This document shows, piece after piece, positions 1 to 64,000 of a stretch of DNA of 64,000 nucleotides. The notes below the pieces were generated by a model. That model made no database searches and was not told where the DNA came from. It was given only the letters and a program-made list of their open reading frames with translations. How positions within the stretch are numbered: the first letter of the stretch is position 1; every line of letters starts with the position of its first letter. The position numbers were made by a program, and so were the translations under genes. Source of the stretch: an uncultured bacterium (GTDB lineage: Bacteria > Patescibacteriota > Minisyncoccia > Phycocordibacterales > GWA1-40-21); contig CAWCTC010000001.1 in the NCBI GenBank assembly GCA_963798465.1, positions 592,465 through 656,464 on the forward strand. Direction: 5' to 3'.

Positions 1-192
1 ATCAAAAGCAAAAGACGACTTTCCGGATCCGGAAATTCCCGTGATGGCAATCATTTTATTTCTGGGCATCTCAACATTTATATTTTTCAAGTTGTGAGTT
101 CTAGCTCCTTTTACTATGATTTTGCCGGCTTTTTCGTCAAAAATTGTTTTGCCTGCCCCGTGTGAATTTTCACTTTGTTTTGATTTATTCAT
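1..192 (-). CDS. uvrA: Excinuclease ABC subunit A, N-terminal fragment (continues beyond window start)
   Basis: Minus-strand ATG at 192..190. Translation is [64 protein letters not shown], which has the UvrA N-terminal signature VKGARxHNLKNI and Walker A GxSGSGKS. The first ~19 aa are an extension encoded by the H2 element. Confidence 0.85.
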
Positions 193-258
193 GATATTGA
201 TTTTTATTATTTATATAAGGCTAAAAATAAGGTTATTCTTTAAAAATTCTTTACGGGG
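156..258 (-). promoter_or_regulatory. H2 element copy A: inverted arms bracketing an AT-rich loop that holds the uvrA start codon
   Basis: Sense arms are CCCCGTAAAGAATTTTT (258->242) and GAAAATTCACACGGGG (171->156). They form 6 bp + internal loop + 6 bp. The loop contains TATA-rich hexamers and the ATG. Confidence 0.55.
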
Positions 259-283
259 TTTGATTCCTTATCCATATTTATAT

Positions 284-371
284 ACCCGAAAAAATTTTGG
301 CTGACGCATTAAGCTAAATGCTTAATGCCCGTAAAATCTTTGATTTTACATCAGCCAAAACTTTAACGGGT
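284..371 (-). repeat. H1 structured inverted-repeat element copy A
   Basis: Sense arms are ACCCGTTAAAGTTTTGGCTGA ... TCAGCCAAAATTTTTTCGGGT. The interior folds into two hairpins: GTAAAATC/GATTTTAC and GCATTAAGC/GCTTAATGC. Confidence 0.6.
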
Positions 372-501
372 AAAACTTAAATTGCCCCCTGGTTTGTCCA
401 TAGGGGTTAACACGGAGCATTCTACTCTTAGTTATTTGTTTTGGCAAATTTTTACCACATTTAAAGAGAAAAATCATATAAAAATCCAGCTAAAAAAATA
501 A

Positions 502-530
502 GCTCGCAAAAAATTAATTTTTTTGCGAGC
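502..530 (-). terminator. Hairpin terminator downstream of the 60-aa zinc-ribbon gene
   Basis: GCTCGCAAAAAA-TTAA-TTTTTTTGCGAGC perfect stem directly after the stop at 540. Confidence 0.6.
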
Positions 531-539
531 TTATATAAT

Positions 540-722
540 TTATAATCTTCTTCTTCCAACATGCCATCCTCCGCAAAACTTGCACGGATAAAAATGACAT
601 TGCTTGTTCTGGTCTTTTCCGTTTAATCTCAAACCCCGGACATGAAGAAAAGCTGCTTCCTTGCTTTTATGCCGTATCTTTCCTTCACAGCTTCTCCGGC
701 GAATTCTCCGTTTGCTCGCCAT
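540..722 (-). CDS. Small basic Cys-rich (zinc-ribbon-like) protein, 60 aa
   Basis: GGAGG lies 8 nt upstream of ATG 722; the track start at 731 is a GTG abutting the SD. C-terminus is CHFYPCKFCGGWHVG. Its own TTGTAA-N17-TATAGT promoter-like site lies upstream. Confidence 0.6.
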   Translation of the reverse strand: MASKRRIRRRSCEGKIRHKSKEAAFLHVRGLRLNGKDQNKQCHFYPCKFCGGWHVGRRRL

Positions 723-793
723 TTTTTTCACCTCCTCTTCTCAAATTTAATCCAAAAAAAACTATACTCCAAATTTTATATTTTTACAAATAA

Positions 794-827
794 TAAAAAA
801 ACCGCCAGTCACTAATGACTTTGCGGT
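794..827 (-). terminator. Intrinsic terminator after the 51-aa basic ORF
   Basis: Imperfect stem ACCGCAAAGTCA/TGACTGGCGGT followed by T7 on the minus strand. Confidence 0.55.
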
Positions 828-837
828 TGTATTTCTT

Positions 838-993
838 TTATGATTTCTTTTTTCTCGCGGCAAGTAAAGCTCTTGCCACGACTATCATTTCCCTCCTTTG
901 TTTTTTCCCGCTTATCCTGAATAGCTCGCGCCATTCGCGATAAGCAGGAGTTTTTTCAATCTCAGGTTTTTTCTTCCTTTTTTTCTCAGGCAT
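838..993 (-). CDS. Small lysine/arginine-rich protein, 51 aa (below the ORF-track cutoff)
   Basis: ATG at 993 with GGAGG (1003..999) 5 nt upstream. Sequence is MPEKKRKKKPEIEKTPAYREWRELFRISGKKQRREMIVVARALLAARKKKS. It has its own promoter and terminator. Confidence 0.55.
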   Translation of the reverse strand: MPEKKRKKKPEIEKTPAYREWRELFRISGKKQRREMIVVARALLAARKKKS

Positions 994-1026
994 AAAAACC
1001 TCCTTTTTTTTGTTCGTTCGAAAGCT

Positions 1027-1055
1027 ATTATATAGTATAAAACAAATCTTGTCAA
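1027..1055 (-). promoter_or_regulatory. Sigma70-type promoter TTGACA-N17-TATAAT
   Basis: TTGACA at 1055..1050, TATAAT at 1032..1027, exact 17-nt spacer. It drives the 51-aa ORF. Confidence 0.7.
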
Positions 1056-1061
1056 GTAAAA

Positions 1062-1087
1062 ATCACCGCTTTAAACGGTGATCTTTA
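1062..1087 (-). terminator. Intrinsic terminator of the two-component operon
   Basis: ATCACCG-TTTAAAG-CGGTGAT followed by T5 on the minus strand, just after the response-regulator stop. Confidence 0.65.
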
Positions 1088-1108
1088 CTTGATATTTTTA
1101 TAAAGAAA

Positions 1109-1492
1109 TTATTTTATTATTTCAGCAACAGCATCAACGATTTCATCAAGCGAAAGAATTGCTTTTACCAAGAATTTTTTTGCTCCGAGTGAAACGCCTT
1201 TTTCAACATCATTTTTCTGGCCGAGGTTTGAAAGAATTATTATCGGAGTTCCTGCTATTTTTGGATCGGCATTTATAGCTTCCATGACTTCAAAACCACC
1301 AACTTTCGGCAACATAAGATCAAGAAGTATCAAATCAAACTTTGGATTTGCTTTTACCATTTTTATTGCTTCCTCTCCATCAGCAGCGCGCATCATCGTG
1401 GCATTGCTTTCCATGAGTTTTTTGGACAAGAGTTCGCTTAGGAAATTATCATCTTCCACGAGCAATATTTTTTTACCTGCAAAGTTTGCCAT
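1109..1492 (-). CDS. Single-domain response regulator (CheY-like receiver)
   Basis: KILLVEDD, DLILLDLMLP (phospho-accepting Asp), and ILSNLG...KFLVK (conserved Lys). Confidence 0.85.
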   Translation of the reverse strand: MANFAGKKILLVEDDNFLSELLSKKLMESNATMMRAADGEEAIKMVKANPKFDLILLDLMLPKVGGFEVMEAINADPKIAGTPIIILSNLGQKNDVEKGVSLGAKKFLVKAILSLDEIVDAVAEIIK

Positions 1493-1541
1493 TGTTTTTG
1501 ATTTATTTTTAACTGCCTATAATAATACCAAATCCTGCCTA

Positions 1542-2282
1542 TTAGTCCACAGGCAATTTCACCTCCACCATAGTTCCTTTATTCAATTCAGATTCTATTT
1601 TTATGCTTCCCTTGTGCATTTCAATGATTTTTCTTGTAGCAAATAAGCCAAGTCCGTTTTGTGTCTGGTCTAGCTCCTTTGCATTTTTGCCTCTATAAAA
1701 TTGCTCAAACATATGTTTCAAGTCGTCTCTTTCTATTCCGATACCATTGTCCTGCAAAACCAGCTTAGCCATATTTCCTTCTTCAGACAGAGTGACAGTC
1801 ACTGTGCCGTTTGGAGAATATCTGAAAGCATTATCAAAAATGTTTGTAAGCGCCAAATCTAAAAGTTTTTTATCTCCAAAAATAGTAACTGGGTCGCATT
1901 CTCTATCATATTGAAGATTTATATTTTTCTCTTTTATCAAATAGTCCAAATCTTTCAAGATTCCCTCTATAATGACGCAAACATTTATTTTTTCTTTTCT
2001 TAAATTAGCAAAACGCTCATTGGAATCCATTTCAGCGGCTTTCAATATTTCACCAATAGTATTTAGTGCTTCAATTATTTTATTATAGCTTTCATTCAAA
2101 ACATCTCTATCTTTGCATTCCTTATTTTTCAAAGCCATGTCCAAACCCCATCTTGCCCCGCTAAGCGGTGTGCGAAGTTTATGAACAAGAGCCAAAATAT
2201 AAGTCTCTTTAAATGGACTTGAGTCTGTTTTCCTTGCCCGGCTTGAATTTCCATTCTGTCCAAATATTGAAAAAAAGTTCAT
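1542..2282 (-). CDS. Cytoplasmic sensor histidine kinase (HisKA + HATPase_c, no TM segment)
   Basis: H-box LVHKLRTPLSG, N-box DNAFRYSP, G1 DNGIGI, G2 GLGLFATRKIIEMHKG. The N-terminus overlaps the H2 3' arm. Confidence 0.85.
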   Translation of the reverse strand: MNFFSIFGQNGNSSRARKTDSSPFKETYILALVHKLRTPLSGARWGLDMALKNKECKDRDVLNESYNKIIEALNTIGEILKAAEMDSNERFANLRKEKINVCVIIEGILKDLDYLIKEKNINLQYDRECDPVTIFGDKKLLDLALTNIFDNAFRYSPNGTVTVTLSEEGNMAKLVLQDNGIGIERDDLKHMFEQFYRGKNAKELDQTQNGLGLFATRKIIEMHKGSIKIESELNKGTMVEVKLPVD

Positions 2283-2340
2283 AGATAAATTATATATAAG
2301 TTTTAAAATGATAGCTACTCTTGGAAATTCTTTGCGGGGT
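2237..2340 (-). promoter_or_regulatory. H2 element copy B, around the histidine-kinase start
   Basis: Arms CCCCGCAAAGAATTTCC (2340->2324) and GGAAATTCAAGCCGGG (2252->2237). The loop contains TATATAAT and the ATG at 2282. Confidence 0.5.
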
Positions 2341-2371
2341 TTTTGAAGATGTCTAAAAATGACATGGTTTA

Positions 2372-2508
2372 TCCGAGAAAATTTTTGCCAATAAAAATTG
2401 TTTGTGTCGACTTCATAAGTACTTAAATTATAACATAACTAGATAAAATTGTGAGTTTGCTCAAATATGCAAATTTTTAACAAACATTGGCAAAAACTTT
2501 AACGGATT
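2372..2508 (-). repeat. H1 element copy B
   Basis: Arms ATCCGTTAAAGTTTTTGCCAAT ... ATTGGCAAAAATTTTCTCGGAT. The closing pair changes in a compensated way (ACCCG/CGGGT becomes ATCCG/CGGAT). The interior carries TGTTATAAT. Confidence 0.6.
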
Positions 2509-2535
2509 AATTATAACATAGAGAAAATAAGTATA

Positions 2536-3780
2536 TTATGAAAATGGTATTTCCTTTTTATCCATTGTTATAAATGACTCTTTGAAGATTTTTTTATAAG
2601 TTTTCCTAAATAAAACTGTTTTTCTGAACTCTTTGAAAAGTGGCCAATCTTTTTTGTATGCATCTTTCATATCCTTTGTTGGACCAATTTTAAGCATCAT
2701 TTTAACTGCCTCTTTTAAATCATCTTTTATAATGGCTACTGCAAGTTTTAATTCATCATCCTCTGCTGACCAATCGCGACTATTTATAAGGTCAATAGCC
2801 ATTTTTTCGGATTTTCCAAATTTCATTGATAATGCCCTGTTAATAATAAACATGAGTTTAAATTTTTCTGAGGAAACTTTTTCAAGTTTATCTGAAAAAT
2901 CTAAAAGCCTTCCAGCAGATAAATTATTATCGTTGTTTAATAAATCTGCTGTCATATTTAATAAGTAAGTATCTGCATCCTCAATTTTATTTTCTTCCAG
3001 TTTTCTCCACAATGCTTGACTCAATTCAATTCCAATACAGAGACACAAATAACAAGAATCCAAAAAATAACCGGGTGTTAGTTCAAGTTTATAACCAACT
3101 TTGATTTTTTTACTCAGTGGAATATTATTCTTTCTACATATATTTATGTATTGTTTAGTCACAATACCATCGGAATGAACAAAAAGATTTCTTCTTTCAG
3201 TTAGCTCTGTAAACTTTTTAATACCGATTTCATTAAAGTTACATTTAATTTTCAATTTTTCTTCTAACCAATCAAAACATTTTTTTCTTCCATCATACAA
3301 TAACTGTTCAATTTCTTTATTTACTAGATATTGTCTGACCTCGGTTATACTTGTAAGCTCTAAGACCTCTGAGGTGCTTATTTTTTTCTCTGTATTATTT
3401 AATAAAAAATTATTTTTTTCAAAAACAATATTTAGTAATCCTCTTAGATGATTATCAAAATAACTGACCAAAGAAATGAAAAGACCTCTTGGTACTGCGC
3501 GTATTGCTAATGAACTATTTCTGACTTTCTTTTCTAAATTCTCCAGAGTTTCCCAATCTTTAATTTTGACTAAATATTCATTCGCAAATTTCTTTTTGGT
3601 CTTTGCAGACAAAAAATTGTCCAAATTATTTTTACCATGTTTAAATTCTTTAATAAGAGGCGCCATTATTAAAGGCAATGAAAATATTAAACAATCTATA
3701 TTATATTTGAAATTCTCAGTAGCCAACTCAAAAGTTGATATCTTTATTTCTTTTTTTTTATTTTTCTTATTATCAGTCAT
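2536..3780 (-). CDS. Hypothetical protein with HEPN-like Rx4H motif (possible RNase / abortive-infection type)
   Basis: TELTERRNLFVHSDGIV fits the HEPN R-x4-6-H signature (RiboL-PSP/Abi-like context). The C-terminal half is helical and repeat-like. No TM segment or signal peptide. Confidence 0.4.
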   Translation of the reverse strand: MTDNKKNKKKEIKISTFELATENFKYNIDCLIFSLPLIMAPLIKEFKHGKNNLDNFLSAKTKKKFANEYLVKIKDWETLENLEKKVRNSSLAIRAVPRGLFISLVSYFDNHLRGLLNIVFEKNNFLLNNTEKKISTSEVLELTSITEVRQYLVNKEIEQLLYDGRKKCFDWLEEKLKIKCNFNEIGIKKFTELTERRNLFVHSDGIVTKQYINICRKNNIPLSKKIKVGYKLELTPGYFLDSCYLCLCIGIELSQALWRKLEENKIEDADTYLLNMTADLLNNDNNLSAGRLLDFSDKLEKVSSEKFKLMFIINRALSMKFGKSEKMAIDLINSRDWSAEDDELKLAVAIIKDDLKEAVKMMLKIGPTKDMKDAYKKDWPLFKEFRKTVLFRKTYKKIFKESFITMDKKEIPFS

Positions 3781-3796
3781 GTTGAATATTATATAA

Positions 3797-5831
3797 TTAT
3801 TTTTTCTTTTCCACCCTCTCCTTCAAAACCTTAATCTCATCTCTCAATATCGCCGCGGTTTCAAAATCCAAAATCTTCACCGCTGCGTTCATTTGAATTT
3901 CTTTTTGTTTTATCAGCTTCATTGGGCTCTTTTTCATCATTTCCTCATCAATTCGAACAAGCTCTTTCACGGCTTTGTCATGATCGCTTCTCATATGGTC
4001 TGTGATATCGTGAATCTTTTTGATAATCGTTTTTGGAGTAATGCCGTGCTTTGTATTGTAAGCAATTTGTTTTTCTCTTCTTCTATTTGTCTCACCTATC
4101 GCTCGTTCCATTGAGCCGGTAATACTGTCAGCATAAAGCACCACGCGTCCGAGCAACATTTCTCGCCGCACGTCCGATGGTCTGAATAAGCGAAGTATCG
4201 CTGAACGCAAAAATCCTTCCTTGTCCGCATCAAGAATTCCGATAAATTCAACTTCCGGCAAATCCAAACCTTCTCGCAAAAGGTTTACTCCGACAAGACA
4301 ATCAAACTTCCCTTTTCTGAAAGTTCGTAAGAATATCTATTCTGTCTATTGTTTTTATTTCGCTGTGCAAATATTCTGCTTTCACACCTTTTTCTTTCAA
4401 ATATTCGCTCAAATCTTCCGCCATCTTTTTTGTGAGAGTTGTGGCAATGACTCTTCCGCCGTTTTTCACAACTTTTTCTGTTTCTTCTATAAAATCAAAA
4501 ACTTGAGATTTATTTTTTCCTTTTACTTCGGTAATCGGCTTTACTTCCACAATCGGATCAATCAAGACCAGTCGGACGGATAATTTGCTCCACAATTTTC
4601 TCTGAATTTTCTTTTTCATAATCTCCCGGCGTGGCTGTAGTATAAATAATTTGATTTACTCTTTCTTCAAATTCATCAAACTTCAAAGGTCTGTTGTCTT
4701 TTGCTGATGGAAGACGAAAACCATAGTCAATCAAAGTCTTTTTTCTTGAAGCATCGCCGGCATACATTCCTCTTATCTGAGAAATAGTGACGTGTGATTC
4801 ATCTATAATAGTCAGAAAGTCTGGAGTTCCATCTTCTTTCTTTGGAAAATATTCCAGAAAGTATCTGGTGCTTCGCCCGGTGCTTTGCCGGAAAAATGTC
4901 TTGAATAATTTTCAATTCCATTGCAATAGCCGACTTCTCTTATGAGCGACAAATCGTAAGTTGTTCTTCTTCGAAGTCTTTCTGCTTCAAGATTCTTTCC
5001 CAGCTTTTTTTAATTCTTCAAGTCTGTTCTTCAAGCTCAGCTTTTATACTTTTGAAAGCTCTTTCTTGCTGTTCTTTGTCTGTAATAAAATGTTTTGCAG
5101 GAAAAATAAAAGTTGATTGTATTTCATCTTCAACAAGTTTTCGAGAAACTGAATCAATTCTTGAAATTTTCTTTATTCTATCTTCAGCAAAATCTAAGCG
5201 AATCAAAATCTTTTCATTTACCGGCATGACTTCAATAGAATTTCCAATAGCACGAAAAGTTCCCGGCTTTATATCGGAATTTGTTCTTTCAAAATGAACA
5301 TTGATAAGTTTTTTTATAAGGTCTTGCCTCGTAGTTTTTTCTCCAACTTTCAATTTTAATATTTACTTTTTCATATTCTTCTGGTGAACCCAAACCGTAA
5401 ATACAAGAAACCGATGCGACAATAATCACATCTTTTCTCGTAAGAAGTGCTTGCGTGGAAGCATGGCGAAGTCTGTCTATCTCTTCATTTATCATCGCTT
5501 CCTTTTCAATATAAGTATCGGTGACGGCATATAAGCTTCCGGCTGATAGTAGTCGTAATAAGAAACAAAATAATGCACGGCATTGTCTGGGAAAAATTCT
5601 TTGTACTCTTGTGCGAGCTGAGCTGCGAGAGTTTTGTTGTGAGCGATGACAAGCGTCGGCTTTTGAATTTTTTCAATAACATTTGCAACCGTAAAAGTCT
5701 TTCCGGAGCCAGTAACGCCAAAAAGAGTCTGCTTTTTCAAGACCTTTTTCTAACCCCGCAACCAACTCTTTAATTGCATTCGGTTGATCCCCCGCTGGCT
5801 TATATTCTGCTTTGATTTTGAATTTTGACAT
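3797..5831 (-). pseudogene. uvrB: Excinuclease ABC subunit B, disrupted by about 10 frameshifts
   Basis: Pieces occur in shifting frames: [66 protein letters not shown], and the C-terminal UVR domain. At 4290-4300 an extra A in an A-run breaks QKGKFDCLVGVNLLREG. Confidence 0.85.
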
Positions 5832-5899
5832 ATTAGAACACTAAAATAGCACAAAAAACACTTTTTGACATATCTCTGCTCTCGCAAGGATAGTCTTTT

Positions 5900-6463
5900 C
5901 TAGTTACATAGCCAATTTTTGTATTCCTCAAACTCTTTAGTTTGATCTTTATTTAAAAAATCACCATCAAGGTCGCGAAATTTTTTGTCTATGACAACAA
6001 CGCCTTTAGTACGAATAGAACATAATATGTGATCAATAAACAGATTAGTTTTATCAATAAAACTATCTATATCAATTTTTTGTGCTTCTTTGTTAAGTTT
6101 TTTTGAATCTTTGTCTAGATGTACAATAAGTTTATTTACCTGATCCTCAAATTTATCTTTCCATTCGGTAAATAAAATTTTGTGCTCTTTTTCCAATTCA
6201 TGATTTTTAACATAATTTAATAAATATGTTATTTTGTATGACCTCTCATCTGATTCAAAAAATTTTCTAAAATCAATCAACTGACCGCGAGTATAGTCCG
6301 TTATATAATAAGAGATAAATGCATTATTATATACTGCATCTTTGGTATCTTTGCCTACCAAATTCTTTTCAAACAATCTAAAAAGTGCCCTTCTTCTTAA
6401 AATAATAATCATCAACTCATGGAATACGCTAATATATTCTTGTATCTTTTTTGATTCTTCCAT
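5900..6463 (-). CDS. Hypothetical protein, weak AbiU2/HEPN-like pattern with the catalytic Arg replaced
   Basis: QVNKLIVHLDKD resembles the AbiU2 R-N-K-x-x-A-H-x-D motif, but Val replaces Arg. It lies immediately upstream of uvrB on the same strand. Confidence 0.3.
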   Translation of the reverse strand: MEESKKIQEYISVFHELMIIILRRRALFRLFEKNLVGKDTKDAVYNNAFISYYITDYTRGQLIDFRKFFESDERSYKITYLLNYVKNHELEKEHKILFTEWKDKFEDQVNKLIVHLDKDSKKLNKEAQKIDIDSFIDKTNLFIDHILCSIRTKGVVVIDKKFRDLDGDFLNKDQTKEFEEYKNWLCN

Positions 6464-6469
6464 TATATT

Positions 6470-7384
6470 TTAAGCACATCCAGGACCACAATATCCAGAT
6501 GATATGCGAATACCTCCTGTTGCAGAACCCGTAACCGGAACTAAATTATCTGAACTGTCATAAACTTGTATGTCAGACGAATTGATACTTGAGGAAATAG
6601 AAAACGGTGAATCATCTTTTGAATATATTAAATGTGTTCCTACCGTGTCAACTTTAACAGTAAACTGGCTAGGAATATTTGCCCCAAAGTTAGCGCCAGT
6701 TGTGTTGTCGGGAATAAGAAAAGTTGCAGTATTGCCTGATACTAAAGCGCTAGAGATTGGAGTTGTGTTTCCTTGATACAAATATGCATTAGTAATTTGG
6801 GCTGTACCACTTACATTTTGGGCTGTACCGCTTACATTAAAGTGAACAGTTAAACTATGAAGGTGTAAGGTGTCGTTCTGGCCTCTAACATCAAATATAA
6901 TTACTGGAATCATTGTTACAATACCTGAAGCAGAAGAGGGATTTTTTAAATCAGTATATATTGATGCTGTCGCTGAACTTGTTGTCTCTAACGGTTTACT
7001 GATTGTATTTTGATTAGCTTGTCCCTGTGCTATTTGTGCTGCTTGTTTATCTAACGCAGATTTAACTGCTGCGTCAATTTTTGATTGGGCATCCTCATTT
7101 TGTTGCTGAACAATTTTAGCATCTTCATCCGACTTAGCTTTAATAATGGCTTTTACCTGAGCATCAACTTTGGCTTTTATAATTGTGTCCATATCAACCG
7201 TGCTTGTTGCTTTAGCGATTGTTGATGTGGCAACAGTTGAAGTTGCAACTTTAATTACTTCTGTTTTTATTGGTTTATGAAATACGGACCAAGAAAAAGG
7301 ATTCCACCAAGAAGCAAATGCTAGGTTTGGCAAAATTAAAGAAATAAGCAAAAGAGATAAAACTAATTTATGTATTTTTTTCAC
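6470..7384 (-). CDS. Secreted or surface protein, hypothetical
   Basis: Likely GTG start at 7384 giving MKKIHKLVLSLLLISLILPNLAFA followed by SWWNPFSW. TGGTATAAT lies 7 nt upstream. Contains ST-rich and coiled-coil-like segments and a NVSGTAQ duplication. Confidence 0.6.
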   Translation of the reverse strand: MKKIHKLVLSLLLISLILPNLAFASWWNPFSWSVFHKPIKTEVIKVATSTVATSTIAKATSTVDMDTIIKAKVDAQVKAIIKAKSDEDAKIVQQQNEDAQSKIDAAVKSALDKQAAQIAQGQANQNTISKPLETTSSATASIYTDLKNPSSASGIVTMIPVIIFDVRGQNDTLHLHSLTVHFNVSGTAQNVSGTAQITNAYLYQGNTTPISSALVSGNTATFLIPDNTTGANFGANIPSQFTVKVDTVGTHLIYSKDDSPFSISSSINSSDIQVYDSSDNLVPVTGSATGGIRISSGYCGPGCA

Positions 7385-7407
7385 AAAAGTGATTATACCA
7401 CAAATCA

Positions 7408-8626
<1,219 letters not shown>

Positions 8627-8672
8627 AAGGTTAATATAACACAAAATTACTAGTTAGTAATAATAGTTTGTG

Positions 8673-8801
8673 TGTCTTTGCGAGCGAAGCGAAGCAATCT
8701 AGGTTTGATACATTAATTCTGGATTGCTTTACCACAAGAGTACTTCAATTTTCTAATCGCTTCGCTCAAGAAAATTTGGTCGCGCTTCGCTCGCAAAGAC
8801 A
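8673..8801. mobile_element. MITE-like palindromic element (GTCTTTGCGAGCGAAGCG arms, nested inner IR)
   Basis: TIRs TGTCTTTGCGAGCGAAGCG ... CGCTTCGCTCGCAAAGACA. Inner IR AAGCAATCTAGG ... CTGGATTGCTT. A related copy is at 61427..61523. Confidence 0.7.
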
Positions 8802-8823
8802 TAAATGATATAATCTAATCAAT

Positions 8824-9630
8824 ATGGAGCAAAAAAGAAAAACTGTCGGCTTAGTGCTTGGAAGCGGAAGCGACCGCGGAATGGCACATATTGGAGTTAT
8901 AAAAACTCTGATTAAAAATAATATTCCGATTGATTATATTTCCGGCACAAGTATCGGCGCCGTTATCGGAGCATATTACGCGCTTCACGGTGAAGTCGAT
9001 ATTCTTGAGGACACTTTCAAGCGTATCATGTCTCGCCCGTGGTATCTGCTCGATTTCGATTTCAAAAAACCGAATTTTCTTTCAAACAGAAATATTTATA
9101 ATCTGTTAAAATTTAATTTCTACAACGACAAAACTTTTTCTGACACAAAAATACCTCTTCGAATAAATGCCACGGATGTAGACTCCGGCAGCCAATATGT
9201 TTTCAAAGACGGAAAAATCATAGACGCCGTCATGTCTTCAATGTCGCTTCCGGGAATATTGCCACCGTATGAAATAGGAGAAAAACATTTGGTTGATGGC
9301 GGACTATCAGATGCAATTCCTGCAGATTTACTTTCTGAATTTAAACCGGATATAATAATAGCTGTAGACCTATATAATACAAAAATAGAACCTCTTTCAA
9401 AATATAATATGAGCACAGTATTGAACAGAGTTTATCAGATATATATTTCAAAACTTTCAGAATTCAGCAAGCAGAATTTCTGCAGAAACTGCGAGAATTA
9501 CATCATCATAAATCCAGATACAAAAGAAAATCTGACAAGCCTGACTTTCAAAAATATAGATAAAAATGTCAAAATCGGGACTGAAGAAACAGAAAAGCAT
9601 ATTGAGGAAATTAAAAAACTGTGCGCCTAA
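8824..9630 (+). CDS. Patatin-like phospholipase
   Basis: GSGSDRG oxyanion motif, GTSIG (GxSxG) nucleophile, DGGLSD catalytic Asp. TGATATAAT lies 9 nt upstream of the ATG. Confidence 0.85.
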   Translation: MEQKRKTVGLVLGSGSDRGMAHIGVIKTLIKNNIPIDYISGTSIGAVIGAYYALHGEVDILEDTFKRIMSRPWYLLDFDFKKPNFLSNRNIYNLLKFNFYNDKTFSDTKIPLRINATDVDSGSQYVFKDGKIIDAVMSSMSLPGILPPYEIGEKHLVDGGLSDAIPADLLSEFKPDIIIAVDLYNTKIEPLSKYNMSTVLNRVYQIYISKLSEFSKQNFCRNCENYIIINPDTKENLTSLTFKNIDKNVKIGTEETEKHIEEIKKLCA

Positions 9631-9640
9631 AATTAAATAC

Positions 9641-9676
9641 AAAAAAGGGCGGCACCTTCGGTGCCGCCCTTTTTTG
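9641..9676. terminator. Bidirectional GC-rich terminator (GGGCGGCACCTTCGGTGCCGCCC)
   Basis: A6 + 10-bp GC stem + T6, between convergent genes. Identical core at 26955..26977; near-identical at 60922..60944. Confidence 0.85.
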
Positions 9677-9684
9677 TATTAATT

Positions 9685-10161
9685 TTAATTACTATTTTTT
9701 ACACTAAGCAAATCAATCTTAAAAATCAAAGTTGAACTTGCTGGAATAGGACCATAATCCGTAAATCCATATCCAAGTGCTGGAGGAATTATAAGAATTC
9801 TTTCTCCTCCGACTTTCATACCTTCGACTCCGATATCCCAGCCTTTGATAACATTTCCTGCTCCGAGTGTAAATGTAAATGGAGCTTTACCGACAGTGCT
9901 GTCAAATTCCTGATCGTTTGATGCAAGAACTCCGGTATAATTTACGGTAACTTCACTTCCTGCTACAGCTGTTGTTCCTGTTCCGACGACAGTATCTTGC
10001 GATTGAAGCTGATCTCCTGATGTTTGTTCTGGTTGCATTGTTGTTTGTGTACTTTGACTATTATTAGAATTTGTAAAAAGTCCGCTTACTAAGCTCGCAC
10101 CGACCAGTACGCCAACGACGACGACTGCTATAGTAACGGCAATTGCTGTTTTTTTATTCAT
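9685..10161 (-). CDS. FKBP-type peptidyl-prolyl isomerase, N-terminally membrane-anchored
   Basis: VTVNYTGVL, FTLGAGNVIKGWDIGVEGMKVGGER, IPPALGYG, and an N-terminal hydrophobic helix. Confidence 0.85.
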   Translation of the reverse strand: MNKKTAIAVTIAVVVVGVLVGASLVSGLFTNSNNSQSTQTTMQPEQTSGDQLQSQDTVVGTGTTAVAGSEVTVNYTGVLASNDQEFDSTVGKAPFTFTLGAGNVIKGWDIGVEGMKVGGERILIIPPALGYGFTDYGPIPASSTLIFKIDLLSVKNSN

Positions 10162-10282
10162 TTTTTTTATATTTTTATAAATGATTAATACTCGTACGAT
10201 TATATCAATTTACAAAAATAAAGCCAATCATTTTTTTAGACTTTCCAAAATAATAAAACAAATGCTATAATCTGCACCACAT

Positions 10283-10972
10283 ATGAATTCAAAAAAAACT
10301 AGCCAAAATTCAGACGACGTGCTTTCTAGAAAAAATATCGAGGAAATTGTCAGCAGGAGGGAAAAAATATCAAATGAAGAATTTGATAAAGGTTATAAGC
10401 TGATTGAAAAATATCCGAGATCTGTAAGTATTCTTGGCTCTGCAAGATTTTCAGAGGACAATCAATATTACAAAAAAGCCAGAATCCTTGGATATAAAAT
10501 AGCAAAAGAGCTCGGATATGCTGTAGTCACCGGCGGAGGTCCTGGAATAATGGAAGCTGCAAATAGAGGCGCATTCGAAGCAGGCGGAGCATCAATAGGA
10601 TTCGGCATCAAGCTTCCAAAAGAACAAAGAGAAAACCAATATCTGACGGATCATGTCGATTTCGAATATTTCTTTTCCCGAAAAACCATTCTCTATTTTT
10701 CAGCCGAAGCATATGTTTACTTTCCAGGCGGTTTCGGAACTCTTGATGAGCTTTTTGAAATACTTACTTTGATACAGACAAAAAAAATAAGCAAAGCTCC
10801 AGTGATACTGGTAGGAAAAAGTTTCTGGACTCCGTTCCTGGAATTATTGAAACAAAAGCTTGCGATAGAAAACGATACAATAGATATGTCTGACACAGAA
10901 ATATACAAGATAGTCGACTCTGAAGATGAAATGATAGAAATAATCAGAAAAGCTCCGTACAGAGAAGAATAG
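10283..10972 (+). CDS. LOG family (TIGR00730) nucleotide phosphoribohydrolase
   Basis: VVTGGGPGIMEAANRGA and PGGFGTLDELFE motifs. Confidence 0.85.
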   Translation: MNSKKTSQNSDDVLSRKNIEEIVSRREKISNEEFDKGYKLIEKYPRSVSILGSARFSEDNQYYKKARILGYKIAKELGYAVVTGGGPGIMEAANRGAFEAGGASIGFGIKLPKEQRENQYLTDHVDFEYFFSRKTILYFSAEAYVYFPGGFGTLDELFEILTLIQTKKISKAPVILVGKSFWTPFLELLKQKLAIENDTIDMSDTEIYKIVDSEDEMIEIIRKAPYREE

Positions 10973-10974
10973 TT

Positions 10975-11085
10975 TTGCGTCGCATCTATATTACTTACGC
11001 GACTTTGTTTACTTATGAGCTGTACTCAGCGATTTAGTAAACAAGAAGTGCTCTTGTGGTGCGACGTGATTTCGCAAAATCAAAA
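10975..11085. repeat. Palindromic intergenic repeat related to the MITE interior family
   Basis: TTTTGCG...CGCAAAA outer IR and TTTGTTTACT...AGTAAACAA inner IR. It shares the GTCGCA...TGCGAC module with other copies. Confidence 0.5.
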
Positions 11086-11114
11086 CAGCTGGATTTGAAA
11101 GCTCGGCTGTTTTT

Positions 11115-11747
11115 TTATTTTTGTATATTTTCCTTTTCTTTATTTATTCTTGCTTTGCGCATCTTATAAAAATGTTCTCCTATTCTTGTAACGATAAAAC
11201 CTATAAAAATCCAAAAAATAATGGAAGTGGAATATCTGAAACCATTCAATTGTATCGCTATTTGAGCCGTATATCTCCTGGCAAAATAACCTATGAGTAT
11301 TATTATCGGCGCGCATAGCATGTTTGCCAAAGAATTGAAAAATAAAAATGTCCTGTCTTTGACTTTCAAATATCCAGAAAATACTGGGCCGACAAATCTC
11401 ATCAAAGGAATGCATCTGAAGACAAAAATAGTCACACCGATATTCTTTTCAAACCAAGCTCTATGCTTGCTTATAAATTTAATTTCAAGAACATCCTGTA
11501 TGAATTTATCCACATACTTATCATTTTTTATCGTCAGTTTAAATACGATAAAATCACTTATTATGAAAGCTACAATTACAAGAATTATTGTAAAAATAAG
11601 ATTTATATAGCCGGTGCTTGCAGCATAGCCGACTGTCAACAGCAAAACTTCTTCAGGAACAGGAATTATATATCCGGAAAAAATTGCCGCTATAAAAATT
11701 CCAAGATATGAAAAATGATGTATAAATACAAAAATCTGCTGTATCAT
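11115..11747 (-). CDS. DedA/VTT-domain membrane protein
   Basis: YLGIFIAAIFSGYIIPVPEEVLLLTVGY and multiple TM helices. GTGCTAGAAT lies 8 nt upstream of the ATG. Confidence 0.75.
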   Translation of the reverse strand: MIQQIFVFIHHFSYLGIFIAAIFSGYIIPVPEEVLLLTVGYAASTGYINLIFTIILVIVAFIISDFIVFKLTIKNDKYVDKFIQDVLEIKFISKHRAWFEKNIGVTIFVFRCIPLMRFVGPVFSGYLKVKDRTFLFFNSLANMLCAPIIILIGYFARRYTAQIAIQLNGFRYSTSIIFWIFIGFIVTRIGEHFYKMRKARINKEKENIQK

Positions 11748-11929
11748 GCTCTGCTATTCTAGCACATCTTTAGAAATTATCTTAAAAACATTTAACATGC
11801 TATAGTCATTAATATTATGGAGGAAGAAAACAGCAAAAAAACCCGCACAGCTTTTTTTAAAATATGATAGCAACGATGAATATAAGACTTTTATAAGATA
11901 ACACGCATAAATTTTAAATTTAAAACATT

Positions 11930-12631
11930 ATGGAAAATCTGGACGGACGAGTAAGAATAAACAAATATCTGGCAATGCAAGGCATCTCCACAAGAAGAGA
12001 AGCCGATAAGATTATTCTTGCCGGAAAAGTTACAATTAACGGCAGAAAAGCAGTCCTCGGCGACAAAGTTGGAAATGGAGACAAAGTTGAAATTACAAAA
12101 AAAATTAAAAATAATTTTTCCTACTACGCCTATTACAAGCCGAGAGGAATCATCACTCATTCTCCGCAGAAAGGAGAAAAAGATATTGCTTCATCAATAA
12201 GTTTGAAAGGCGTTTTTCCTATTGGAAGACTCGATAAAGATTCCGAGGGATTGATTATTCTCACAGATGACGGAAGGATTACTGACAGGCTTCTAAATCC
12301 AAAATACGAGCATGAAAAAGAATATCTTGTAAAAACCAGAGTTCCGATAAAACTTTCCCATTTATCAATAATGGAAAGAGGAATGGATTTGGAAGGAATA
12401 AAAACTAAGCCATGCAAAACAAAATTCATAAATGAAAATACATTTTCGATTACAATTTCTGAAGGCCAAAAACATCAGATCAGAAGAATGTGCGACGCAC
12501 TCACTTTGCCTATCGAATCCTTGAAAAGAGTCAGAATTATGAATATAAAATTGGGCAATCTAAAACCGAATGCGCACAGAAAAATCGATGATGATGAATT
12601 GAAAGAATTTTTGAAATCGCTTTCTCTTTAA
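11930..12631 (+). CDS. Pseudouridine synthase, RsuA/RluB family (S4 domain + catalytic domain)
   Basis: N-terminal S4 segment (RINKYLAMQGISTRREADKII) and catalytic GRLDKDSEGLIILTDDG. Confidence 0.8.
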   Translation: MENLDGRVRINKYLAMQGISTRREADKIILAGKVTINGRKAVLGDKVGNGDKVEITKKIKNNFSYYAYYKPRGIITHSPQKGEKDIASSISLKGVFPIGRLDKDSEGLIILTDDGRITDRLLNPKYEHEKEYLVKTRVPIKLSHLSIMERGMDLEGIKTKPCKTKFINENTFSITISEGQKHQIRRMCDALTLPIESLKRVRIMNIKLGNLKPNAHRKIDDDELKEFLKSLSL

Positions 12632-12641
12632 AACGAAAAAA

Positions 12642-12661
12642 GGTTCCGCTTTCGCGAAACC
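12642..12661. terminator. Hairpin between convergent genes
   Basis: GGTTCCGC-TTTC-GCGAAACC with one mismatch, flanked by A- and T-rich runs. Confidence 0.45.
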
Positions 12662-12667
12662 CTTTGA

Positions 12668-12952
12668 CTATTTCTTATGATGATGTCTTTGCGACTTCTC
12701 ATAACCTTTGGCGACAAACTCCGACATCTTGTTGTAAGACTTGACGTATTCGGCTTGTTCGCTTTTTTTATTTTCTTCCTCGAGAAATTTAATCGCGTCC
12801 AATATTTCCTTGAGGTGTTCTTTAGTGCCGTTTTGCTTTGCTGAATCCATAGCTTCTTTGACAGCCAGCTTGGCATACTCCACCTGTTTGCTCATAAGCG
12901 GAGTGTAAATTATCTCTATCTTCGGAAGAAAACTGCGTATTTTAGTCATCAT
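12668..12952 (-). CDS. Hypothetical protein, 94 aa
   Basis: ORF only; helical, charged composition, His-rich C-terminus. Confidence 0.4.
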   Translation of the reverse strand: MMTKIRSFLPKIEIIYTPLMSKQVEYAKLAVKEAMDSAKQNGTKEHLKEILDAIKFLEEENKKSEQAEYVKSYNKMSEFVAKGYEKSQRHHHKK

Positions 12953-13049
12953 AAAAATTCACACTTTCCGCAGATTCTATCTGCATAATTTTGTAATCAA
13001 TATGATTACTTTTCGTCCGAAATACATACTAACATTGCATTAAAAAAAA

Positions 13050-13547
13050 TCAATGTTTTACCAAAAAATAAATTACTAAAACAAAAATCGGCACGACAAA
13101 CTGGAATAATATTCCCCAGAATTTTTCATTTTTAACTTTTATAAGTGCGTGCAATCTATCATGAATTTTTTGAAAAAATGTCCACGGCTGGCATTTGAAT
13201 TTATAATATAAAAATTGGAAAAAATCCGGCATCAGTCCTCCGGCTATGCCGACGAGAGTCAATATCAAGCTTTGCTTGTTTCTGACAAAAATCAAAAAGC
13301 ATAAAAAAATCGCAAAAATAAAATCAGCGGCGATTAAAAGCAGATGCAAAGCCGATTTTGTTTCTTTAAAAATTGATTTTACGGTTTTATTCTTGGTATC
13401 TAAAAAACCGCTTATATCATAATCCGTGTGAGGCAACATATCCAAAACATAATGACTTGCAAATGCCAATCCGAAACCTAAAGCCGGATCATTGGGAAAA
13501 AGATTTGCCAGGGCGGCGCCAACAATTGCATGAGGTGTCAAAATCAT
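13050..13547 (-). CDS. Membrane protein, possibly YdjM/DUF457-like metal-dependent hydrolase
   Basis: MILTPHAIVGAAL start, HYVLDMLPHTDYD, several TM helices. The ATG overlaps the upstream stop as ATGA (13547/13544), which suggests translational coupling. Confidence 0.45.
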   Translation of the reverse strand: MILTPHAIVGAALANLFPNDPALGFGLAFASHYVLDMLPHTDYDISGFLDTKNKTVKSIFKETKSALHLLLIAADFIFAIFLCFLIFVRNKQSLILTLVGIAGGLMPDFFQFLYYKFKCQPWTFFQKIHDRLHALIKVKNEKFWGILFQFVVPIFVLVIYFLVKH

Positions 13548-14653
13548 TGCGTTTGTATGCAAGAATTAAAAGCTGTGACTTCTGCATTATATTGCGCAAC
13601 TAATATTTTTATTTCAGTGGCCAGATTATTATAAAGTGTCGCAGTAGCATTTTTTTCTGCAACATCGGCATTGTAATCCTGAGTGTCTGTTGAAGGAAGT
13701 GCTGAAATTTTTGCATCCAAATTATTTATCGTCGTCATAAGGCTGTTTGCGGAAATTTTATATTGGCTAACTTTTGCCGCTATCGTAGCGTCGGGCTCCG
13801 TGCAATCAGACAACGGCTTTCCAAAAATTTGCGCCGCTATCCAAACACTTTGGCCTTGATAAGTTCCCTGTTCCGCATCGACTCCGATTTCCGTATAATT
13901 CTTGTCGAGAATATTCGCTCTGTGTCCCGGACTGTTCATCCATGCAGTCAGAAGTCCCTGCGAGCTTCCAAAATTTCCAAGAGCAATATTTTCTCCGATG
14001 GTTATATAACCGTAGCCATTTGTCGCAGCTTCTTTTGAAACATCGTCTCCTGTAGGAGAAATGTGCGCAAAATATTGTTTTGAAAACATATCTTTAACTC
14101 TTATGACAGCAATATTGCTTAAAGTATTATTTTTTTGAAGATTAACAAGCGTCGAATCATTTTCTTCTCTTTCCTGATTCGTCAGATAAATTATTTCATC
14201 GCTATTCAAATCAGTTCCGGTAATATTCGGGTTCGGAACATTAGTATTTGATGGAGAAGTATTTACGGAAGAAGTCGTACTTGGCGTTTCAACATTAGAT
14301 ACAACGGAATTGCTATTCAAAGTCTGAACTGGCTCTTGAACTATTTTTACTGTTGATGAAGCGCTTGGAATCGTATAAGAGGTACAAACTTGCTTTCCCA
14401 AATTTGTTCTGAATTCTCCAGCTTTCCATTCACCGGTGGAAATTGACAAAATATACTGTTTGCAGAAATCGCTTTTTACTTGAGCAATTATATTGTTATT
14501 TATGAAATTGAAAATGTTCGAAATACTGTCGGTCAAAGTCTGAGCTTTTGCTACATTGCAAAATAAGGTCGCTGACAGAAAAACAAGCGATGCTATCAAT
14601 AGTTTTCTGGTGCTTGCCCTGTGCGAATTTTTACATTGTTTTAAATTTAACAT
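13544..14653 (-). CDS. Secreted CAP/SCP/PR-1 (YkwD-like) domain protein
   Basis: Signal-like N-terminus. C-terminal GENIALG...LLTAWMNSPGHRANILDKNYTEIGV. The N-terminus MLNLKQCKNSHRA is encoded by the H2 3' arm. Confidence 0.75.
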   Translation of the reverse strand: MLNLKQCKNSHRASTRKLLIASLVFLSATLFCNVAKAQTLTDSISNIFNFINNNIIAQVKSDFCKQYILSISTGEWKAGEFRTNLGKQVCTSYTIPSASSTVKIVQEPVQTLNSNSVVSNVETPSTTSSVNTSPSNTNVPNPNITGTDLNSDEIIYLTNQEREENDSTLVNLQKNNTLSNIAVIRVKDMFSKQYFAHISPTGDDVSKEAATNGYGYITIGENIALGNFGSSQGLLTAWMNSPGHRANILDKNYTEIGVDAEQGTYQGQSVWIAAQIFGKPLSDCTEPDATIAAKVSQYKISANSLMTTINNLDAKISALPSTDTQDYNADVAEKNATATLYNNLATEIKILVAQYNAEVTAFNSCIQTQ

Positions 14654-14719
14654 GATATTTATTCATTAAATACATGACAAACCTATTTTACATCATTTTT
14701 TAACAAATTCATTACGGGG
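14617..14719 (-). promoter_or_regulatory. H2 element copy C, around the SCP-protein start
   Basis: Arms CCCCGTAATGAATTTGT (14719->14703) and AAAAATTCGCACAGGG (14632->14617). The ATG at 14653 is inside the loop. Confidence 0.5.
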
Positions 14720-14829
14720 TTTTTATTCAAAAACATCATAATGCATATTATACAACATAAACGAAAAACGCACTACAGAAACGCATTTTTGCTCACATTT
14801 TTTTTATTTCCAAAAATATGCACAGATTT

Positions 14830-14921
14830 ACCCGAGAAAATTTTTGTTGATGAAAAAATTATGTATAATTTTTCAGCATTATACTAAGATATATACTGCG
14901 TTAACAAAAACTTTAACGGGT
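14830..14921 (-). repeat. H1 element copy C
   Basis: Arms ACCCGTTAAAGTTTTTGTTAA ... TCAACAAAAATTTTCTCGGGT. Two inner hairpins. The interior carries TAGTATAAT. Confidence 0.6.
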
Positions 14922-14935
14922 GATATAATTGGACC

Positions 14936-15328
14936 ATGAAATTTTTATCGTCTTTTCTCGGCTTCTTGAAATGGCATTATGGCAAAGCCTTAATTTCAAT
15001 TTTTTCATTTTGGAAAAATATTCTTATTTTCCTGTTTAATTTTTTCTCAATAAAAAGTTTAATCGGCAATTTTTTCACTCCATGGAAAAGACTCGCCGAC
15101 AGCTATCCGAAGCATTTTGATCTTGGAGTTTATTTCTCGACTTTCATCGTTAATATCCTGATGAGAATTGTTGGAATAATTTTGAGAACAATACTACTTG
15201 CTATCGGAATTACAACTTGCGCCATTTATATTATTCTTTTACCTTTTACACTTTTGATATGGCTCATATTACCTCCATTTATTGCCGGACTTATCATATA
15301 CGGACTTATACTTTTAATTTTTTCATAA
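14936..15328 (+). CDS. Small polytopic membrane protein, hypothetical
   Basis: Three to four hydrophobic helices. TGATATAAT lies 6 nt upstream of the ATG (leaderless-type arrangement). Confidence 0.6.
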   Translation: MKFLSSFLGFLKWHYGKALISIFSFWKNILIFLFNFFSIKSLIGNFFTPWKRLADSYPKHFDLGVYFSTFIVNILMRIVGIILRTILLAIGITTCAIYIILLPFTLLIWLILPPFIAGLIIYGLILLIFS

Positions 15329-15330
15329 AA

Positions 15331-15444
15331 TACTTGTCCCGTTATAAATAACGAGATGAATCAAACAGTAAATTAAATCAAAATAAAAAATATGACAAAA
15401 ATTATTTCACTAAATATTATAAGCCTTAAAATTTTATAACTGGG
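15331..15444 (+). promoter_or_regulatory. H3 intercistronic element copy 1
   Basis: TACTTGTCCCGTTATAAATAACGAGAT ... ATTTTATAACTGGG directly abuts ATG 15445. It has the same ends as 38002..38112 and a different interior. Confidence 0.5.
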
Positions 15445-17892
15445 ATGACAATCACACAATTTTTAAAACAAAGTTCCATATATAATGTCCTTGCGGTTGA
15501 ATCTTTATATTCTGAAAAATTCAGGAAAAATTTATCATTTATTTCAAAAATAATTATTTTTATTGTTGGTATTGCAATATTGCTCATATATTTTACAAAA
15601 CATTCCGATTCATATAGCAGCATAATATCAAAAGGTATCGGCCTAATTCTTGTTTGTGCAGGAATATATTTATGGTCTCATCTCACAAGCTATTATTTGG
15701 CCTCAACATATTATTTTGAAAAAGTTACAAAAAATAAATACAGCAAGGATGAACTTTACACTTTTTCCGCAGGAAGAATTCTTTATGCTGGAAGAAAAAC
15801 AGATATTCTACACGGATTTTTTGATTCTGATATTGGCAGGCTAATCCTTATCAGGCTTGGAATAAGTCCGAAAGACTCAAAATCTTTTTATAAAAATGAA
15901 AAGATAAATCCAGAAAAGGATATGCCTAAACCGGAAGATGAGATTTTGAAAGTAAAAGATATCGTAAAATATCTTTATACTAAGCCGGAATTCGCCAAAT
16001 TCTTAAATGATAAAGGAATTACTGACAAAGAACTTTTCGGCGCTGTCGAATGGGTAATTTATGAAATTGAAACTGCAGAATATAATTCGCAGTGGTGGAG
16101 ACCGGAATTTTTGGCAAAAACAAAAGGCATCGCTGATGATTGGTCTTTCGGAAAAACTTTTGTTCTAGATAGATACAGCAGAAATTTAATAAACGACAAT
16201 GAAGTTGATTCAGAAGCATTATCATTTTCAAATCGTGATGCCGAAGTGAGCCAAATTGAAAATGCCCTTTCACAGTCCAATAGTGCAAATGCAATGCTTG
16301 TCGGCGAACCAGGGCAAGGAAAAATGCAGGTCATCTGGAGTATGTGCAGAAATATTAAAAGCAAAAATATTGCTGATGCTTTGGGGAAGAAAAAACCAAC
16401 TTTGCTTATTGCAAATAATTTGGTTTCCATGTGTAAAGATAAAGATACTTTGGAAGATCAGCTTTCAAGAATATTTGTTGATGCAATAAAAGCCGGAAAT
16501 ATTATTTTAGTAATCGATAATTTTACAGAACTATTCAAGCATGCGGAAAGTTTGGGTGTTGATTTAATAAATCTTATAACTCCTTTCCTTTCCGGTTCAG
16601 CGATACAAATCGTCGCACTTGTGAACACTTCAGATTTCCACCAATATTTTGAAACGAATAAATCTTTGATGAATAATTTTGAAACTGTTTTAGTCAGGCC
16701 GCTCAATACCGATGAAATTATAAAAATAATTTATTCATCAGCCATTTCATCAGAAAACAATTACAAAATTTTCTTCACATATCAGGCAATCCAAGCTCTT
16801 GCAGAAAGTGCCGGCTATTATTTTTCAGGCGGAGTGACTTCAGATAAAGCGATGGATTTGCTTGATGAAATCGCGCCATGGGCAAAAAGAAAAGGATATA
16901 AAATTATCGGAAAAGATGAAGTTTTGGAATACATTCAGCAAAAAACAAATATTCCGACTGGTGGAAAATTGTCAGCGCAAGATAAAAATAAATTATTAAA
17001 TCTTGAAAGCTCGCTCAAAAAAAGAGTTATCGGACAAGAAGACGCGCTTATCGCTGTATCCAATTCTTTGAAAAGATCCCAAACTGGCGTGAGAAATCCC
17101 AACAAGCCAATCGGCTCTTTCCTATTCCTCGGACCAACTGGTGTCGGAAAAACTGAAACGGCAAAAGCTCTAGCTTTCACATTTTTCGGAAGCGAAACAA
17201 ATATGATGCGACTCGACATGTCCGAATATCAGACAGACGACGCGATGGAAAAACTCATCGGCTCGTTTGCTTCCGGCAAACCTGGAGTTTTTTCAAGCAT
17301 GATTCGAGAAAAACAATACGGCGTAGTTTTGCTTGATGAATTTGAAAAAACAAACAAAGATGTTTTGAATCTTTTCTTGCAGATTCTCGATGAAGGAGTT
17401 TTCTCGGATATGTCCGGCGAAAAAGTTAATACAAGAAATATTATTTTCATCGCAACTTCAAATGCCGGTGCTGATAAAATCTTCGCGATGGTTGAAGCTG
17501 GCAAAAATCCAAAAGACGCACAGGAAGAAATTATTGCCGATATTGTAAGCAAAGGATTGTTCAAACCGGAGCTTATAAATCGTTTTGATGCGACCATTAT
17601 TTACAAACCGCTTGAAAATGCCGACTTGCAGCAGATTGCAAAAATAATGCTCGGCAAGCTTGCAGACAGAATGAAAGAAAAAGGTTTGACTCTTCAAATT
17701 TCAGACGCACTTGTTGATTATGTCGTCAAAAATGGTTCAAACAAAGCCTTCGGCGCACGACCGATGAACAGATTCATCCAAGACAATGTCGAAGGAAATA
17801 TCGCAAACTTAATTTTGAAAGATGAAGCGGTTTCTGGAAAAACAATTAGTTTCTCAGTTGATGGAAATAATTTGTCAGCTAAAGTTTCGTAA
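15445..17892 (+). CDS. Clp/Hsp100-type AAA+ ATPase with N-terminal TM helices and a degenerate first ATPase domain
   Basis: D2 is intact: GPTGVGKTE, VVLLDEFEK, GARPMNR. D1 is degenerate: Walker A GEPGQGKM and Walker B ILVIDNFTE. Two N-terminal hydrophobic helices. Confidence 0.8.
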   Translation: MTITQFLKQSSIYNVLAVESLYSEKFRKNLSFISKIIIFIVGIAILLIYFTKHSDSYSSIISKGIGLILVCAGIYLWSHLTSYYLASTYYFEKVTKNKYSKDELYTFSAGRILYAGRKTDILHGFFDSDIGRLILIRLGISPKDSKSFYKNEKINPEKDMPKPEDEILKVKDIVKYLYTKPEFAKFLNDKGITDKELFGAVEWVIYEIETAEYNSQWWRPEFLAKTKGIADDWSFGKTFVLDRYSRNLINDNEVDSEALSFSNRDAEVSQIENALSQSNSANAMLVGEPGQGKMQVIWSMCRNIKSKNIADALGKKKPTLLIANNLVSMCKDKDTLEDQLSRIFVDAIKAGNIILVIDNFTELFKHAESLGVDLINLITPFLSGSAIQIVALVNTSDFHQYFETNKSLMNNFETVLVRPLNTDEIIKIIYSSAISSENNYKIFFTYQAIQALAESAGYYFSGGVTSDKAMDLLDEIAPWAKRKGYKIIGKDEVLEYIQQKTNIPTGGKLSAQDKNKLLNLESSLKKRVIGQEDALIAVSNSLKRSQTGVRNPNKPIGSFLFLGPTGVGKTETAKALAFTFFGSETNMMRLDMSEYQTDDAMEKLIGSFASGKPGVFSSMIREKQYGVVLLDEFEKTNKDVLNLFLQILDEGVFSDMSGEKVNTRNIIFIATSNAGADKIFAMVEAGKNPKDAQEEIIADIVSKGLFKPELINRFDATIIYKPLENADLQQIAKIMLGKLADRMKEKGLTLQISDALVDYVVKNGSNKAFGARPMNRFIQDNVEGNIANLILKDEAVSGKTISFSVDGNNLSAKVS

Positions 17893-17894
17893 AA

Positions 17895-18902
17895 ATGAAG
17901 AAAATAAAATTTTACGATACAACCCTAAGAGATGGTGAACAAGCTCCTGGGAACACAATGAATCCTGAAAATAAACTCTCTATAGCTAAGGAATTAGAAA
18001 AAATTGGTATAGATACTATTGAGGCTGGCTTCCCTGCTTCATCAAAAAAAGATTTCCAAGCTGTAAAATTAATCTCATCCACGATTAAAAAAACTACTAT
18101 CTGTGCATTTTCAAGATGTAATAAAAATGATATTGATTTAGCAAATGAAAGTACAATCAATGCAAAAGATAGAATGATAATGCTATTTTTTGCGGTTTCA
18201 GATATACATCTTGATAAAAAATACAAAATATCTAGAACTGATGCACTAGATAAAATGAAAGATTCTATTAGATACGCACAAAAATATTTTAAAAAAGTGA
18301 GATTTGGCTTGGAAGATGCAACGCGGGCTGATCAAAAGTATTTAAGGAAAGTTATTAATCTTTTATTAAAAGAAAAAGTAAAATACATAGGAATTGGCGA
18401 TACTGTTGGACATATAACCCCATTTGAAACTTACAATCTGGTAAAGAAAATTGTTAAACAGATAAATGGAAACTCAGAAATAGCTATTCATTGTCATAAT
18501 GATTTAGGGATGGCAACAGCAAACACGCTTGCTGCCGTTTTTGCTGGTGCAGACGAAGTTGAAACAACAATCAATGGTATAGGTGAAAGAGCTGGAAATG
18601 CATCATTTGAGGAAGTTGTTATTTCTCTTTTTGTAAGAAAAGATTTTTTTAAACGAAGTTTGGGTGTTAAAATAAATAAAATCATGCACTTGTCAGAACA
18701 TGTGTATGAAATAATCGGTAGAAAGGCTTATTTTGAAAAACCTATTGTTGGTATTAATGCTTTCAGACATGAATCAGGTATTCATATTGATGGTATCAAA
18801 AAATACACTTCAACTTATGAGATAATAAATCCACAAATTATCGGTAGAAAAAGAGAATTTGTTTCAGGTAGACATTCAGGTAAAGTGAATAAAACTAAAT
18901 AG
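17895..18902 (+). CDS. HMGL-like aldolase (2-isopropylmalate/citramalate/homocitrate synthase catalytic domain only)
   Basis: FYDTTLRDGEQAPG, HCHNDLGMATANTLAAV, GIGERAGNA. At 335 aa it lacks the LeuA C-terminal regulatory domain. Confidence 0.7.
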   Translation: MKKIKFYDTTLRDGEQAPGNTMNPENKLSIAKELEKIGIDTIEAGFPASSKKDFQAVKLISSTIKKTTICAFSRCNKNDIDLANESTINAKDRMIMLFFAVSDIHLDKKYKISRTDALDKMKDSIRYAQKYFKKVRFGLEDATRADQKYLRKVINLLLKEKVKYIGIGDTVGHITPFETYNLVKKIVKQINGNSEIAIHCHNDLGMATANTLAAVFAGADEVETTINGIGERAGNASFEEVVISLFVRKDFFKRSLGVKINKIMHLSEHVYEIIGRKAYFEKPIVGINAFRHESGIHIDGIKKYTSTYEIINPQIIGRKREFVSGRHSGKVNKTK

Positions 18903-19596
18903 TACTTTTTAAATATTTCTGTCTTTTCTCCTCTGGAAACTTCTCTATCGCATATCGAAGCGTTGTTCGTGGCATTTTTTTATAATATTTTTGCAGGAAT
19001 TTTTCTTCATCTTTTTGCGACATCTTTCCAACTTCACGAAGCATCCAACCGACAGCTTTGTGTATCAAATCATGTTTATCATTCATCAAAATCTCGGCAA
19101 TTTTAAAAGTATCTTTATATTCGCCAGCTTTAATAAAAGTATAAGTTGAAACAATTGAAATCCTTTTCTCCCAAAGATTTTTTGATTTGGCAAATTTATA
19201 TAAAATCGTTTTCGGCTTATTGAGCAGATATTTCCCAACTATTTTAGGAGCAGAAAGATCAACTAAATCCCAGTTATTTGCTTGTTGTGCATTTTTAATA
19301 TAAAAATCAAAAATTTTCTTCTGTTCTAAATCATTTGCTTTGTTAAACTTTTCAACCAGTAAAAGAAGTGCACAAAGCCTTTCTTCATGAACTTTTGAAT
19401 ACAAAATTTCTTTAATTTCAGACAAAGGTAAATCCGAAAATTTTTTTGCAACTTTCCTAGTATTCGGAACAATTATTCCGAGAAAAATATCTCCTTCGCC
19501 GTATTGGCCCTTTCCAGTTTTAAAAAATCTCTGCAAAATATTTGCTTTTTCAAAATCAGAATAAAGGCTTAATTCCCTTTTTAAATCTTCAATCAT
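18895..19596 (-). CDS. DNA alkylation repair protein (AlkD/AlkC-like HEAT-repeat glycosylase family)
   Basis: RFFKTGKGQYGEGDIFLGI, NNWDLVD, IHKAVGWMLREVGK. Confidence 0.8.
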   Translation of the reverse strand: MIEDLKRELSLYSDFEKANILQRFFKTGKGQYGEGDIFLGIIVPNTRKVAKKFSDLPLSEIKEILYSKVHEERLCALLLLVEKFNKANDLEQKKIFDFYIKNAQQANNWDLVDLSAPKIVGKYLLNKPKTILYKFAKSKNLWEKRISIVSTYTFIKAGEYKDTFKIAEILMNDKHDLIHKAVGWMLREVGKMSQKDEEKFLQKYYKKMPRTTLRYAIEKFPEEKRQKYLKSTI

Positions 19597-21479
19597 AATC
19601 TTTTAGTTTTGCTGACAAACAAGCCAAAAACTCGTGTTGAATTCAAAAGTGGAATAAAATCCGTGAGAAAATTGTAAGCTGCAGCGCCTGTTGGCTGCAA
19701 TATTCTTACAAAAACAAGCACAAGTCCAACGACGTTCGTAATTCCCCAAGTTATAAAATCCTCATTGGCAATTTCCATGACATATTTTGAAAGACTGATA
19801 AGATTTGGAATTTTTGAAAAATCATCTTTCATCAAAACAATATCCGCCGATTCTATCGCAGCATCGTAGCCGATTGCACCCATTGCAATGCCGATATCCG
19901 CAAGTGAAAGAGATGCAGCATCATTTATTCCATCGCCTACCATTATCGTCTTGTATTTATTGCTCAAAGTTTTTCTGATAAAATCCAATTTTTCCTCCGG
20001 CAGAAGATTTGCATGAAATTCCGTGAGTCCGACTTCGTCAGAAATTCTTTTTGCGACTTTTTCATTATCGCCCGTAAGCATGATTATTCTTTCCACGCCA
20101 AGTTTTTTCAATTCGTCCATGCCTTTTTTTATATTCGGTTTAAGCTCATCAGCAATGCTGAAAAAACCTTTAAGCTCTCCATCCAAAGATATCAATGTTG
20201 TATTAAAACCCTTGTCTTCTTCAAGAGAAATTTGCTTCATTATATCATCGGTCATTTTTATTCCATTGACTTGAAGATATGGCAAACTGCCAAGAATAAT
20301 TTTTTCTCCGTTAAACACGGCAGAAATCCCCTGCCCGCTATGCTCTTCAAAAGAATCGGGAGTAACTGCACCTGTATCGGGTTCTTTGTCATTTTCGATA
20401 TAAGTTACAATTGATTTTGAAATCGGATGGTCGGAAAGAATCGCCAATATTCCGGAATATTTCAAAATTTTTTGTTTGTCAGATTCATTGCAGACGATAG
20501 TATCGCAGACAAATTCTTCAACTTTCAATTTTCCTTTTGTAATAGTTCCGGTCTTATCTACAAACACAACTTTTACATCGCGCAATGCTTCGAGATAGCT
20601 CGCACCTTTTACAATTATTCCTCGCTTCGCGCAATAACTTATTGCTGTCAAAAAAGCCAAAGGCAAAGCGACAGCAATATCATCTGCACAAACGACAAGC
20701 AATATCGCAAGGACAAATAGAAGATTTCTTGTCACTAAATAAGCGATGATTGAGCCAATAAAAATTATTATCAAATACCATGTGGCAAATTTTTCAGCAG
20801 AAGTGTGAATATCCGGTTTGTCTAGCTGTGCTTCCTCGACGAGTTTGATAATTTTTTCCAACGTCGTGTCCGCTCCGGCTTTTATTGTTTCCAAAACCAA
20901 ATTTCCCGAGACAACAAGAGTTGAGCTGAAAGCATCACTGTCTTTTACCTTCGTGACTGGCATTGATTCACCTGTAAGCGAAGATTCGTCGACAGTCGCT
21001 TCGCCAGAAATAACTTTTCCATCAACAGGAATCCTTTCTCCCAAATCCACAACAACAATGTCGCCGACTTTGACTTTTTTCGGATCAACTTCGATTATTT
21101 TTCCGTCAGCTTGTTTTATTTTTACTTTTTTCGGTTTTAATTTCATCAAGCTTTCGATATTTTTTCTGGCTCTAGCTTGATTATATGTAAGAAAAATTCT
21201 TGAAGAAGTAAGCATCAGATTTATGAAAACTGCCGACATCCACTGATGAGCTAAAAGAGAAAAAATTAAAGCAACCGCAGCCAAAAGATCCACTGTGACT
21301 TGTTTATTTAAAATCGCTTTGTAAGCGCTATAAACGACGGGAACTGTGCCTATGATTGCGAGTGCGATTAAAAAATATTTTTGGAACGGAAAAAGATTCC
21401 AATAGCTTATCGGAAGAATCAACAACAAACCTACGAGCAATATGTTATCAAAATTTATTATATTATAAAATTTTTTCAT
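19593..21479 (-). CDS. P-type cation-transporting ATPase (P1B-like size and topology, atypical TM motif)
   Basis: TGES, DKTGTIT, MLTGDN, GDGINDA. CADD sits where P1B pumps carry CPC. No N-terminal metal-binding domain. Confidence 0.85.
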   Translation of the reverse strand: MKKFYNIINFDNILLVGLLLILPISYWNLFPFQKYFLIALAIIGTVPVVYSAYKAILNKQVTVDLLAAVALIFSLLAHQWMSAVFINLMLTSSRIFLTYNQARARKNIESLMKLKPKKVKIKQADGKIIEVDPKKVKVGDIVVVDLGERIPVDGKVISGEATVDESSLTGESMPVTKVKDSDAFSSTLVVSGNLVLETIKAGADTTLEKIIKLVEEAQLDKPDIHTSAEKFATWYLIIIFIGSIIAYLVTRNLLFVLAILLVVCADDIAVALPLAFLTAISYCAKRGIIVKGASYLEALRDVKVVFVDKTGTITKGKLKVEEFVCDTIVCNESDKQKILKYSGILAILSDHPISKSIVTYIENDKEPDTGAVTPDSFEEHSGQGISAVFNGEKIILGSLPYLQVNGIKMTDDIMKQISLEEDKGFNTTLISLDGELKGFFSIADELKPNIKKGMDELKKLGVERIIMLTGDNEKVAKRISDEVGLTEFHANLLPEEKLDFIRKTLSNKYKTIMVGDGINDAASLSLADIGIAMGAIGYDAAIESADIVLMKDDFSKIPNLISLSKYVMEIANEDFITWGITNVVGLVLVFVRILQPTGAAAYNFLTDFIPLLNSTRVFGLFVSKTKRL

Positions 21480-21525
21480 TTGTTTTGATAATTTTAATAG
21501 GATTATTATAGCATTTTTTAAGCAT

Positions 21526-21560
21526 AAAAAAGGGCGGCCGCTTCGCGGCCGCCCTTTTTG
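21526..21560. terminator. Bidirectional GC-rich terminator (GGGCGGCCGCTTCGCGGCCGCCC)
   Basis: A-run + 10-bp GC stem + T-run. Identical core at 46461..46483. Confidence 0.85.
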
Positions 21561-21567
21561 ATTTGTG

Positions 21568-23064
21568 TTAACCTATAAATGTAAGTGCTTTCCCTTTCTT
21601 ATTTGCTCTTCCTGTTCTGCCGATTCTATGAACATAATCTTCATAAGTCGCAGGAACATCATAATTAATTACGTGAGTAACATCAGGAATATCAAGTCCT
21701 CTTGCGGCAACATCAGTCGCGACAAGAATTTGAATCTGATCATCCTTGAATTTTCCGAGAGCTCTTTGTCTAGCACTTTGATTTTTATCTCCGTGAATTG
21801 AATCAGCCTTAAAACCTCTTTCATTCAAAGTTCTGGACAATCTTTCAACTCCATGTTTTGTTCTTCCAAAAATAAGCACCTTGCTCAATTCCGGATTATT
21901 CAAAAGTTCGTGCAAAACATCAATTTTTTCTTTTCCGTTCAATCTTACAATATCCTGATCAACACTTTTTGCGGTATCGCCAGTTTTAACTGAAACAGTA
22001 ACTGGATTATTCAAAAATGTTTTTACAAGTCCTTCAACTTCTCTCGACATCGTGGCCGAGAAAAATAGTGTGTGTCTTTTTGCAGACATCTGCGACATTA
22101 TAAGTTTCATATCGGCAATGAATCCCATATCAAGCATTCTATCAGCTTCATCAAGAACAATCGTAGAAAATGGTTTAAGATTTAAAACTCTTCTATTTAC
22201 CAAATCTTTCAATCTTCCCGGAGTTCCTATTACGAAGTTATTCCAATATTTAAGCATTGAAATCTGTCTTCCGATAGGTGCACCTCCGACACAGCAAACA
22301 GAATATATTTTCATACCTGATGTGAAGCTTTTAAGCTCATCATCAATTTGCTGAGCAAGTTCTCTCGTTGGAACAACGATAAGAATTTCTTCTTTAGGAT
22401 TTAGCAAAACTTTATTTATAAGCGGAATTAAAAATGCCGCAGTTTTTCCAGTTCCCGTATTTGCAATTCCGACAACATCTTCTCCACGCAAAACGTGAGG
22501 AATTATTTTATCCTGAATCGGAGTGGGTTCGCTATAACCTTTCGCAAAAATATTCGCTTTTATTCTGTCATCAATATTGAAATCTTTAAAAAGATGTTCT
22601 GGAACAAATTTTTCCACAACTTCTGTGATTACAGCTTTGTTTATAAATTTTGAAAAGTGAATATCAGAAACTGCGCCTCTTCCGCGAGAATTTGAAAATC
22701 TGCCTCCTCCTCTATTTCCACCGAAACGAGAATTACCTCCAAATGAAGGTCTTCCATTTCCGCTTCCATGTGAAAATCTGCTGCCGCCGAAAGACGGTCT
22801 TGAACTTCCTTGTGAACTGAAAGCTGGCCTTCTAAATTCACTTTGTCCAACTGAAGCTGGTCTCGCAGAATAAGCAGGTCTTGAGCTCGGACTTGGGTTG
22901 CTAAAATCAGCACGAGGTTTTATCTCTGCATGACTATTTGAAACTGTTGGAGAATGAGTCGTTGGACTTACTCTGCTTTCGCTTCTTGTAGATGAAAACT
23001 TTCTAGACTTTTTATTATCAAATCTGTCGAAAGACGGCATCTTTCTTTTTACTATACGCATCAT
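21568..23064 (-). CDS. DEAD-box RNA helicase with ~130-aa N-terminal Ser/Arg/Gly-rich disordered region
   Basis: PTPIQ, ANTGTGKTAAF, PTRELA, VLDEADRMLDMGF, SAT, HRIGRTGR. RGG-like repeats at the N-terminus. Confidence 0.9.
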   Translation of the reverse strand: MMRIVKRKMPSFDRFDNKKSRKFSSTRSESRVSPTTHSPTVSNSHAEIKPRADFSNPSPSSRPAYSARPASVGQSEFRRPAFSSQGSSRPSFGGSRFSHGSGNGRPSFGGNSRFGGNRGGGRFSNSRGRGAVSDIHFSKFINKAVITEVVEKFVPEHLFKDFNIDDRIKANIFAKGYSEPTPIQDKIIPHVLRGEDVVGIANTGTGKTAAFLIPLINKVLLNPKEEILIVVPTRELAQQIDDELKSFTSGMKIYSVCCVGGAPIGRQISMLKYWNNFVIGTPGRLKDLVNRRVLNLKPFSTIVLDEADRMLDMGFIADMKLIMSQMSAKRHTLFFSATMSREVEGLVKTFLNNPVTVSVKTGDTAKSVDQDIVRLNGKEKIDVLHELLNNPELSKVLIFGRTKHGVERLSRTLNERGFKADSIHGDKNQSARQRALGKFKDDQIQILVATDVAARGLDIPDVTHVINYDVPATYEDYVHRIGRTGRANKKGKALTFIG

Positions 23065-23097
23065 ATTATTAATTTACTTTTAGCCAAAACTCTCTTT

Positions 23098-23170
23098 TGT
23101 CATTCCCGCGCAGGCGGGAATCCAGGTTTAATTAAATTGATTCTGGATTCCCGTTTTCACGGGAATGACA
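23098..23170. mobile_element. MITE-like palindromic element (GTCATTCCCGCG.AGGCGGGAATCCAG family)
   Basis: TGTCATTCCCGCGCAGGCGGGAATCCAGG ... CTGGATTCCCGTTTTCACGGGAATGACA, 73 bp, within the helicase 5' leader. Confidence 0.75.
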
Positions 23171-23233
23171 ATCCAAAAAAGTTTTGTAACTAATAGATTG
23201 TTTTATCCTATTTCTATATAGGTTATTAAATGT

Positions 23234-23311
23234 AAAAATGTCGCACGGATTCTGCGACAAATGTTCTTACGCTTAATCAGTGAGATGAATCTCGGATGAG
23301 ATTTATTTACT
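23234..23311 (-). ncRNA. Candidate short transcript or leader: promoter-proximal alternative hairpins plus a terminator-like hairpin
   Basis: Lies downstream of the 23346..23318 promoter. ATCTC/GAGAT/ATCTC form three mutually exclusive pairing segments. Then GTCGCA-GAATCCG-TGCGAC + ATTTTT. Confidence 0.3.
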
Positions 23312-23317
23312 CGGTAA

Positions 23318-23346
23318 TAGTAGCAATTAAAATGTTTTTTGTCAAG
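23318..23346 (-). promoter_or_regulatory. Sigma70-type promoter TTGACA-N17-TACTAT
   Basis: TTGACA at 23346..23341, TACTAT at 23323..23318, 17-nt spacer. It points toward the DEAD-box helicase gene about 250 nt downstream. Confidence 0.6.
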
Positions 23347-23349
23347 CTT

Positions 23350-24804
23350 TTATTTCTCCAAATCAAAAACTTCAGTAATCTTCACCTGCTTTACAAATTC
23401 AGGAACGTGACTTACAAGTATCATCGCGCCTTCAAAGTCGCTCAGTGCTTTTGCTATCACAGGTAAGTGGCGGAAGTTCATATGGTTTGTCGGCTCATCA
23501 AGAATTAGAAGTCCGGGCTTTTGAAGCACAAGTCTTGCAAGTGCGACGAGACCTTTTTGTCCTTCTGAAAGACTTCCGATTTTTGTATAAATCATATCAC
23601 CTGTTATAAGAAATCCAGCAGCAATAGTTCTCATTTCCTGCTCAATATGTTTATCCATAACAGACATTAAAGAATCAAAAATAGTGTCTTCAAAATTGAG
23701 TGTTGAAAAATCCTGTCTATAATATCCGACTTTTATTCCTGGCGCAATTTTACTTCCGCTCGAGGTTTGAGATGCAATAGCTTCAAGCAAAGTTGTTTTT
23801 CCGATTCCATTCGGACCAACTAAAAGCAAATGCTGTCTTTTTTTCAGAGAAATTTTTGCCTTTCTTGGTATTTTTTTATGATTTTTGAAAATGAAAAATT
23901 CAGAAATATTTATTATTTCTCCGACTAAATCTTTTTGAGCAGGAATTTGAAATTGTCTGATTGTCCTGTCTTCCCTTCTAACATCAACTATTTCTTCTTC
24001 TAATTCATCAGCTTTTTCTCTCATCCTTCTTGCAACAAGTCTCATACGGCCTCCTTTCATCGCAAAAAAGTTTGCTTTGTCTTTATTCTCTTGAATTTCT
24101 TTTCCAAGCTGGGCATTTTTCATATTTTCTTTTTCAATTCTTGCTGTAATTTGATCTCTGACATCAAAATAGTCTCCGACATATTGTTCAACCTTTTTTG
24201 TATAAACATCCAAATATAAAACGCCGTGAGTGAACGCATTCAAAAAATCCGCATCGTGAGAAATGACGATACAAGTTTTATTATATGCAACAAGAAATTT
24301 TGTCAGGTGAGCAATTCCTTCTTTATCCAAATTGTTTGTCGGCTCATCAAGCAAAAGCAAATCTGGATCCTGAATAAGCGCGGAAGCCAAAAGAAGCCTT
24401 GCTTGCTGACCGCCAGAAAAAGTCATAACTTTCCTATCAAGCGGAGCACTCAAATTTACTACTTCAAGAACTTCTGCAATTCTCGGTTCAATATTATAAA
24501 TTTTCTCTTTAAAGCATTTTTCAAAAAATTCTCGCACGGTCAATTCCGCATCAACTCTTGGAATAACCTGTTTTGCCGTGGCAATTGTAAGCTTGTTTTG
24601 TAAAATTATTCTTCCAGATTCTGGCTTGTAATGTCCGGTAATAAGATTGAAAATTGTGCTCTTTCCTGAGCCATTTTGGCCCATAAGAGTTACTTTTGCA
24701 CCTCTTCGCAAGGTAAAATCAACCTCGCTTAAGATAGGCTTATTATGTCCGAATTCAAAAGACACTTCTTCAAATTTTAAAATTATTTCTCCGTGTTCTG
24801 CCAT
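23350..24804 (-). CDS. ABC-F family ATPase (two ABC domains, no TM domain)
   Basis: Two Walker A sites (GQNGSGKST, GPNGIGKTT), two signature motifs (FSGGQQ, LSEGQK), and a charged inter-domain linker. Confidence 0.85.
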   Translation of the reverse strand: MAEHGEIILKFEEVSFEFGHNKPILSEVDFTLRRGAKVTLMGQNGSGKSTIFNLITGHYKPESGRIILQNKLTIATAKQVIPRVDAELTVREFFEKCFKEKIYNIEPRIAEVLEVVNLSAPLDRKVMTFSGGQQARLLLASALIQDPDLLLLDEPTNNLDKEGIAHLTKFLVAYNKTCIVISHDADFLNAFTHGVLYLDVYTKKVEQYVGDYFDVRDQITARIEKENMKNAQLGKEIQENKDKANFFAMKGGRMRLVARRMREKADELEEEIVDVRREDRTIRQFQIPAQKDLVGEIINISEFFIFKNHKKIPRKAKISLKKRQHLLLVGPNGIGKTTLLEAIASQTSSGSKIAPGIKVGYYRQDFSTLNFEDTIFDSLMSVMDKHIEQEMRTIAAGFLITGDMIYTKIGSLSEGQKGLVALARLVLQKPGLLILDEPTNHMNFRHLPVIAKALSDFEGAMILVSHVPEFVKQVKITEVFDLEK

Positions 24805-24854
24805 AGATTATTCAGATTACATTATTTTTTGATAAAATGAAAGAAAATAAACTA

Positions 24855-24875
24855 CTACCGGCTAAAAGCCGGTAG
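24855..24875 (-). promoter_or_regulatory. Terminator/attenuator-like hairpin in the ABC-F 5' leader
   Basis: CTACCGGC-TTTTA-GCCGGTAG followed by a U-rich tract, about 50 nt upstream of ATG 24804. Confidence 0.35.
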
Positions 24876-24929
24876 TTTTGGATAAGACTAAAGTCCGATA
24901 TTAAATACAAATGCAGACCCATACTCGTG

Positions 24930-25043
24930 TGTCATTCCCGCGAAGGCGGGAATCCAGAATTAATAGTGTCGCACTTATATAGGACGATTGTGCGAGTGAC
25001 TTCGCTAAGTCAAACCTAGATTCCCGTATTCACGGGAATGACA
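24930..25043. mobile_element. Composite MITE (GTCATTCCCGCGAAGGCGGGAATCCAG arms with an inserted GTCGCAC...GTGCGAG module)
   Basis: Arms as in 23098..23170 and 62055..62127. The extra internal unit is also found at 35889..35933, 52566..52599 and inside 61427..61523. Confidence 0.7.
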
Positions 25044-25112
25044 AATGTCATCCAAAACTAATCTTAAAAGGACTGCCTGAAGGCGGGAGTTTTGCTCCCA
25101 AAGGTGGATAAT

Positions 25113-25152
25113 AAAAAAACCCGGATTTTTGCTGGCCAGCAAAAATCTGGGT
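25113..25152 (-). terminator. Strong intrinsic terminator
   Basis: ACCCAGATTTTTGCTGG/CCAGCAAAAATCCGGGT 17-bp stem + T7 on the minus strand, right after the stop at 25153. Confidence 0.85.
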
Positions 25153-25314
25153 TCAATCTTTTTTCTTCATTTCTCTTACTTTAAGATTTTCCTCATATAT
25201 CTTTCTTTTTTCTTCGTCCAAGAAATGCGATATGATCGCGTATTTTCTTCTCGGACGAAAAAACCTTTCCATTGCGTGACAAAACCATTTCCAAAAAATC
25301 TTCAAAGTAGTCAT
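25153..25314 (-). CDS. Small protein, 53 aa
   Basis: AGGAGGAGG lies 5 nt upstream of ATG 25314. Sequence is MTTLKIFWKWFCHAMERFFRPRRKYAIISHFLDEEKRKIYEENLKVREMKKKD. The track start at 25350 is upstream of the SD. Confidence 0.55.
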   Translation of the reverse strand: MTTLKIFWKWFCHAMERFFRPRRKYAIISHFLDEEKRKIYEENLKVREMKKKD

Positions 25315-25377
25315 TTTTCCTCCTCCTATTTTTTTATTTGCATCCGGCAATAGACTAGCACAAAACTATTTTTCTTG

Positions 25378-25482
25378 CCCAGTGTGAATTTTCATCTAAT
25401 TTAAAATTAATATAGAATTATTTTTTATTAGATATATCAATATTAAACAAAAAGAATAATTCTTGTAAAATTCTTTACTGGG
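25378..25482 (-). promoter_or_regulatory. H2 element copy (stand-alone; contains a 9-aa mini-ORF)
   Basis: Arms CCCAGTAAAGAATTTT (25482->25467) and GAAAATTCACACTGGG (25393->25378), a compensated CCCCG/CGGGG to CCCAG/CTGGG change. The ATG at 25395 gives MKIHTGQEK in a different frame from the other copies. Confidence 0.55.
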
Positions 25483-25489
25483 TGTCAAA

Positions 25490-25522
25490 TAAAAAGAGCT
25501 GGGAAAAATTTCTCCCAGCTCT
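25490..25522 (-). terminator. Intrinsic terminator
   Basis: AGAGCTGGGAGAAATTTTTCCCAGCTCT + T5 on the minus strand, after the stop at 25528. Confidence 0.75.
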
Positions 25523-25527
25523 AATCA

Positions 25528-26010
25528 TCAATTCCAGTTTGGATTTACCCCTTTGTTAAAAGATTGTGCAAAAATTTTATCAAGCCATTCCATAGAACTT
25601 GATACTTCGCAGTTAATGCTTTTGACCTTAACTACTTCCCAGTCTTTTGCCACCCTTATGATGAAAATTGAGTCCTGCGGACCAATTTCTTGCTCTAATG
25701 CATTTTTGAATAGTATGTGAGCAAGAATTTGCTTGTCTATCATTATGTCAATTTCTTTTGCCAACTTCTCGACCTTGTCTATTCTGATCATTTGATCATC
25801 AGAATTTATCAGATCAAAAAGCTTTTCATTCATAAGGTTTATTTTCTTTTCGAGAACCGAACTGTAATACACAAAAAGTTTCTTCGTCTCCTCTTTTTGT
25901 ATCACGCCGATCTTTTCTTCAAAGTCTTGCCGCGCCTTTACTGCCGGTTCTCTCACAATATCAAGAGATCTAACTGTTTTAAGCAGATCCTCAATAAATT
26001 TTAGATCCAT
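25528..26010 (-). CDS. Hypothetical protein, 160 aa
   Basis: AAGGTGGTGA SD upstream of ATG 26010. No recognisable motif. Confidence 0.55.
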   Translation of the reverse strand: MDLKFIEDLLKTVRSLDIVREPAVKARQDFEEKIGVIQKEETKKLFVYYSSVLEKKINLMNEKLFDLINSDDQMIRIDKVEKLAKEIDIMIDKQILAHILFKNALEQEIGPQDSIFIIRVAKDWEVVKVKSINCEVSSSMEWLDKIFAQSFNKGVNPNWN

Positions 26011-26084
26011 GGCAAATCACCACCTTTTTTTTATTTAAACAACTTACCGATATATAAATACCACAAAATTACTATCTAGTCAAA

Positions 26085-26837
26085 TTAAAAAAGTTTTCCG
26101 AGATAATGCTTCAAAGTATAAATCCAGTCTTCATCACCAGCTTCATTTTTCAGCTTTTCAGAAAGAAGCCATTCGAGATATCTTTTATCAGTCTTTGCAA
26201 CTTCCTCTAAAGTTTTATCTTTATATTTTCCAAAATTAAATTTACCGAACAAGCTCGGAGTCGAGGAAATTTCCACCATTTTTTCAATCGCTTTTTCATC
26301 ACTTCCCTCTTCAGCTTTTACTTTTTCAAAAAGTCGCATAAAAAGCGCATAAAGAACTTTCACATCATCTTCGGCTTCGTGTGCGTGAGCATCGACATCA
26401 AGATCCAAATAATATCTCAGATATTGCAGATTGTATTCTGGAATTTTATTTTCTTTGTCCAAAAATCTTGCCACGCGCAAAGTGTCGATATATTTCGGTG
26501 TTTTTATTCCCTCGGCTTCAAGCATTGCGATATCAAACTTCGCATTGTGAGCTACGAGAATTCCATCTTTCAAAATTTTCTTCAATTCTTTCTGCATCTC
26601 ACTTCCCTCAAAACATCCTTTATCAGCGAGCATTTTGTTTGTAATATGGGTAATACTCATAGACTTCACAGACATTGGTAATGGCGGTTTGAAATAACAA
26701 GTTTTGATTTCTTTTGATGTTTTATAGCAAACCTGGCAAAGTCTGTCTTTGCCAATTTCATTTCCAGTCGTTTCAGTATCCAAAAAAATTAATTTTCCTG
26801 TCCCGTGTGAATTTTCGCTTAGTTTTGAATTTATCAT
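26085..26837 (-). CDS. DEDD-type 3'-5' exonuclease (ExoX/DnaQ-like) with DUF3820-like C-terminal domain
   Basis: IFLDTETTG (Exo I), VAHNAKFDIAMLE (Exo II), HEAEDD (Exo III), C-terminal FGKYKDKTLEEVAKTDKRYLEWLL. The N-terminal MINSKLSENSHGTGK is encoded by H2. Confidence 0.75.
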   Translation of the reverse strand: MINSKLSENSHGTGKLIFLDTETTGNEIGKDRLCQVCYKTSKEIKTCYFKPPLPMSVKSMSITHITNKMLADKGCFEGSEMQKELKKILKDGILVAHNAKFDIAMLEAEGIKTPKYIDTLRVARFLDKENKIPEYNLQYLRYYLDLDVDAHAHEAEDDVKVLYALFMRLFEKVKAEEGSDEKAIEKMVEISSTPSLFGKFNFGKYKDKTLEEVAKTDKRYLEWLLSEKLKNEAGDEDWIYTLKHYLGKLF

Positions 26838-26905
26838 AAGATTATGTTTATTAAATATCTTTTATATTTACGATATAGATTATTCTTGTAAAATTCTTTA
26901 CGGGG
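26802..26905 (-). promoter_or_regulatory. H2 element copy, around the exonuclease start
   Basis: Arms CCCCGTAAAGAATTTT (26905->26890) and GAAAATTCACACGGG (26816->26802). TTTACA follows the 5' arm. The ATG at 26837 is in the loop. Confidence 0.55.
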
Positions 26906-26948
26906 TCCATGAACCATATTATACTAAAAATAGTTTAAAAAACTAATC

Positions 26949-26984
26949 AAAAAAGGGCGGCACCTTCGGTGCCGCCCTTTTTTG
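26949..26984. terminator. Bidirectional GC-rich terminator (same core as 9647..9669)
   Basis: AAAAAAGGGCGGCACCTTCGGTGCCGCCCTTTTTTG. Confidence 0.85.
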
Positions 26985-26999
26985 ATTTTGCATTACAAA

Positions 27000-27599
27000 T
27001 TACATTCCGAGCATCGCCTCAAACTTTGAGTAAACTTCTTTCATAAGGTCGCCTGCTTTTGGATTTCCCCAATCATGCATCCATTCTGAAACGACCGAAA
27101 GAAGAGTCGTCGGAACAACTCCAACTTGAGTCATTCTCTTTATTCCATTTTTATGTGCGCATTTTGAAGCATCACCAGCTGCATCCATGAGCCCATAAAC
27201 TTCATAACCTTCTTTAATTGCATGTAGTGCGGTGTAACAAAAACACATGCTCGTCCACAAACCTGAAATTATAATTTTCTTTTTTCCAATTTTTTTCAAC
27301 TCAGCCAAAACAGCTTCGTCTTCAAGAGCATCAAAACTTGGCATCTTTCTGTCAAAAACTTTTTGTCCGGGAAGAATTTCTGAAATTTCTTTTATTACAT
27401 CTCCATTATATTTTGGAGTGATTACTGAAAGCACTACAGGAACGTCCAAAATCTTTGCCGCTTTCACAGCTCCGACTGCTGCATTTTTAATTGTAGTTCT
27501 GTTTCCTGAACCGACTCCTCGAAACATAGCTGGCTGATAATCCACCAAAAGCAAAACGCTATTCTTCGCACTCAATAGTTCCAATTTATTTTTGTCCAT
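27000..27599 (-). CDS. Isochorismatase-family cysteine hydrolase (YcaC-like)
   Basis: VLLLVDYQPAMF and SGLWTSMCFCYTALHA (nucleophilic Cys context). Confidence 0.75.
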   Translation of the reverse strand: MDKNKLELLSAKNSVLLLVDYQPAMFRGVGSGNRTTIKNAAVGAVKAAKILDVPVVLSVITPKYNGDVIKEISEILPGQKVFDRKMPSFDALEDEAVLAELKKIGKKKIIISGLWTSMCFCYTALHAIKEGYEVYGLMDAAGDASKCAHKNGIKRMTQVGVVPTTLLSVVSEWMHDWGNPKAGDLMKEVYSKFEAMLGM

Positions 27600-27660
27600 A
27601 ATAATTAATTAAACTAATAAATAAACTTTGGACATCACGCGTCTCTAAATTCTTGCCAAA

Positions 27661-28875
27661 TTATACCACAAATGATTTTTTGCTTTTCCACATTGTAGAA
27701 ATTGCAAAGAAAATAAGTCCCAAAATAACTATTCCGCCGGAAACTAAGAATGCCGTTGTTGAGCCATATGCTTGCCACAAAAATCCGCCACCGATTCCAG
27801 CTATCAAAGCTCCAAAACCAACTGCAGCATTTAAAAGTCCCATCGCACTGCCGCGAACTTCATTGTCAGAAATTTTCGCTGTAAGCGAGCGCTGGACGCC
27901 ATCGGTAAGAGCCGGGAATAAACCGAGCAATAAGAAACTAAAAGCTAGAATCCACGGCGAATGCGCGAGATTCAGGAAAAAATAACTGATCAGAAGAATA
28001 AAGTATCCGATGAATATTATTATCCTTGTGCCGAATTTGTCGCTCATTTTTCCGGCGAACATTGAGAAGCCTGCGTATGAAAGATTATAAATCATGTAAA
28101 AAAGCGGAATGTCGGCAATCATAAGTCCGATTGATTCAGTTTTCAAAAGTATGACGGCTATCGGCAAGCTTCCGATAGATAAAATAAAAATCGCAATGAT
28201 AAATAATTTGAATTTTCCGGAAAGATTTTTGAAGCCCGAAATAAAACTTGTTTTTGCTTTTGCATTTTTAATCGCGACATCCGAAATAAAAAATAAAGTT
28301 AAAATTGTAAAAATTCCAACGACAAACGCCGTCAAAAATACCGTATTGAAATGCAAAGGGTAAAATCTCAAAATCAGATAAGCGACAAGCGGTCCGAGAA
28401 TCGAACCCATTGTGTCCATCGCCCTGTGATATCCGAAAGACCTGCCGAGCTCTTCTTTCGGCGAAGAAAGAGAAATTATCGCATCGCGCGGAGGATCACG
28501 AAATCCCTTTCCTATCCTGTCAGCGACGCGAAGTCCGAGTGCCGCGCCGACTGTTGAAGTAAAAATATAAAAAGGCCTCGTCAGAACAGAAAAAACGTAA
28601 CCGAAAACAATAAGTGGCTTTCTACTTTGGAATTTATCTGAAATAACTCCGGAAAATATTTTGAAAAAATTCGAAAGTCCTTCCGCAACTCCGTCAACGA
28701 GCCCGAGCGAAGCTGCGCCGGCTTTCAAAACAGAAGTGAAAAACGCCGGAAAAACCGCAAAGACCATCTCCGATGAAAAATCATTGAAAAGACTCGTGAG
28801 TCCAAGAAAGAAAATATTTTTCGGGAGTCCCAAAATTCTTTTTTCAGTTTTTATTTCTTGAATCGGCTGTTCCAT
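27661..28875 (-). CDS. MFS transporter
   Basis: About 12 predicted TM helices, and GKMSDKFGTR, a typical MFS loop 2-3-like motif. Confidence 0.75.
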   Translation of the reverse strand: MEQPIQEIKTEKRILGLPKNIFFLGLTSLFNDFSSEMVFAVFPAFFTSVLKAGAASLGLVDGVAEGLSNFFKIFSGVISDKFQSRKPLIVFGYVFSVLTRPFYIFTSTVGAALGLRVADRIGKGFRDPPRDAIISLSSPKEELGRSFGYHRAMDTMGSILGPLVAYLILRFYPLHFNTVFLTAFVVGIFTILTLFFISDVAIKNAKAKTSFISGFKNLSGKFKLFIIAIFILSIGSLPIAVILLKTESIGLMIADIPLFYMIYNLSYAGFSMFAGKMSDKFGTRIIIFIGYFILLISYFFLNLAHSPWILAFSFLLLGLFPALTDGVQRSLTAKISDNEVRGSAMGLLNAAVGFGALIAGIGGGFLWQAYGSTTAFLVSGGIVILGLIFFAISTMWKSKKSFVV

Positions 28876-28884
28876 ATTCTTGAA

Positions 28885-29292
28885 TTATATCATTTTTCTA
28901 TTCATCCAAGTCACGGTCAATTGCAAAACTGTGGCGAAAGAAACCCATAAAAGGTAAGGAATATTCACATAGACAATCCAGCTCACGTAAGGAAAAATCG
29001 CAAGAAAAATCCAAACTATCGTTCCCAGGACCAAAAGAATATCGAGACTGGCGAGATAATTATTCTTCAGGCCGAATTGAATCGGAACAAAAATAAAGTT
29101 GAAAATAAGATTGAGGATGAATGGAAGAAGAACAATGAATGGTATTTCATTTTTGAAAAACAAATAGCCGGCATATCCAAAAGAAATGAATATCAAAACA
29201 TAAAGAAAAGTCCACACCGGACCAAAAAGCCACGCTGGCGGTGCAAATTTCGGTTTTTTGAGTTGTGAGTACCAGGAATATGTAGTGAACAT
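28885..29292 (-). CDS. tspO: TspO/MBR family tryptophan-rich sensory protein
   Basis: WYSQLKKPKFAPPAWLFGPVWTFLY and five hydrophobic helices. Confidence 0.8.
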   Translation of the reverse strand: MFTTYSWYSQLKKPKFAPPAWLFGPVWTFLYVLIFISFGYAGYLFFKNEIPFIVLLPFILNLIFNFIFVPIQFGLKNNYLASLDILLVLGTIVWIFLAIFPYVSWIVYVNIPYLLWVSFATVLQLTVTWMNRKMI

Positions 29293-29305
29293 AATATTTA
29301 TATAA

Positions 29306-30709
29306 TTATTTGTTTAAACCATCTTGCAATTCCATATCGCTAATTACTGCACCAATTTGTTTTTGTTTTAACGACAAAAGCGGCTGAATTAAACTTATTT
29401 GAAAATCTTCTTTTCCATCTCCGTCAATATCGTATGAAATGGGACCGATATCGCCAGTCGTTGACATTGGAATTGTTGCAATTGAATATGGAGTGGTTGG
29501 AATATAAGTGTCGAGAATCGCGCAAGAATTGTCATCAGATGCGATGCGAAGACTCGCCATTCCATATTTTTTTCCAGTGATCACGATCTTTCCGTCAAAA
29601 ACATTTTCTATATCGAAAAGATTAACCGATCCGAAAGTTGATAACTGCACATCGGGTATTTCTTGCTGAGATTGTCCTTGAACAGAAAAACCAGGTATCG
29701 GCGGTAAAAATCCTGTATGATCTCCTTTTGTATCATACATATCAATAGTGGCATCATCGCTATCAACACTCAAATACAATTCACCGGTAAAAACATCCGT
29801 CGTGGTTGCATTGGTGACTACGGACGTGCTTGATGCATCACATCCATAATCCTGTGACGCCGGATAAGTTGCACTCATATCAAAAAATGGTCCAGTTCTC
29901 AAAGCTGTGAGAAGATTTTCTCTGCGTGTTGCTGCTACGCCAGAAAGCGACGACTGCACTGGGTTCGGAACAGTAATTGCTGTCGTTGTCGATTTATCAA
30001 ATGTAAATGTATTTAAAACCGCGACTGATGTAGAAGCAACTTGTTTCAAATAAGTTCCAAGAAGTGCCGGTGTATTGCTTGCCGGAGACAAATAACTTGC
30101 GTAATAAATATATCCGCTTTTGCGAGCAAAAATATTATTCTGAATGTAATTTATTTTTTTATTCAAATCTTCAATCACGTCCGTGAGCTGATATCCACTT
30201 ACTCCGCCAAGAGTCGCGGAGGTTACTTTTTCAGACAGCGTTTTTGTTTTATCATCACTATCAGAAGTAGAACTAGAATTATTGAGAAAATTTTTCGCCC
30301 AAATTTTTAAATCCCCGCCTTTTGAATTATCCTGAATTGCAGCAATATCAAAACTACCCATCAGCATCTCATTCGTAATCAATTCCGAAACTTGTTCTGT
30401 AGAACTTGCATCAGGAAAAACAATTGCTGGATTTAAAATAAATGCAACCGAAAACATGCCGGCATCGCCGATCATCGCGCCAATTTGTTTGTATGGATAT
30501 TGGAAAGAAAAACCGAGATTGCTTGAGACAGTTCCCCAATCTTTAATAATCGGAACAGTTTTTATTTTTTGAGTACTGGTCTGCAAACCAACAACTGAAG
30601 ATAAAACCGTAGCAAAATTAATATCGGCAGAAAAATATTTATCAGCTAAAAAAGAAGAGGCTACGGCAAATAAAATTATAATCCCCGCAATCAATAATAT
30701 TTTTTTCAT
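29306..30709 (-). CDS. Membrane-anchored or secreted hypothetical protein with C-terminal DxDGDG (calcium-binding-like) motif
   Basis: N-terminal TM helix. YDIDGDGKEDFQISL near the C-terminus; a similar motif (VDENGDGKIEFTL) occurs in the 32552..35447 protein. Confidence 0.55.
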   Translation of the reverse strand: MKKILLIAGIIILFAVASSFLADKYFSADINFATVLSSVVGLQTSTQKIKTVPIIKDWGTVSSNLGFSFQYPYKQIGAMIGDAGMFSVAFILNPAIVFPDASSTEQVSELITNEMLMGSFDIAAIQDNSKGGDLKIWAKNFLNNSSSTSDSDDKTKTLSEKVTSATLGGVSGYQLTDVIEDLNKKINYIQNNIFARKSGYIYYASYLSPASNTPALLGTYLKQVASTSVAVLNTFTFDKSTTTAITVPNPVQSSLSGVAATRRENLLTALRTGPFFDMSATYPASQDYGCDASSTSVVTNATTTDVFTGELYLSVDSDDATIDMYDTKGDHTGFLPPIPGFSVQGQSQQEIPDVQLSTFGSVNLFDIENVFDGKIVITGKKYGMASLRIASDDNSCAILDTYIPTTPYSIATIPMSTTGDIGPISYDIDGDGKEDFQISLIQPLLSLKQKQIGAVISDMELQDGLNK

Positions 30710-30720
30710 TGTTTGATTAA

Positions 30721-30879
30721 TTATTTTCTGTCAGTTATTATAACAGCTTTTTTATTCAAAAACTTTTTAAGATAAACGGGGTTCTTGACTGAAATTCCAT
30801 CGGCCATTTTGACTTCAATTAATTCGCCGTATTTTTCGGCTACTTTATCCAATTTTTTAATAAATTCTTTTAATTTCAT
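30721..30879 (-). CDS. Small protein, 52 aa, directly downstream of the DpnI-like gene
   Basis: ATG at 30879, 7 nt after the DpnI-like stop. Sequence is MKLKEFIKKLDKVAEKYGELIEVKMADGISVKNPVYLKKFLNKKAVIITDRK. Confidence 0.4.
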   Translation of the reverse strand: MKLKEFIKKLDKVAEKYGELIEVKMADGISVKNPVYLKKFLNKKAVIITDRK

Positions 30880-30886
30880 ACTAAGA

Positions 30887-31654
30887 TTATATTAATTTGT
30901 ATAAACCGTTACCAATAAATTCTAAATATTTTTTATTTCTCAAAAATTGCAATTGTTGCCTAATTTTCGGTTTAATATTTTTATTTTCAGGATGAATAAT
31001 TTGCAAATCTTTTTCAAAATTATAAATATCTTGTAAAGAAAACTCTTTCTTTTCTAAAGAATCAATGCAATTCATAATATCCAAAATCCAGCCTTTTGCA
31101 TCTGTCTTTTTAATTTTCTTCAAAAAGACCGTTTTCTGCCATTTTTCTAAAATATCCTTTTTTGAAATTTCTTTTCCATTTTCCACATAAAAAATCTGTC
31201 CCGCTTTTGGTATTTTTAAAAATAAGATATTTGAACCAATCCAACCGGCTCTTCTCGCTGTATTTTTCAGCGGTTTTCTTTTTTCAATAATTTCGGGAAT
31301 GAAAAAATATTTTGGGACAACAAAGAAATCATTTACACTTAGCGATTGCAAATAGGCCATGAAAAATAAATTTGGCTTTTTCGCAGAGTTTATTCTTTCA
31401 ATCATTTTTGAATAAGCTCCTGCAGGAACTTTTTTCCCAATATTCCCTTTCTTTGATTTTAGTTCGAAATCTTCCAGACATTTGTCACAATAAAAATCCG
31501 CAACAGGTTTATTATTATCATATTTTGTAATTTTTAAATTTCCACAATTTGGACAAAATATTTCATTAGAAACCCAACCCTCAGACAAAACACGAGCTTT
31601 TTGAGAAAAAGAATTGTATTTACTTGCCAATTTTACATCAAAAGATAAATTCAT
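30887..31654 (-). CDS. DpnI-family methyl-directed (G-m6A-TC) type IIM restriction endonuclease homolog
   Basis: Similar along its full length to my recollection of S. pneumoniae R.DpnI: SQKARVLSEGWV, FCPNCGN, KPVADFYC..C.EDFELKSKKGN, TARRAGWIGSNI, KGWILDIMNCID, IRQQLQFLR. Confidence 0.8.
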   Translation of the reverse strand: MNLSFDVKLASKYNSFSQKARVLSEGWVSNEIFCPNCGNLKITKYDNNKPVADFYCDKCLEDFELKSKKGNIGKKVPAGAYSKMIERINSAKKPNLFFMAYLQSLSVNDFFVVPKYFFIPEIIEKRKPLKNTARRAGWIGSNILFLKIPKAGQIFYVENGKEISKKDILEKWQKTVFLKKIKKTDAKGWILDIMNCIDSLEKKEFSLQDIYNFEKDLQIIHPENKNIKPKIRQQLQFLRNKKYLEFIGNGLYKLI

Positions 31655-31669
31655 ATAAATCTTAATTAA

Positions 31670-32107
31670 TCAATTTTTCTTTTTAAGAAAATAAACCTTT
31701 ATCACTTGAACAATAATGATAATTAGAGAAATTAAAACAAATAAGATATCAGCAAGTATGAGTACACCTCCCCTAATAGTTATACTCAAGAGAGTACCAT
31801 TGGCGCCAGTATTCGGTGTCAACATGATAAATAAAATAGAAACTGGCAACCAAATACAAGTATATATTATCCACGAACGAAAAACTCTATCATTAAGAAA
31901 ATATGTAATTAAAGAAAATGGAAATATAAATACTGAAATATATGATAAAAAAGTCAAAATAAATGAATTCAATATATCTATTAAAAATCCACAATGCCCA
32001 TTTAAATAGCAATAATTACTTATTTCATCATATCTAAATAGCAAGAAAAAAAATATTAATGTAAAAATAAAAGAAACGATTAAAATAATATTTTTTGTTT
32101 TTTTCAT
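31670..32107 (-). CDS. Four-TM membrane protein, paralog 2 of a tandem pair
   Basis: MKKTKNIILIVS start and IIIVQVIKVYFLKKKN end. Paralogous to 32112..32546. Confidence 0.6.
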   Translation of the reverse strand: MKKTKNIILIVSFIFTLIFFFLLFRYDEISNYCYLNGHCGFLIDILNSFILTFLSYISVFIFPFSLITYFLNDRVFRSWIIYTCIWLPVSILFIMLTPNTGANGTLLSITIRGGVLILADILFVLISLIIIIVQVIKVYFLKKKN

Positions 32108-32111
32108 TTTA

Positions 32112-32546
32112 TTAATTGCTTTTCTTTTTCAAAAAATAAACCTGTATAACTTGAATGATAATTATAATTAAAGAAATAATGAAGAAAAGACAATACATAA
32201 GAAAAGATACAGCGCTATTGCTCAATAAATTTGGGAAATATGATGGACCGCTGGCAAACGAAACGAGAAAAACAAGAAGCATTGTGAGCGGAATCCACCA
32301 ATATGCAAATTTCAGCCAAGCAGAAATAATTTGATCTTTCATAAAATAAGTAATGATAGAGAGAATAAAAGTTGGAAGAGAAATTAAGAGAATAGTTGCA
32401 ATGTTAAATACAATATTTCCACAATCAAAACTATCGGCATAACCTAAAATAACACAAAATTGAGAAGTTGTAATAATATTTATATATATAATTAAGCCGG
32501 CAATAATACCTGAAACTACGAGTATTATATTTTTTGTTTTTTTCAT
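32112..32546 (-). CDS. Four-TM membrane protein, paralog 1 of a tandem pair
   Basis: MKKTKNIILVVS start and IIIIQVIQVYFLKKKSN end. Confidence 0.6.
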   Translation of the reverse strand: MKKTKNIILVVSGIIAGLIIYINIITTSQFCVILGYADSFDCGNIVFNIATILLISLPTFILSIITYFMKDQIISAWLKFAYWWIPLTMLLVFLVSFASGPSYFPNLLSNSAVSFLMYCLFFIISLIIIIIQVIQVYFLKKKSN

Positions 32547-32551
32547 TTTGA

Positions 32552-35447
32552 TTAGATAAATCTTATTCCAAAAAGCACTACGGCTAAAAACATGCTCAAC
32601 ACCAGCACTAGTTTAACATTAATCGGTGAATTTCCAACAACAGCAGTTTGTTTGTCATTCTGAGAAGCTGATATTGCGCTGGCTGGAATAATGTCATCGC
32701 TTTTTACTTTAACAATTTTCGTTGAAGATGAAATGATTTCTTTTGCCGGACTTGGAGAAATTATTGGAGACGAAGTTGATAGAAATATTTTTACTGCAAC
32801 TGCTGTCGAAGACGAAATTTCTTCCGCTGTAGGCAAAACTTGCGTCGAAGTCGAAGTAGTTTGACCCGTTGAAAACGGAAGAACATAAGGATATGAAAAA
32901 CCTCCACCTCCGCCGGCGGTTATCATCGCCGGATTACTATTTGACGCCGATGCAGTGGTAGCGGTAGTTGTCGCTGGAAAATCCGGAAAAACTATATTAT
33001 TAATTTCCGGAGAAAGCGTGAATTCAATTTTACCGTCGCCATTTTCATCGACAGTCAAAGGAGAAGAACTTCCTATATCGCCTCCGGCTGGAATATCAAT
33101 CGTGGCGATTGTGCTTGTCGATGAAGGTATTCCGGTAAAAGTTGTTGAAGCGGAAATATTATTTTCCGAAACTTCCTGAACATTAAGCGTAAACGATCCG
33201 CTTGAATATCCGCTCATCACTACATTTGCTCCGGAAGAAGCCGGGACGCTTATGTAAGTCACCTCGCCGAATGTTTGATAATCGCTTCCGGGAATATTTT
33301 GTTCGACTTGATTTGTTGTTGTGGAAAAGCCGGTGAAGTTTCCTTCGTCGTCATAAACGCCAAGATAGAGCGGTGAATGAAGGATAAAGTGAAGTTGTTT
33401 TCCGATATTTATTTCCGGCGGAGATGAAGTGGAAATATATGTCGGTAACGGGTTTGAATTTTTAGAAATAATATTTTTAATAAAATCAAGGAGATTTGTT
33501 ACTTCAAGAATATTCGCGTGAGAAAAAGGAAAAAGACCTAAAGCAATTTTGAAGGGATTATCAATATTATATTTATGTAAATCCACCCAATATTTTCCAG
33601 TGGTTGTTGCTGTGTCAGTCCATAATGCACTTGGCACAACAACCGTTCCATCGCCATCGCTTGTCATCACGGGATCATATTGCAAAACAGGCTCGATGAT
33701 AGGATGAAAGAGACATGGCATAAAACCAATTTGCAAAAGACAACTTGTATAACCCTGATAATAAGAAATTGTTTTCAAAGTATCCTCTCCCCATCCGGCG
33801 ATTTCTGTCAGATCAACTCCGGCAGGCGGAGTCCAATTATCAAGCTCGCCTTCGTGAAGATTTTCCGCACTATCCAAAAGATTTTCATTTGCCGAAGTTG
33901 GAAAAACAAGCGGATTCGTCACAGGCAAATCCGCGCGCGATGAGTCGTCAAGAAAATTATCCAGGCCTTGTTCCGAATTAATTTCACTTCCATATTTTTC
34001 CCGCCAAGAAGCAAGAAAATCTGAATTATCAAACGTGACAACCGGGTCGCTGACATCATTGAAAATATTGCGAGGACGGAAGAAGATTATATGCGGATGG
34101 CATATTTTGTCCAAGTTCGCGAGCATCTTCCGGCGAGAAAGTCATTGAGAGCCAAGTCAGCGGAAGCCCTGTATCAAATCCATGAAGAATTGCTCCGATT
34201 GCATTCGGCGTTCCTGTCTGCGGAACCGCGACAAAAATTATTTGATCGATAAGTTTTGAAGCATCCGGACCAAGCGCATCAGTCAGAGCTTTTGTTACAA
34301 GTCCGCCGTTTGAATGTGCGATGATTGTAACTTTTCCAGTTTGAGAACTTGCGGCAAGTTCTCGCAATTCATTTATGATATACGGACTTGAAGTCGAGCC
34401 TTTGTCGCCAGAATAATAAATTTTCCCGTCAGAAGTTTCATTTCCATTATTTAAAATATCTGCAAGCGACAGACGCCAGTCGTATGGCGCAGCCGCCCAG
34501 TCATTTATTGTGCCGGCAGATTTCATTTTATTCATCGTAGAAATAAACGAAGAATAAACATTCCCAACATAATACGCTGTATCAATTACATCTTTTGTAT
34601 AAAAATCTGGATTATTTGGCTCGCCGTCAGAATTTAAATCGAGAACAGAATTGTCGTGCAAAATTCCTGGTTCCCAAATTTTTTCTTCATTTCCATTGCC
34701 GTCTGTTTCATAAAGTCGGCTTCCTTCAAGACCTGGAATAAATAAAACATTTGAACAGCAAGTCGGCTTCGGCGGTTCAATGACTTCCACAGTTCTTGTT
34801 GACGAAGCGATATTTCCGGCGCCATCCGATACTGTATAAACAACAGAATACGTTCCGACTGTGGTCAGATCGACATCGCTTGAAGTCGAAATATTTTCAG
34901 TGATATCTCCGTCAATAGTATCCGAAGCTGTCGCTCCCGGATCCGTATAAATTTCTGTACTGCTCGCTGAAATTTTTAATGGATTGTCTCCCAAAATATT
35001 AATTATGGGAGCAGTTGGATCAAAAATATTATTGAAAGTGCAATTCACTGTATCATATGGAAAAACTCCAATTGATAACCCATTATCACAAGTTTCTGTA
35101 GTAACCCGAGAATCCGTGCTGGTGCAACTCACATCGGACATTTTCCAACTAGAAGTAGCAACTTGAGTAAGATATAAAGTGGAGGAGCCATTAAAATTAT
35201 AAATAGTTGTACCTGTAGAATAATTGCCTTGTCCATTTTGAGTTTCTATGCCGAATTGTTGAAAACTATACAACGGTGTGAGTAACTCCAAATTGTAATT
35301 AAATTCAGCATCTCCGCCGGAGCTATTTGTGATTACGTTAACAATCGAGTAAGGCAATCGAAAAGCATAAACTTTATTTAAAATAGAAAATAAAATTGCA
35401 AACAAAAAAATAACCAAACCGAATTTATAAAAAATATTTTTTATCAT
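32552..35447 (-). pseudogene. Large surface protein with Ig-like segment and alpha/beta-hydrolase (lipase-like) domain, split by one frameshift near 34056..34126
   Basis: N-terminal TM helix. DPGATASDTIDGDIT...YTVSDGAGN (DUF5011/HYR-type Ig-like). LFIPGLEGSRLY and IIAHSNGGLV (nucleophile elbow). Two ORFs overlap by 70 nt in different frames. Confidence 0.55.
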
Positions 35448-35596
35448 TATAATTTTATTATTGCAATTTTAAAAATCAATCTGCATGCATGGTATCATAG
35501 ATTGAATAATAACTATAAAAAAATGTGGATAATTTTTAAATTAATTCAATTGATAACCGAATAAAAAATCAAAAAATAGCATGACAAATTTCTTAC

Positions 35597-35625
35597 TTGA
35601 CCTTTGGTTTAATGTATGCTAATGT
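35597..35625 (+). promoter_or_regulatory. Sigma70-type promoter TTGACC-N17-TAATGT
   Basis: Exact 17-nt spacer. The TTG of the -35 box is the spurious start of track ORF 35597..35836. Confidence 0.6.
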
Positions 35626-35668
35626 ATTAGCGAAGTTATTTAAAATTTATATCAATTGGGAGGTTTCT

Positions 35669-35836
35669 ATGGTCATTTCAAAGGAAGATTTAGAAACAAA
35701 AGCAAGGAAAGATAAGAAAAGTTTCATCGGTAAAATCACCGACCTTCAGAAAAAAATCAAAGAAGAAACGGTAAAAGAAAACTTCCCGACAAAATTCCAC
35801 GGGAGCACGGTTGGCGACGCTATGCCGGCTGACTAA
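35669..35836 (+). CDS. Small protein, 55 aa
   Basis: GGGAGG lies 5 nt upstream of ATG 35669. Sequence is MVISKEDLETKARKDKKSFIGKITDLQKKIKEETVKENFPTKFHGSTVGDAMPAD. Confidence 0.55.
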   Translation: MVISKEDLETKARKDKKSFIGKITDLQKKIKEETVKENFPTKFHGSTVGDAMPAD

Positions 35837-35854
35837 TCTCCCAAAAACTAATTA

Positions 35855-35888
35855 AACCTCAAGGTATAAACCTTGAGGTTTTCTTTTT
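35855..35888 (+). terminator. Intrinsic terminator
   Basis: AACCTCAAGG ... CCTTGAGGTT + a T-rich run. Confidence 0.8.
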
Positions 35889-35933
35889 GACTTAGCGAAG
35901 TCACATCGCACAACCGACATTATAGTGCGATGC
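35889..35933. repeat. Solo copy of the GACTTAGCGAAGTCAC...GTGCGAT repeat module
   Basis: Same unit as the interior of the composite MITEs at 24930..25043 and 61427..61523. Confidence 0.55.
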
Positions 35934-36016
35934 TATAAATTCGACAAAATAACCTTATTTATAGCCAATTTTAGTGTTTAATAAGACATATTTGTTGGTA
36001 AAGGTCAATATAATGC

Positions 36017-36044
36017 TTGACAAGATTTATTAATATGTTATCAT
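36017..36044 (+). promoter_or_regulatory. Sigma70-type promoter TTGACA-N16-TATCAT
   Basis: Read directly; upstream of the 45-aa ORF. Confidence 0.55.
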
Positions 36045-36089
36045 GTTGGCAGGAAATAAGAACAAATAAAATAAAAACGGGAGGCTATC

Positions 36090-36227
36090 ATGGCAAAGTT
36101 ATTAAAGTTTTTTTTCGGAAAGAAAAAAGTAATAGACACGGGAGCATTCATGGTGATTGAGGACTACTCACCCGAGGCCGTGACAAATAGGCTGGTAGAA
36201 ACATGGAGAAAGGAGAAAGCTGCCTAG
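36090..36227 (+). CDS. Small protein, 45 aa
   Basis: GGGAGG lies 5 nt upstream of ATG 36090. Sequence is MAKLLKFFFGKKKVIDTGAFMVIEDYSPEAVTNRLVETWRKEKAA. Confidence 0.5.
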   Translation: MAKLLKFFFGKKKVIDTGAFMVIEDYSPEAVTNRLVETWRKEKAA

Positions 36228-36236
36228 CCGACGGCC

Positions 36237-36285
36237 AAAACCGGTGAGCGAAAATTTCTTTAAGAAATTTTCGCTCACCGGTTTT
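36237..36285 (+). terminator. Very strong intrinsic terminator
   Basis: AAAACCGGTGAGCGAAAATTTCTT / AAGAAATTTTCGCTCACCGGTTTT, a stem of more than 20 bp. Confidence 0.85.
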
Positions 36286-36290
36286 AATTT

Positions 36291-36317
36291 TGTAAGAATT
36301 CCCCGCTTCATACGTCT
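36291..36317 (+). promoter_or_regulatory. ECF-type promoter TGTAAG-N16-CGTCT (copy 1, before the 18-aa micro-ORF)
   Basis: TGTAAGAATT + N12 + CGTCT, identical in both boxes and spacing to 37439..37465. It resembles Bacillus SigX/SigM-type consensus (TGTAAC/TGCAAC-N16-17-CGTC). Confidence 0.6.
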
Positions 36318-36359
36318 TCATGAGTGAAAGAACAAATTTTTTTCAAAGGAGGAAAAATC

Positions 36360-36416
36360 ATGCCAAATGATGAAGATTTTTTTAAGAGGTGGCTCAAATT
36401 ACTTTTCAGAAGGTAA
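36360..36416 (+). CDS. Micro-ORF, 18 aa, amphipathic
   Basis: AAGGAGG lies 7 nt upstream of ATG 36360. Sequence is MPNDEDFFKRWLKLLFRR. Flanked by the ECF-type promoter and its own terminator. Confidence 0.45.
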   Translation: MPNDEDFFKRWLKLLFRR

Positions 36417-36433
36417 ATGAGCTTCGTCTTAAA

Positions 36434-36466
36434 AGCCCGCACGAAACAAAACGTGCGGGCTTTTTC
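36434..36466 (+). terminator. Intrinsic terminator
   Basis: AGCCCGCACG-AAACAAAA-CGTGCGGGCT + T5. Confidence 0.8.
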
Positions 36467-36517
36467 TTTGTTTCACTTCCCTATCAAAAAAAATACATCG
36501 GCGATTTTTTTTGCAAA

Positions 36518-36544
36518 CAAAAAACACCCGCTCAATAGGTGTTT
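36518..36544 (-). terminator. Intrinsic terminator of the 36577..37311 gene
   Basis: AAACACC-TATTGAGC-GGGTGTTT + T-run on the minus strand. Confidence 0.6.
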
Positions 36545-36576
36545 CCTGTTTCTAATAAATCTTGCTGAGTATTCTA

Positions 36577-37311
36577 CTACTTATTAAATTTTTTTACAAA
36601 CCATCCGAACAGGCTAAACTTGCTGTTGTTGTTTTTCACATATTGATTCAGACTGGACATCTGATCTTTCAAGTTTTGTATATCGGTCAATGCCGTCGTC
36701 TTATCGGTTGAAGAGGCAACTCCAGAAATCTGACCGGTCAATTGTGTTATCTCCGCTTGCAACATATTTATCTGATTCATTATTGAATTAAGATTGCTGT
36801 AGTCCGGACCAATCAAAAAATTTTCGAAAGGATTTCTGCTGTCCACTTTGGTTACAGCTGCTGCAATCGTATTGGTCGAACTTGCCTCATCTGCGACAAG
36901 CGTTTTTATCTGATCGGATAAAGTTCCGAGTTTGTCTGCAACATCAAGCAAATTTTGCGTGCTTGAAGCGATATTCATTTTAAAATTTATTCCAAACTGA
37001 TCAAAAATCGGATGCCTCATCATCGTTGAAGAAGCGGTTGAAGAACCATATCTAAAACCCGGTCTTGTCGTTGAAGCATTTTTCCAATTTGCCGGTCTGT
37101 TCAAAGATGACGAAGAAAATGCTGGGGGCATTCCTCTGAAATTTCTCTCCCCTGCTCTTATCATTCTTGTAGAACTTGCGGTTGTGGAAGTTGCGACCGA
37201 AGTCGAATCCGTTGATGTCGAATCATCGGCAAAAACCAAAGACACTGGAATCAATGCAAAGGACAACGCGAGCAAAGAGCACAATATCGAACTTATTTTT
37301 TTATTTTTCAT
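36577..37311 (-). CDS. Secreted Ser/Thr-rich hypothetical protein
   Basis: Signal-like N-terminus (SSILCSLLALSFALIPVSLVFA), low-complexity ST tracts, helical C-terminal half. Confidence 0.55.
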   Translation of the reverse strand: MKNKKISSILCSLLALSFALIPVSLVFADDSTSTDSTSVATSTTASSTRMIRAGERNFRGMPPAFSSSSLNRPANWKNASTTRPGFRYGSSTASSTMMRHPIFDQFGINFKMNIASSTQNLLDVADKLGTLSDQIKTLVADEASSTNTIAAAVTKVDSRNPFENFLIGPDYSNLNSIMNQINMLQAEITQLTGQISGVASSTDKTTALTDIQNLKDQMSSLNQYVKNNNSKFSLFGWFVKKFNK

Positions 37312-37438
37312 AATTTTATTTTATTAAATTGATAATTTATTTAACGCGACCTTATAGCTGTTAAGACGCCAATAAACATTAAAGCTTACGTAGACAAAAT
37401 CATGTTTGCATTGTATCATAAAATCAAGAGATAATATA

Positions 37439-37465
37439 TGTAAGAATTAGCCTTTTTACACGTCT
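37439..37465 (+). promoter_or_regulatory. ECF-type promoter TGTAAG-N16-CGTCT (copy 2, autoregulatory position before the sigma gene)
   Basis: Ends 17 nt upstream of the GTG start at 37483. Confidence 0.6.
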
Positions 37466-37482
37466 CCATAAATAGAACAGCT

Positions 37483-37992
37483 GTGAAAGAAAAATTTATA
37501 TCACTTTACAACAAGCTTTCGGATTCCGTATTCAGATACTGCCTTTTCAGAGTATCCGACAGAGATTCTGCACTTGATATCACCCAAGAAACTTTTACAA
37601 AATATTGGGATGCGCTTGCCGGAGGCCAGAAAATAAATAATGACAGAGCGCTCATATTCACCATCGCGAGAAATTTGATAATTGACCATTACAGAAAAAA
37701 GAAATCAGTTTCGCTTGAAGCGATGACGGAAACGGAGGATGGAGAAAATTTCGAGGATTTTATCCTGGTGGAAGACAACAAAAAATACGAAATCGAATTG
37801 GAAACGGAAGCAAGATTTTTGATCAACAAGATAATTGAATTGCCAAAATCATACCAGCAAGTCGTCTATCTCAGATTCGTCGAAGATTTGAAACCGGATG
37901 AAATAGCAAAAATTCTCGGAATATCAGTGAGCGCAGCTTCGGTAAGAATCCACAGAGGAATTGAAGAATTGAAAAAATTGACGGGATACTAA
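37483..37992 (+). CDS. ECF (group 4) sigma-70 family RNA polymerase sigma factor
   Basis: Region 2 (SALDITQETFTKYW, IFTIARNLIIDHYRKK) and region 4 (YQQVVYLRFVEDLKPDEIAKILGISVSAASVRIHRG). Confidence 0.8.
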   Translation: MKEKFISLYNKLSDSVFRYCLFRVSDRDSALDITQETFTKYWDALAGGQKINNDRALIFTIARNLIIDHYRKKKSVSLEAMTETEDGENFEDFILVEDNKKYEIELETEARFLINKIIELPKSYQQVVYLRFVEDLKPDEIAKILGISVSAASVRIHRGIEELKKLTGY

Positions 37993-38001
37993 AAATAAAA
38001 A

Positions 38002-38112
38002 TACTTGTCCCGTTATAAATAACGAGATAAATCAAAATAAAGTTTAAATAAAATTTAAAGATAAGCATAATCAGGTCGACAAATATTAGAAGCATAAAAA
38101 TTTATAACTGGG
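38002..38112 (+). promoter_or_regulatory. H3 intercistronic element copy 2
   Basis: TACTTGTCCCGTTATAAATAACGAGAT ... ATTTATAACTGGG abuts ATG 38113. ACGGGAT (37981), ACGAGAT (38022) and ACTGGGAT (38107) are all complementary to the single TCCCGT. Confidence 0.5.
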
Positions 38113-38862
38113 ATGGAAGATAAAAAATTAAAAAATGTAATAGGCCAGATAAAAAAAGTTTCTCTTTCGCAAGATGAGAAAAGCAAGATTTTGCATAATC
38201 TTTCTGTCTACGCCGATTTTCACAGAGCGATATTGAGCCCGTCTTCGCTGTTTTCATATTTTAAAAATTCAAATAAAAAATTCGCATATGTTTTGGCTTC
38301 CGTAATCATACTCATACTCGCCGGAGGAACAGCAGTTTACGCATCGGAAGATTCCCTTCCCGGAGATTTGCTCTACCCTATCAAAACAAAAGTTGTCGAA
38401 CCGATTAAAGTCGCTTTGGCAACAACTCCGGCAGCAAAAGCTGATGTCGAAGCAAGTTTGGCTGTCGAAAGATTGAAAGAAGCAGAAACTTTAGATCAAA
38501 AAGGCAAATTAACTCCCAATATTAAAAAAGAAATAGATGGAAACCTATCAAATGACATGTCTAATTTTTTCAAAATAAAAAATCAGATGGAAGGAACAAC
38601 GACTGACAGCACAAGTTCTGAAATTGAAAATACAAAAATAAAAGCTGAATTTGAAAATAGGCTAGGATCTCATAAAGAGATGTTCAATAAATTGAATCAT
38701 GAAAATTCATATAATCCAGCACAAAAAATGTTCCAAGCGACATCAACCGGAACTTCGACAAATTCATATATCAGAGGAAACGCAAAAAATATGAAAATGC
38801 CTGATAGCAGAAGCACGAGCTCAGGATATACGAAAGAAAATCCATTTCAAAACAATTATTAA
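38113..38862 (+). CDS. Putative anti-sigma factor (single TM helix, DUF5667-like extracytoplasmic domain)
   Basis: Position immediately after the ECF sigma gene. TM helix FAYVLASVIILILAGGTAVYA, then LPGDLLYPIKTKVVEPIKV. Confidence 0.45.
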   Translation: MEDKKLKNVIGQIKKVSLSQDEKSKILHNLSVYADFHRAILSPSSLFSYFKNSNKKFAYVLASVIILILAGGTAVYASEDSLPGDLLYPIKTKVVEPIKVALATTPAAKADVEASLAVERLKEAETLDQKGKLTPNIKKEIDGNLSNDMSNFFKIKNQMEGTTTDSTSSEIENTKIKAEFENRLGSHKEMFNKLNHENSYNPAQKMFQATSTGTSTNSYIRGNAKNMKMPDSRSTSSGYTKENPFQNNY

Positions 38863-38908
38863 TAATGTTATAATTGGCGTGTTATATTATTCATAATAAA
38901 AAATACTC

Positions 38909-39325
38909 ATGATTTATCTTTTTGAATGGACGCCGGCCATTTCTGTCGGTGATGCGATAATCGACGCTCAGCATCAAAGACTGCTCGGCGAAGTCAATAC
39001 CCTCCTTTCATATATTGTCTCAGAAAAAAATGATGAATTGGTTATGGAAGCGGTTTCTTTTCTTGATAAATATATCAGCGAACATTTATATTATGAGGAG
39101 CAATACATGGCGGAGCATAAATTTCCAGAAATCGAGGAACATAAAAAACTGCACAAAGATTTCATCGACCATTACAAAATTTTTCATGAGCAGCTCAAAG
39201 CCGGAGTGTCGAGAGAAACCTTGGCTTTGGACATTGAACAATATATAGGAAACTGGTGGCTCAATCATATCGGCAAAGAAGATCACAAATATGCCATGTA
39301 TATCGCAAACCACGAAATAAAATAA
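38909..39325 (+). CDS. Hemerythrin-like (bacteriohemerythrin) protein
   Basis: WTPAISVGDAIIDAQHQRL, EHLYYEEQYM, HKKLHKDFI, WWLNHIGKEDHKY (His/Glu iron ligand pattern). Confidence 0.8.
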   Translation: MIYLFEWTPAISVGDAIIDAQHQRLLGEVNTLLSYIVSEKNDELVMEAVSFLDKYISEHLYYEEQYMAEHKFPEIEEHKKLHKDFIDHYKIFHEQLKAGVSRETLALDIEQYIGNWWLNHIGKEDHKYAMYIANHEIK

Positions 39326-39327
39326 TT

Positions 39328-39357
39328 AAAAATCACTCCATTAGCGGAGTGATTTTT
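39328..39357. terminator. Bidirectional terminator
   Basis: AAAAATCACTCC-ATTAGC-GGAGTGATTTTT between convergent genes. Confidence 0.75.
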
Positions 39358-39368
39358 AAACTATTTGA

Positions 39369-39485
39369 TTATAAGTTTTTTCTCTTTCTATTTGCGATTC
39401 TTGCATTTTTTGTTGCAAGTCTCTTCGTTGTCTTTTTAGAACGAGAAGCCTTATTTTTAGTATTTACTGCCATTCTTTTTGCCAT
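39369..39485 (-). CDS. Unlisted small basic protein, 38 aa, with bL34-like C-terminal motif
   Basis: MAKRMAVNTKNKASRSKKTTKRLATKNARIANRKRKNL. RLATKNAR resembles the RMATKNGR core of ribosomal protein L34. TATAAT lies 9 nt upstream of the ATG, and a terminator follows directly. Confidence 0.4.
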   Translation of the reverse strand: MAKRMAVNTKNKASRSKKTTKRLATKNARIANRKRKNL

Positions 39486-39574
39486 AATGAAAGTATTATA
39501 TACGAAAAAATAAATAATAGCAATATGGTTTTTATATAATGCAAAAAAATTAATTTGGTGATAATCTTATATTC

Positions 39575-40879
39575 ATGCGGAACAATATTGTATTTGAAGG
39601 CGCAGACCAGCTTACCTATGAAATCAGGGAAATTGTTGATATCGCAGAAAAAATTGAAAAAACCGGAGTAAAAATTGTCTGGAATAATATCGGCGATCCA
39701 GTCGCAAAAGGCGAAAAAATTCCAGAATGGATAAAAGAAATTGTCGCAGAAACAGTAAAAAATGACGACAAAAGTTATGCATATTCGCCCACTCGCGGAC
39801 TTCTGGCGACAAGAGAATATATTGCAAAAGAAAGAAATCTTGAAGGCGGAATACAAATCACTCCAGAAGATATTTTATTTTTCAATGGACTTGGAGATGC
39901 AATTTCAAAAGTTTATACATATTTAAATTCAAAAACTCGAGTCATCGGACCAAATCCTGCTTACTCAACTCACTCAAGTGCTGAAGCTGGACATGCCGAT
40001 GCTCCACACATCACTTACAAACTTGATCCAAACAATCATTGGTATCCAGATCTCGATGACATGCGCACAAAAATCAAAGCTAATAAAAATATTTGCGGAA
40101 TTTTGATAATCAATCCCGACAATCCGACAGGAATGGTTTATCCGCAAGAAATTTTGAAAAAAATTGTCGACATCGCTCGCGAGTTCAAACTTTTTATAAT
40201 TTCCGACGAAATTTATTCAAATCTTTTTTATGGAGTCGAGCACAAAAAACTCGCATCAGTCATCGGCGAAGTTCCAGGACTTGCGCTTCGCGGAATTTCA
40301 AAAGAATTTCCTTGGCCAGGTTCTCGTTGTGGCTGGGCTGAATTTTATAATTGCGATAAAGACAAAGACTTCGCAAGATATGCAAAAACTTTACTCGATG
40401 CAAAAAGACTTGAAGTCTGCTCGACAACTTTGCCTCAAAAAGTTTTGCCAAAAGTCATGAGCGATACACGATATTATCCATACTTAGCCGAGAGAAATAA
40501 AATTTATCAGAAAAAATCAGAAATTGCTTACGAAAGTTTTTCAAAAATTCCTGAGCTCATAGTTCACAAACCAAACGGCGCATATTACATGACAATAGTT
40601 TTTAAAAATGGAGTTTTAAACAACAAACAGAAACTTCTGCCAGCAAATCCTGGAGCTTGGAAAATAATAGAAGGGATTTCTGAAACAGATAAGCTTGATA
40701 AGCGTTTTGTATATCAGCTTCTAGCTTCAAAAGGAATTTGTGTAGTTCCCCTTTCTTCTGGCTTCAATTCTGATCTATATGGATTCAGAATTGTTCTGCT
40801 TGAACCAGATGAAAAAAAATTTAAACAAAATATAGAAACAATTGCGGATGCAATTAAAGAATATTTAAAAAGTAAATAA
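39575..40879 (+). CDS. Class I/II pyridoxal-phosphate aminotransferase (AlaA-like)
   Basis: Y..S.G, INPDNPTG, ISDEIY, SKEFPWPGSRCGW (PLP lysine context). Confidence 0.75.
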   Translation: MRNNIVFEGADQLTYEIREIVDIAEKIEKTGVKIVWNNIGDPVAKGEKIPEWIKEIVAETVKNDDKSYAYSPTRGLLATREYIAKERNLEGGIQITPEDILFFNGLGDAISKVYTYLNSKTRVIGPNPAYSTHSSAEAGHADAPHITYKLDPNNHWYPDLDDMRTKIKANKNICGILIINPDNPTGMVYPQEILKKIVDIAREFKLFIISDEIYSNLFYGVEHKKLASVIGEVPGLALRGISKEFPWPGSRCGWAEFYNCDKDKDFARYAKTLLDAKRLEVCSTTLPQKVLPKVMSDTRYYPYLAERNKIYQKKSEIAYESFSKIPELIVHKPNGAYYMTIVFKNGVLNNKQKLLPANPGAWKIIEGISETDKLDKRFVYQLLASKGICVVPLSSGFNSDLYGFRIVLLEPDEKKFKQNIETIADAIKEYLKSK

Positions 40880-40883
40880 TTTC

Positions 40884-41174
40884 ATGCCAAAATTAACTTT
40901 AGGCGGAAAAATCACAAATAGCCATTCTACTCTCACAGAAGTCGCTGAGAAACTTGTATATGAAGCTATTAAATCACCTCTTATATCAAAAATTGGAATT
41001 GCCAACATCACCCACATCGGCGGTGGAGGAAGAAAAAGTTTGAAATTTTTACCTATTACCGGCGGAATAAAAGCGATTGTTCGTGGAAGCGGTTCGGTGC
41101 AAGAACTTTATATTTACACAGACAAGCCGGCTGAAACTGAAGCTGAACTTGCTGAAATTTTTTCTAAAATTTAA
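40884..41174 (+). CDS. Hypothetical protein, 96 aa
   Basis: ORF directly following the aminotransferase gene; no motif recognised. Confidence 0.45.
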   Translation: MPKLTLGGKITNSHSTLTEVAEKLVYEAIKSPLISKIGIANITHIGGGGRKSLKFLPITGGIKAIVRGSGSVQELYIYTDKPAETEAELAEIFSKI

Positions 41175-41211
41175 TTTTTGTAAGTAAATTTTAATATGCT
41201 AAACTAAAACC

Positions 41212-42159
41212 ATGAAAAACATAGTCGTAATCGGCGGAGGTTCGGGAATATTCAATGTGCTTAAAGGATTGAAAAACTATCCCGTTTCCATAACTTCGAT
41301 TGTTACGACTTTTGATAATGGCGGAAGTACGGGAATATTGCGCGACGAATTCGGCACTCTTCCTCCTGGAGATTTGCGTCGCTCTCTGGTCGCACTTTCT
41401 CCCGACACTGGTGACTCGACAATCCGCGATTTATTTAATTTTCGATTCCCGAAAGACAGTTCGCTTCACGGACATAGTTTTGGAAATCTTTTTCTTCAAG
41501 CTTTGACGTCGATTTCCGGAAGCGAAGTCAGCGCGATAAAAAAGGCTTCGGAAATTTTAAATATCAAAAATAAAATTCTCCCGATTTCGATAGATAATGC
41601 ACAGCTCTGCGCAAAGCTTGAAAATGGAAAAATAATAAAAGGAGAAACGAATATTGATATTCCGAAACACGATGGCTCGATAAAAATTAAAGAACTTTAT
41701 CTGGAACCGAGCGCAATTATTTATAATGAAGCATACGATGCAATAGTTAATGCTGATTTGATAATAATCGGCCCTGGAGATTTATACACTTCCATTCTTC
41801 CGAATGTTTTAGTCGAAGGATTTTCCGATGCAATTAAAAATACCAAAGCAAAAATCGCCTATGTTCTCAACATCATGACAAAATGGGGCGAAACAAATCA
41901 TTTTTCAGCTTCAGATTTTGCAAAGACTTTGCTTTCCTATATCAAAAAAGATAAATTGGACTACATAATCTGCAATAAATCGCAAATCAATAAAACACTC
42001 ATGAAAAAATATGAGGAAGAAAAATCAGAACCAGTCTTTATAGATAATGAAGAATTGAAAAAATATTCGGAAAATATTATCGAGGAGGACGTAGCATTGC
42101 AAACAGATATCGTGAGACATGATCCCGCAAAAATATCGCGATTGATAATGAAATTATAA
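41212..42159 (+). CDS. YvcK/CofD-family (UPF0052) gluconeogenesis-factor-like protein
   Basis: IVVIGGGSG and VTTFDNGGSTGILRDEFGTLPPGDLR. Confidence 0.8.
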   Translation: MKNIVVIGGGSGIFNVLKGLKNYPVSITSIVTTFDNGGSTGILRDEFGTLPPGDLRRSLVALSPDTGDSTIRDLFNFRFPKDSSLHGHSFGNLFLQALTSISGSEVSAIKKASEILNIKNKILPISIDNAQLCAKLENGKIIKGETNIDIPKHDGSIKIKELYLEPSAIIYNEAYDAIVNADLIIIGPGDLYTSILPNVLVEGFSDAIKNTKAKIAYVLNIMTKWGETNHFSASDFAKTLLSYIKKDKLDYIICNKSQINKTLMKKYEEEKSEPVFIDNEELKKYSENIIEEDVALQTDIVRHDPAKISRLIMKL

Positions 42160-42160
42160 A

Positions 42161-43270
42161 ATGCAGATAAAAAAAGTAAAAAAAGTTGTAAAAAGTAAAA
42201 AATTTTGGCTTATTTCCAGTATAGTCTATTTGGCGTTGGCCGTAGTTTTAATTTTTCTTTTCGGCAATGTTGTATCTTCAAAATTGGATGCTGACGGACA
42301 ACTTATCAAAAATATAATCGTTCCAAAATATCCAGCATTAAATAAAAAAGATTATGATGAGAGAATAAATTTGCTATCACACCTCTCAGCGACTTCGACA
42401 TATTTACAAGACATTTCTTCAACAACAACTTCGACCTCGACAAAAAAACTTATCTGGCCGATAAAAACTCCTTATCCGGATGACGGTGCACTTTTGCCTT
42501 TCAACCGCATCGTAGCATATTATGGAAATTTTCTTTCAACAGGAATGGGCGTGCTCGGAGAATATCCCGAAGATCAAGTTCTTTCGATGCTTCAAACGGA
42601 AGTTGCTAAATGGACAGCAGCCGATCCAAGCACACCGGTAATTCCTGCGATACAATATATTGCAGTGACAGCTCAAGGTTATGCTGGAGCTGACGGAAAA
42701 TATCGTGCACGAATGCCGGATGATCAAATACAAAAAGCGATAGATATGGCGGCAAAAATAAATGGAATAGTAATTCTTGATGTTCAAATCGGCCAGTCCA
42801 CGCTTGAAGACGAAGTTCCGCTTCTTGAAAAATATCTTGAAATGCCGCAAGTTCATCTTGCCATCGATCCGGAATTCGCAATGCAGCCCGGCCAAGTGCC
42901 TGGTGATGTTTATGTCGGCACTATGGATGCAAAAGATATAAATTGGACAATTAATTATCTTGCTGGACTTGTAAAACAATACGACTTGCCGCCAAAAATT
43001 TTAGTCATACACCGATACAGAGAAGGTATGGTGACAAATTATAAAGAAATTGAAACAATACCGGAAGTGCAAACTGTTATGAACATGGATGGTTGGGGCA
43101 ATGTTCCCGGAAAGACTTCAATTTATAAAGAGTATATTGAAGATGAGCCTGTAGAATTTACCGGAATAAAACTTTTCTATAAAAATGATACCACCGGAGG
43201 CAGTACGATGATGACCACGGACCAAATCTTGAAATTAACTCCAGAACCGATTTATATCCAATATCAATAA
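42161..43270 (+). CDS. Membrane-anchored hypothetical protein
   Basis: N-terminal TM helix, then a soluble domain with no motif I can name. Confidence 0.5.
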   Translation: MQIKKVKKVVKSKKFWLISSIVYLALAVVLIFLFGNVVSSKLDADGQLIKNIIVPKYPALNKKDYDERINLLSHLSATSTYLQDISSTTTSTSTKKLIWPIKTPYPDDGALLPFNRIVAYYGNFLSTGMGVLGEYPEDQVLSMLQTEVAKWTAADPSTPVIPAIQYIAVTAQGYAGADGKYRARMPDDQIQKAIDMAAKINGIVILDVQIGQSTLEDEVPLLEKYLEMPQVHLAIDPEFAMQPGQVPGDVYVGTMDAKDINWTINYLAGLVKQYDLPPKILVIHRYREGMVTNYKEIETIPEVQTVMNMDGWGNVPGKTSIYKEYIEDEPVEFTGIKLFYKNDTTGGSTMMTTDQILKLTPEPIYIQYQ

Positions 43271-43280
43271 GAAAAATTTT

Positions 43281-43304
43281 AAAAGCAGTTGAAGAACTGC
43301 TTTT
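43281..43304 (+). terminator. Intrinsic terminator
   Basis: AAAAGCAGTT-GAAG-AACTGCTTTT. Confidence 0.7.
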
Positions 43305-43597
43305 AAAATACCAGGTTTTCTTTACGGTATAGGCGTCGGCCACCGCCGACTTCTAAACACAACTCGCTTCACTCAAGTGATTACACTTTCGCGAATCGAT
43401 CTCCGTTAAAAAATAAAGGAACGCTTGCCCTTTGTTCATATCAATTCACATATTTTTTTGATAATAGTCAATACAAGAATCAGTTTATTTTTTTAAAAAA
43501 ATTTTATATAATACAAACATAACTTTTAGTTAAGTGCACTAAATTTTAAACATCCGTAATAGGTGTTTTTTAATTTAGTTTTTATTAATTTTAATTC

Positions 43598-43730
43598 ACC
43601 CGCTAAAGTTTTTGCTGACGTGTTGAAAATGAAAATTTATTAGATTTATCTTTAGTATAAGGTTGTCTATATAAAATAAACATATTCATATAATCTCAAC
43701 ACATTTTCATCAGCAAAAATTTTCTCGGGT
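43598..43730 (+). repeat. H1 element copy D, 10 nt upstream of the ppdK start
   Basis: Arms ACCCGCTAAAGTTTTTGCTGA ... TCAGCAAAAATTTTCTCGGGT. The interior contains TCATATAAT (43689..43694) and a bulged extension TGAAAATG/CATTTTCA. Confidence 0.6.
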
Positions 43731-43739
43731 AAAAAATCA

Positions 43740-46445
43740 ATGGCAACAAAAAATAAAAAGTATGTTTATGCGTTCGAAGAAGGAGATAAAGAGATGAGAG
43801 AAATCTTGGGAGGCAAAGGTGCAAATTTGGCAGAAATGAAAACACTGGGAATAAATGTTCCACCAGGATTTACAATATCAACCGAAGCTTGCGCACTTTA
43901 TTATACAGACGGGAAAAAAATAAATTCTGAAGTCAAAAAACAAACAGATATTAAACTCGCCCAGCTTGAAAAAAAGATGGGAAAGAAACTCGGAGACGCG
44001 AACGATCCCCTTCTTGTTTCTGTCCGTTCAGGAGCTGCGGCTTCCATGCCTGGAATGATGGATACAATTTTAAACCTCGGTTTGAATGACAAATCTGTTT
44101 TAGGTTTGGCAAAAATTACAAATAATCCTCGTTTTGCATGGGATTCTTACAGAAGATTAATACAAATGTTTGGAAATGTTGTTATGGAAATGGGACATGG
44201 CGACTTTGAAGAAATATTGGAAAATGTCAAAGACACAAAAGGTGCAAAATATGATACAGACCTTACAGCAGAAGATTTACAAGAAATAGTTGTAAAATAC
44301 AAAGCAAAAATAAAAGAAACCAAAGGAACAGAATTTCCTCAAGATCCTATAAAACAAATGTATATGGCAATAAATGCCGTCTTTAATTCTTGGAATAATT
44401 ACAGAGCGATAAGATACAGAGAAATTAATAGTATCAAAGGCCTTATCGGAACAGCTGTGAATATTCAGTCAATGGTATTCGGCAATCTTGGAGATGATTC
44501 TGGAACCGGAGTTTGCTTCACAAGAAATCCTTCAACCGGAGAAGCAAAATTCTACGGAGAATATTTGATGAACGCACAAGGAGAAGATGTCGTTGCCGGA
44601 ATAAGAACTCCTCTGACTGTTGCATCACTCGCAAAACAAAATCCAAAAATATACAAAGAGCTTGTAAATACCTGCAACAAAGTCGAGAAACATTACAAAG
44701 ATATGCAGGATATGGAATTCACGATTGAAAGAGGTGTACTTTATATTCTTCAAGCAAGAAATGGAAAAAGAACAGCCGCAGCTTCCGTAAAAATTGCAGT
44801 TGATTTGGTAAAAGAAAAATTGATTTCACTCGAGACGGCAATTTTAAGAATCGATCCGAATCAATTAAATCAATTATTGCACAGACAGCTTGATCCAGTC
44901 GCAGTTTCAAAAGCCAGAATAATTGCACAAGGTCTTCCAGCTTCACCAGGAGCATCTGTCGGAGAAGTTGTATTCACCGCATCTGAAGCATTTGAAAAAG
45001 CAAAGTCAGGTCTTGATGTAATACTTGTCAGAACTGAGACATCGCCAGAAGATATCGACGGAATGCATTCTTCAAAAGGAATCTTGACGGCAAGAGGAGG
45101 AATGACATCACACGCTGCTGTTGTCGCGAGAGGAATGGGAACTCCATGCGTTGCAGGCTGTGCAGATATTCAGATAGATGAAAAAGCAAAAACACTTACG
45201 ATAAAAAGCCAAGGAATTGTAATTAAAGAAGGAGAATTTATTTCTCTTGACGGTTCAACAGGAAAAGTTTACGAAGGAAAATTAAATACAGAGGATGCTT
45301 CCCTTCTTGGAAACTTTGGAACTTTGATGACATGGTCGGATAAATTCAGAAAAATCGGAGTCAGAACAAATGCAGACACTCCTCATGATGCGGAAGTCGC
45401 AAGAAAATTCGGCGCAGAAGGTATTGGTCTTTGCAGAACTGAACACATGTTTTTTGAAGGAGCCCGCATAAAAGCGATAAGAGAAATGATACTTTCAAAC
45501 GATTTGGAAGCGAGAAAAAAAGCTTTGGCAAAATTATATCCATATCAAAAAGGAGATTTCGCCGGACTTTTTGCAGCTATGAATGGACTTTCAGTTACAA
45601 TAAGATTGCTCGATGCTCCACTCCATGAATTCTTGCCACAAAAAGAAGTAGATATAGTTGAAATAGCAAAAGAAATGAATGTCAGCGTTGCCACGCTCAA
45701 AGCAAAAATTGAAGACTTGCACGAATTCAATCCGATGCTCGGACACAGAGGCTGCAGACTTGCCATCACTTTCCCTGAAATCTATGACATGCAAGCAGAA
45801 GCTATTATTGATGCCGCAATCGAAGTGAAGAAAAATGGAAAAGCAAAAGCTGTCAGACCGGAAATAATGATTCCTATTGTTGCTACGACAAAAGAATTTA
45901 CAATATTGAGAGATAGGATTGTAAAAATTGTTGAAGAAAAAATAAAAGCATCAAAAACAAAAATTGAATACAAGATAGGAACTATGATTGAGGTTCCAAG
46001 AGCCGCTTTGATTGCAGACAAACTAGTTACAGCTGGTGCAGAATTCTTCTCATTCGGAACAAACGACTTAACACAAATGGGAGCAGGATTATCACGCGAC
46101 GACGCAGGAAAATTCTTGAAGGAATATGTCGCTCAAGATATTTTTGCTTATGATCCATTTGAAGTTTTAGATCAAGAAGGTATTGGCGAACTTATCAGAA
46201 TTGCAGTTGCAAAAGGAAGAAGCGTGAAAAAAGATTTGAAGATTGGTATTTGCGGAGAACACGGAGGAGAACCAAAAACAGTTGAATTCTGCTGTAGAGA
46301 AGGATTGAATTATGTTTCTTGTTCACCATTTAGAGTTCCAATCGCAAGACTAGCCGGAGCTCAAGCTGTAGTAAGAGAACTTATGAATAAGAAAAGTTCA
46401 GTAAAAAAATCAGCAAAAAAAACAGTTAAAAAAGGTAAGAAATAG
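43740..46445 (+). CDS. ppdK: Pyruvate, phosphate dikinase
   Basis: GGKGANLAEM, TARGGMTSHAAVVARGMG (catalytic His), GLCRTEHMF, FSFGTNDLTQ, CGEHGG. 901 aa. Confidence 0.95.
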   Translation: MATKNKKYVYAFEEGDKEMREILGGKGANLAEMKTLGINVPPGFTISTEACALYYTDGKKINSEVKKQTDIKLAQLEKKMGKKLGDANDPLLVSVRSGAAASMPGMMDTILNLGLNDKSVLGLAKITNNPRFAWDSYRRLIQMFGNVVMEMGHGDFEEILENVKDTKGAKYDTDLTAEDLQEIVVKYKAKIKETKGTEFPQDPIKQMYMAINAVFNSWNNYRAIRYREINSIKGLIGTAVNIQSMVFGNLGDDSGTGVCFTRNPSTGEAKFYGEYLMNAQGEDVVAGIRTPLTVASLAKQNPKIYKELVNTCNKVEKHYKDMQDMEFTIERGVLYILQARNGKRTAAASVKIAVDLVKEKLISLETAILRIDPNQLNQLLHRQLDPVAVSKARIIAQGLPASPGASVGEVVFTASEAFEKAKSGLDVILVRTETSPEDIDGMHSSKGILTARGGMTSHAAVVARGMGTPCVAGCADIQIDEKAKTLTIKSQGIVIKEGEFISLDGSTGKVYEGKLNTEDASLLGNFGTLMTWSDKFRKIGVRTNADTPHDAEVARKFGAEGIGLCRTEHMFFEGARIKAIREMILSNDLEARKKALAKLYPYQKGDFAGLFAAMNGLSVTIRLLDAPLHEFLPQKEVDIVEIAKEMNVSVATLKAKIEDLHEFNPMLGHRGCRLAITFPEIYDMQAEAIIDAAIEVKKNGKAKAVRPEIMIPIVATTKEFTILRDRIVKIVEEKIKASKTKIEYKIGTMIEVPRAALIADKLVTAGAEFFSFGTNDLTQMGAGLSRDDAGKFLKEYVAQDIFAYDPFEVLDQEGIGELIRIAVAKGRSVKKDLKIGICGEHGGEPKTVEFCCREGLNYVSCSPFRVPIARLAGAQAVVRELMNKKSSVKKSAKKTVKKGKK

Positions 46446-46454
46446 ACAATCAAA

Positions 46455-46489
46455 TTAAAAGGGCGGCCGCTTCGCGGCCGCCCTTTTAA
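46455..46489. terminator. GC-rich terminator (same core as 21532..21554)
   Basis: AAAAGGGCGGCCGCTTCGCGGCCGCCCTTTT. Confidence 0.85.
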
Positions 46490-46584
46490 ATTATTTATAA
46501 AGTAGTACACTTATTCTAAATCAGTTCTTTATAATTCTCTCAAATGAGAGATTAAATATAAAAATCCTTAAGGAGGTTTTGCTT

Positions 46585-46833
46585 ATGGCAACAAGACTTG
46601 ATGAATTAGAAGAAGTTATTAAAAAACACAAGGAAGAGGAGGCGAAGAAAATAGTGAGAGATGACGCTGCATATATTAAAAGGATGTGCAGAGGAAAAAG
46701 AAATTATTATTTACTGGCTGACCCTGGCTATCCTTATGAAAAAATTCGGGTAACAAAAAAAGTTTATATTGAAAATCTGTTGAGAGACAAGCAAGACAAA
46801 AGAGATGATTATTTCTTATTCCATGGATGCTAA
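46585..46833 (+). CDS. Small protein, 82 aa
   Basis: AAGGAGG lies 8 nt upstream of ATG 46585. A 10-aa ORF with its own AGGAG follows at 46851..46883. Confidence 0.5.
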   Translation: MATRLDELEEVIKKHKEEEAKKIVRDDAAYIKRMCRGKRNYYLLADPGYPYEKIRVTKKVYIENLLRDKQDKRDDYFLFHGC

Positions 46834-46891
46834 TCAAAAAGGAGAACAAAATGAAAAAAATGGAAGATAAATGGAATGCATAAAGCATTTC

Positions 46892-46924
46892 AAAAAACCG
46901 CTAGAAAAATTAGCGGCTTTTTTT
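46892..46924. terminator. Bidirectional terminator
   Basis: AAAAAACCGCTA-GAAAAAT-TAGCGGCTTTTTTT. Confidence 0.7.
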
Positions 46925-46974
46925 ATATAATGTTTTTCTTAATTTTTGTCTGATAATATATTATCAGACCGAGA

Positions 46975-47265
46975 TTAATCGGTAACTTCCGGCTCAACAT
47001 CTTCATTCTCCATTGTCGCCAATCTGATTTTTTCAACAAGTTCGCTGTTTGGAGTATCTTCACTGAAATCAACATCTAAATCGCCGGCAATAGATCGCAA
47101 TCTTTCCAAAGCTTCCGGACTTCCATCATCAACGAGAGACTGCAGATACGTAAAATCAGGATTGCCATGTTCATCTTGCCAATCTCCCATCGCACTCGTT
47201 TGAGATTTGCTCACTGGGTTTTTCTTCTGCGTAAAATTTTTATTATATTTATCGTCTTGTGCCAT
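46975..47265 (-). CDS. Acidic hypothetical protein, 96 aa
   Basis: ORF only; D/E-rich C-terminal half. Confidence 0.45.
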   Translation of the reverse strand: MAQDDKYNKNFTQKKNPVSKSQTSAMGDWQDEHGNPDFTYLQSLVDDGSPEALERLRSIAGDLDVDFSEDTPNSELVEKIRLATMENEDVEPEVTD

Positions 47266-47308
47266 ATTATTATTTTTATTAATCTGATAAATTATTCTTC
47301 AACTTCCA

Positions 47309-49222
47309 TTATAGCAAGGAATCCATTATTTTTTTAAGAGGAACTGTGGCAACTCCGACCACGCTGTCCGCACCTCCGTAATATACAAATAATTTATCTT
47401 TTCTAACAACAGTTCCGCAAGGAAAAACTACATTCGGAATAATTCCGACAAGTTCATACGGCCTTTCCGGCTGCATTATAGGCGGGCTAACTCTCGAAAT
47501 TACAATGCGAGGATTTTTCAAATCCAAAAGAGCCAGACCGACTCTGTATGTATGATGATTTGAAGAAACTCCATGATACAAAAGCAGCCATCCTTTTTTT
47601 GTTTTTATCGGAGGTGCAGTGATGCCGACCTTTTCACTGTCCCACATTCCCTTTCTCGGCAAAATTATCGGTGTAGCGACTTGCAGCGGACCTTCAATTA
47701 TATCCAAGGAATCTATAAAATCGGCGCAGATATCGCTATCAACTCTGTGAAGCATAAGATATTTTCCATTTATTTTTTCAGGAAAAATACAGGCATCCTT
47801 GTCATCTTCTTTGTTTGGCGACAAAAGAAGAGGTTCAGTCCAATCCCAATTTTTATTTTTAAAATCTTCAAGCAATATCGCGGTAACTGCAACACGCGGA
47901 GGATTTGTCCCATCATATGCCGTATAACACATATAAACTGTATCACCGATAAGAGTAAGACGAGGATCTTCACAACCAGAATTTCCCGGATGAGTTTTCA
48001 TTTCAAAAAATTTTCTAGGAACATAAATCGGCTTGTCGCTTCTTTCATCTATACTGAATCCATCTTTAGAAGATGCATATCCTATATAAGATGTATCGTC
48101 ATCAGACATGGCACGATAAAGAATGTATGTAACATTTTCTATCTGAATAGCTGCTGGATTGAAAACTCCATGCGCCTCCCAAGCTACTCCTATTCTTGGT
48201 TTCAAAATTGGATTTTTATCACATCTTGTCAAATATGTGTTTATGGCATCTGGCTTTATACCTTCGAATAAGTCGTCGAGTTTTACAACAGCTATACAGC
48301 AGAATGTATCCGCAGCCCCATAATATATTTCCAAAATATTTTTCTTGAGCAATGCTCCTGAGGGAAAAACTATGCCTGGAATTTGCCCAAATTTTTCATA
48401 AGTTTCCGATGATGCAAACATCGGACCGTGCGTTTGCCCTATTATTTTTTTAGGATTTTTTAAATCAAGTAGCAGCGCTTCAATCCCAAACTCTTTTACG
48501 AAAGGATTATTCTGTTGAAAATAATTTTCTATGTGGCTGTATATAAGTAGCCAGCCTTTTTCAGTTTTAATCGGAACTGCTCCGACTTCGACATGATCCT
48601 TGTCCGATCTTCGCGGATCTATACTGTGCAAATTTAATTCACTGTACCATTTTTCCCAATATTTTTGATCCCACATATCCTCGAGCTTATCAAATTCGGC
48701 AAAACATATTTTTGCCGGAGGCAAATCTGTATCGACAGATAAAACAGCGACATATTTTCCATTTATTTTTTCAGGAAAAAGTGCCATGGCTTTGGCATTA
48801 AAAGGAGTTACCAAATGTTTTTCTTCAATTTTTTTGAAATCTTTCGTGATGGCGACCGCAATTTTTATACAGCTGGCATCAAAAGGATAATCTGAAAGAG
48901 CAGTATAAAAAATATAAAACTTATCCCCCATTTTTGTAACTCTTGGATCTTCGCATCCGTATTTTTCCCACTCATATTCTGGAGCAATAAGCTGCATTCT
49001 TTCGGAAAAAGTCGTCCCATTCTTGCTTGACGTATATCCTATGGAGGAAATGCTCAAATCACTCCCGAAATAATCTTCAGTTGAAGACATGGCCCTATAG
49101 ACATAATGAATTATGTTTTTATCTTTTATAGGACACCAATTGAAGACAGCTTTTGCTTCCCATGGATCATTGGTATTCGGAGATAAAAGAGGATTGTGCG
49201 GTGATTTTTTTACCGTGAACAT
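47309..49222 (-). CDS. Double-domain GH130-like glycoside phosphorylase/hydrolase (two DUF377-type beta-propellers)
   Basis: Two internal copies of NP(L/I)L.P...WE...VFN....YRAMS...IGY(T/A)SSK(N/D)G....GCEDPR.T..GD..Y..YTA. No signal peptide. Confidence 0.7.
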   Translation of the reverse strand: MFTVKKSPHNPLLSPNTNDPWEAKAVFNWCPIKDKNIIHYVYRAMSSTEDYFGSDLSISSIGYTSSKNGTTFSERMQLIAPEYEWEKYGCEDPRVTKMGDKFYIFYTALSDYPFDASCIKIAVAITKDFKKIEEKHLVTPFNAKAMALFPEKINGKYVAVLSVDTDLPPAKICFAEFDKLEDMWDQKYWEKWYSELNLHSIDPRRSDKDHVEVGAVPIKTEKGWLLIYSHIENYFQQNNPFVKEFGIEALLLDLKNPKKIIGQTHGPMFASSETYEKFGQIPGIVFPSGALLKKNILEIYYGAADTFCCIAVVKLDDLFEGIKPDAINTYLTRCDKNPILKPRIGVAWEAHGVFNPAAIQIENVTYILYRAMSDDDTSYIGYASSKDGFSIDERSDKPIYVPRKFFEMKTHPGNSGCEDPRLTLIGDTVYMCYTAYDGTNPPRVAVTAILLEDFKNKNWDWTEPLLLSPNKEDDKDACIFPEKINGKYLMLHRVDSDICADFIDSLDIIEGPLQVATPIILPRKGMWDSEKVGITAPPIKTKKGWLLLYHGVSSNHHTYRVGLALLDLKNPRIVISRVSPPIMQPERPYELVGIIPNVVFPCGTVVRKDKLFVYYGGADSVVGVATVPLKKIMDSLL

Positions 49223-49224
49223 TT

Positions 49225-51117
49225 TTAAGAAAAAGTTACCTTGTTTATGGTATGCGACTGTTCAGTAATATTTTTGAAACCATCCATAAATTCTTTGAAA
49301 GGCAATGTCGCAACGCAAACAAATTTATCGCCTCCGCCGTAATATATAAACAGCGTATCACCTTTTAAAACAGCCCCACATGCATAAACTATACCAGCTT
49401 TTCCTTCATTTTCATACCACATATCCGGAGTAATTATGGGAATGGAAAAGCGGGAAATTATTTTTGTCGGATCATCCAAATCAAGAAGCATCGCGCCTAT
49501 TTTATATTTCGACGGCTCCGCTTTATCCGTTGCGTGGTAGAAAATCAGCCATCCTTTTTCGGTTTTCATCGGAGGAGTTCCGACGCTTCTCATCCTGCTA
49601 TGCCATGAAATCTTTTTAGCTGGCATTTTTTGAGGATCGGGACTTTCAAAGTTTAATCCTTCCTCACTTATGGATTTCAAATCATCGACATAATCTATTT
49701 TCACTTTGTTTTTATCAAGGTCGTGCAGATTGTGGAGTATCGCAAATTTTCCATTTATTTTTTCAGGAAAAATTACCCAATTTTTGTGTCTTCCTTTTGG
49801 AGAAATCAATTTTGGCACGCTCCATTTTTTCCAATTTTTATTCAGGAAATCTTCCTCATCAATCATGATCATTCCGACACGGATATTATCCCAACTGTCA
49901 AAAGCATTGAAAGTCACATATATTTCACCGTCAATATTTACCATTCTTGGATCCTCGCAGCCGCCCCAGCTTCCGCCAGACGGATACATCACGGGATTAT
50001 ATTTCTTGAATTTTTTCTTATCGCCAATGCGCGGATATTTCAAAGAAAAAACTGGCTCGGGATGGACATCATCAAAATTAATTCCATCACAGCTTGAAGC
50101 ATAACCGATTCTTGACATTCCGTCGCTTCCGATTGCTCTGAACAATAAATGCACTTTATCTTTTAAAGCGATTGCTGCAGGATTGAAAGTTCCCTGTGAC
50201 ATCCATTCTTTGCCTTTCAGCGACTTCGGAGAAATAACCGGATTATTATTATGTTTGCTTAATATTTTTATTTTTTCTTTTGTAAGATCCGTAGAAAATG
50301 GCACAGAAAAAGATGCGCTCAGTATTCCCGTATTTTTTGAATACCAATATATTGCAAGCTTGTCATCCGAAAAAATCATGCCTTTGCATTCAAAATCTTT
50401 TTCATAAGATATCTGGTCGTCGAATATCGGCTCATCGGAACGCCAAATGATTTTGTGCGAATCGGACAATGAAAACATCGCCACACCTATCTGTATTTTT
50501 AAAATATTATTTTCTTTTATTGAAGAATCGTAAAAAACCAGCACGCCTTTTTCCGTAACTTTTGAAGCGATGAATTTTAATCCATCCCTATCAAAAAATG
50601 CCGGCCTTGGCTTCAATACCGGTTCTTTGCTTTTTTTCCATTTGATAAAATCAGGCGAGAATACGGTGAAAATTGAAGACTCTCCATAATAAATAAAATA
50701 ATCTTTTCCGTGCTTGTGATCGGACACCGCTCCTCCCCTTTCTTTTATCTGAGATATCGATCCCTGGATTATCCATTCATTTTCTTTTTGAGAAATAGCC
50801 CAATAAAGATTCTTCGTCTTGCCATTTTTGCAGGTGAACGTGATTATTTTTTTATGATTGACTACTGAAGAAATTATATCGTCGATATCTTCCAAATTTA
50901 TTTTTTCATCTAAAAATCTATTTTTGAAGACAACGAGTTCCTTGTATTCAGAAAATCGGTTCAATTCATTTCTCTTGCCCGGGATAAGATATATTTTACC
51001 CGGCAATTCTTTTATCCTGCAGAAAATAGAATGTGCGCTGTTATGCTCGTAGAAACCCAATGGAATAATTGTTTCATTTTTTATGCTTTCCAATGTTTTT
51101 TTATTTCTCGGAGACAT
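49225..51117 (-). CDS. Double-domain GH130-like protein, paralog
   Basis: NNPVISP..W..QGTFNPAAI, RIGYASSCDG, GGCEDPRMVNIDGEIYVTFNA. The N-terminal domain is more divergent. Confidence 0.65.
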   Translation of the reverse strand: MSPRNKKTLESIKNETIIPLGFYEHNSAHSIFCRIKELPGKIYLIPGKRNELNRFSEYKELVVFKNRFLDEKINLEDIDDIISSVVNHKKIITFTCKNGKTKNLYWAISQKENEWIIQGSISQIKERGGAVSDHKHGKDYFIYYGESSIFTVFSPDFIKWKKSKEPVLKPRPAFFDRDGLKFIASKVTEKGVLVFYDSSIKENNILKIQIGVAMFSLSDSHKIIWRSDEPIFDDQISYEKDFECKGMIFSDDKLAIYWYSKNTGILSASFSVPFSTDLTKEKIKILSKHNNNPVISPKSLKGKEWMSQGTFNPAAIALKDKVHLLFRAIGSDGMSRIGYASSCDGINFDDVHPEPVFSLKYPRIGDKKKFKKYNPVMYPSGGSWGGCEDPRMVNIDGEIYVTFNAFDSWDNIRVGMIMIDEEDFLNKNWKKWSVPKLISPKGRHKNWVIFPEKINGKFAILHNLHDLDKNKVKIDYVDDLKSISEEGLNFESPDPQKMPAKKISWHSRMRSVGTPPMKTEKGWLIFYHATDKAEPSKYKIGAMLLDLDDPTKIISRFSIPIITPDMWYENEGKAGIVYACGAVLKGDTLFIYYGGGDKFVCVATLPFKEFMDGFKNITEQSHTINKVTFS

Positions 51118-51344
51118 ATTTTAAATATTTTTATTATTTTCTTATCAATTAATCTACAAAAAACTCAAACATAATGCGTTTGAGCTTTCAGAGCTTCACT
51201 GATTTTTTATGGGAAATTTACAGGAAATCTCAAACAAATTAAAACCTCTACTTTTCAAAAAAATCAGCGGAAAAATATTAGCAACCGCACATGTGACATA
51301 GACAATTATATTATTTATAAAAAATATAAGCAATAAAAAAAATG

Positions 51345-51373
51345 TTGATAACTACTAAGAAAACAGATATAAT
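51345..51373 (+). promoter_or_regulatory. Sigma70-type promoter TTGATA-N17-TATAAT, 8 nt from the ATG (leaderless-type)
   Basis: Exact spacing read from the sequence. ATG at 51382. Confidence 0.65.
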
Positions 51374-51381
51374 TCATTCAA

Positions 51382-52155
51382 ATGGATTTTCGAAAGAAAA
51401 AAATCATAGTTTTTGATCTTGATGGGACCTTGGCTGAAAGCAAACAAAGCCTAGATACAGAAACTTCAAAACTTCTAAGCGAACTGCTCAGCGTAAAAAA
51501 AGTCGCGATTATCACTGGAGGTGGTTTTCCTCAACTTCAAAAACAAGTAATAAGCGTTGTTCCCTTCGATTCGAATAAATTCAAAAATTTTTATATCTTT
51601 CCGACCAAAGGTGCGATGATGTACAAATTCGACGGAAAAAATTGGCAAAAAGTCTATAAAAAAATCCTGAGCAAGGATGACAAGAAAAAAATACTGGATG
51701 CATTCGATAAAGTTTATAAAGAAGTAGATTTTTTACCAAAAAAACATTTCGGCAATCTTCTGGAAGACAGAGAATCACAATTTACTTTTTCAGCATTGGG
51801 ACAGGATGCTCCAGTTGAATTGAAAAGAGTCTGGGATCCTGATGCGTCAAAAAGAAAAATACTCAAAGAACATCTGGATAAATATCTTCCTGATTTTGCC
51901 GTCGAAATCGGTGGAACTACATCACTAGACATTACGCAGAAAAACATCGACAAGGCATATGCGATAGAGCAGATCTGCATTTACTTGAATATGAAAATAG
52001 ATGATATTTTATTCATCGGAGATGCAATTTTTGAAGGTGGAAACGATTATTCCGTAATAAGAACAAAAGTAGATAATATTGACGTTGATAACTATAACGA
52101 GACAAAAAAAATAATAAGAGATATTATTGATGGAAAGGAATCTTATAAAAAATAA
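51382..52155 (+). CDS. HAD-IIB phosphomannomutase (eukaryotic PMM type)
   Basis: FDLDGTLAESKQSL, VAIITGGGF, EIGGTTSLDITQKNIDKAYA, FIGDAIFEGGNDYSV. These parallel PMM2 motifs FDVDGTL, GVVGGSDF, SIGGQISFDVFP and FFGDKTMPGGNDHEIF as I recall them. Confidence 0.7.
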   Translation: MDFRKKKIIVFDLDGTLAESKQSLDTETSKLLSELLSVKKVAIITGGGFPQLQKQVISVVPFDSNKFKNFYIFPTKGAMMYKFDGKNWQKVYKKILSKDDKKKILDAFDKVYKEVDFLPKKHFGNLLEDRESQFTFSALGQDAPVELKRVWDPDASKRKILKEHLDKYLPDFAVEIGGTTSLDITQKNIDKAYAIEQICIYLNMKIDDILFIGDAIFEGGNDYSVIRTKVDNIDVDNYNETKKIIRDIIDGKESYKK

Positions 52156-52164
52156 ATAATAAAT

Positions 52165-52512
52165 ATGAAAACAACTTACGACAAAAGACCATGGGGCTTG
52201 GAAGAAATTTTTACCATAAATGAGCCATCAACCGTAAAAATATTGACAATCAATCCAAAACAAAGAACTAGCCTGCAATACCACAATTTCAGAAAAGAAT
52301 TTTGGAGACTAATTGAAGGTGAAGCTATTTTTGAAATTGACGGTAAAAAGATTGAAGCAAAAATTGGAGATGAAGTAAATATTGATACAAAAATGACGCA
52401 CAGGCTGATTGGAAAAGATGCTCCGGCAAAAGTTTTAGAAATATCATTCGGAAAATTCGATGAAAACGATATTGTCAGATTGGAAGATGATTATGGACGT
52501 GCAGAAAAATAA
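52165..52512 (+). CDS. Cupin-type mannose-6-phosphate isomerase (type II PMI C-terminal domain-like)
   Basis: KRPWG, SLQYHNFRKEFW, MTHRL, DENDIVRLEDDYGR. Confidence 0.7.
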   Translation: MKTTYDKRPWGLEEIFTINEPSTVKILTINPKQRTSLQYHNFRKEFWRLIEGEAIFEIDGKKIEAKIGDEVNIDTKMTHRLIGKDAPAKVLEISFGKFDENDIVRLEDDYGRAEK

Positions 52513-52520
52513 ATTAGAAT

Positions 52521-52551
52521 AAAGAGCGGCACGCGAAGCGTGCCGCTCTTT
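52521..52551. terminator. Bidirectional GC-rich terminator
   Basis: AGAGCGGCACGC-GAAG-CGTGCCGCTCT. Confidence 0.8.
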
Positions 52552-52565
52552 ATTTATTCTATAAA

Positions 52566-52599
52566 ATCACTTCGCACAACCATTTTATAGGCGCGATGC
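52566..52599. repeat. Partial copy of the CACTTCGCACAACC...GCGCGATGC repeat module
   Basis: Similar to 35889..35933 and to the MITE interiors. Confidence 0.4.
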
Positions 52600-52602
52600 A
52601 AA

Positions 52603-53781
52603 TTAACTTAATACTTTTTGAGTTTCTACTGCAATCTGATTCATTTCATCCGTATTGATAACTTCTACTTTAACTTTGGAATCTTGCGTACTCAAATTAC
52701 AATCCACGCCATCGGTACAATCATTTATTTTCTGATCAATTAAAATCCCGAGAGATTCCAACCCGCTACAGATTCTTCTTCTCATCAAATATGATCTCTC
52801 ACCCACTGTTCCAGTAAATACGAGCATATCAAGACCGCCGAGAGCAACAAAACTCGCACCGATTTGTTTTTGTATTTTATAAACATAAGTATCGAGAGCC
52901 ATTTTTGCCGCAGCATTTTCATTTTCAACTTTCAAAAGATCCCTAATGTCATTACTAAGACCTCCGGAAAGTCCGAATAGTCCGCATTTTTTGTTGAAAT
53001 ATTGCGTAAGTTTCAATCCCTGCAATTTTAAAACTTCAGACAGATATACCACGGCACCGGCATCTATGTCTCCAACTCTGTTCGCCATTATCATTCCTTC
53101 AAGCGGAGTAAATCCCATGGATGTTTCTACACTTTTTCCATCTTTCACCGCCATGACGCTTACTCCTCCGCCGATATGGCAAACTATAAGTTTACTTGGA
53201 ATGTTTCCCTTCTTCTGCAATTTATTTACAATCGACTGAGCTGAAATCCCATGATAGCCGTATCTGTAAATATCATATTTTTCTGCATCCTTTGAATAGA
53301 TGCCATAATTCTTGGCCTTTTGAGGCATAGTGTGGTGGAATTCCGAATCGGATATGCCTACTATTTTCATATTGTTTCCAAAAAATAATTTCAATTTGAT
53401 TATCTCTTTAAAAATACCTTCAAGGTGAAGCGGGGCTTTTTTCATGGCTAATTTAAGATTGCGGATATACTCATCATCTATAATCCTATTTGTTTGAAAA
53501 TATATTCCAGGTGCGACAACTCTTATTCCGACTCCGGAAATATCATTCTTGTCGGAAATGATATTTTTTGCTTTAAATGTCTTAATCAGATAATCCAAAG
53601 AATTATTAAATTCTGATTCTAAAATTTTATTTTCTTCCGATTTATCGGAAATTCTTATCGTGGAAAGATAACCGCCGTCGCCGGTTTCAAAATGCACAAA
53701 AGCAGCTTCCTTTCCCTCATCGTATACAGCATACTTTTTTGAAGCGCTGCCGGTATTTACAATCAAATATTTTTCGCTCAT
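52603..53781 (-). CDS. ackA: Acetate kinase
   Basis: ILVVNTGSAS-type start (YLIVNTGSASKKY), GYHGIS, CHIGGGVS, and position downstream of xfp. Confidence 0.9.
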   Translation of the reverse strand: MSEKYLIVNTGSASKKYAVYDEGKEAAFVHFETGDGGYLSTIRISDKSEENKILESEFNNSLDYLIKTFKAKNIISDKNDISGVGIRVVAPGIYFQTNRIIDDEYIRNLKLAMKKAPLHLEGIFKEIIKLKLFFGNNMKIVGISDSEFHHTMPQKAKNYGIYSKDAEKYDIYRYGYHGISAQSIVNKLQKKGNIPSKLIVCHIGGGVSVMAVKDGKSVETSMGFTPLEGMIMANRVGDIDAGAVVYLSEVLKLQGLKLTQYFNKKCGLFGLSGGLSNDIRDLLKVENENAAAKMALDTYVYKIQKQIGASFVALGGLDMLVFTGTVGERSYLMRRRICSGLESLGILIDQKINDCTDGVDCNLSTQDSKVKVEVINTDEMNQIAVETQKVLS

Positions 53782-53790
53782 TTTTTTAAA

Positions 53791-56190
53791 TTATTTTTTA
53801 TAAGTCCATTTCCAATTTAATATTTCTTCTGGATCATCTCCAAAAGTCGTGATGTATGTTTTGTGGTCAGTGATTTTTTTCTGATATTTTTCTATAAGTT
53901 TTTTCGCTTTTTCCGATTCGATGATTCCATTTGCGGACAATTTTTCAACAGCTTCAATAAGTAAATTGTATCTATCCGTCTTGTTTCTTATGTGCAAATC
54001 GAGCGGAGTAGTCGTCGAACCGCTTTCTATATATCCGTGAACAGTGATTCTATGCAAAGCATTTTCATAATCAAAGAGCACTTGCTTCAAAGTTTCAGGA
54101 TATCCATGAAAGTTTAAAATTACCGGTTTATCTTTCGTAAAATATTTTTCAAATTCCGACTGGGTGATTTTCTTTGAATGGCCGACTGTGTCCGGAGAAA
54201 GTTCTATAATATTTACAAATCTTATTTTTACTTCCGGCGCTTCTTCTTTCAAAAGTTGTATCGATGCGAGCGCTTCCTTTGTGAGATATTGTCCGCAACC
54301 TCCAAAAATTACATCGGGATTTTCATCGCTTGCAAAATCCCAAATAGACAAGCCTTGTTCTATCTCTTTTTTCGCTTGTTCTTGCGTAAGCCAGACCGGC
54401 TCGACTGTTTTTTCAGAAACGATGACATTCATTTCATTTTTTGATTTCAAACATTTTTCGGCAATCATAACTGCCTCATTTTCATCAGCTGGAAAATAAA
54501 CATTTATAAAATCATGATGCAATTGCAAAACGTTATCTATAAATCCTGGATTCTGGTGCGAAAAACCGTTGTGCTCCTGCCTCCATCCGCTTGAACTTGT
54601 CATATAATTTAATGACGGGACATCTCCGCGCCACTCAGTCTTCCTGGCAATTTTCAAAAACTTGCTGTATTGGTCCGCCATGCTCGCGACAATCATTATA
54701 AAAGCCTCGTATGAAGGAAAAACTGCAAATCTTCCCGTCAAAGTGTATCCCTGCGCAAGACCGTGCAATGCATTTTCCGAAAGCATTTCTATCACTCTTC
54801 CGTCTCGTGCCAAATCAATATCCCATGGTTCTATTTTTCCAACAAAAGCTCTCGGTGTCTCAGCAAAAATATATTGTAATCTGTTTGAATAAGTTTCGTC
54901 AGGAGAAAACATCCTGAAATTTCTTTTATCTTTGTTTAATTTTACGACTTCGCCGAAGTATTGTCCGATTTTTGTCATCGCACCCATTGAAACATCGCCT
55001 GGTGCGCTAACTTTCGTCTCAAAATTTTTTATCGAGGGCAAAATTAAATCTTTTGACGTATCGCCTTTCCTGATTCCAAAAGTAACCGGATTATTTCCCA
55101 TTCTCAAACTTTCTGGGGGAAGAGCATTCTCGATTTCTTTTATAAAACCAGTTTTAGGATCGAAGAGTTCGTCAAACTTATATGATTTCATCCATTTTTC
55201 TAGATCATCAAGTTCAGTCTTATCGGTTTTCATTTCTCTTCCAACAACTTGATGAGACAAACAATTACCTTCGACTTTTCCATCGAACATTTTTCCTCTG
55301 CCTTCAATATCCCAACTGTATAAATGTTTTATTCCGGTCCAGCCTTTCGGAGTTTTCAAAATAATCATCGGAAATCTGTAATAATCTTTTATCGGCTTAT
55401 CAGAATTTGCCACAGCTTCCCTTTGAATCGATCTGATTGATGCATAAGCTTTATCCAAAGCTTTTACCATTTTGTCATAAACGGCATCCGTGTGTCCTTC
55501 AACAATAATCGGATCATAACCATAACCTCTAAATAAAGATATCAAATCTGAATTTTTCATTCTGCCAAAAATCGTCGGACCTGAAATTTTGTATCCGTTC
55601 AAATGAAGTATCGGCAAGACCGCGCCATTTTTTGCGGGATCAATAAATTTGCTCAAATGCCATGAAGTTGCAAGAGTTGCAGTTTCCGATTCGCCATCGC
55701 CGACAAGACATGCAGCGATAAGATTTGGATTGTCCAAGACAGCTCCATAAGATGTTGCGAGAGAATATCCAAGCTCTCCGCCTTCAAGAATAACTCCGGG
55801 AGTCATCGGACTTGAATGGCTTGGAAACTGATATGGCCAGCTGAAATTTTTCATTATATATCCGATTCCTTCTTCATTTTTCTGCGCTTCTTTATAATAT
55901 TTTCCTAAAGTTCCTTCAAGAAAAACATTAGACTGGAGAGCGGGAAAACCGTGTCCGGGACCAAGGACGAACATCATATTTGCATTCGTCTTTTTTATCA
56001 AATTATTCAAACATGCGTATGTAAAATTTATTCCAGGAGTAGTTCCCCAATGTCCGAGAAGCCTGTTTTTTATATTGTCAAAAGTCAGTTTGTCTTTCAA
56101 TAAAAAATTACTTTGCAAGTATATCTGACCGACTGAAAGATAATCCGCCGCGCGGACAAACTTTTTTATATTTTCTATTTCTTGCGACAT
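53791..56190 (-). CDS. xfp: Xylulose-5-phosphate/fructose-6-phosphate phosphoketolase
   Basis: GHWGTTPG, EGGELGY, GDGESETG-like GDGESET, HQNPGF-type SHQNPGF. 799 aa. Confidence 0.95.
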   Translation of the reverse strand: MSQEIENIKKFVRAADYLSVGQIYLQSNFLLKDKLTFDNIKNRLLGHWGTTPGINFTYACLNNLIKKTNANMMFVLGPGHGFPALQSNVFLEGTLGKYYKEAQKNEEGIGYIMKNFSWPYQFPSHSSPMTPGVILEGGELGYSLATSYGAVLDNPNLIAACLVGDGESETATLATSWHLSKFIDPAKNGAVLPILHLNGYKISGPTIFGRMKNSDLISLFRGYGYDPIIVEGHTDAVYDKMVKALDKAYASIRSIQREAVANSDKPIKDYYRFPMIILKTPKGWTGIKHLYSWDIEGRGKMFDGKVEGNCLSHQVVGREMKTDKTELDDLEKWMKSYKFDELFDPKTGFIKEIENALPPESLRMGNNPVTFGIRKGDTSKDLILPSIKNFETKVSAPGDVSMGAMTKIGQYFGEVVKLNKDKRNFRMFSPDETYSNRLQYIFAETPRAFVGKIEPWDIDLARDGRVIEMLSENALHGLAQGYTLTGRFAVFPSYEAFIMIVASMADQYSKFLKIARKTEWRGDVPSLNYMTSSSGWRQEHNGFSHQNPGFIDNVLQLHHDFINVYFPADENEAVMIAEKCLKSKNEMNVIVSEKTVEPVWLTQEQAKKEIEQGLSIWDFASDENPDVIFGGCGQYLTKEALASIQLLKEEAPEVKIRFVNIIELSPDTVGHSKKITQSEFEKYFTKDKPVILNFHGYPETLKQVLFDYENALHRITVHGYIESGSTTTPLDLHIRNKTDRYNLLIEAVEKLSANGIIESEKAKKLIEKYQKKITDHKTYITTFGDDPEEILNWKWTYKK

Positions 56191-56268
56191 ATGATTTTAT
56201 TTATTAAAAAATGCTGATAAATTGGCCGAACATGTCCTAGTATAGCAACTATCGGCGAAGTAATGAAA

Positions 56269-56841
56269 TTATTTTATCAACTCCTCGACATTTCCCGAAA
56301 GGTCTGTGGTGTCTCCCTCGACCTTCGAAACATCTCCGTAAATATTGGTAACATCGCCTTTTATATTTGTCACATGGCCTTTTATATTGCTGACGTAACC
56401 TTTAATGTTTGTGACATTGCCGGTTATATTTGTCACATCTCCTTGCAGATCGGAAACATCGCCAATTATTTTCGTCGTATCGCCTTCAATATGGCTTACA
56501 TCGCCGTGAATATTTGTAACATCACCGCTGATATTGGAAACATCGCCGACAATTCCGCTCAAGTCTCCGCGGATTTTTGAAACATTTCCGCGAATTTTTG
56601 ACACATCGCTTTTGATATTAGTCACATCGCCTTTTATGTTCGAAACATCGCCATGCAAGCCGGAAATATCTCCGCTGATGTTTGAAACGTCGCCGGAAAT
56701 TTTATGTATGCTCAAATCGCCGGATATTTTTGAAACATCGCCTTTTATGGATTTAAAATCGCCCATTATATTGTCATGCAAGCCTGTGACATTTTCCGTA
56801 TTCAGCTGTTTGAAAGCTATATTTATTTTTTTGAGTGTCAT
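56269..56841 (-). CDS. Heptad-repeat protein: about 22 tandem GDV(S/T)NIx units, no signal peptide
   Basis: GDVSNIS GDISGLH GDVSNIK GDVTNIK SDVSKIR GNVSKIR ... GDVTNIY GDVSKVE GDTTDLS. TGATATCAT lies 6 nt upstream of the ATG. The plus-strand ORFs 56263..56580 and 56534..56851 are shadows of the repeat. Confidence 0.7.
   Translation of the reverse strand: MTLKKINIAFKQLNTENVTGLHDNIMGDFKSIKGDVSKISGDLSIHKISGDVSNISGDISGLHGDVSNIKGDVTNIKSDVSKIRGNVSKIRGDLSGIVGDVSNISGDVTNIHGDVSHIEGDTTKIIGDVSDLQGDVTNITGNVTNIKGYVSNIKGHVTNIKGDVTNIYGDVSKVEGDTTDLSGNVEELIK
56290..56760 (-). repeat. 21-bp tandem coding repeat underlying the heptad protein
   Basis: Periodicity of GGNGAYGTNWCNAAYATHNNN read over about 470 bp. 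Confidence 0.75.
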
Positions 56842-56957
56842 GACAATATGATATCACAAAATTTTACAGATTTCTTTTTACAAAAAGCCTCACGATTCTC
56901 AATTCTTCATAAGAATAAGCGTTACCGAGCTTATTTTTAATTGGATTTAATAGAAAA

Positions 56958-58538
56958 TCACGATTTCGTGCCATAAAGTTCACGAAACGTCATCCAAATT
57001 TTCTTGTACTTACCTGTCGGAACTTCTTCTTTCAAATGATTGATATCAAAACTCGAATCTTCTTCAACAATTTTTTCAATATGATCGAGAAGCGTGCCGA
57101 TTTTAATTCCTTTTATTTCCAAAATTTCTTTCAAACCCATTCCTTGTGAAAGCATATTTTTGGTTTCTTCTATCGGCGAGATTCTTCTTTTTTTCTTTTT
57201 GTCTATTTTCGTTCCTTCCGGCGGAGCAACTTTTTTCAAAAATTCTTCCTGCTTATTTTTTATTTCTTTGTCGGAAAGAGTATAAAGCCATTGTTTATCG
57301 CCATCTGACATTTCTTTCAAATCTTCATCAAAAATAGAAACATCCTCACGAACTTCAAGCGCATTTTTATTCATTCCAAGCAAACGCAGACCCTCAAGAG
57401 TTCGCACACGAGAAAGCGCAACATAGCCCATTCCTTTTTCAAAAGATTTTGAAAGATCGACTTCAACTGCATCCAAACTCATACCTTGGCTTTTGTGCAC
57501 AGTTATAGCCCAAGCCAAGCGAAGCGGATATTGTGTGATTGTCGCTTTCACTTTTCCTTCATCTTCAATCACCCAATTTACTTTTTCCGGAATAATTATT
57601 TTTCCTGAAGTAAGCATGACTTTCGGTCCATAGTTTGAACACTCAATAACTTTTCCCAAAGTTCCATTTGCATATCCTTCTTCAAAATTATTTTTTACAA
57701 ACATCACTCTCGCTCCTTTTTTCAAACGCAAAACTTCTGGCGCAAGACAGCTTTTTTTCAATGCTTCGACAAGCGGTTTTCTTCCTTTGTCTTCCATTTG
57801 ATATGTAAAAATTTGCCCTGGAAGTTTGTTGAGCTCGGCATCATTAATAGTATCTACATTTATATTGTGAGTGTGAAGTTTTGTCGGCTCAATTCCCTCT
57901 TTCAAACAAGCATTATTTCTTGAATTCAAACAAAGTAAAGATTCTTCGCTCAAATTTCCTCCGCGAATTCCATTTAAAATTTTTATAAACTTGTCATCTT
58001 TATGTCTGAATTGTTCTTCAAGATAGCAAATTTTCAAATTAAGTTTTTTCCAAGCTTCAGACTTATATGCAAATTGAGATTCTTTTTCGCCCACTCTTGA
58101 AACCGGAGGAAGCTGGAAAAAATCTCCGCAAAGTATCACTTGCATTCCACCAAATGGAAGCTGATTTCTTTTCAAATGTCTTGCGATTCTTTCTATCAAA
58201 TCCAAGCGAAAATCGATGAATCATTGAAACCTCATCAATTATCAAAACTTCTGTTTCTCTAAATCTATCATGCAAATATTTCTTACTTTCCAAATCTTCC
58301 AAGATCATATTCTGTAAGTTCATCACGAATACCAAGTCCGCTCCAAGAATGAATCGTCGTTCCACCCATATGAGTCGCCGCAATTCCAGTCGAAGCGGTC
58401 ACGCCAACTTCAACTCCTTTATTTTTAAGGAATTTTATATATTCATTTAAAAGATGCGTTTTACCAGCTACCCGCCGCTCCTGTGATATAGCAGTTGTAT
58501 CCCATCTTCAATATTTCTAGTGCATCCTTTTGGGTCAT
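56958..58538 (-). pseudogene. Pif1/RecD-like superfamily-1 helicase, at least 3 frameshifts (one inside Walker A)
   Basis: [24 protein letters not shown] then GGTAGCTGGTAAAACG, where GSGKT is expected. IIDEVSMI, GGMQVILCGDFFQLPPV, ITVHKSQGMSLD, ALSRVR. Confidence 0.8.
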
Positions 58539-58576
58539 AGAAAACTATTTTATCATAGAAAAGAAAAAGATAACGA

Positions 58577-58604
58577 TTGACAAATTGTTTTTGTATATTA
58601 GTAT
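58577..58604 (+). promoter_or_regulatory. Sigma70-type promoter TTGACA-N16-TAGTAT
   Basis: The -35 TTG is the false start of track ORF 58577..59143. Confidence 0.55.
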
Positions 58605-58621
58605 CAAATTTAGAAGTACAC

Positions 58622-58669
58622 GAGCAGAAATGCTCAAACTCAACCCGAAAGGGAATCCTGGAAACAGGA
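58622..58669 (+). promoter_or_regulatory. 5' leader with three consecutive GAAA-tetraloop hairpins
   Basis: GAGCA-GAAA-TGCTC (58622..58635), CCC-GAAA-GGG (58644..58653), TCCTG-GAAA-CAGGA (58656..58669), then AAGGAGG (58671..58677). Confidence 0.45.
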
Positions 58670-58681
58670 CAAGGAGGAAGT

Positions 58682-59143
58682 ATGAACTACCAAAAGATGG
58701 TGCAACAGATTTTTAAAGGTTCAAGAAACATCAATAAAATGAAAGAAGATGTGATTTATCTTGTCAGTATGGTTTTTGGTTTGTTAGGCGAAATCCCAGA
58801 AATCGGAGAAGGACTTCCAAAATTAAATGGGGAATCAGAAAAAATTAGATACGTTGTTCCAATCGGAAATACTAAATACTGCAGTTGGTCAATGGAAACC
58901 ATTGAAAAAAAACCAACGGTAACATGTGTAGTTAGACTTACGTACGATGATAGGAAAATTAAAGGATGTAATAATTGGATTACTGCATACGTAAGTGGAT
59001 ACACTGTAAACCAGATTCCCTCAAATTATATACAGGATGTTTTTGATGGATTACCATCTTTTATTGAAGGTATGATTTCAAGATATCCTTATCTTGAAAG
59101 AAGATTAAAACCTTTTATAAGAGCTAGTGGAATACGGTTTTGA
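58682..59143 (+). CDS. Hypothetical protein, 153 aa
   Basis: AAGGAGG lies 4 nt upstream of ATG 58682. No motif recognised. Confidence 0.55.
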   Translation: MNYQKMVQQIFKGSRNINKMKEDVIYLVSMVFGLLGEIPEIGEGLPKLNGESEKIRYVVPIGNTKYCSWSMETIEKKPTVTCVVRLTYDDRKIKGCNNWITAYVSGYTVNQIPSNYIQDVFDGLPSFIEGMISRYPYLERRLKPFIRASGIRF

Positions 59144-59148
59144 AAAAA

Positions 59149-59178
59149 CAATGGCGGGCCCTTAAAGGCCCGCCATTT
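59149..59178. terminator. Bidirectional GC-rich terminator
   Basis: ATGGCGGGCC-CTTAAA-GGCCCGCCAT + T-run. Confidence 0.8.
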
Positions 59179-59182
59179 TAAA

Positions 59183-59869
59183 TTATTTAATTCCCTTTCT
59201 CCACTCATCAATCAATTTATGATTTCCTGAAAGTAAAACTTTTGGAACCACATATTTCTTCTTTTTATATATCAAAACTTCCGGTCTTGTATAAACTTCA
59301 CTGCTTGAAATTCTTTCTTCTTCAAGAGAGGCTTTGTTTCCAAGAACACCATCTATTTGTCTTGAGACTGAATCCATAATGAGCATAGCTGGAAGTTCCC
59401 CACCGGTAAGCACAAATGGACCAACAGTAATTTTTTCTGTTTTGAATATTTTATTCACTCTTTCATCTATCCCTTCATATCTTCCAGAAATAAAAATAAT
59501 ATCTGTAAATTTTTTTGCAGTTTCTTTTGCATAAGCAGTATCAAATTGTTTTCCACCTGGACTTAAAAATATAATTTTTACTTTATGACTTTTGCCTTTT
59601 GACTTTTTACTTGCTGAAAGCGCTTTCTCAATTGCTTTTGCAACTGGCTCGGCTTGCATCACCATTCCTGGACCACCGCCATAAGGAATATCGTCAACTC
59701 TTTTATATGGCTTGTCTTTCTTTTTTTGCGAAGGTGAAACCTTCGCAAAATCGCGTGGATTATAAAAACTTACCTTCACCTTTTTCTCTCTGATTGCCCG
59801 TGCCAAAATCGACTCATTCAAATATGAGGTAAAGGATTCTGGAAATAATGTGATTATGTGAAAATTCAC
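59183..59869 (-). CDS. trmD: tRNA (guanine37-N1)-methyltransferase
   Basis: The GTG start at 59869 gives (M)NFHIITLFPESF, the canonical TrmD N-terminus. GGGPGMVM, SPGGK, GRYEGIDERV. The track TTG start at 59908 would add 13 aa encoded by the H2 arm. Confidence 0.9.
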   Translation of the reverse strand: MNFHIITLFPESFTSYLNESILARAIREKKVKVSFYNPRDFAKVSPSQKKKDKPYKRVDDIPYGGGPGMVMQAEPVAKAIEKALSASKKSKGKSHKVKIIFLSPGGKQFDTAYAKETAKKFTDIIFISGRYEGIDERVNKIFKTEKITVGPFVLTGGELPAMLIMDSVSRQIDGVLGNKASLEEERISSSEVYTRPEVLIYKKKKYVVPKVLLSGNHKLIDEWRKGIK

Positions 59870-60007
59870 AGGGTAGTGAAATTTCAAATTGTTTTTATTG
59901 CCAAACAACTTGAAATTTTAATTAATGTTTATTTGATAAATTATAAATCTATTGATATATATAACTTTTCTAAAAACAAGGCAATGATTTGAAATTCTAC
60001 TACCCTG
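59869..60007 (-). promoter_or_regulatory. H2 element copy E (21-nt arms) ending at the trmD GTG
   Basis: CAGGGTAGTAGAATTTCAAAT (60007->59987) pairs with ATTTGAAATTTCACTACCCTG (59889->59869): 19 Watson-Crick pairs, 1 GU, 1 mismatch. CCCCG/CGGGG is replaced by CAGGG/CCCTG. Confidence 0.6.
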
Positions 60008-60014
60008 TTCATTT

Positions 60015-60142
60015 ACCCGAGAAAATTTTTGCCAATAAAAATTGCGCGACTTTAAGGTTTAACTAGATAACATTTATAACTCTAACCCAATATCACAAAA
60101 ATCGCAATTTTTGCTAGCGCGTTGGCAAAAACTTTAACGGGT
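60015..60142 (-). repeat. H1 element copy E
   Basis: Arms ACCCGTTAAAGTTTTTGCCAA ... TTGGCAAAAATTTTCTCGGGT. Flanks extend the stem (AAAT/ATTT). Confidence 0.6.
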
Positions 60143-60203
60143 AAATCAAAATACAATAAAAAACGCCAAAATACAATGATTAAAATTCAGTCGATTCTTG
60201 ATA

Positions 60204-60231
60204 TTGACTTTAGTTTAAAAAATTGTAATAT
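60204..60231 (+). promoter_or_regulatory. Sigma70-type promoter TTGACT-N16-TAATAT
   Basis: Read directly; upstream of the 83-aa ORF. Confidence 0.55.
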
Positions 60232-60267
60232 CTCTCCAGAAAGCACAAAAACAAAAGGGGTGAGAAA

Positions 60268-60519
60268 ATGGACAATCAGGAACTGGACCAGCTTGAAAAA
60301 CTCTTAGTAGAGGCGGGTATAGACACAGAGAAAGCTATGGATCTTGTTATAAAAGCCATGAAGATATCTTTAGACAAAGATATCTCGGTGATAAAAGCAC
60401 TTAGATCACTCGCTGACATAGGAGCGCCCTCGGACTCAATGAAATACCAGCTGGCCATAGCTCTACAAAATATTAACAATGTAGAGCTCGAGAGACTAAA
60501 ATCTCTCACCGCTGTCTGA
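60268..60519 (+). CDS. Small helical protein, 83 aa
   Basis: AAGGGGTGA SD-like site upstream of ATG 60268. Has its own promoter and terminator. Confidence 0.5.
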   Translation: MDNQELDQLEKLLVEAGIDTEKAMDLVIKAMKISLDKDISVIKALRSLADIGAPSDSMKYQLAIALQNINNVELERLKSLTAV

Positions 60520-60533
60520 AAAGATGTGTGAAC

Positions 60534-60560
60534 GCCGCGCCCGAAAAAGGTGCGGCTTTT
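60534..60560 (+). terminator. Intrinsic terminator
   Basis: GCCGCGCC-CGAAAAA-GGTGCGGC + T4. Confidence 0.7.
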
Positions 60561-60570
60561 CATTTGCCCA

Positions 60571-60599
60571 TTGACCTTTTTCACTAAAGACTATAGTAT
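60571..60599 (+). promoter_or_regulatory. Sigma70-type promoter TTGACC-N17-TAGTAT
   Basis: Read directly; upstream of the 76-aa ORF. Confidence 0.55.
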
Positions 60600-60642
60600 T
60601 ACGTTTGGAAGGTATTCTATTAAAAAAAGGGAGGTGATACAA

Positions 60643-60873
60643 ATGTATTTGAAGCAGGAGGAAGAATTGTGGGTAAGAAAAATCCTCGCTGATGCCAATT
60701 GCCCGGAACCAAAAATTGAGGATTATATAACGTTAATAAGAAAAATAATGGAAGAAGACAATCTTCCATTAAGCCGAGTTCTCCTCATGGTTTCGGGTGG
60801 AGATGAGGATTTCCGAAGCCTGTTGGAAAAAAATGGGCTGCTGAAAAAAATCACTCGTACGATCTTCAAATAA
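60643..60873 (+). CDS. Small protein, 76 aa
   Basis: GGGAGGTGA lies 5 nt upstream of ATG 60643. The track start at 60550 lies upstream of the promoter -10. Confidence 0.5.
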   Translation: MYLKQEEELWVRKILADANCPEPKIEDYITLIRKIMEEDNLPLSRVLLMVSGGDEDFRSLLEKNGLLKKITRTIFK

Positions 60874-60876
60874 AAA

Positions 60877-60908
60877 ACCGCACGTATTTTCTTACGGGCG
60901 GTTTTTTT
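60877..60908 (+). terminator. Intrinsic terminator
   Basis: ACCGCACGTA-TTTTCT-TACGGGCGGT + T7. Confidence 0.7.
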
Positions 60909-60915
60909 AATTAAT

Positions 60916-60950
60916 TATAAAGGGCGGCACCTCCGGTGCCGCCCTTTATA
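60916..60950. terminator. GC-rich terminator (GGGCGGCACCTCCGGTGCCGCCC variant)
   Basis: Differs in the loop by one nucleotide from the 9647 and 26955 copies. Confidence 0.8.
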
Positions 60951-60970
60951 ATTAATTTTTTGAACTTTAA

Positions 60971-61294
60971 TTAGAGCTTCAAATCTGCCATCGCTTCATC
61001 AACCGTCTTTGTGACTGGTTCTTTTGAAACGGTTGCTCTTGGTTCTGCTCCTTCTGGTTCGTTGATCTTCAGGTTCACTCTTGAATTGTTTTTCATTCCG
61101 ACAACTCTCAAAAGTGTTCTTATTGCCTTTGCGGTATTGCCTGATCTTCCGATGACTTTGCCCATATCAGCATTGTCCACAACAAGAGTTAGTAATACGC
61201 CCATTTCATCGACTGTCCTGACAATTTTTACTTTATCTGGAGCGTCGACTAAAGCCTTAACAACGAAATCTAAAAATTTTGCATCTTGTTCCAT
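60971..61294 (-). CDS. KH-domain RNA-binding protein (YlqC/UPF0109 family)
   Basis: DMGKVIGRSGNTAKAIRTLL, and the usual position after rpsP. Confidence 0.8.
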   Translation of the reverse strand: MEQDAKFLDFVVKALVDAPDKVKIVRTVDEMGVLLTLVVDNADMGKVIGRSGNTAKAIRTLLRVVGMKNNSRVNLKINEPEGAEPRATVSKEPVTKTVDEAMADLKL

Positions 61295-61426
61295 GATTGT
61301 TTTATTTTAATTCTGATTCTGAATATATTGCAGTAGTTCGACCGGTAACTTATAAAAAATACTGCTTAGAGAATATAATACCACAAGAAAAAAAGTGTGC
61401 AATAATTAAATAGACTTTATCCTTCT

Positions 61427-61523
61427 TGTCTTTGCGAGCATAGCGAAGTCACGTCGCATAACCGTCCTTATAATGTGGCGTTGTTAATTAATTCTGGATT
61501 GCTTCGCTATGCTCGCAAAGACA
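61427..61523. mobile_element. Composite MITE between rpsP and the KH gene
   Basis: TGTCTTTGCGAGCATAGCGAAG ... CTTCGCTATGCTCGCAAAGACA, with the GTCACGTCGCATAACC module inside. Confidence 0.7.
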
Positions 61524-61530
61524 CAATACA

Positions 61531-61560
61531 AAATGGCGACCACTTCGTGGTCGCCATTTT
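61531..61560. terminator. Hairpin after rpsP
   Basis: ATGGCGACCAC-TTCG-TGGTCGCCAT flanked by A and T runs. Confidence 0.7.
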
Positions 61561-61575
61561 TATTTTAGTTTTAAA

Positions 61576-61992
61576 TTATGCCTGAACTTGTGGAGCTTCT
61601 GCGGGTGCTGGTGTTTCTGCAACTGGTGTTGGTGCCGCTTCTGGAGCTGGCTTTGGCTCTTTAGCTTTTGCTTCCGCTTTCTCTGCTTCTTCCTTTGCTT
61701 TCTTTGCGTTTATAATTTTATTTTTTGGAAGCACATTTATTTTCTTTCCTGTGAGAATCTTTTGATCTACAAGAAAATTATGGACTGTATCTGAAACTTG
61801 AGCGCCTTTTGAAATCCAATATTTAACTTTCTCTCCATCAACATGATTTGTGCCCTTTCCTTTTCTTGCATCATAAGAACCCAATACTTCAACGGCTTTT
61901 CCGCTTTTTGGTCCAAATTTTGAATCTGTCAGCACGATGCGAAATGACGGTTCGTGCGTTCTTCCTACTCTTTGTAATCTAATTATTAACAT
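61576..61992 (-). CDS. rpsP: 30S ribosomal protein S16 with Ala/Pro/Glu/Lys-rich C-terminal tail
   Basis: MLIIRLQRVGRTHEPSFRIV from ATG 61992; the track start at 62019 is upstream. Confidence 0.9.
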   Translation of the reverse strand: MLIIRLQRVGRTHEPSFRIVLTDSKFGPKSGKAVEVLGSYDARKGKGTNHVDGEKVKYWISKGAQVSDTVHNFLVDQKILTGKKINVLPKNKIINAKKAKEEAEKAEAKAKEPKPAPEAAPTPVAETPAPAEAPQVQA

Positions 61993-62054
61993 AGACGATA
62001 TACTAACAAAATACGACATAAAGTCAACTGATTTTTAAAAGCAATTTATCTTTA

Positions 62055-62127
62055 TGTCATTCCCGCGAAGGCGGGAATCCAGGTTGAATTGAATTAATTC
62101 TGGATTCCCGCCTTCGCGGGAATGACA
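62055..62127. mobile_element. MITE-like palindromic element (GTCATTCCCGCGAAGGCGGGAATCCAG family)
   Basis: TGTCATTCCCGCGAAGGCGGGAATCCAGG ... CTGGATTCCCGCCTTCGCGGGAATGACA, 73 bp. Confidence 0.75.
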
Positions 62128-62174
62128 TACAAAAATATACAAATCAAGGTTTTTTTGCTATGCTTATTTCATAA

Positions 62175-64000
62175 ATGAAAAAAGATAAACAATTCTGGAG
62201 GAAGGACAGTAATGACAGCAGGAAAACTGAACATCAGGGAAAACTGAAGACTCTGACAGGAAAAATCAAAGCAATTCGCGGCCACACCGCCTATTTTATA
62301 GCCGACACAAACAATCTTGAAGTTGAAATCCCGACAAGACAGATAAACACTGCAATGTCCGGCGACAAGGTTGAAATAAAACTATTCAAGAAAAATAAAA
62401 CCGGAGTTCATGAAGGCGAAGTAATAAAAGTCATAAGTCGTGCAAAAAATTATTTTGTCGGCGTGATTGAAATTTCCGAAAAAGGAATTCTCGTCGTGCC
62501 CGATGATAGAAGAGTAAAAATTTCCGTAAAAATCGCAAAAGAAAAAGCCGGCACGCTGAAAAATGACGACAAAGTCAGAGTTAAAATTACAAAATGGGTT
62601 CAAACACCTGGTTTTTCTGAAGGAGAAATTGTAAATATTCTTGGAAAAAAAGGCGACAATTCTACAGAAATGAATTCCATCGCGGTAGATAAAGGTTTCG
62701 ACATGGATTTTTCGGAAAGAGTTTTAAATGAATCGCACAATATTTTCGAGCATAACAAAACAATTTCGCCCGAGGAAATTTCAAAAAGAAAAGATTTGAG
62801 AAATACTTTCACTTGCACGATTGATCCAAAAACCGCAAAAGATTTTGACGATGCCATTTCATTCAAGAAACTTCCAAATGGAAATCTTGAAATCGGTATT
62901 CATATCGCCGACGTTTCTTATTATGTCACTGAAAAAAGTGAGCTCGACAAAGAAGCTTACGAACGCGGTTGTTCGGTTTATTTGCCCGATAGAACGATTC
63001 CAATGCTTCCCTTTGAGCTTTCGGACAATCTTTGCTCTTTGAGTGAAGGCGACGAAAAACTTGCCTTTTCTGCAATTTTTGAAATCACCCCCCATGCAAA
63101 AGTCCATACAAGATGGTTTGGGAAATCCGTCATCAAATCCGCAAAAAGATTCACTTATGAAAGCGCGCAGGAAATATTAGATAGTGGCAACTCCTCTTTG
63201 TCATTGCAAGTGGAACGAAGTAATCCAGAAAAATTAGAAATAGATTCCCGTCTTCACGGGAATGACAACATGAAATATTTTGAAGCACTTGATACTTTGA
63301 ACAAGATTTCCAAAATATTCAGAAAGGAAAAAACGCAGAAAGGCGCGATAGATTTTGAATCAGGAAGAAATCGCTTTTGAGCTCGACACGGAAGGCAGAC
63401 CAATCAGGATTTACAAAAAACAAAGACTCGACACGCACAAGCTCGTCGAGGAATTCATGCTTCTCGCAAATAAAGAAGTCGCGGAGTTCGTTTATAAATA
63501 TGAAAAAAATTCCGGAAAACTTTTTCCTCTGCCATATCGTATTCACGATTTGCCAGACAAAGAAAGAATCGCTGAGCTTGCAGTTTTCGTAAAAGCTTTA
63601 GGCCATGAGCTTTTCATCGGACCAATCTGGAAATGTCACCGGCAAGGATATGCAGGCGCTTTTTGAGCAGATTGAAGGCAAGGCTGAGGAAGCACTGGTA
63701 AAAACCGCAGCGATCCGCTCGATGTCAAAAGCTATTTATTCAACAAAAAATATCGGTCACTTCGGACTTGGCTTTTGAATATTACGCGCACTTCACCTCG
63801 CCTATCCGAAGATATCCGGATCTTTTAGTCCACAGAATTTTAAATAAAATTTTAACAAAAGAGAGCATCGCCCACGAAAAGTCTGCTGACCTCGTGGCAA
63901 GAGAAAAAAATCTCGCATTTTATGAAAAAGCTTGTCTTCACTCGACCGACCAAGAAATAAAAGCTTCAGAAGCTGAGCGCGATGGCAGAAAATACAAACA
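62175..64000 (+). pseudogene. rnr: Ribonuclease R, at least 3 frameshifts and an in-frame MITE insertion; runs off the window end
   Basis: N-terminal OB/CSD region. RNB motifs CTIDPKTAKDFDDAIS, IGIHIADVSYYV and [23 protein letters not shown] occur in different frames. Breaks are near 63365, 63610 and 63775. Confidence 0.8.
63199..63267 (+). mobile_element. 69-bp MITE inserted in frame in the RNase R coding sequence
   Basis: TGTCATTGCAAGTGGAACGAAGTAATCCAG ... AGATTCCCGTCTTCACGGGAATGACA. 69 nt is 23 codons, read through as SLQVERSNPEKLEIDSRLHGNDN without a stop. Confidence 0.7.

Follow-up and report, generated by a model that had tools for sequence, protein, structure and literature searches.

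Why should an intergenic element of about 110 nt run exactly up to the start codon of a putative anti-sigma factor, and does its position behind an ECF sigma factor gene tell us what it is for? This question is raised by the window, i.e. the whole 64-kb stretch of DNA that was analysed here, in which an earlier note had proposed two loci with a common 5' box and a 3' box directly at the ATG, together called H3. Both were confirmed by an exact-match search, and no third locus was found in the window. The 27-mer TACTTGTCCCGTTATAAATAACGAGAT occurs at exactly two sites, 15331 and 38002, both on the + strand, and the 3' box TTTATAACTGGGATG occurs at exactly two as well, 15433 and 38101, each with the initiation codon of a long ORF at its 3' end (15445-17892 and 38113-38862). 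Further matches to the 27-mer with up to three mismatches were found neither in the 64-kb window nor in 100 shuffles. Pfam also supports the gene identities at both loci, namely ECF sigma factor and DUF5667 protein at 38002 and ClpB-like AAA+ ATPase at 15331, and the N-terminus MEDKKLKNVI of the DUF5667 protein is common to its orthologues.

Two details of the proposed anatomy had to be corrected. The positions of the loci were right, but the unit begins at the A of 'AC' (38003 and 15332) and not at the preceding T (Table 1). The interiors had been called unrelated; they are indeed divergent, across the central ~40 nt in the two window copies, but in both copies AATCAAA stands directly 3' of the 5' box and AAATATTAnAAGCnTAAAA directly 5' of the 3' box, and the pairwise identity of H3 interiors, 42.5% compared to 38.2 +/- 0.9% in shuffles, is a weak but significant similarity. 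The identical stretch of the two window 5' boxes is 31 nt long (AAAATAC...GAT), and the 3' box comprises approximately 25 nt ending in GGG directly before ATG. The stop codon of the upstream ORF precedes H3 by about 10 nt at the sigma locus and by 3 nt at the ClpB-like locus.

Table 1. Coordinates of the features at the two H3 loci, counted from the first nucleotide of the window.
Feature	Position	Strand	Remarks
H3 element, sigma/anti-sigma junction	38003..38112	+	110 nt, AC... to ...CTGGG; boundaries via relatives without the element
Local hairpin of the 5' box, UUGUC.CGUUA-UAAA-UAACG.GAUAA	38005..38030	+	RNAfold, predicted -7.2 kcal/mol
5' arm of the predicted panhandle, sigma-locus copy	38005-38020	+	shared with the local hairpin
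A-rich interior, poorly conserved, without predicted stable structure	38031..38099	+	family comparison and folding
3' arm AUUUAUAAC-U-GGG plus anti-sigma start codon (ATG 38113-38115)	38100..38116	+	predicted to pair with the 5' arm (MFE, partition function)
ECF-type sigma factor gene, stop TAA 37990-37992	37483..37992	+	Pfam Sigma70_r2 and Sigma70_r4_2
Promoter-like site TTGAAA-16-AAAAAT in the 3' end of the sigma gene	37969..37996	+	consensus scan, prediction only
DUF5667 protein, putative anti-sigma; start codon adjoins H3	38113..38862	+	Pfam PF18915
H3 element, second copy, 113 nt, between 130-aa membrane ORF and ClpB-like AAA+ gene	15332..15444	+	
Predicted 5' hairpin of the second copy	15334-15359	+	
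3' arm of the second copy, including ATG 15445-15447	15433-15448	+	
130-aa membrane ORF preceding the second copy	14936..15328	+	own leaderless promoter TGATATAAT + 6 nt + ATG
ClpB-like AAA+ ATPase gene; start codon adjoins the second copy	15445..17892	+	Pfam AAA_2 and ClpB_D2-small

H3 copies in genomes of Paceibacteria

Searching GTDB species genomes and JGI/ENA metagenomes for exact occurrences of a 19- or 20-mer taken from the 5' box resulted in 33 loci. Nine of them (L001, L006/13/15/16/18, L008, L012, L029) match just the 19-mer, within G+C-rich or unrelated sequence, the five loci L006/13/15/16/18 being one and the same sequence. The remaining loci carry the extended box AC(T/C)TGTCCCGTTATAAATAACGAGAT, and in every case in which the contig continues, GC-N8/9-TTATAAC(T)GGG, with a GC-to-TTATAAC distance of 8 or 9 nt, follows ~110 nt downstream. 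The earlier note had regarded occurrences of the box elsewhere without a matching 3' partner as refuting; the full box in public genomes always has its partner where the sequence continues. An nhmmer profile of the family, run over the ~500 kb of fetched loci, added only two diverged copies, the downstream member of a tandem pair in L019 and the copy in L033, giving 21 copies including the two of the window. The same nhmmer search of ~500 kb revealed no antisense or partial copies except at contig ends, and scanning viral contigs with the two-box pattern gave no matches. All named records with H3 are Candidatus Paceibacterota MAGs, and Hainich and Rifle are among the sampling sites of the contigs. 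Assemblies break inside the 5' box; for instance, contig L040 of another assembly breaks within the 5' box of the copy at 15332.

The placement of the copies is strikingly uniform. In 20 of the 21, a real ORF begins with its ATG directly after GGG (or GTG), and all 20 gene-adjacent copies stand in sense orientation with zero bases to the ATG; the one exception is the upstream copy of the L019/L026 tandem, which ends in GGG-T and passes head-to-tail directly into the second copy. No copy was seen elsewhere in intergenic DNA, where H1, a neighbouring repeat family, and REP-like doublets use such sites in the same window. The downstream genes are 16 different, unrelated ones. Apart from the ClpB-like and DUF5667 genes of the window, they include tsaE, a murE-type ligase gene, thrS, an RNase T-like exonuclease gene, rpsS, recA and ackA as well as genes for signal peptidase I (lepB), a prepilin peptidase, a 5'-3' exonuclease and small membrane proteins. 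As a side observation, rpsS heads a broken operon in the H3-bearing genomes, whereas its homologues elsewhere follow rplB. The peptide FITGM, the translation of the 3' box, was not found in the N-terminal extensions of over-long murE gene calls, so that these gave no hint of hidden H3 copies.

The length of the element varies from 110 to 119 nt, the commonest value being 113 nt, which is found exactly at nine independent loci. The consensus ends are 5' ACYUGUCCCGUUAUAAAUAACGAGAUGA and 3' GC-N8/9-UUAUAAC(U)GGG, and the interiors consist of 54% A and 25% T. The 5' box is identical in 19 copies; however, all copies except the downstream L019 tandem copy and L033 were recovered by the exact 19- or 20-mer, and because the 5' box was the search probe, its constancy is partly given by construction. 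The 3' box, the element length and the flush ATG are independent of the probe. Hence, H3 can be described as a dispersed repeat family of Paceibacteria (CPR), a discrete unit with conserved inverted ends and a fast-evolving A-rich middle.

Occupied and empty sites in a leaderless context

The sigma/anti-sigma junction lacks H3 at all seven related loci that were compared (L030-L033 and L037-L039), which show gaps of 4-53 nt instead. In L030-L033 the synteny of sigma factor, DUF5667 protein and hemerythrin is retained, the anti-sigma proteins are 50-58% identical and the sigma stop is separated from the ATG by 4-25 nt. L037-L039 are three contigs of a much closer relative with 92-97% nucleotide identity on both sides, and their junction consists of an unrelated 53-nt spacer ending AAAATAAAAAA directly before the ATG. 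The blastn alignment between the window and L037 breaks exactly at 37991/38113. In total, 27 contigs have a near-identical anti-sigma gene. The filled site of the window reads taaAAATAAAAAT[AC..GGG]ATG and the empty site of L030 taaGAATTTAAAAAAAT ATG. Since relatives with 92-97% identity are among those without the element, H3 was inserted recently at this locus. The earlier note had proposed a switch that sets the sigma to anti-sigma ratio; this idea fails on the finding that the module precedes 16 unrelated genes and is missing from the junction of the relatives, and a sigma-specific purpose of H3 is not supported.

Comparable evidence comes from murE orthologues. Their empty sites read TGaTATTATatattt before the ATG in L034 (TGaTATTAT-atattt-ATG), TATTATgtaaaat before the ATG in L035 (TATTAT-gtaaaat-ATG) and TAAAAT-taatt-ATG in L036. 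The filled site of L003 is TATTATatatat[AC..GGG]ATG (TATTAT-atatat-[AC...CCGGG]-ATG), and the doubly filled site of L019/L026 is TATTATataggc[..]T[..]ATG (TATTAT-ataggc-[AC...GGG]-T-[AC...GGG]-ATG). The arrangement "-10 box, 6 nt, ATG" is thus opposed to "-10 box, 6 nt, [element], ATG". Protein identity places L019 outside the group formed by L003, L034 and L035, and therefore the site was either hit twice or precisely vacated at least twice. Gain and loss of H3 concern the whole unit, and its place is precisely the junction of position -1 with the start codon of the host gene. Comparing filled and empty sites at the sigma and murE loci ('AAAAAT[..]ATG' with 'AAAAAAT ATG', 'atatat[..]ATG' with 'atattt ATG') revealed no consistent direct repeat that would mark a target-site duplication. 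The left flanks vary (T, G, C, A), with T in ~13/19 copies.

The two H3 genes of the window belong to an organism whose genes are free of Shine-Dalgarno sequences and mostly leaderless. None of the 47 ATG-initiated genes of the window has a Shine-Dalgarno-like GGAG/GAGG/AGGA 4-10 nt upstream, and 21 of these 47 genes carry TANNNT, often as TGnTATAAT, 5-10 nt before the ATG. Our literature search found no paper tying Parcubacteria/CPR to leaderless mRNAs or to such repeats. At 6-7 of ~17 independent loci (L002, L003, L004, L005, L022, L023, L026), the first A of H3 is preceded by a -10 box at a distance of 6-7 nt. At these loci H3 is predicted to make up the whole 5' UTR, extending from +1 to the last base ahead of the ATG, and its first A is predicted to replace the old start site; H3 turns an otherwise leaderless, SD-free gene into a leadered one. 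The assumed transcription starts are predictions from sequence motifs, which also applies to the promoter-like site within the sigma gene, whose predicted start at ~38003 coincides with the first base of H3. Elsewhere, as at the ClpB-like locus, H3 comes after an upstream ORF or a terminator with no obvious promoter, so that the common denominator of H3 placement is the start codon and not the transcription start. Several copies follow a terminator plus promoter and have no upstream ORF for coupling. Judged from sequence, the distinctive property of H3 is its single-nucleotide placement before start codons in a leaderless organism.

Predicted pairing of the ends

The proposal that the ends of H3 pair with each other was borne out by folding predictions. 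CCCGTTATAAAT pairs with ATTTATAAC(T)GGG, with predicted duplex energies of -15.4 and -14.1 kcal/mol for the two window copies, which were reached by 0/2000 shuffles and by 0.3% of same-length random windows. The resulting panhandle of 16 bp consists of nine A-U-rich pairs, a bulged U, CCC:GGG and then U-A, G.U and U.G pairs with the AUG. It is part of the MFE structure in 19 of the 21 copies, with a mean long-range pairing probability of 0.92, and the A of the AUG is paired with a probability of at least 0.92 in these 19 copies and of 0.76 in L033. For the copy at the sigma locus, the calculated probability is 1.00 for CCC:GGG and 0.99, 0.93 and 0.56 for pairing of A, U and G of the AUG, respectively. 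In contrast to its ends, the whole element does not fold with unusual energy (z = -1.2 and -0.8 for the window copies).

The 5' box alone is predicted to fold into a 10-bp hairpin starting at nt 3, with -6.3 to -7.2 kcal/mol, and this local hairpin explains why conservation reaches through GAGAUGA. In the predicted folds, panhandle and local hairpin are mutually exclusive; holding the 3' arm open costs ~7 kcal/mol, and the panhandle is thermodynamically favoured over the local hairpin by that margin. The earlier note had listed three G-rich partners competing for the single TCCCGT of the sigma locus. All three positions (37981, 38022 and 38107) are right, but the first is not part of H3, because it has no counterpart at the other window copy: ACGGGAT at 37981 represents the sigma codons Thr-Gly-Tyr, for which relatives carry ACAGGATAC or ACTGGATAT. 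The competition between the remaining two stands as a prediction, given that in silico folding yields the 10-bp local hairpin as well as long-range pairing probabilities of at least 0.93 for A and U of the start codon. The attenuator part of the same proposal did not hold, since the sense strand contains no U-tract; an intrinsic terminator was rejected because no G+C-rich hairpin followed by a U-tract exists on this strand, and the sole terminator-like match arises when the 5' box is read in the opposite direction, on the minus strand. Translational coupling, on the other hand, is plausible at the two window loci, because a ribosome terminating near H3 could open the base of the stem.

Sequence variation among the copies bears on the two predicted structures to a different extent. 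L033 carries GUUGUAA/UUACAAC, a compensatory change from A-U to G-C in which both sides of the panhandle were altered; among the 21 copies, this is the one double compensatory change in the panhandle, a single event that carries no statistical weight. A second change in L033 breaks a pair of the local hairpin, and its GGG to GUG change breaks one C:G pair, which makes the 'switch' half of the model weaker than its panhandle half. Other variants are compatible with panhandle pairing: a U.G pair occurs in L009, in L005 the bulge has disappeared and a G.U pair is formed, and in L003 and L011 the bulged base alone is changed, from U to C. Single changes also respect the local hairpin: U26C converts G.U into G-C in the upstream L019 tandem copy, and G27A converts U.G into U-A in a window copy and in L017. 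Vertically inherited copies (tsaE, L002/L023; rpsS, L007/L014/L021) differ at 1/60 positions in the 3' 30 nt and at 20/112 in the interior. That the 3' box is kept while the interior diverges is unlike the even decay expected of a resident selfish copy. The comparison of sense and antisense strands (arms -14.8 and -12.8 kcal/mol, 5' box -6.3 and -7.4 kcal/mol, respectively) does not discriminate between RNA and DNA as the level of action.

Much richer covariation of the arms, including A.C to G.U, was observed in the neighbouring family H1, so that RNAs with paired ends, or hairpins of single-stranded DNA, make up a recurring theme of these genomes. The superfamily that had been suggested for H1, H2 and H3 is not supported, as the likeness is limited to CCCG...CGGG ends and an A/T-rich context, and the length of H1 and its distance to the ATG are variable.

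Several known identities were considered for H3 and rejected. Rfam returned no match at the gathering threshold over the window and only chance-level matches (E > 1) around both copies, and no tRNA-like genes were found. A promoter in the 5' box (TATAAA + 7 nt + ATG of a mini-ORF) would lack the -7 T and a usable -35 element, and the ATG of the mini-ORF is not conserved. An uORF ending at the TAA of TTATAAC is present in ~8 copies and broken elsewhere, with non-triplet indels. Leader peptides fail similarly, as the frames ATG AAT CAA TAA and M..LIGLNNL* of some copies are disrupted by ATA/ATT/ACG or stops in others. An RNA thermometer of the fourU/ROSE-like type was rejected because the predicted pairing probability for the A of the AUG stays at least 0.92 from 10 to 55 C.

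Mobile element, leader or both

We tentatively favour, with somewhat less than even confidence, the interpretation of H3 as a portable, mobile leader cassette with palindromic ends, through which translation or processing is gated at the start codon. The 5' box would fold first, into the 10-bp hairpin at the 5' end of the RNA, and once the 3' arm is made, the 16-bp panhandle would pair both ends and bury the AUG. H3 may act in this way in cis on the downstream gene as a translation-initiation gate, which would be open as long as the 5' arm is engaged in the local hairpin and closed upon panhandle formation. A ribosome terminating on an upstream ORF might melt the stem base and open the gate, which could apply at the two window loci, and the panhandle may double as a nuclease cleavage site. 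The element would spread like a small non-autonomous mobile element, and selection on host-gene expression would keep its resident copies. The first half of this interpretation is suggested by block-wise gain and loss, the tandem pair, the invariant inverted ends, the drifting middle of fixed length and the assembly breaks, which all point to spreading like a miniature non-autonomous element. The second half is suggested by the sense orientation and zero ATG distance of 20/20 copies, the A-over-T skew, the tolerance of variation in the bulge and the conserved 3' boxes of resident copies, which argue that H3 is kept for an effect at the RNA level. The arms are near-invariant rather than freely covarying, which points to recognition by a protein (transposase or nuclease) and not to pairing alone. 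Moreover, closure of the stem is predicted at temperatures up to 55 C and essential genes such as thrS, rpsS, recA and lepB are among the hosts, which implies that some opening or processing step must exist, and the near-constant length of 113 nt is left unexplained by an RNA gate.

Long-range control of start codons has precedents in the 5'-3' fold-back of hok mRNA, with its metastable 5' hairpins, and in the coat-replicase coupling of phage MS2. Like H3 as predicted, these systems combine a local 5' hairpin that forms first with a rival, stabler long-range pairing, which upstream translation can open. However, hok and MS2 are single-gene devices that evolved in place, whereas H3 is portable, reused and found in an SD-free organism.

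The main competitor, which we consider unlikely, is that H3 is a purely selfish miniature element of the REPIN/MITE type, whose ends serve the needs of a transposase, whose 'T, then ATG' environment reflects target choice and whose folds are a side effect. REPINs are REP doublets that form hairpins and depend on RAYT tyrosine transposases for their mobility (Bertels & Rainey 2011, PMC3116915). H3 resembles them in its conserved inverted ends, its near-constant length of ~100 nt and its less conserved, drifting spacer, and also in compensatory changes of the hairpin, the lack of a visible target duplication and vertical persistence (PMC3116915). The block-wise gain or loss at the same nucleotide in close relatives, the head-to-tail pair in L019/L026, the breaks of assemblies within the 5' box and the T before ~13/19 copies would fit such an element as well. 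However, REPINs are distributed randomly in extragenic space in both orientations (PMC3116915), whereas 20/20 gene-adjacent H3 copies are sense and flush with the ATG and none lies elsewhere between genes, a pattern that a target of 3-4 nt cannot yield. Furthermore, the spacer of REPINs pairs into the hairpin (PMC3116915), whereas the interior of H3 is A-rich and unpaired, with pairing confined to the terminal 16 bp, and H3 lacks the GTAG-type REP head. With MITEs, H3 shares terminal inverted repeats (UCCC(-)GUUAUAAAU and AUUUAUAAC(U)GGGA), but the near-identical copies with a conserved core that MITEs show per genome are not seen, as the window copies differ centrally. H3 is not a DDE-type MITE, because it has neither a target duplication nor a conserved core. 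No transposase is linked to H3 within the 64-kb window, and the conservation of the 3' box in vertically inherited copies with diverging interiors speaks against pure selfishness as well.

A lifestyle between mobility and regulation has been described for the Correia elements (CREE) of Neisseria, where RNase III binds or cuts the hairpin and the expression of adjacent genes is altered, according to PMC2649163. As described there, CREE are ~100-150 bp long, enclosed by inverted repeats, variably present among strains and co-transcribed with their neighbour, in all of which they are like H3. CREE further show insertion at TA with duplication, IHF sites, promoters at the ends, variable distance to genes, either orientation and a conserved core, features which are not found in H3 with its strict lock to the ATG. 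H3 is closest to REPINs in its anatomy and shares its lifestyle with Correia elements, without the defining distribution features of both.

Rather doubtful, and less likely than a purely selfish element, is an alternative in which H3 would be an intron-like, self-neutralizing mobile element that lands at +1, is transcribed as a leader and is cut at or near the junction of GGG and AUG, leaving a leaderless mRNA. The panhandle would guide RNase III to the stem or RNase Y to a site just past the run of Gs, and the regenerated (near-)leaderless mRNA would be usable by host ribosomes. The constant length and the expression of essential genes despite a buried AUG keep this idea alive. If true, it would account for the survival of ATG-flush insertions alone, for the need of the ends to pair and to keep their sequence, and for the presence of predicted buried start codons in essential genes.

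It is improbable that H3 acts at the DNA level, either with the 5' palindrome CGTTAT-AA-ATAACG and the 3' half-site as operators at which one regulator loops out the ~90-bp spacer, or with an outward promoter at the 3' end firing at the ATG. The near-constant 113 bp would fit a phasing constraint, the arms are invariant in sequence, and the 5' box represents a 6-2-6 palindrome at +10 to +23 of the predicted transcript. However, compared to the 5' half-site, the 3' half-site contains a 1-nt insertion that is variable (T/C) or deleted, which is harmless only to a bulged RNA helix. In L033, half-sites 1 and 3 changed together and half-site 2 changed elsewhere, such that the palindrome is degraded, and the A-over-T skew of the interior is a strand-specific feature. 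A sigma-70 promoter in the 3' box was rejected, because TATAAC lies only 4 nt from the ATG, compared to 6-11 nt for host promoters, and lacks the -7 T and the TGn extension of the TGnTAnnnT that these carry. Matus-Garcia, Nijveen and van Passel reportedly described in 2012 putative mobile promoters, homologous upstream sequences before non-homologous genes within and between genomes; H3 differs from these in having no convincing promoter, in its position downstream of the host promoter and in being defined by its paired ends.

Highly improbable, finally, is an attenuator or translational-coupling switch that evolved for the sigma/anti-sigma ratio: pairing is predicted for the anti-sigma AUG and a ribosome terminating at the sigma stop, about 10 nt before H3, would reach the stem base, but H3 is missing at 7/7 related sigma/anti-sigma loci, the same module stands before 15 other unrelated genes, several of them without an upstream ORF, and there is no sense-strand terminator, so that as a general explanation this switch is already contradicted.

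Much of bacterial diversity belongs to CPR/Patescibacteria, of which almost none is in culture and whose control of gene expression is hardly understood. Here, a portable module of 113 nt has repeatedly been set, with single-nucleotide precision, between the promoter and the start codon of housekeeping genes. If H3 is selfish only, it would be the first small mobile element known to us that targets start codons. Either way, the tag of 5' box, 3' box and ATG marks true start codons in Paceibacteria genomes, and H3 explains recurrent assembly breaks. If it gates expression, as we tentatively prefer, H3 would represent a shared post-transcriptional handle on many core genes of a reduced genome and provide a test bed for the way in which non-SD ribosomes adapted to leaderless mRNAs meet a structured leader.

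Repeats with paired or inverted parts

Several repeat families other than H3, the repeat of about 113 nt with pairing ends flush with start codons, were located in the window and in related genomes (table below). Elements of the H1 family are 86-131 nt long, with arms of about 20 bp that begin TTTACCCGAGAAAATTTTTGcc... at one terminus and close ...ggCAAAAACTTTAACGGGTAAA at the other. The arms covary among the copies (GCCAA/TTGGC, GGCTGA/TCAGCC and GUUGAUG/GCGUUAAC, with G.U pairs), and one arm position changes from A.C to G.U between copies. Copies of H1 point either way along the DNA, and their spacing from genes varies. The copies of a third paired-end family, of about 100 nt and with the ends CCCCGACACCTATTTT...AAAATAGGTGTGGGGG, are unlike in their arm sequences and retain the pairing. 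The inverted doublets of the hairpin GTCATTCCCGCGnAGGCGGGAATCCAG are REP/REPIN-like repeats. H2 boxes lie 45-70 nt 5' of minus-strand genes. In at least two of these genes, which are paralogues (starts 192 and 26837), codons 1-12 include the complement of the box, GAAAATTCACACGGGG. The 21-nt tandem unit lies inside an ORF, whose product would therefore be a heptad-repeat protein.

Locations of repeats, terminators and gene starts
Feature	Location	Remark
H1	window 285-370, 2373-2503, 14831-14920, 43599-43729, 60016-60141	
H1	L033 11010-11140	relative
PPDK leader region	window 43500-43740	compared with L030 18600-18790
H2 boxes	window 236-266, 2320-2345, 14697-14727, 25460-25490, 26883-26913	AAAATTCTTTACGGGG on + strand
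Inverted hairpin doublets	window 23095-23178, 24924-25054, 62049-62138, 63232-63278	
Inverted hairpin doublet	L035 9890-9970	relative, 5' of murE
Third paired-end family	L028 831-930; L019 3566-3669	related genomes
21-nt unit, about 20 tandem copies	window 56311-56773	ORF 56269-56841, minus strand
Bidirectional terminators, one family, near-identical	window 9640-9676, 21525-21561, 26948-26984, 46454-46490, 60915-60951	AAAAAAGGGCGGCACCTTCGGTGCCGCCCTTTTTT
H3 5' box scored as intrinsic terminator	window 38008-38027, 15337-15356	minus strand
Example gene starts	window 8824, 10283, 14936, 27661-28875(-), 51382	

The H3 5' box

Several metagenome contigs terminate inside the conserved 5' box of H3 (the start of L019 and the ends of L025, L026, L027 and L040, the last at 4313-4337), which would be expected if the box were present in many copies and so interrupted assembly. 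Together with its usual AAAATAC flank, the box forms a predicted intrinsic terminator on the minus strand, an 8-bp stem followed by CAAGTATTTT, which could block antisense transcription arriving from the downstream gene.

The PPDK leader and gene starts

PPDK is preceded by a genuine leader, with TATAAT at 43507-43512, and about 90 nt 3' of this box are kept in the window and in the distant relative L030. Because this conserved stretch matched no Rfam family, we regard it as a candidate cis-regulatory RNA. Immediately 3' of the common TTAATTTTAATT, the window carries an H1 copy and L030 a different, perfect 45-nt hairpin (TGAAGTTACAT...ATGTAACTTCA), each about 10 nt upstream of the PPDK ATG.

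A Shine-Dalgarno-like motif was found in none of the 47 ATG genes of the window, and a -10 box, often TGnTATAAT, stands 5-10 nt 5' of the ATG in 21 of the 47. As read from these gene starts, leaderless mRNAs appear to predominate in this organism; one clear exception has AAGGAGG 5' of the ATG at 46585.

Follow-up and report, generated by a model that had tools for sequence, protein, structure and literature searches.

Results

H1 copies and their neighboring genes

The window, the whole 64-kb stretch of DNA analyzed here, contains five copies (A–E) of a hairpin element, H1, the coordinates of which are listed in Table 1. A two-arm pattern returns exactly these five copies and no others in the window, while shuffled sequences are expected to give 0.00 matches. 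The density of five copies per 64 kb reported in a preliminary description is thus reproduced. The sites given there are correct for copies A, C, D, and E, and that of copy B is to be shifted by one position (2371–2507, not 2372–2508). All five copies give stable folds, as previously proposed, and in each case the fold is a long hairpin (z-scores, −3.7 to −10.5).

The general organization of the genes should be noted, since the positions of the H1 copies are related to it. Shine–Dalgarno sequences are essentially absent from the genes in the window, and many of these genes have a −10 box 6–11 nt before the ATG, suggesting that their mRNAs are leaderless.

Table 1. H1 copies and associated features in the window, and length types of the H1 family
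Feature	Position in the window or length	Strand	Description
H1 copy A	284..371	(-)	Short S2 type, 88 nt; closing stem and two inner hairpins; MFE −47.9 kcal/mol, z −10.5
H1 copy B	2371..2507	(-)	Long B-type, 137 nt; closing pairs ATCCG/CGGAT
Extended −10 box TGtTATAAT	2510..2518	(-)	Ends 2 nt 5' of copy B; usual family position in long copies
Promoter-like site within copy B	2427..2455	(-)	CTCACA, 17 nt, TATAAT, with TG; 10/12 matches in promoter scan
Short ORF within copy B, MKSTQTIFIGKNFLG then stop	2369..2416	(-)	Crosses the 3' arm
H1 copy C	14830..14921	(-)	Short S1 type, 92 nt; interior inverted relative to the arms
H1 copy D	43598..43730	(+)	Long D-type, 133 nt; upstream of ppdK
H1 copy E	60015..60142	(-)	Long B-like type, 128 nt; in the rpsP-khpA-trmD cluster
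Mini-hairpins	~40 nt		Short loop only (3–4 nt)
S type	83–93 nt		Closing stem and two hairpins; copies A and C
M type	104–110 nt		C-rich conserved interior
L type	126–140 nt		B and D subtypes; copies B, D, and E
Longer H1 forms	up to 295 nt		

Copies A and B had been assigned to uvrA and a histidine kinase gene, respectively. These assignments need qualification, because a short ORF and a second repeat family intervene between the element and the gene; 3' of copy A, the order is an 11-codon ORF, an element of the second family (H2), and uvrA. The short ORF in copy B starts 10 nt past the internal −10 box, and its stop codon TAA is composed of the last T of the element and the following AA. Copy C had been regarded as directed at an SCP (CAP/SCP) gene, but its true partner is the divergent 130-aa ORF at 14936-15328(+), which lies 14 nt from the ACCCG (5') arm. 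The same partner is found at the orthologous site in locus L163, which is also filled. Copy D is placed between a −10-like hexamer, TTTAAT (43590–43595), and the ATG of ppdK (43740). At trmD, the ATG is directly abutted by the 3' end of the copy E counterpart in the relatives L184 and L140.

Size, types, and host range of the family

A degenerate two-arm pattern returned 113 stretches from a genome collection, of which ~48 are true members and the remainder are chance matches in AT-rich DNA. A stricter pattern returned at least 120 stretches from a metagenome collection. In the 233 loci fetched, the family comprises at least 185 instances, at least 175 of them distinct. The carriers are metagenome-assembled genomes labeled Patescibacteria group, Paceibacterota, Taylorbacteria, Minisyncoccia, or Saccharibacteria, and a few members are labeled merely "bacterium" or "Nanoarchaeota." One locus (L037; PLOL01, bog_1341) is near-identical to copy D together with its flanks. 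Viral contigs gave no match to the pattern, and a viral origin was rejected on this ground.

The elements range from ~40 to 300 bp, mostly 85–140 bp, and are divided into several types (Table 1). The interiors had been described as unrelated in sequence. Contrarily, copies A and C share one three-way-junction type, and copies B, D, and E fall into subfamilies with conserved subterminal helices. The TATAAT-like hexamer reported in each interior is uninformative, since a TAnnnT match is expected by chance in 45–95 nt at 35% GC (estimated as ~0.03 per position).

A scan of the window with Rfam gave no match at the gathering score, and even at E ≤ 5 none overlapped an H1 copy. Gathering-score scans of seven H1 loci detected tRNAs only. 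The earlier impression that H1 resembles no known riboswitch or ncRNA class is consistent with these scans. In the literature on CPR leaders, RNA motifs or repeats, and Correia elements, no description of H1 was found. H1 is probably a widespread family of small palindromic insertion elements that occurs in Patescibacteria and was hitherto undescribed, a new variant within that kind and not a new RNA class. Each copy is more likely a mobile element lying in the 5' leader of its gene than a regulatory RNA specific to that gene.

Architecture of the stem

The arms pair across 21 positions, with a 2 × 2 mismatch at positions 6–7 and a G·T pair at position 11. The arm pairing of about 21 bp and the mismatch of TT opposite CT in the preliminary description are confirmed, and TT/TT also occurs. 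Past one mismatch, the stem continues by two T:A pairs to reach 23 bp, so that the complete unit can be written as TTn-ACCCG...CGGGT-nAA. Each copy consists of one "A" arm (TTnACCCGTTAAAGTTTT..) and one "B" arm (..AAAATTTTCTCGGGTnAA); among the collected copies, 178 have the AB/BA combination and none has AA or BB. The distal part of the element is a variable module, which is a tetraloop, a two-hairpin junction, or a long irregular helix.

The search patterns fixed arm positions 2–15, and the conservation of the arms among the fetched copies is therefore partly by construction. The window, the other positions, and the flanks provide unbiased evidence.

The alignment of 27 S-type copies corresponds to a three-way junction, in which 96.2% of the cells are paired (84.9% in shuffles). 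Double-sided changes are observed at 19 pairs, and the covariation score is 0.346 as compared with 0.120, the former being reached in 0/500 shuffles; slid controls give 0.04–0.08. The structure is thus conserved and compensated far beyond chance with more copies aligned. At distal P1 positions 16–21, two to four pair types occur at each position with 86–96% Watson–Crick pairs. The closing pairs ACCCG/CGGGT are replaced by ATCCG/CGGAT in five copies spanning four types, and P2 of the D-types alternates between GTGTTGA:TCAACAC and GTTATTG:CAATAAC. The distal-stem compensations and the ATCCG/CGGAT closing pairs first noticed in the window are therefore real and are seen again in relatives.

The kind of nucleic acid that pairs should be considered separately, since covariation proves the pairing of some nucleic acid and not of RNA in particular. 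In functional RNA helices, G·U is tolerated and A·C is avoided. The H1 stems are 96–98% Watson–Crick with rare mismatches, and the G·U and A·C counts are 4 versus 8, 5 versus 9, and 7 versus 20, so that G·U is no commoner than A·C. The substitution pattern of an RNA-type helix is absent from the H1 stems. The comparable rarity of G·U and A·C is the signature of a DNA palindrome and not of an RNA helix.

Several other structural candidates were rejected. A pseudoknot from the X-Y...X'-Y' order in the long types is sterically impossible, as loop 3 would be 0 nt, and AUUUUCA/AAUUUUU folds as a 7-nt bulge. A hammerhead or twister core, to which CUGA...GAAA at the three-way junction had pointed, could not be fitted and gives no match in Rfam. 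In L173, a tRNA-Val is surrounded by the arms within tRNA-like flanks, but ARAGORN with introns calls no host tRNA there.

Position relative to promoters and start codons

The flanks of the long copies follow a nearly fixed scheme. The upstream consensus of 109 long copies is TATAAT-TA over 8 nt, with TG two positions further up (TGnTATAATTA), and a TAnnnT hexamer ends 2 nt 5' of the element in 47 of them. The 3' flank is AAA, usually followed by T-G, and an ATG starts 2 nt past the element in 65 of the 109. The downstream ORF is co-oriented in 89/98 long copies. Judging from the spacing in leaderless genes, transcription in long copies is predicted to start at about position 5 of the element.

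In S copies, the interior is always directed at the adjacent gene, which starts 6–15 nt away, while the arms can be placed either way: 31 copies are S1, in which the gene adjoins the A arm and is encoded on the opposite strand, whereas 12 are S2. Because the interior follows the adjacent gene regardless of the arms, some constraint at the RNA or gene level is suggested.

The genes next to H1 are mutually unrelated and include ruvA, murG, murJ, trmD, rsmI, comM, uL3, uS7, uS10, pilin, glutaredoxin, and ppdK. Neither of two simple roles for the arms is general. CGGGT is not a Shine–Dalgarno sequence, as such sequences are not used in the window and the 2-nt spacing is wrong. Arms acting as −35 or UP elements fit the divergent gene at copy C (TTAACA, 17 nt, TATAAT) but not the family.

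Filled, empty, and exchanged sites in relatives

For each copy, the 150-nt sequences on either side were fused and compared with all fetched loci, by which many orthologous sites with contiguous flanks were found. The ruvA site is filled with homologous D-type copies in L065 and L182 and is empty in L121, L036, and L217, the flanks of which are 86–87% identical to those of L065. The empty sites read TATCAT-TAAACTT-ATG (...GTAGTATCATTAAACTTATG...). Empty alleles are also found at murG, fpg, trmD, and others. In arrangement, the empty sites are ordinary leaderless promoters, i.e., a −10 box, ~7 nt, and the ATG.

The ppdK site was compared in six relatives fetched via their PpdK proteins by aligning the upstream regions. 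A D-type copy is present in the window and in L037. The site is empty in L238 (94% PpdK identity, the closest found), L234, L236, and L237, where the sequence reads TTTTAATAATTA/AAAAATGG. In L239 (91% PpdK identity), an S-type H1 with the opposite arm orientation occupies the same point, and in L235 (90% PpdK identity) an unrelated 45-nt palindrome does so. The D-type element is therefore absent upstream of ppdK in four of the six relatives and replaced in the other two; to judge from these alignments, copy D is a lineage-specific insertion. A similar exchange is found at the uL3 site, which carries an S-type in L125, L168, and L232 and a D-type in L172 with flanks ~90% identical.

No target-site duplication of 2–9 bp was found in any filled/empty pair. 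The flanks TTn and nAA are complementary and not direct repeats, and the break point lies within TT(n)^AAA(T)G. Each filled/empty difference, as aligned, is a gain or a precise loss. The empty and exchanged orthologous sites indicate that neither ppdK nor any other gene has H1 as a conserved regulator. On this comparison, H1 is an element of the insertion type, and the interval from the −10 box to the ATG is its hot-spot target. The preliminary description had preferred a selected structure to a MITE. The conserved and compensated structure, the lack of target duplication, and the lack of any known family of terminal inverted repeats hold good. The exclusion of a MITE-like element does not, in view of the coming and going or exchange at orthologous sites, the unrelated genes, and the DNA-type signature of the stem.

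Discussion

Comparison with known palindromic elements

Correia elements (CREE/nemis) of Neisseria are ~100–155 bp long, with terminal inverted repeats around a core and many copies by genes. Promoters can arise at their ends, and the co-transcribed elements form long hairpins that RNase III binds or cuts; their presence varies among strains (PMC2649163). H1 is likewise small, bounded by inverted repeats, present in many copies, and variable in presence. However, insertion of CREE duplicates a TA target, and their core is conserved and contains an IHF site, whereas H1 shows no duplication and has a variable, modular interior. The H1 arms are, unlike those of CREE, conserved over several named Patescibacteria groups, and the long copies differ from CREE in their near-fixed site between the −10 box and the ATG. 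As compared with MITEs of the Correia-like kind in general, H1 shares inverted repeats (21–23 bp), small size (68–295 bp), many copies, and presence or absence at orthologous sites. It lacks a target-site duplication and a homogeneous interior derived from a parent transposon; there are several interior types, each with internal variation, and no parent was found.

REPINs and BIMEs, which are REP doublets mobilized by RAYTs (REP-associated tyrosine transposases), also form hairpins, in which two conserved arms in inverted orientation enclose a less conserved spacer. Bertels and Rainey in 2011 reportedly described REPINs as elements that persist in lineages for a long time, do not duplicate their target, and have conserved mismatches and compensated changes in the arms, and compensated changes are found in H1 as well. 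H1 differs in that it has no GTAG-type 5' tetranucleotide and that no RAYT was found in the sequence examined. REPs lie mostly at the 3' ends of genes, whereas H1 lies at the 5' ends in strict orientation. Ogata et al. in 2000 reportedly found that genes tolerate the Rickettsia palindromic elements (RPE) even at sensitive positions, some of them inserted in frame. Behavior of this kind is found in the sister family H2 and in a TCATTCCCG hairpin within an RNase R ORF. H1 itself lies outside coding sequences, its last T forming TAA with the AA that usually follows, and it has no sequence relation to RPE.

Two further systems resemble H1 in parts. Intervening sequences of rRNA are excised by RNase III and have a long closing stem and a variable interior, and they are tolerated since the stem is the processing site. 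They sit in rRNA, whereas processing of H1 would take place in mRNA leaders as one of the routes considered below. The attC sites of integrons are similar in length and resemble H1 in the folded single-strand hairpin, the conserved base mismatches, and the variable tip. H1 has no RYYYAAC/GTTRRRY core pair (GTT of the A arm faces CTC) and no cassette arrays, and its copies are scattered at gene starts.

Interpretation and competing explanations

We consider H1 probably to be a REPIN/Correia-like palindromic "foldback" insertion element of Patescibacteria, specialized for leaderless gene starts. Several observations speak against this reading. No mobilizing enzyme for H1 was found in the window ORFs or the fetched loci, the interiors vary inside one genome, unlike those in a recent MITE burst, and the S-type interiors follow the adjacent gene irrespective of arm orientation. 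The arms are near-invariant over distant lineages, which fits strong functional constraint too. An alternative is that H1 is a selected cis-regulatory leader RNA that controls the downstream gene in the manner of riboswitches, thermometers, or leaders bound by proteins. The strong covariation, the stable folds, the sense orientation of the long copies, the conserved G·U and internal loop, and the S-type interiors that track the gene are all consistent with a leader RNA. In addition, orthologous copies such as copy C in the window and its counterpart in L163 retain the structure via compensated changes. However, the closest relatives have no H1 at the same gene, or other types and palindromes substitute for it there, and the element precedes unrelated genes without a tie to any gene family. 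The scarcity of G·U relative to A·C also does not suit an RNA helix. Moreover, the gene-sense RNA of 31 of the 43 short copies would have A·C and AG/AA in place of G·U and UU/CU. In the long copies, the predicted start inside the 5' arm means that the ACCC:GGGU pairs would not be formed in that RNA. A regulatory leader is consequently unlikely. Another alternative is a portable expression cassette, which would supply a promoter together with a short leaderless ORF; the stop codon of this ORF would overlap the ATG of the gene (UAAAUG) for reinitiation, and the 5' arm would silence read-through. B-types indeed have an extended −10 box 7–11 nt before the ATG of an ORF of 15–38 codons that ends at the TAA of GGGTAAATG, and an in-frame ATG ORF is found in 31/106 long copies as compared with 9–10 in two control frames. 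The short ORFs share the C terminus ..QTIFIGKNFLG before the stop. The internal promoter match in copy B, the ATG placed 2 nt past the element in most long copies, and the related H2 element, which holds a promoter-like stretch plus the gene's own ATG, point in the same direction. The pattern of internal −10 box and short ORF, as read from the copies, is real for the B-types, and it excludes most D-types, copies D and E, and the short types. The ATG ORFs are nearly all in B-types; most D-types have none, copies D and E (read by hand) have none, and the short types have no room for one. In addition, AAATG pre-exists at empty sites, and the spacing may reflect the target and not coupling. As a general explanation, a cassette is thus quite improbable, slightly more so than a leader RNA.

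The remaining two explanations concern the arms as DNA sites. In an inverton, the arms would be invertase sites flipping a promoter-bearing interior. The inverted repeats around interiors with −10-like boxes, and the short copies with both interior orientations relative to the arms (S1 and S2), resemble such a system. However, the flipped state of the B- and D-types is absent from 241 million metagenome records, against at least 120 unflipped stretches, and the orientation of the S-type interior is fixed relative to the adjacent gene. The short interiors also have no promoter, the arms have fixed mismatches, and no recombinase is encoded in the window. Inversion is therefore very improbable. 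Equally hard to credit are paired DNA operators, in which a regulator would bind both arms and loop the enclosed promoter, although the arms are near-invariant and 90–140 bp apart around promoter-like sequences, and a motif resembling them (ACCCCGTAAAGAATTT) precedes −10 boxes by ~26 nt. The compensation observed in the distal stem and the inner hairpins requires pairing of nucleic acid and not protein binding, the mini-variants with loops of 3–4 nt leave no space for a loop or a promoter, and a single arm is not palindromic.

Possible mechanism of insertion and tolerance

If H1 is a foldback insertion element, the conserved asymmetric base of the stem would be recognized, probably in the form of a single-stranded DNA hairpin, by a putative structure-specific mobilizing enzyme, as in REPINs. 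No transposase or recombinase domain was found in 59 ORFs of the window, namely the first ten and all 49 further ORFs of at least 100 aa, and no mobilizing enzyme for H1 was found in the window ORFs or ~1.6 Mb of fetched loci. In a tblastn search of these ~1.6 Mb, which are loci and not whole genomes, the sole Y1 transposase was an IS200-family TnpA (108.8 bits on NF033573; 22 bits on the RAYT model, the cutoff of which is 80). IS200 was rejected as the mobilizer of H1, as the hairpins at its own ends are GC-rich (CCCCGCCCGG.., CCCCGGG..) and bear no relation to the arms of H1.

Once inserted, H1 would be transcribed as the whole 5' leader of the gene. Such a leader must permit translation, since essential genes (trmD, murG, and the uL3 operon) carry H1. 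Three routes may keep the host genes expressed. In route (a), a 5'-terminal hairpin would protect the mRNA and leave GGGUAA-AUG single-stranded. In route (b), for which the rRNA intervening sequences serve as the model, dsRNA processing of the RNase III type would trim the H1 leader. RNase III and RNase J are retained in CPR bacteria (PMC12641178). With the required length of at least ~20 bp of dsRNA, the H1 stem may be a candidate processing stem for RNase III. In route (c), which applies to the B-types, an internal promoter would produce a near-leaderless short ORF, the TAA of which overlaps the gene ATG to allow termination–reinitiation.

A broader proposal is that H1 and its sister H2 are mobile "leader elements" of a new class, for which the transcription start of leaderless genes is the homing site, perhaps as single-stranded DNA hairpins integrating into the melted promoter. 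They would be tolerated since the hairpin is removed or neutralized in the RNA, or since the element supplies a promoter and start codon. We regard this proposal as rather unlikely.

Significance for Patescibacteria

Both H1 and H2 create spurious short ORFs and N-terminal extensions and mislead start-codon calls, and they should be masked in annotation. The window represents a genome run on leaderless promoters, in which the few bases from the −10 box to the start codon are repeatedly occupied by members of palindromic families, even in front of essential genes. Gene expression in CPR/Patescibacteria is almost unstudied. If the insertion-element reading is correct, H1-like elements would be a main source of 5'-leader diversity in the lineage and would provide a natural test of structured leaders on ribosomes adapted to leaderless mRNAs without Shine–Dalgarno sequences. 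It would also imply a putative structure-specific DNA enzyme with a very precise target. Should the broader proposal of mobile leader elements prove true, they would represent, for 5' leaders, a bacterial counterpart of the intron, and they would have a major part in shaping the gene starts of CPR bacteria.

H2 at gene starts

The gene starts of the window should be noted. Shine-Dalgarno sequences are virtually absent throughout it, and a -10 box lies 6-11 nt upstream of the ATG in many genes, implying leaderless mRNAs. The stop and start codons of internal genes often overlap or are adjacent.

A second family of palindromes of about 105 nt, designated H2, is also present. Its arms are ACCCCGTAAAGAATTT (5') and GAAAATTCACACGGGG (3'). 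Between them lie a -10-like box and, at a fixed offset of 67-72 (114 in the single 151-nt copy), an ATG. The 3' arm is read in frame within the first ~14 codons of the gene. Since the ATG lies inside the element and the 3' arm is in frame, five proteins (UvrA, a DEDD exonuclease, a CAP protein, GltX, and an IleS/ValS-like synthetase) share the N-terminus M..K.SENSHGA.... An orthologous gene in the locus L025 has no H2. Outside the window, 10 copies are found in loci such as L097, L115, L129, L133, and L175. H2 frequently follows H1, the small palindromic insertion-element family, directly, as at H1 copies A and B and in L175.

Coordinates of repeats, hairpins, and split or incomplete genes in the window and of the transposase gene in L175
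Feature	Source	Positions	Strand	Remarks
H2 copies	Window	156-259, 2237-2340, 14617-14720, 25378-25483, 26801-26906	-	
MITE-like insertion, 139 nt	Window	59869-60007	-	Inverted ends and target duplication
23-nt hairpin unit, seven copies	Window	23100-23168, 24932-25041, 62057-62125, 63243-63265		
Third inverted-repeat family	Window	8673-8801, 61427-61523		Arms TGTCTTTGCGAGCGAAGCG ... CGCTTCGCTCGCAAAGACA
Perfect hairpins AAAAGGGCGGCACC nnn GGTGCCGCCCTTTT	Window	9630-9686, 26945-26987, 46452-46492, 60909-60957		Gene ends
Split or incomplete uvrB, tgt, RNase R, and PIF1-like helicase genes	Window	3797-5740, 7405-8644, 56958-58205, 62175-63666		
IS200-family transposase gene	L175	3973-4404	-	GC-rich end hairpins

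Insertion at the trmD start

The MITE-like insertion separates trmD from H1 copy E, lying in codons 1-2 of the gene. Its 28-nt inverted ends are CAGGGTAGT.GAATTTCAAAT, and the target duplication TGAA is found at 60008-60011 and 59865-59868. A 23-codon orphan ORF remains, and trmD has a new GTG start at 59869. The uninterrupted junction, CGGGTAAATGAATTTTCAT, is retained in the relatives L184 and L140.

Other repeats and split genes

The 23-nt hairpin unit, TCATTCCCG(n6)CGGGAATC, occurs in most cases as inverted pairs. One unit lies in frame within the RNase R ORF, coding for ..DSRLHGNDN... In Rfam the units give weak, sub-threshold hits to Wolbachia sRNA 46. Members of the third inverted-repeat family have 53-91 nt between the arms and adjoin gene starts. 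The gene-end hairpins are almost identical to one another and look like shared bidirectional terminators; their Rfam hits, to Thr-leader, are sub-threshold. The genes uvrB, tgt, and RNase R each fall into several ORFs, and the N-terminal part of the PIF1-like helicase is missing. Pseudogene formation, frameshifts in the assembly, or interruption by the small repeats may account for this.

H1 copies in other loci

At 5990-6175 of L173, a complete tRNA-Val(cac) gene lies on the opposite strand between H1-type arms. The flanks of this unit resemble two halves of another tRNA, and ARAGORN with introns makes no call for such a host tRNA. The M-type copies (104-110 nt) of L207, L229, L131, L157, L178, L200, L223, and L224 have in common a conserved, G-poor interior. 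It terminates in ..CACCTCCCTAG (GGGAGGTG on the other strand), which resembles an anti-SD sequence. The M-type copies have no match in Rfam. Within 6.3 kb, the contig L175 carries H1 three times and H2 once, and ~170 nt separate its transposase gene from one of the H1 copies.

The site upstream of ppdK

Upstream of H1 copy D, positions 43507-43571 comprise a TATAAT box followed, after ~40 nt, by a hairpin and its T-run. Conservation of the complete unit upstream of ppdK is recognisable in five of the six relatives examined; the sixth, L238, has the 3' hairpin and T-run only. The unit is independent of H1 and possibly represents either an attenuator or a small RNA. In L235, a 45-nt palindrome unrelated to H1 (TGAAGTTACATCGCGCC...GCGCAATGTAACTTCA, ~1150-1195) occupies the exact ppdK site at which the window carries H1. 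Several families of palindromes share this site upstream of ppdK as a hot spot.

Follow-up and report, generated by a model that had tools for sequence, protein, structure and literature searches.

A conserved heptad-array protein of a Patescibacteria bacterium, probably a stand-alone coiled-coil rod

We wondered what a protein built almost entirely from a single seven-residue motif might look like, and what it might do for the Patescibacteria (CPR) bacterium that encodes it. The gene lies on the minus strand of a 64,000-nucleotide stretch of DNA, referred to here as the window. A preliminary description had depicted the product as a near-pure array of G-D-V-(S/T)-N-I-x units behind a 26-residue head, and translation together with unit counts upheld this account. 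The features of the locus are as follows.

56269..56841, minus strand: complete CDS of the heptad-repeat protein, stop codon included (open reading frame list and translation)
56764..56841, minus strand: head, aa 1-26 (MTLKKINIAFKQLNTENVTGLHDNIM), with the N-cap motif N14-T-E-N-V-T-G-L-H22 (ortholog conservation)
56722..56763, minus strand: heptads 1-2, GDFKSIK GDVSKIS, aa 27-40 (repeat layout)
56695..56721, minus strand: nonad (7+2) GDLSIHKIS, aa 41-49, which breaks the heptad register (ortholog conservation)
56275..56694, minus strand: 20 uninterrupted heptads, aa 50-189, with V at a, I at d, G at f and D/N at g (gap-free ortholog alignment)
56272..56295, minus strand: C-terminal cap GNVEELIK, aa 183-190, i.e. 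the last heptad plus K190 (ortholog conservation)
56848..56856, minus strand: extended -10-like box TGATATCAT, 6 nt upstream of the ATG (sequence only)
56263..56580 and 56534..56851 (span 56263..56851), plus strand: two antisense open reading frames of 105 aa each, repeat by-products interrupted by stops

The CDS starts with ATG and encodes 190 aa. Its sense frame is the sole frame open in all orthologs (8/8), and the antisense frames carry 2-25 stops and are broken in the window as well as in every ortholog. We therefore rejected the two antisense frames as genes, and with them the possibility raised earlier that the opposite strand is the expressed one. Substitutions among orthologs concentrate at codon position 3, and the entropy among repeat units amounts to 1.10, 0.55 and 1.54 at codon positions 1, 2 and 3, respectively. 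A copy that is 99% identical (L005) differs from the window by 20 nt, resulting in 2 amino acid changes and no indels, a pattern that points to strong purifying selection on the protein. Judged by its reading frame, comparison with the orthologs shows 56269..56841 (minus strand) to be a genuine conserved gene of a Patescibacteria bacterium. In the window, as well as in L005, L006, L007, L008, L009, L010 and L014, a TGnTAnAAT-type box precedes the ATG by 6-7 nt, and the gene has no Shine-Dalgarno sequence. The box may be the gene's own promoter, which would give rise to a putative leaderless mRNA.

The protein consists of the 26-aa head, 22 heptads of the form G-D-V-S/T-N-I-x and one 9-residue unit. 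Across the 22 heptads, the consensus residues are G (21/22), D (17), V (17), S or T (12 and 8), N (10) and I (17), and position 7 is variable. The array had been called near-perfect, which holds for its register but not for its sequence, since the units share ~50% identity at the protein level and ~57% on average at the DNA level. Several positions never vary in the ortholog alignment (A1): N14, H22 and I25 of the head and G27-D28-F29 at the start of the array. The nonad contributes a second invariant His, H46, and single heptads are conserved between orthologs, e.g. the invariant G141-N142-V143-T144. The nonad follows the pattern G[DN]xx[IL]H[KR]Ix in the 8 orthologs that have kept the segment and is also present in P0171; L014 has lost it in an in-register deletion. 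Both ends of the array have counterparts elsewhere. A start motif 'LNxENLTG' also opens the arrays of P0001, P0006, P0022, P0036 and P0112, and the C-terminal cap, which reads G[DN][VI]xE[LI][LI]K in the orthologs, resembles the ends of other arrays (GDVEELIR in P0001, GNVRELVK in P0006).

Which fold might such an array adopt? Throughout the array, V and I are spaced 3 and 4 residues apart, which is the a/d pattern of coiled coils, and V at a combined with I/L at d was found in 22/23 units. The register profile of the orthologs reads V64/I12 at a, I60/L29 at d and D67/N19 at g (values in %), with K/R at 30% versus E at 8% in position e. Pfam families scoring above their gathering cutoffs were Baculo_PEP_C (PF04513; 45.3 bits, cutoff 38), LPP (PF04728; 42.4, cutoff 29.1; residues 52-83 only) and DUF1664 (PF07889; 41.4, cutoff 34.6). 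The Baculo_PEP_C and DUF1664 matches do not extend beyond the heptad segments and turn up in every heptad-array protein irrespective of architecture, and we read these scores as coiled-coil cross-matches. A match to KOW2_Spt5 (36.5 versus 28.9, several stretches of ~22 residues) was set aside as low-complexity similarity to G-D-x-V-x-V-like strings. Matches in PHROG were virion fibre- or needle-type proteins, including 'tail needle' and 'minor head protein' families.

Searches of the PDB, using either the single sequence or the ortholog profile, returned alpha-helical coiled coils only, mostly homotrimers. All matches at E <= 1 (40/40) are helical coiled coils, among them P22 gp26 (3.8e-8), the SlaB-like 8qox (7.6e-7), cavin-1 HR1, reovirus sigma-1, SadA fragments, fibritin and Lpp. 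Repeating the search with a hand-edited, partly idealised repeat region gave the same outcome as the native sequence. In the gp26 alignment, V, I and G of the heptad fall on positions a, d and f ('EGEIASLQ', 'DGRVTTAE'), a register that also fits 8qox. The structure prediction proposed earlier as a check gave a mixed answer. From the single sequence, AlphaFold2 predicted a continuous helix at residues 3-42 and 45-188 with a mean pLDDT of 92.6, confident in only 2/5 models; the break at aa 43-44 coincides with the nonad. With alignment A2 (31 heterogeneous family members, 594 columns) the model was mostly irregular, with a pLDDT of 61 and a helix only at 143-174, and Foldseek found no match for it in the PDB. 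We treated the A2-based model as uninformative and not as support for a beta fold.

Taken together, we consider it probable that the 22 heptads and the nonad form a long alpha-helix that joins like chains in a stiff coiled-coil rod, parallel and most likely three-stranded, and that the protein is a stand-alone fibrous one. As a matter of sequence comparison, the matches show kinship with trimeric coiled coils; helicity, the trimeric state and the beta-layer are properties that we infer. The trimer is suggested because residues a and d are beta-branched and because the matches are themselves trimeric. Harbury and colleagues (1993) reportedly found that trimers are favoured when a and d are both beta-branched.

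The same heptad is found in bona fide trimeric proteins. In their stalks, trimeric autotransporter adhesins (YadA/SadA/UspA1) use units of the form G-[DN]-V-[ST]-x-[LI]-x. In P0040, which has 10 YadA_stalk matches and a YadA_anchor, and in the similar P0136, runs reach at most 9 units; these two proteins match YadA_stalk at E = 1e-76 and 2e-63 and contain 31 and 18 such heptads, respectively. A stalk segment carrying the heptad itself matches gp26, UspA1 and Hia in the PDB, and our PDB searches also brought up fragments of SadA and UspA1. The trimeric autotransporter architecture is an obligate parallel trimer. In contrast to the adhesins, the window protein is a stand-alone protein of 190 aa with no visible signal peptide and without head, neck or anchor, and its array comprises 22 heptads; Pfam detected no YadA_anchor, YadA_stalk or YadA_head in it. 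An outer membrane is not expected in Patescibacteria. Phage P22 gp26, T4 fibritin and reovirus sigma-1, the best matches among solved structures, are trimeric parallel rods whose heptads likewise place Gly at f and fill a and d with beta-branched residues. Unlike the window protein, in which every heptad contains Gly, the phage fibres have it only occasionally, and the window protein lacks their tip, knob and foldon domains. Lpp and the stalk of SlaB (NCBIfam E = 1.6e-7) form trimeric coils from heptads that are rich in Ser, Asn and Asp and follow an 'sDVxxL' pattern. The likeness to them is one of heptad pattern only: the window protein has no membrane anchor, its array is 3 times the length of Lpp, it contains no Cys that could serve in a lipobox, and its N-terminus is not signal-like.

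A further parallel concerns the nonad. Where two residues are inserted into a parallel coiled-coil trimer, a beta-layer forms (Hartmann et al., 2016; PMC4786415), and the alpha/beta coiled coils described there have 9-residue (7+2) units within heptads, of which the window protein has only one. Residues 41-49 carry such a +2 insertion (a-b-c-b1-b2-b3-e-f-g). The agreement with published preferences is imperfect, however: positions b1-b3 are H-K-I as compared to K-A-D or K-D-D, and the unit L-S-I-H-K-I-S-G-D is unlike the published motifs IENKADKAD and MATKDDIAN. We regard the nonad as a candidate beta-layer or hinge.

Some observations run counter to a helix. Just over half of the protein (51%) consists of G, D, S, N and T, and helix formers are few. 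Neither the mean Chou-Fasman values (alpha 0.92, beta 1.02, turn 1.08) nor the hydrophobic moment, which has the same strength at 102.9 as at 154.3 degrees, distinguishes alpha from beta. Among orthologs, conservation is tightest for Gly at f (98%), Ser/Thr at b (87%) and Asp/Asn at g (86%); it exceeds what a plain coiled coil needs and is atypical, more like the turns and ladders of solenoids. The distant ortholog P0163 contains irregular proline-bearing units within its array. A monomeric beta-solenoid had been suggested at the outset, and these properties are what it would draw upon: two or three heptads would form a turn, with Gly and Asp/Asn at the bends, an Asn ladder and a Val/Ile core, and the mostly non-helical, low-confidence A2-based model could be counted in its favour. 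Known beta-solenoid families (pentapeptide, LbH, RTX nonapeptide and the xxNxVxG heptad of Lolium IBP) are likewise short Gly/Asp/Asn tandem repeats with one or two aliphatics and conserved turn-like positions. Yet the heptad protein differs from them in its period, 7 as compared to 5, 6 or 9 in pentapeptide, hexapeptide and RTX solenoids, and its 3/4 hydrophobic spacing is at odds with alternating in/out strands. A super-period of two or three heptads was looked for and none was found. Pentapeptide, hexapeptide LbH and RTX families were absent from the 25 top-ranking Pfam matches (of 36 at E <= 10) and from the NCBIfam and PDB matches, and no beta-solenoid family or structure of any other kind was among these matches; the sequence-to-structure matches were all alpha-helical. 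Considering also the confident helix of the single-sequence model and the occurrence of an identical heptad within the coiled-coil stalks of trimeric autotransporters, we judge the solenoid, which has gained no positive support, to be unlikely.

Less likely still is a trimeric beta fibre, either a triple-stranded beta-helix of the gp5C/VgrG kind or an extended alpha/beta coiled coil in which beta-layers are numerous. The family's kinship with fibre proteins of phages, the conserved nonad and the fact that monomer prediction would not see such a fold speak for it, as does the sequence I-x-G-(D/N)-V-(S/T)-N, which may resemble the octad V-x-G-(N/D)-x-(T/S) that spikes of the gp5C type carry. But the period is 7 and not the 8 of VxGxxxxx, the segments of gp26, sigma-1 and fibritin matched in the PDB are alpha-helical, and only one of 23 units is a nonad. 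A tblastn search of 50,697 phage records revealed no T4-like spike; its matches were coiled-coil proteins of Bacillus, Aeromonas and Lactobacillus phages and one uncultured phage only. Because the strictest positions, f, b and g, are normally free in coiled coils, and because of the prolines in P0163, we also considered a broader reading, which we hold to be doubtful, if a little less so than the solenoid: the array might represent an undescribed fold (heptapeptide beta-helix, trimeric beta fibre or alpha/beta chameleon), or a coiled coil whose Gly/Ser/Asn surface functions in lateral packing into a lattice or filament.

Two further explanations concern the DNA and the neighbourhood of the gene. 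That a 21-bp tandem repeat encodes the array was borne out, the periodicity of the coding DNA being real, and such a repeat could act as a contingency locus, in which repeat numbers change fast to cause phase or length variation. L014, which lacks exactly 51 residues in register, and a tandem multigene family on another contig would fit this idea. However, the DNA copies are only 60-78% identical to the reference copy and the longest exact repeat inside the array is 15 nt; slippage is unlikely because the units are too diverged. Seven orthologs (53-99% identity) measure 190, 192, 190, 186, 190, 193 and 194 aa, and those with 53-67% identity align without gaps, heptad by heptad. Repeat-number polymorphism had been put forward as something to look for in related genomes, and the expected length variation did not materialise; together with the absence of indels relative to L005, this makes a contingency locus highly improbable. 

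The remaining proposal was that the protein acts as a nucleic-acid mimic or as a partner of the adjacent Pif1/RecD-like helicase. The neighbouring Pif1-like gene is indeed disrupted as described, a pseudogene with at least 3 frameshifts, and no helicase adjoins the heptad gene at 8 other ortholog loci (among L006-L014). Judged by synteny, the adjacency is fortuitous. One Asp per heptad, and small homologs situated among the early/replication genes of a phage beside an SSB gene, could be cited for mimicry. Against it, the acidity of the protein is only mild (pI 5.25, 26 acidic versus 19 basic residues, net charge ~-7), far from known DNA mimics of the Ocr/ArdA type, the protein has no conserved linkage to DNA enzymes, its Asp at g probably forms pairs with K/R at e, and the defence-system models of PADLOC gave no match. 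We give mimicry, too, hardly any credence. Of the earlier suggestions on function, a fibre-forming role is still conceivable, whereas the DNA-mimic part is not borne out. No conserved operon partner was found among the ortholog loci. Genes for phosphoketolase and acetate kinase are adjacent in 6-7 related genomes; the orientation is opposite in the window lineage and the adjacency is gone in the two most distant orthologs, and we read it as inherited synteny and not as a functional operon. The gene context is cellular, syntenic and chromosomal, not that of a prophage.

The N-terminus, MTLKKINIAFKQLNTEN, contains no hydrophobic core or export signal visible by inspection, in line with the previously noted lack of a signal peptide or transmembrane segment, and the protein is presumably cytoplasmic. 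There is no curated family for the heptad repeat in Pfam or NCBIfam, which give generic coiled-coil matches only, and the homologs have neither a Pfam domain nor a name; the earlier impression that this is no recognised repeat thus holds. The motif appeared in no paper found by our literature search, in which the sole match combining Patescibacteria and heptads concerned chemoreceptors. The orthologs with 53-67% identity came from a genome scan and had been missed by the database word search. A second, profile-based database search added only fragments (P0171) and the distant ortholog P0163.

How might the coiled-coil rod be built? The core would be formed by the beta-branched V at a and I at d, flanked by ion pairs between D at g and K/R/H at e, while G at f, S/T at b and N at c would line the outer face. 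With ~0.148 nm per residue, helix residues 3-188 would span a rod of ~27 nm, of which ~21 nm would be unbroken. The array would be capped by NTENVTGLH at its N-terminal and by GNVEELIK at its C-terminal end, and the single conserved nonad (..IHKI..) would probably introduce a local non-helical beta-layer or hinge. Because ortholog length is constant, we infer a structural rod of fixed length. The protein would act as a spacer, scaffold or fibre and be neither an enzyme nor a DNA mimic.

The genomes of Patescibacteria are tiny, and only a few of their proteins are recognised as structural. This conserved, unannotated protein, which has a fixed length and apparently a promoter of its own, is a candidate part of their poorly understood cell architecture or host-contact apparatus. 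The near-idealised array, with its 22 heptads, Gly at f, beta-branched a and d positions, caps and one nonad, represents a natural test case for coiled coils, which could show how far helix bundles tolerate Gly and where beta-layers occur. If the protein is simply a trimeric coiled coil, the result would be useful and unsurprising. Adhesin stalks, phage fibres and many metagenomic proteins that lack annotation have the heptad in common, and defining the family would improve their annotation. Should the array instead prove to have a new fold or a functional surface, either way a widespread, unannotated repeat class would be defined, one that ranges across CPR bacteria, DPANN archaea and their phages and includes a conserved 'ruler' protein of fixed length in Paceibacteria-type genomes as well as tandem multigene arrays.

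The heptad ORF (56269..56841, minus strand) starts with ATG and encodes 190 residues. Its parts and nearby features are:

Residues 1-26, minus strand: head, MTLKKINIAFKQLNTENVTGLHDNIM
Between the 26-aa head and the nine-residue unit, minus strand: the first two heptads
Residues 41-49, minus strand: nine-residue unit (nonad) GDLSIHKIS
Residues 50-189, minus strand: main array, 20 heptads without interruption
Last heptad and K190, minus strand: tail GNVEELIK
56848-56856, minus strand: extended -10-like box seen in the sequence, TGATATCAT
53791-56190 and 52603-53781, minus strand: phosphoketolase and acetate kinase pair, neighbours of the heptad gene

Over 22 heptad units we counted G 21 times, D 17, V 17, S 12 plus T 8, N 10 and I 17, followed by a variable seventh residue. 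The 21-bp period is clear in the DNA and the copies have diverged: they share 60-78% identity with a reference copy, TRF returned fragmentary arrays only (the longest with 62% matches), and no exact repeat within the array exceeds 15 nt. The array, initially described as near-perfect and encoded by a 21-bp repeat, thus holds a near-perfect register while its sequence is imperfect. With a pI of 5.25 and a net charge of about -7 the protein is mildly acidic, and it has no visible export signal, as first reported. Its homologs carry no Pfam domain and are named 'hypothetical' or spuriously YjbJ. The description as an unannotated heptad-repeat protein is borne out. The heptad motif was found in no paper of the literature library searched.

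Ten related loci, nearly all from Patescibacteria MAGs, came up when one genome per species was scanned. The orthologs compared were L005 (isolate bog_1341, 99% identity), L006-L009 (Minisyncoccia / Paceibacterota, 65-67%), L010 and L011 (bins labelled Saccharibacteria, 53-56%) and L014, a shorter copy at 4912-5334. The sense frame is the sole open frame in 8/8 full-length orthologs, and the antisense frames behind the window's two 105-aa ORFs contain stops in every ortholog. Differences between the window and L006 number 43/23/86 nucleotides at codon positions 1/2/3, with similar patterns in the other orthologs; codon-position entropy among the heptad units is 1.10/0.55/1.54. The antisense stops and the third-position bias argue against expression of the opposite-strand ORFs, a concern raised in the preliminary description. 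The heptad ORF is a real minus-strand gene.

The suggestion that the repeat makes the gene prone to length variation did not hold, and the idea of a contingency locus is refuted. Ortholog lengths are 190, 192, 190, 186, 190, 193 and 194 aa, and eight of nine aligned sequences have no gap anywhere in the 23 units. Features peculiar to single heptads persist across orthologs (GNVT at 141-144 is invariant, and 148-152 reads G[YF]VSN), and the window and L005 differ by 20 nucleotides and two residues with no indel. The sole length variant seen was L014, where exactly 51 residues (six heptads and the nonad) are missing in register. Given these constant lengths and the heptad-by-heptad alignment, the array is old and stable, being neither homogenised nor resized, and the constancy suggests selection on the length of a putative rod.

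What might such an array fold into? Each heptad holds two hydrophobic residues spaced 3 and 4 apart, and the sole fitting coiled-coil register places V at a, I at d, x at e, G at f, D at g, S/T at b and N at c. Harbury and colleagues are reported to have found in 1993 that trimers are preferred to dimers when both a and d hold beta-branched residues. Searches of Pfam, NCBIfam, PHROGs and PDB sequences each returned alpha-helical coiled coils: Baculo_PEP_C, LPP and DUF1664 above the Pfam cutoffs, the SlaB stalk in NCBIfam, and 'minor head protein' and 'tail needle protein' in PHROGs. With the ortholog profile at E <= 1, all 40 of 40 PDB matches were helical coiled coils, mostly homotrimers; among them are P22 gp26 (3.8e-8), 8qox (7.6e-7), cavin-1 HR1, reovirus sigma-1, SadA fragments, fibritin, Lpp, coronavirus HR1 and HA2. 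In the gp26 and 8qox alignments, whose heptads include EGEIASLQ, DGRVTTAE and LQGKISSL, the V, I and G of our heptad line up with their a, d and f positions. In YadA-type autotransporters the stalk is an obligately trimeric coiled coil. Five or more strict G[DN]h[ST]xhxG heptads occur in 59 of the 146 top representatives with available sequence in a full HMMER scan, among them the trimeric autotransporter adhesins P0040 (YadA_stalk x10 plus YadA_anchor) and P0136 (YadA_stalk x7). Their stalks carry runs of up to nine GNVTTLQ/GDVTTLQ units, and a stalk segment with such runs matches gp26, UspA1 and Hia. The presence of these heptads within bona fide adhesin stalks is the strongest comparative point for a coiled coil.

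Several observations speak against a plain coiled coil. Helix-forming residues are scarce in the composition, and simple propensity scales do not separate alpha from beta here. Conservation peaks at f (G, 98%), b (S/T, 87%) and g (D/N, 86%). The distant ortholog P0163 (194 aa, same head, LNTEKVEGLHPEVWGDF) contains the irregular units GPIPPGFTG, GRPEGLIG, GFLPQDLVG and GYPGRLYG, which include prolines and are incompatible with an uninterrupted helix. Composition and conserved G/S/T/D/N positions are also what favours the beta-solenoid proposed initially; yet no 2- or 3-heptad super-period, as a solenoid might leave, was found in the array, and every library search returned alpha-helical coiled coils. 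We therefore regard a solenoid as unlikely and a beta-fibre as more improbable still. AlphaFold2, proposed earlier as a check, gave a divided answer: from the single sequence it predicted one long helix (3-42, 45-188; pLDDT 92.6), confident in only two of five models, whereas an alignment of 31 heterogeneous family members gave a low-confidence, mostly irregular model (pLDDT 61) for which structure search found no match. Taking the search matches, adhesin stalks, mixed predictions and counter-points together, we favour, with reservations, a parallel, probably trimeric, alpha-helical rod. Its predicted length would be ~27 nm (186 helical residues at ~0.148 nm each).

The single-sequence helix breaks at the nonad. 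All eight orthologs retaining the segment, and the fragment P0171, match G[DN]xx[IL]H[KR]Ix there. In parallel trimeric coiled coils, 2-residue insertions (nonads) are accommodated as beta-layers with the register a-b-c-b1-b2-b3-e-f-g (Hartmann et al., PMC4786415). Read in this register our nonad is L-S-I-H-K-I-S-G-D; since these residues are unlike the motifs tested by those authors, a beta-layer is offered purely as a hypothesis. H22 (56776-56778), in the head at a predicted core a position, is invariant in 9/9 aligned sequences, and H46 (56704-56706), within the nonad, is kept by the eight sequences retaining it and absent from L014. Speculatively, both could provide axial ligand layers that bind a metal or an anion in a trimer.

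The window (GC 35%) is of cellular origin and encodes phosphoketolase, acetate kinase, TrmD, RNase R and GH130 enzymes. The upstream Pif1-like helicase (56958-58560, minus strand) is disrupted, as first noted: its Walker A reads ITGAAGSW*, the frame then shifts 3 -> 1 -> 2 -> 3, and only a C-terminal 415-aa ORF with PIF1, Pif1_2B and HTH_40 matches is intact. It is a pseudogene, with sequencing or assembly errors possible. Co-occurrence with helicases, proposed as a check, was not seen: no helicase match adjoins the heptad gene in L006-L014; this, the decayed helicase and the pI of the protein leave the idea of a DNA mimic or helicase partner without support. No defence-system match was found for the heptad protein. 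Phosphoketolase is the recurrent neighbour, and its pair with acetate kinase adjoins the heptad gene in 6-7 related genomes. The heptad gene is followed by phosphoketolase and then acetate kinase, all co-directional, in the window and L005. In L006, L007, L009 and L014 phosphoketolase is divergent and a TypA/BipA-like GTPase, missing from the window, follows the heptad gene; in L008 phosphoketolase lies ~3 kb away, and L010 and L011 have unrelated neighbours. We take the adjacency for synteny inherited by related genomes rather than for a functional operon. The ATG follows 6-7 nt after a TGnTAnAAT-type extended -10-like box in eight of nine copies (window, L005-L010, L014; no clear box in L011), and no Shine-Dalgarno sequence precedes the ATG in the window (56842-56858) or in orthologs with the box, which suggests that the gene has its own promoter and a leaderless mRNA.

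In the wider family the array is capped by L-N-x-E-N-[LVI]-T-G at the N-terminus and by G-[DN]-V-E-E-L-[IV]-K or GNLDxCGLTxEDRxxGxDIxDL at the C-terminus. It occurs in small proteins of CPR bacteria, a Micrarchaeaceae archaeon and uncultured phages, within 1,000-1,500-aa proteins and in fusions with subtilase or DUF7296; some heptads are Cys variants (GDCSxLxG). Contig DYJL01000023.1 (L012 1-7063, L013 4169-12748) holds at least 14 tandem paralogs, each starting M.KERKLIN.ENLTGDT.RIWGDAKGIRGNASNI and continuing as GDVSNIx heptads, which makes them a multigene family; the binning of this 48.7-kb contig (~28% GC) as Nitrospira japonica is probably wrong. Phage MW202691.1 (L004 5989-6390) encodes a 133-aa protein of ~14 GDCSSLxG heptads ending GNLNDCDIAGPCDIEALVEG. 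Its gene has early/replication genes around it and an SSB gene nearby; the predicted core a position of each heptad would be a Cys. The archaeal P0003 gene (L003 1-4249, Micrarchaeaceae contig JAVZQE010000017.1) lies within ~12 small co-directional genes with no Pfam matches, a run resembling a block of viral or mobile-element genes.

The heptad protein has its closest known counterparts in the coiled coils of trimeric autotransporter stalks and phage fibres, and by analogy it would work like them, provided that the rod fold, which we consider somewhat the better bet, is correct. It belongs to neither group because it lacks anchor, signal and tip domains. It is a stand-alone, capped, fixed-length heptad array with Gly at f, probably a rod, that is conserved in Patescibacteria. 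The unusual conservation of its outward-facing Gly/Ser/Asn would be of greater interest if it were a true sign of a new fold or a lattice-forming surface.
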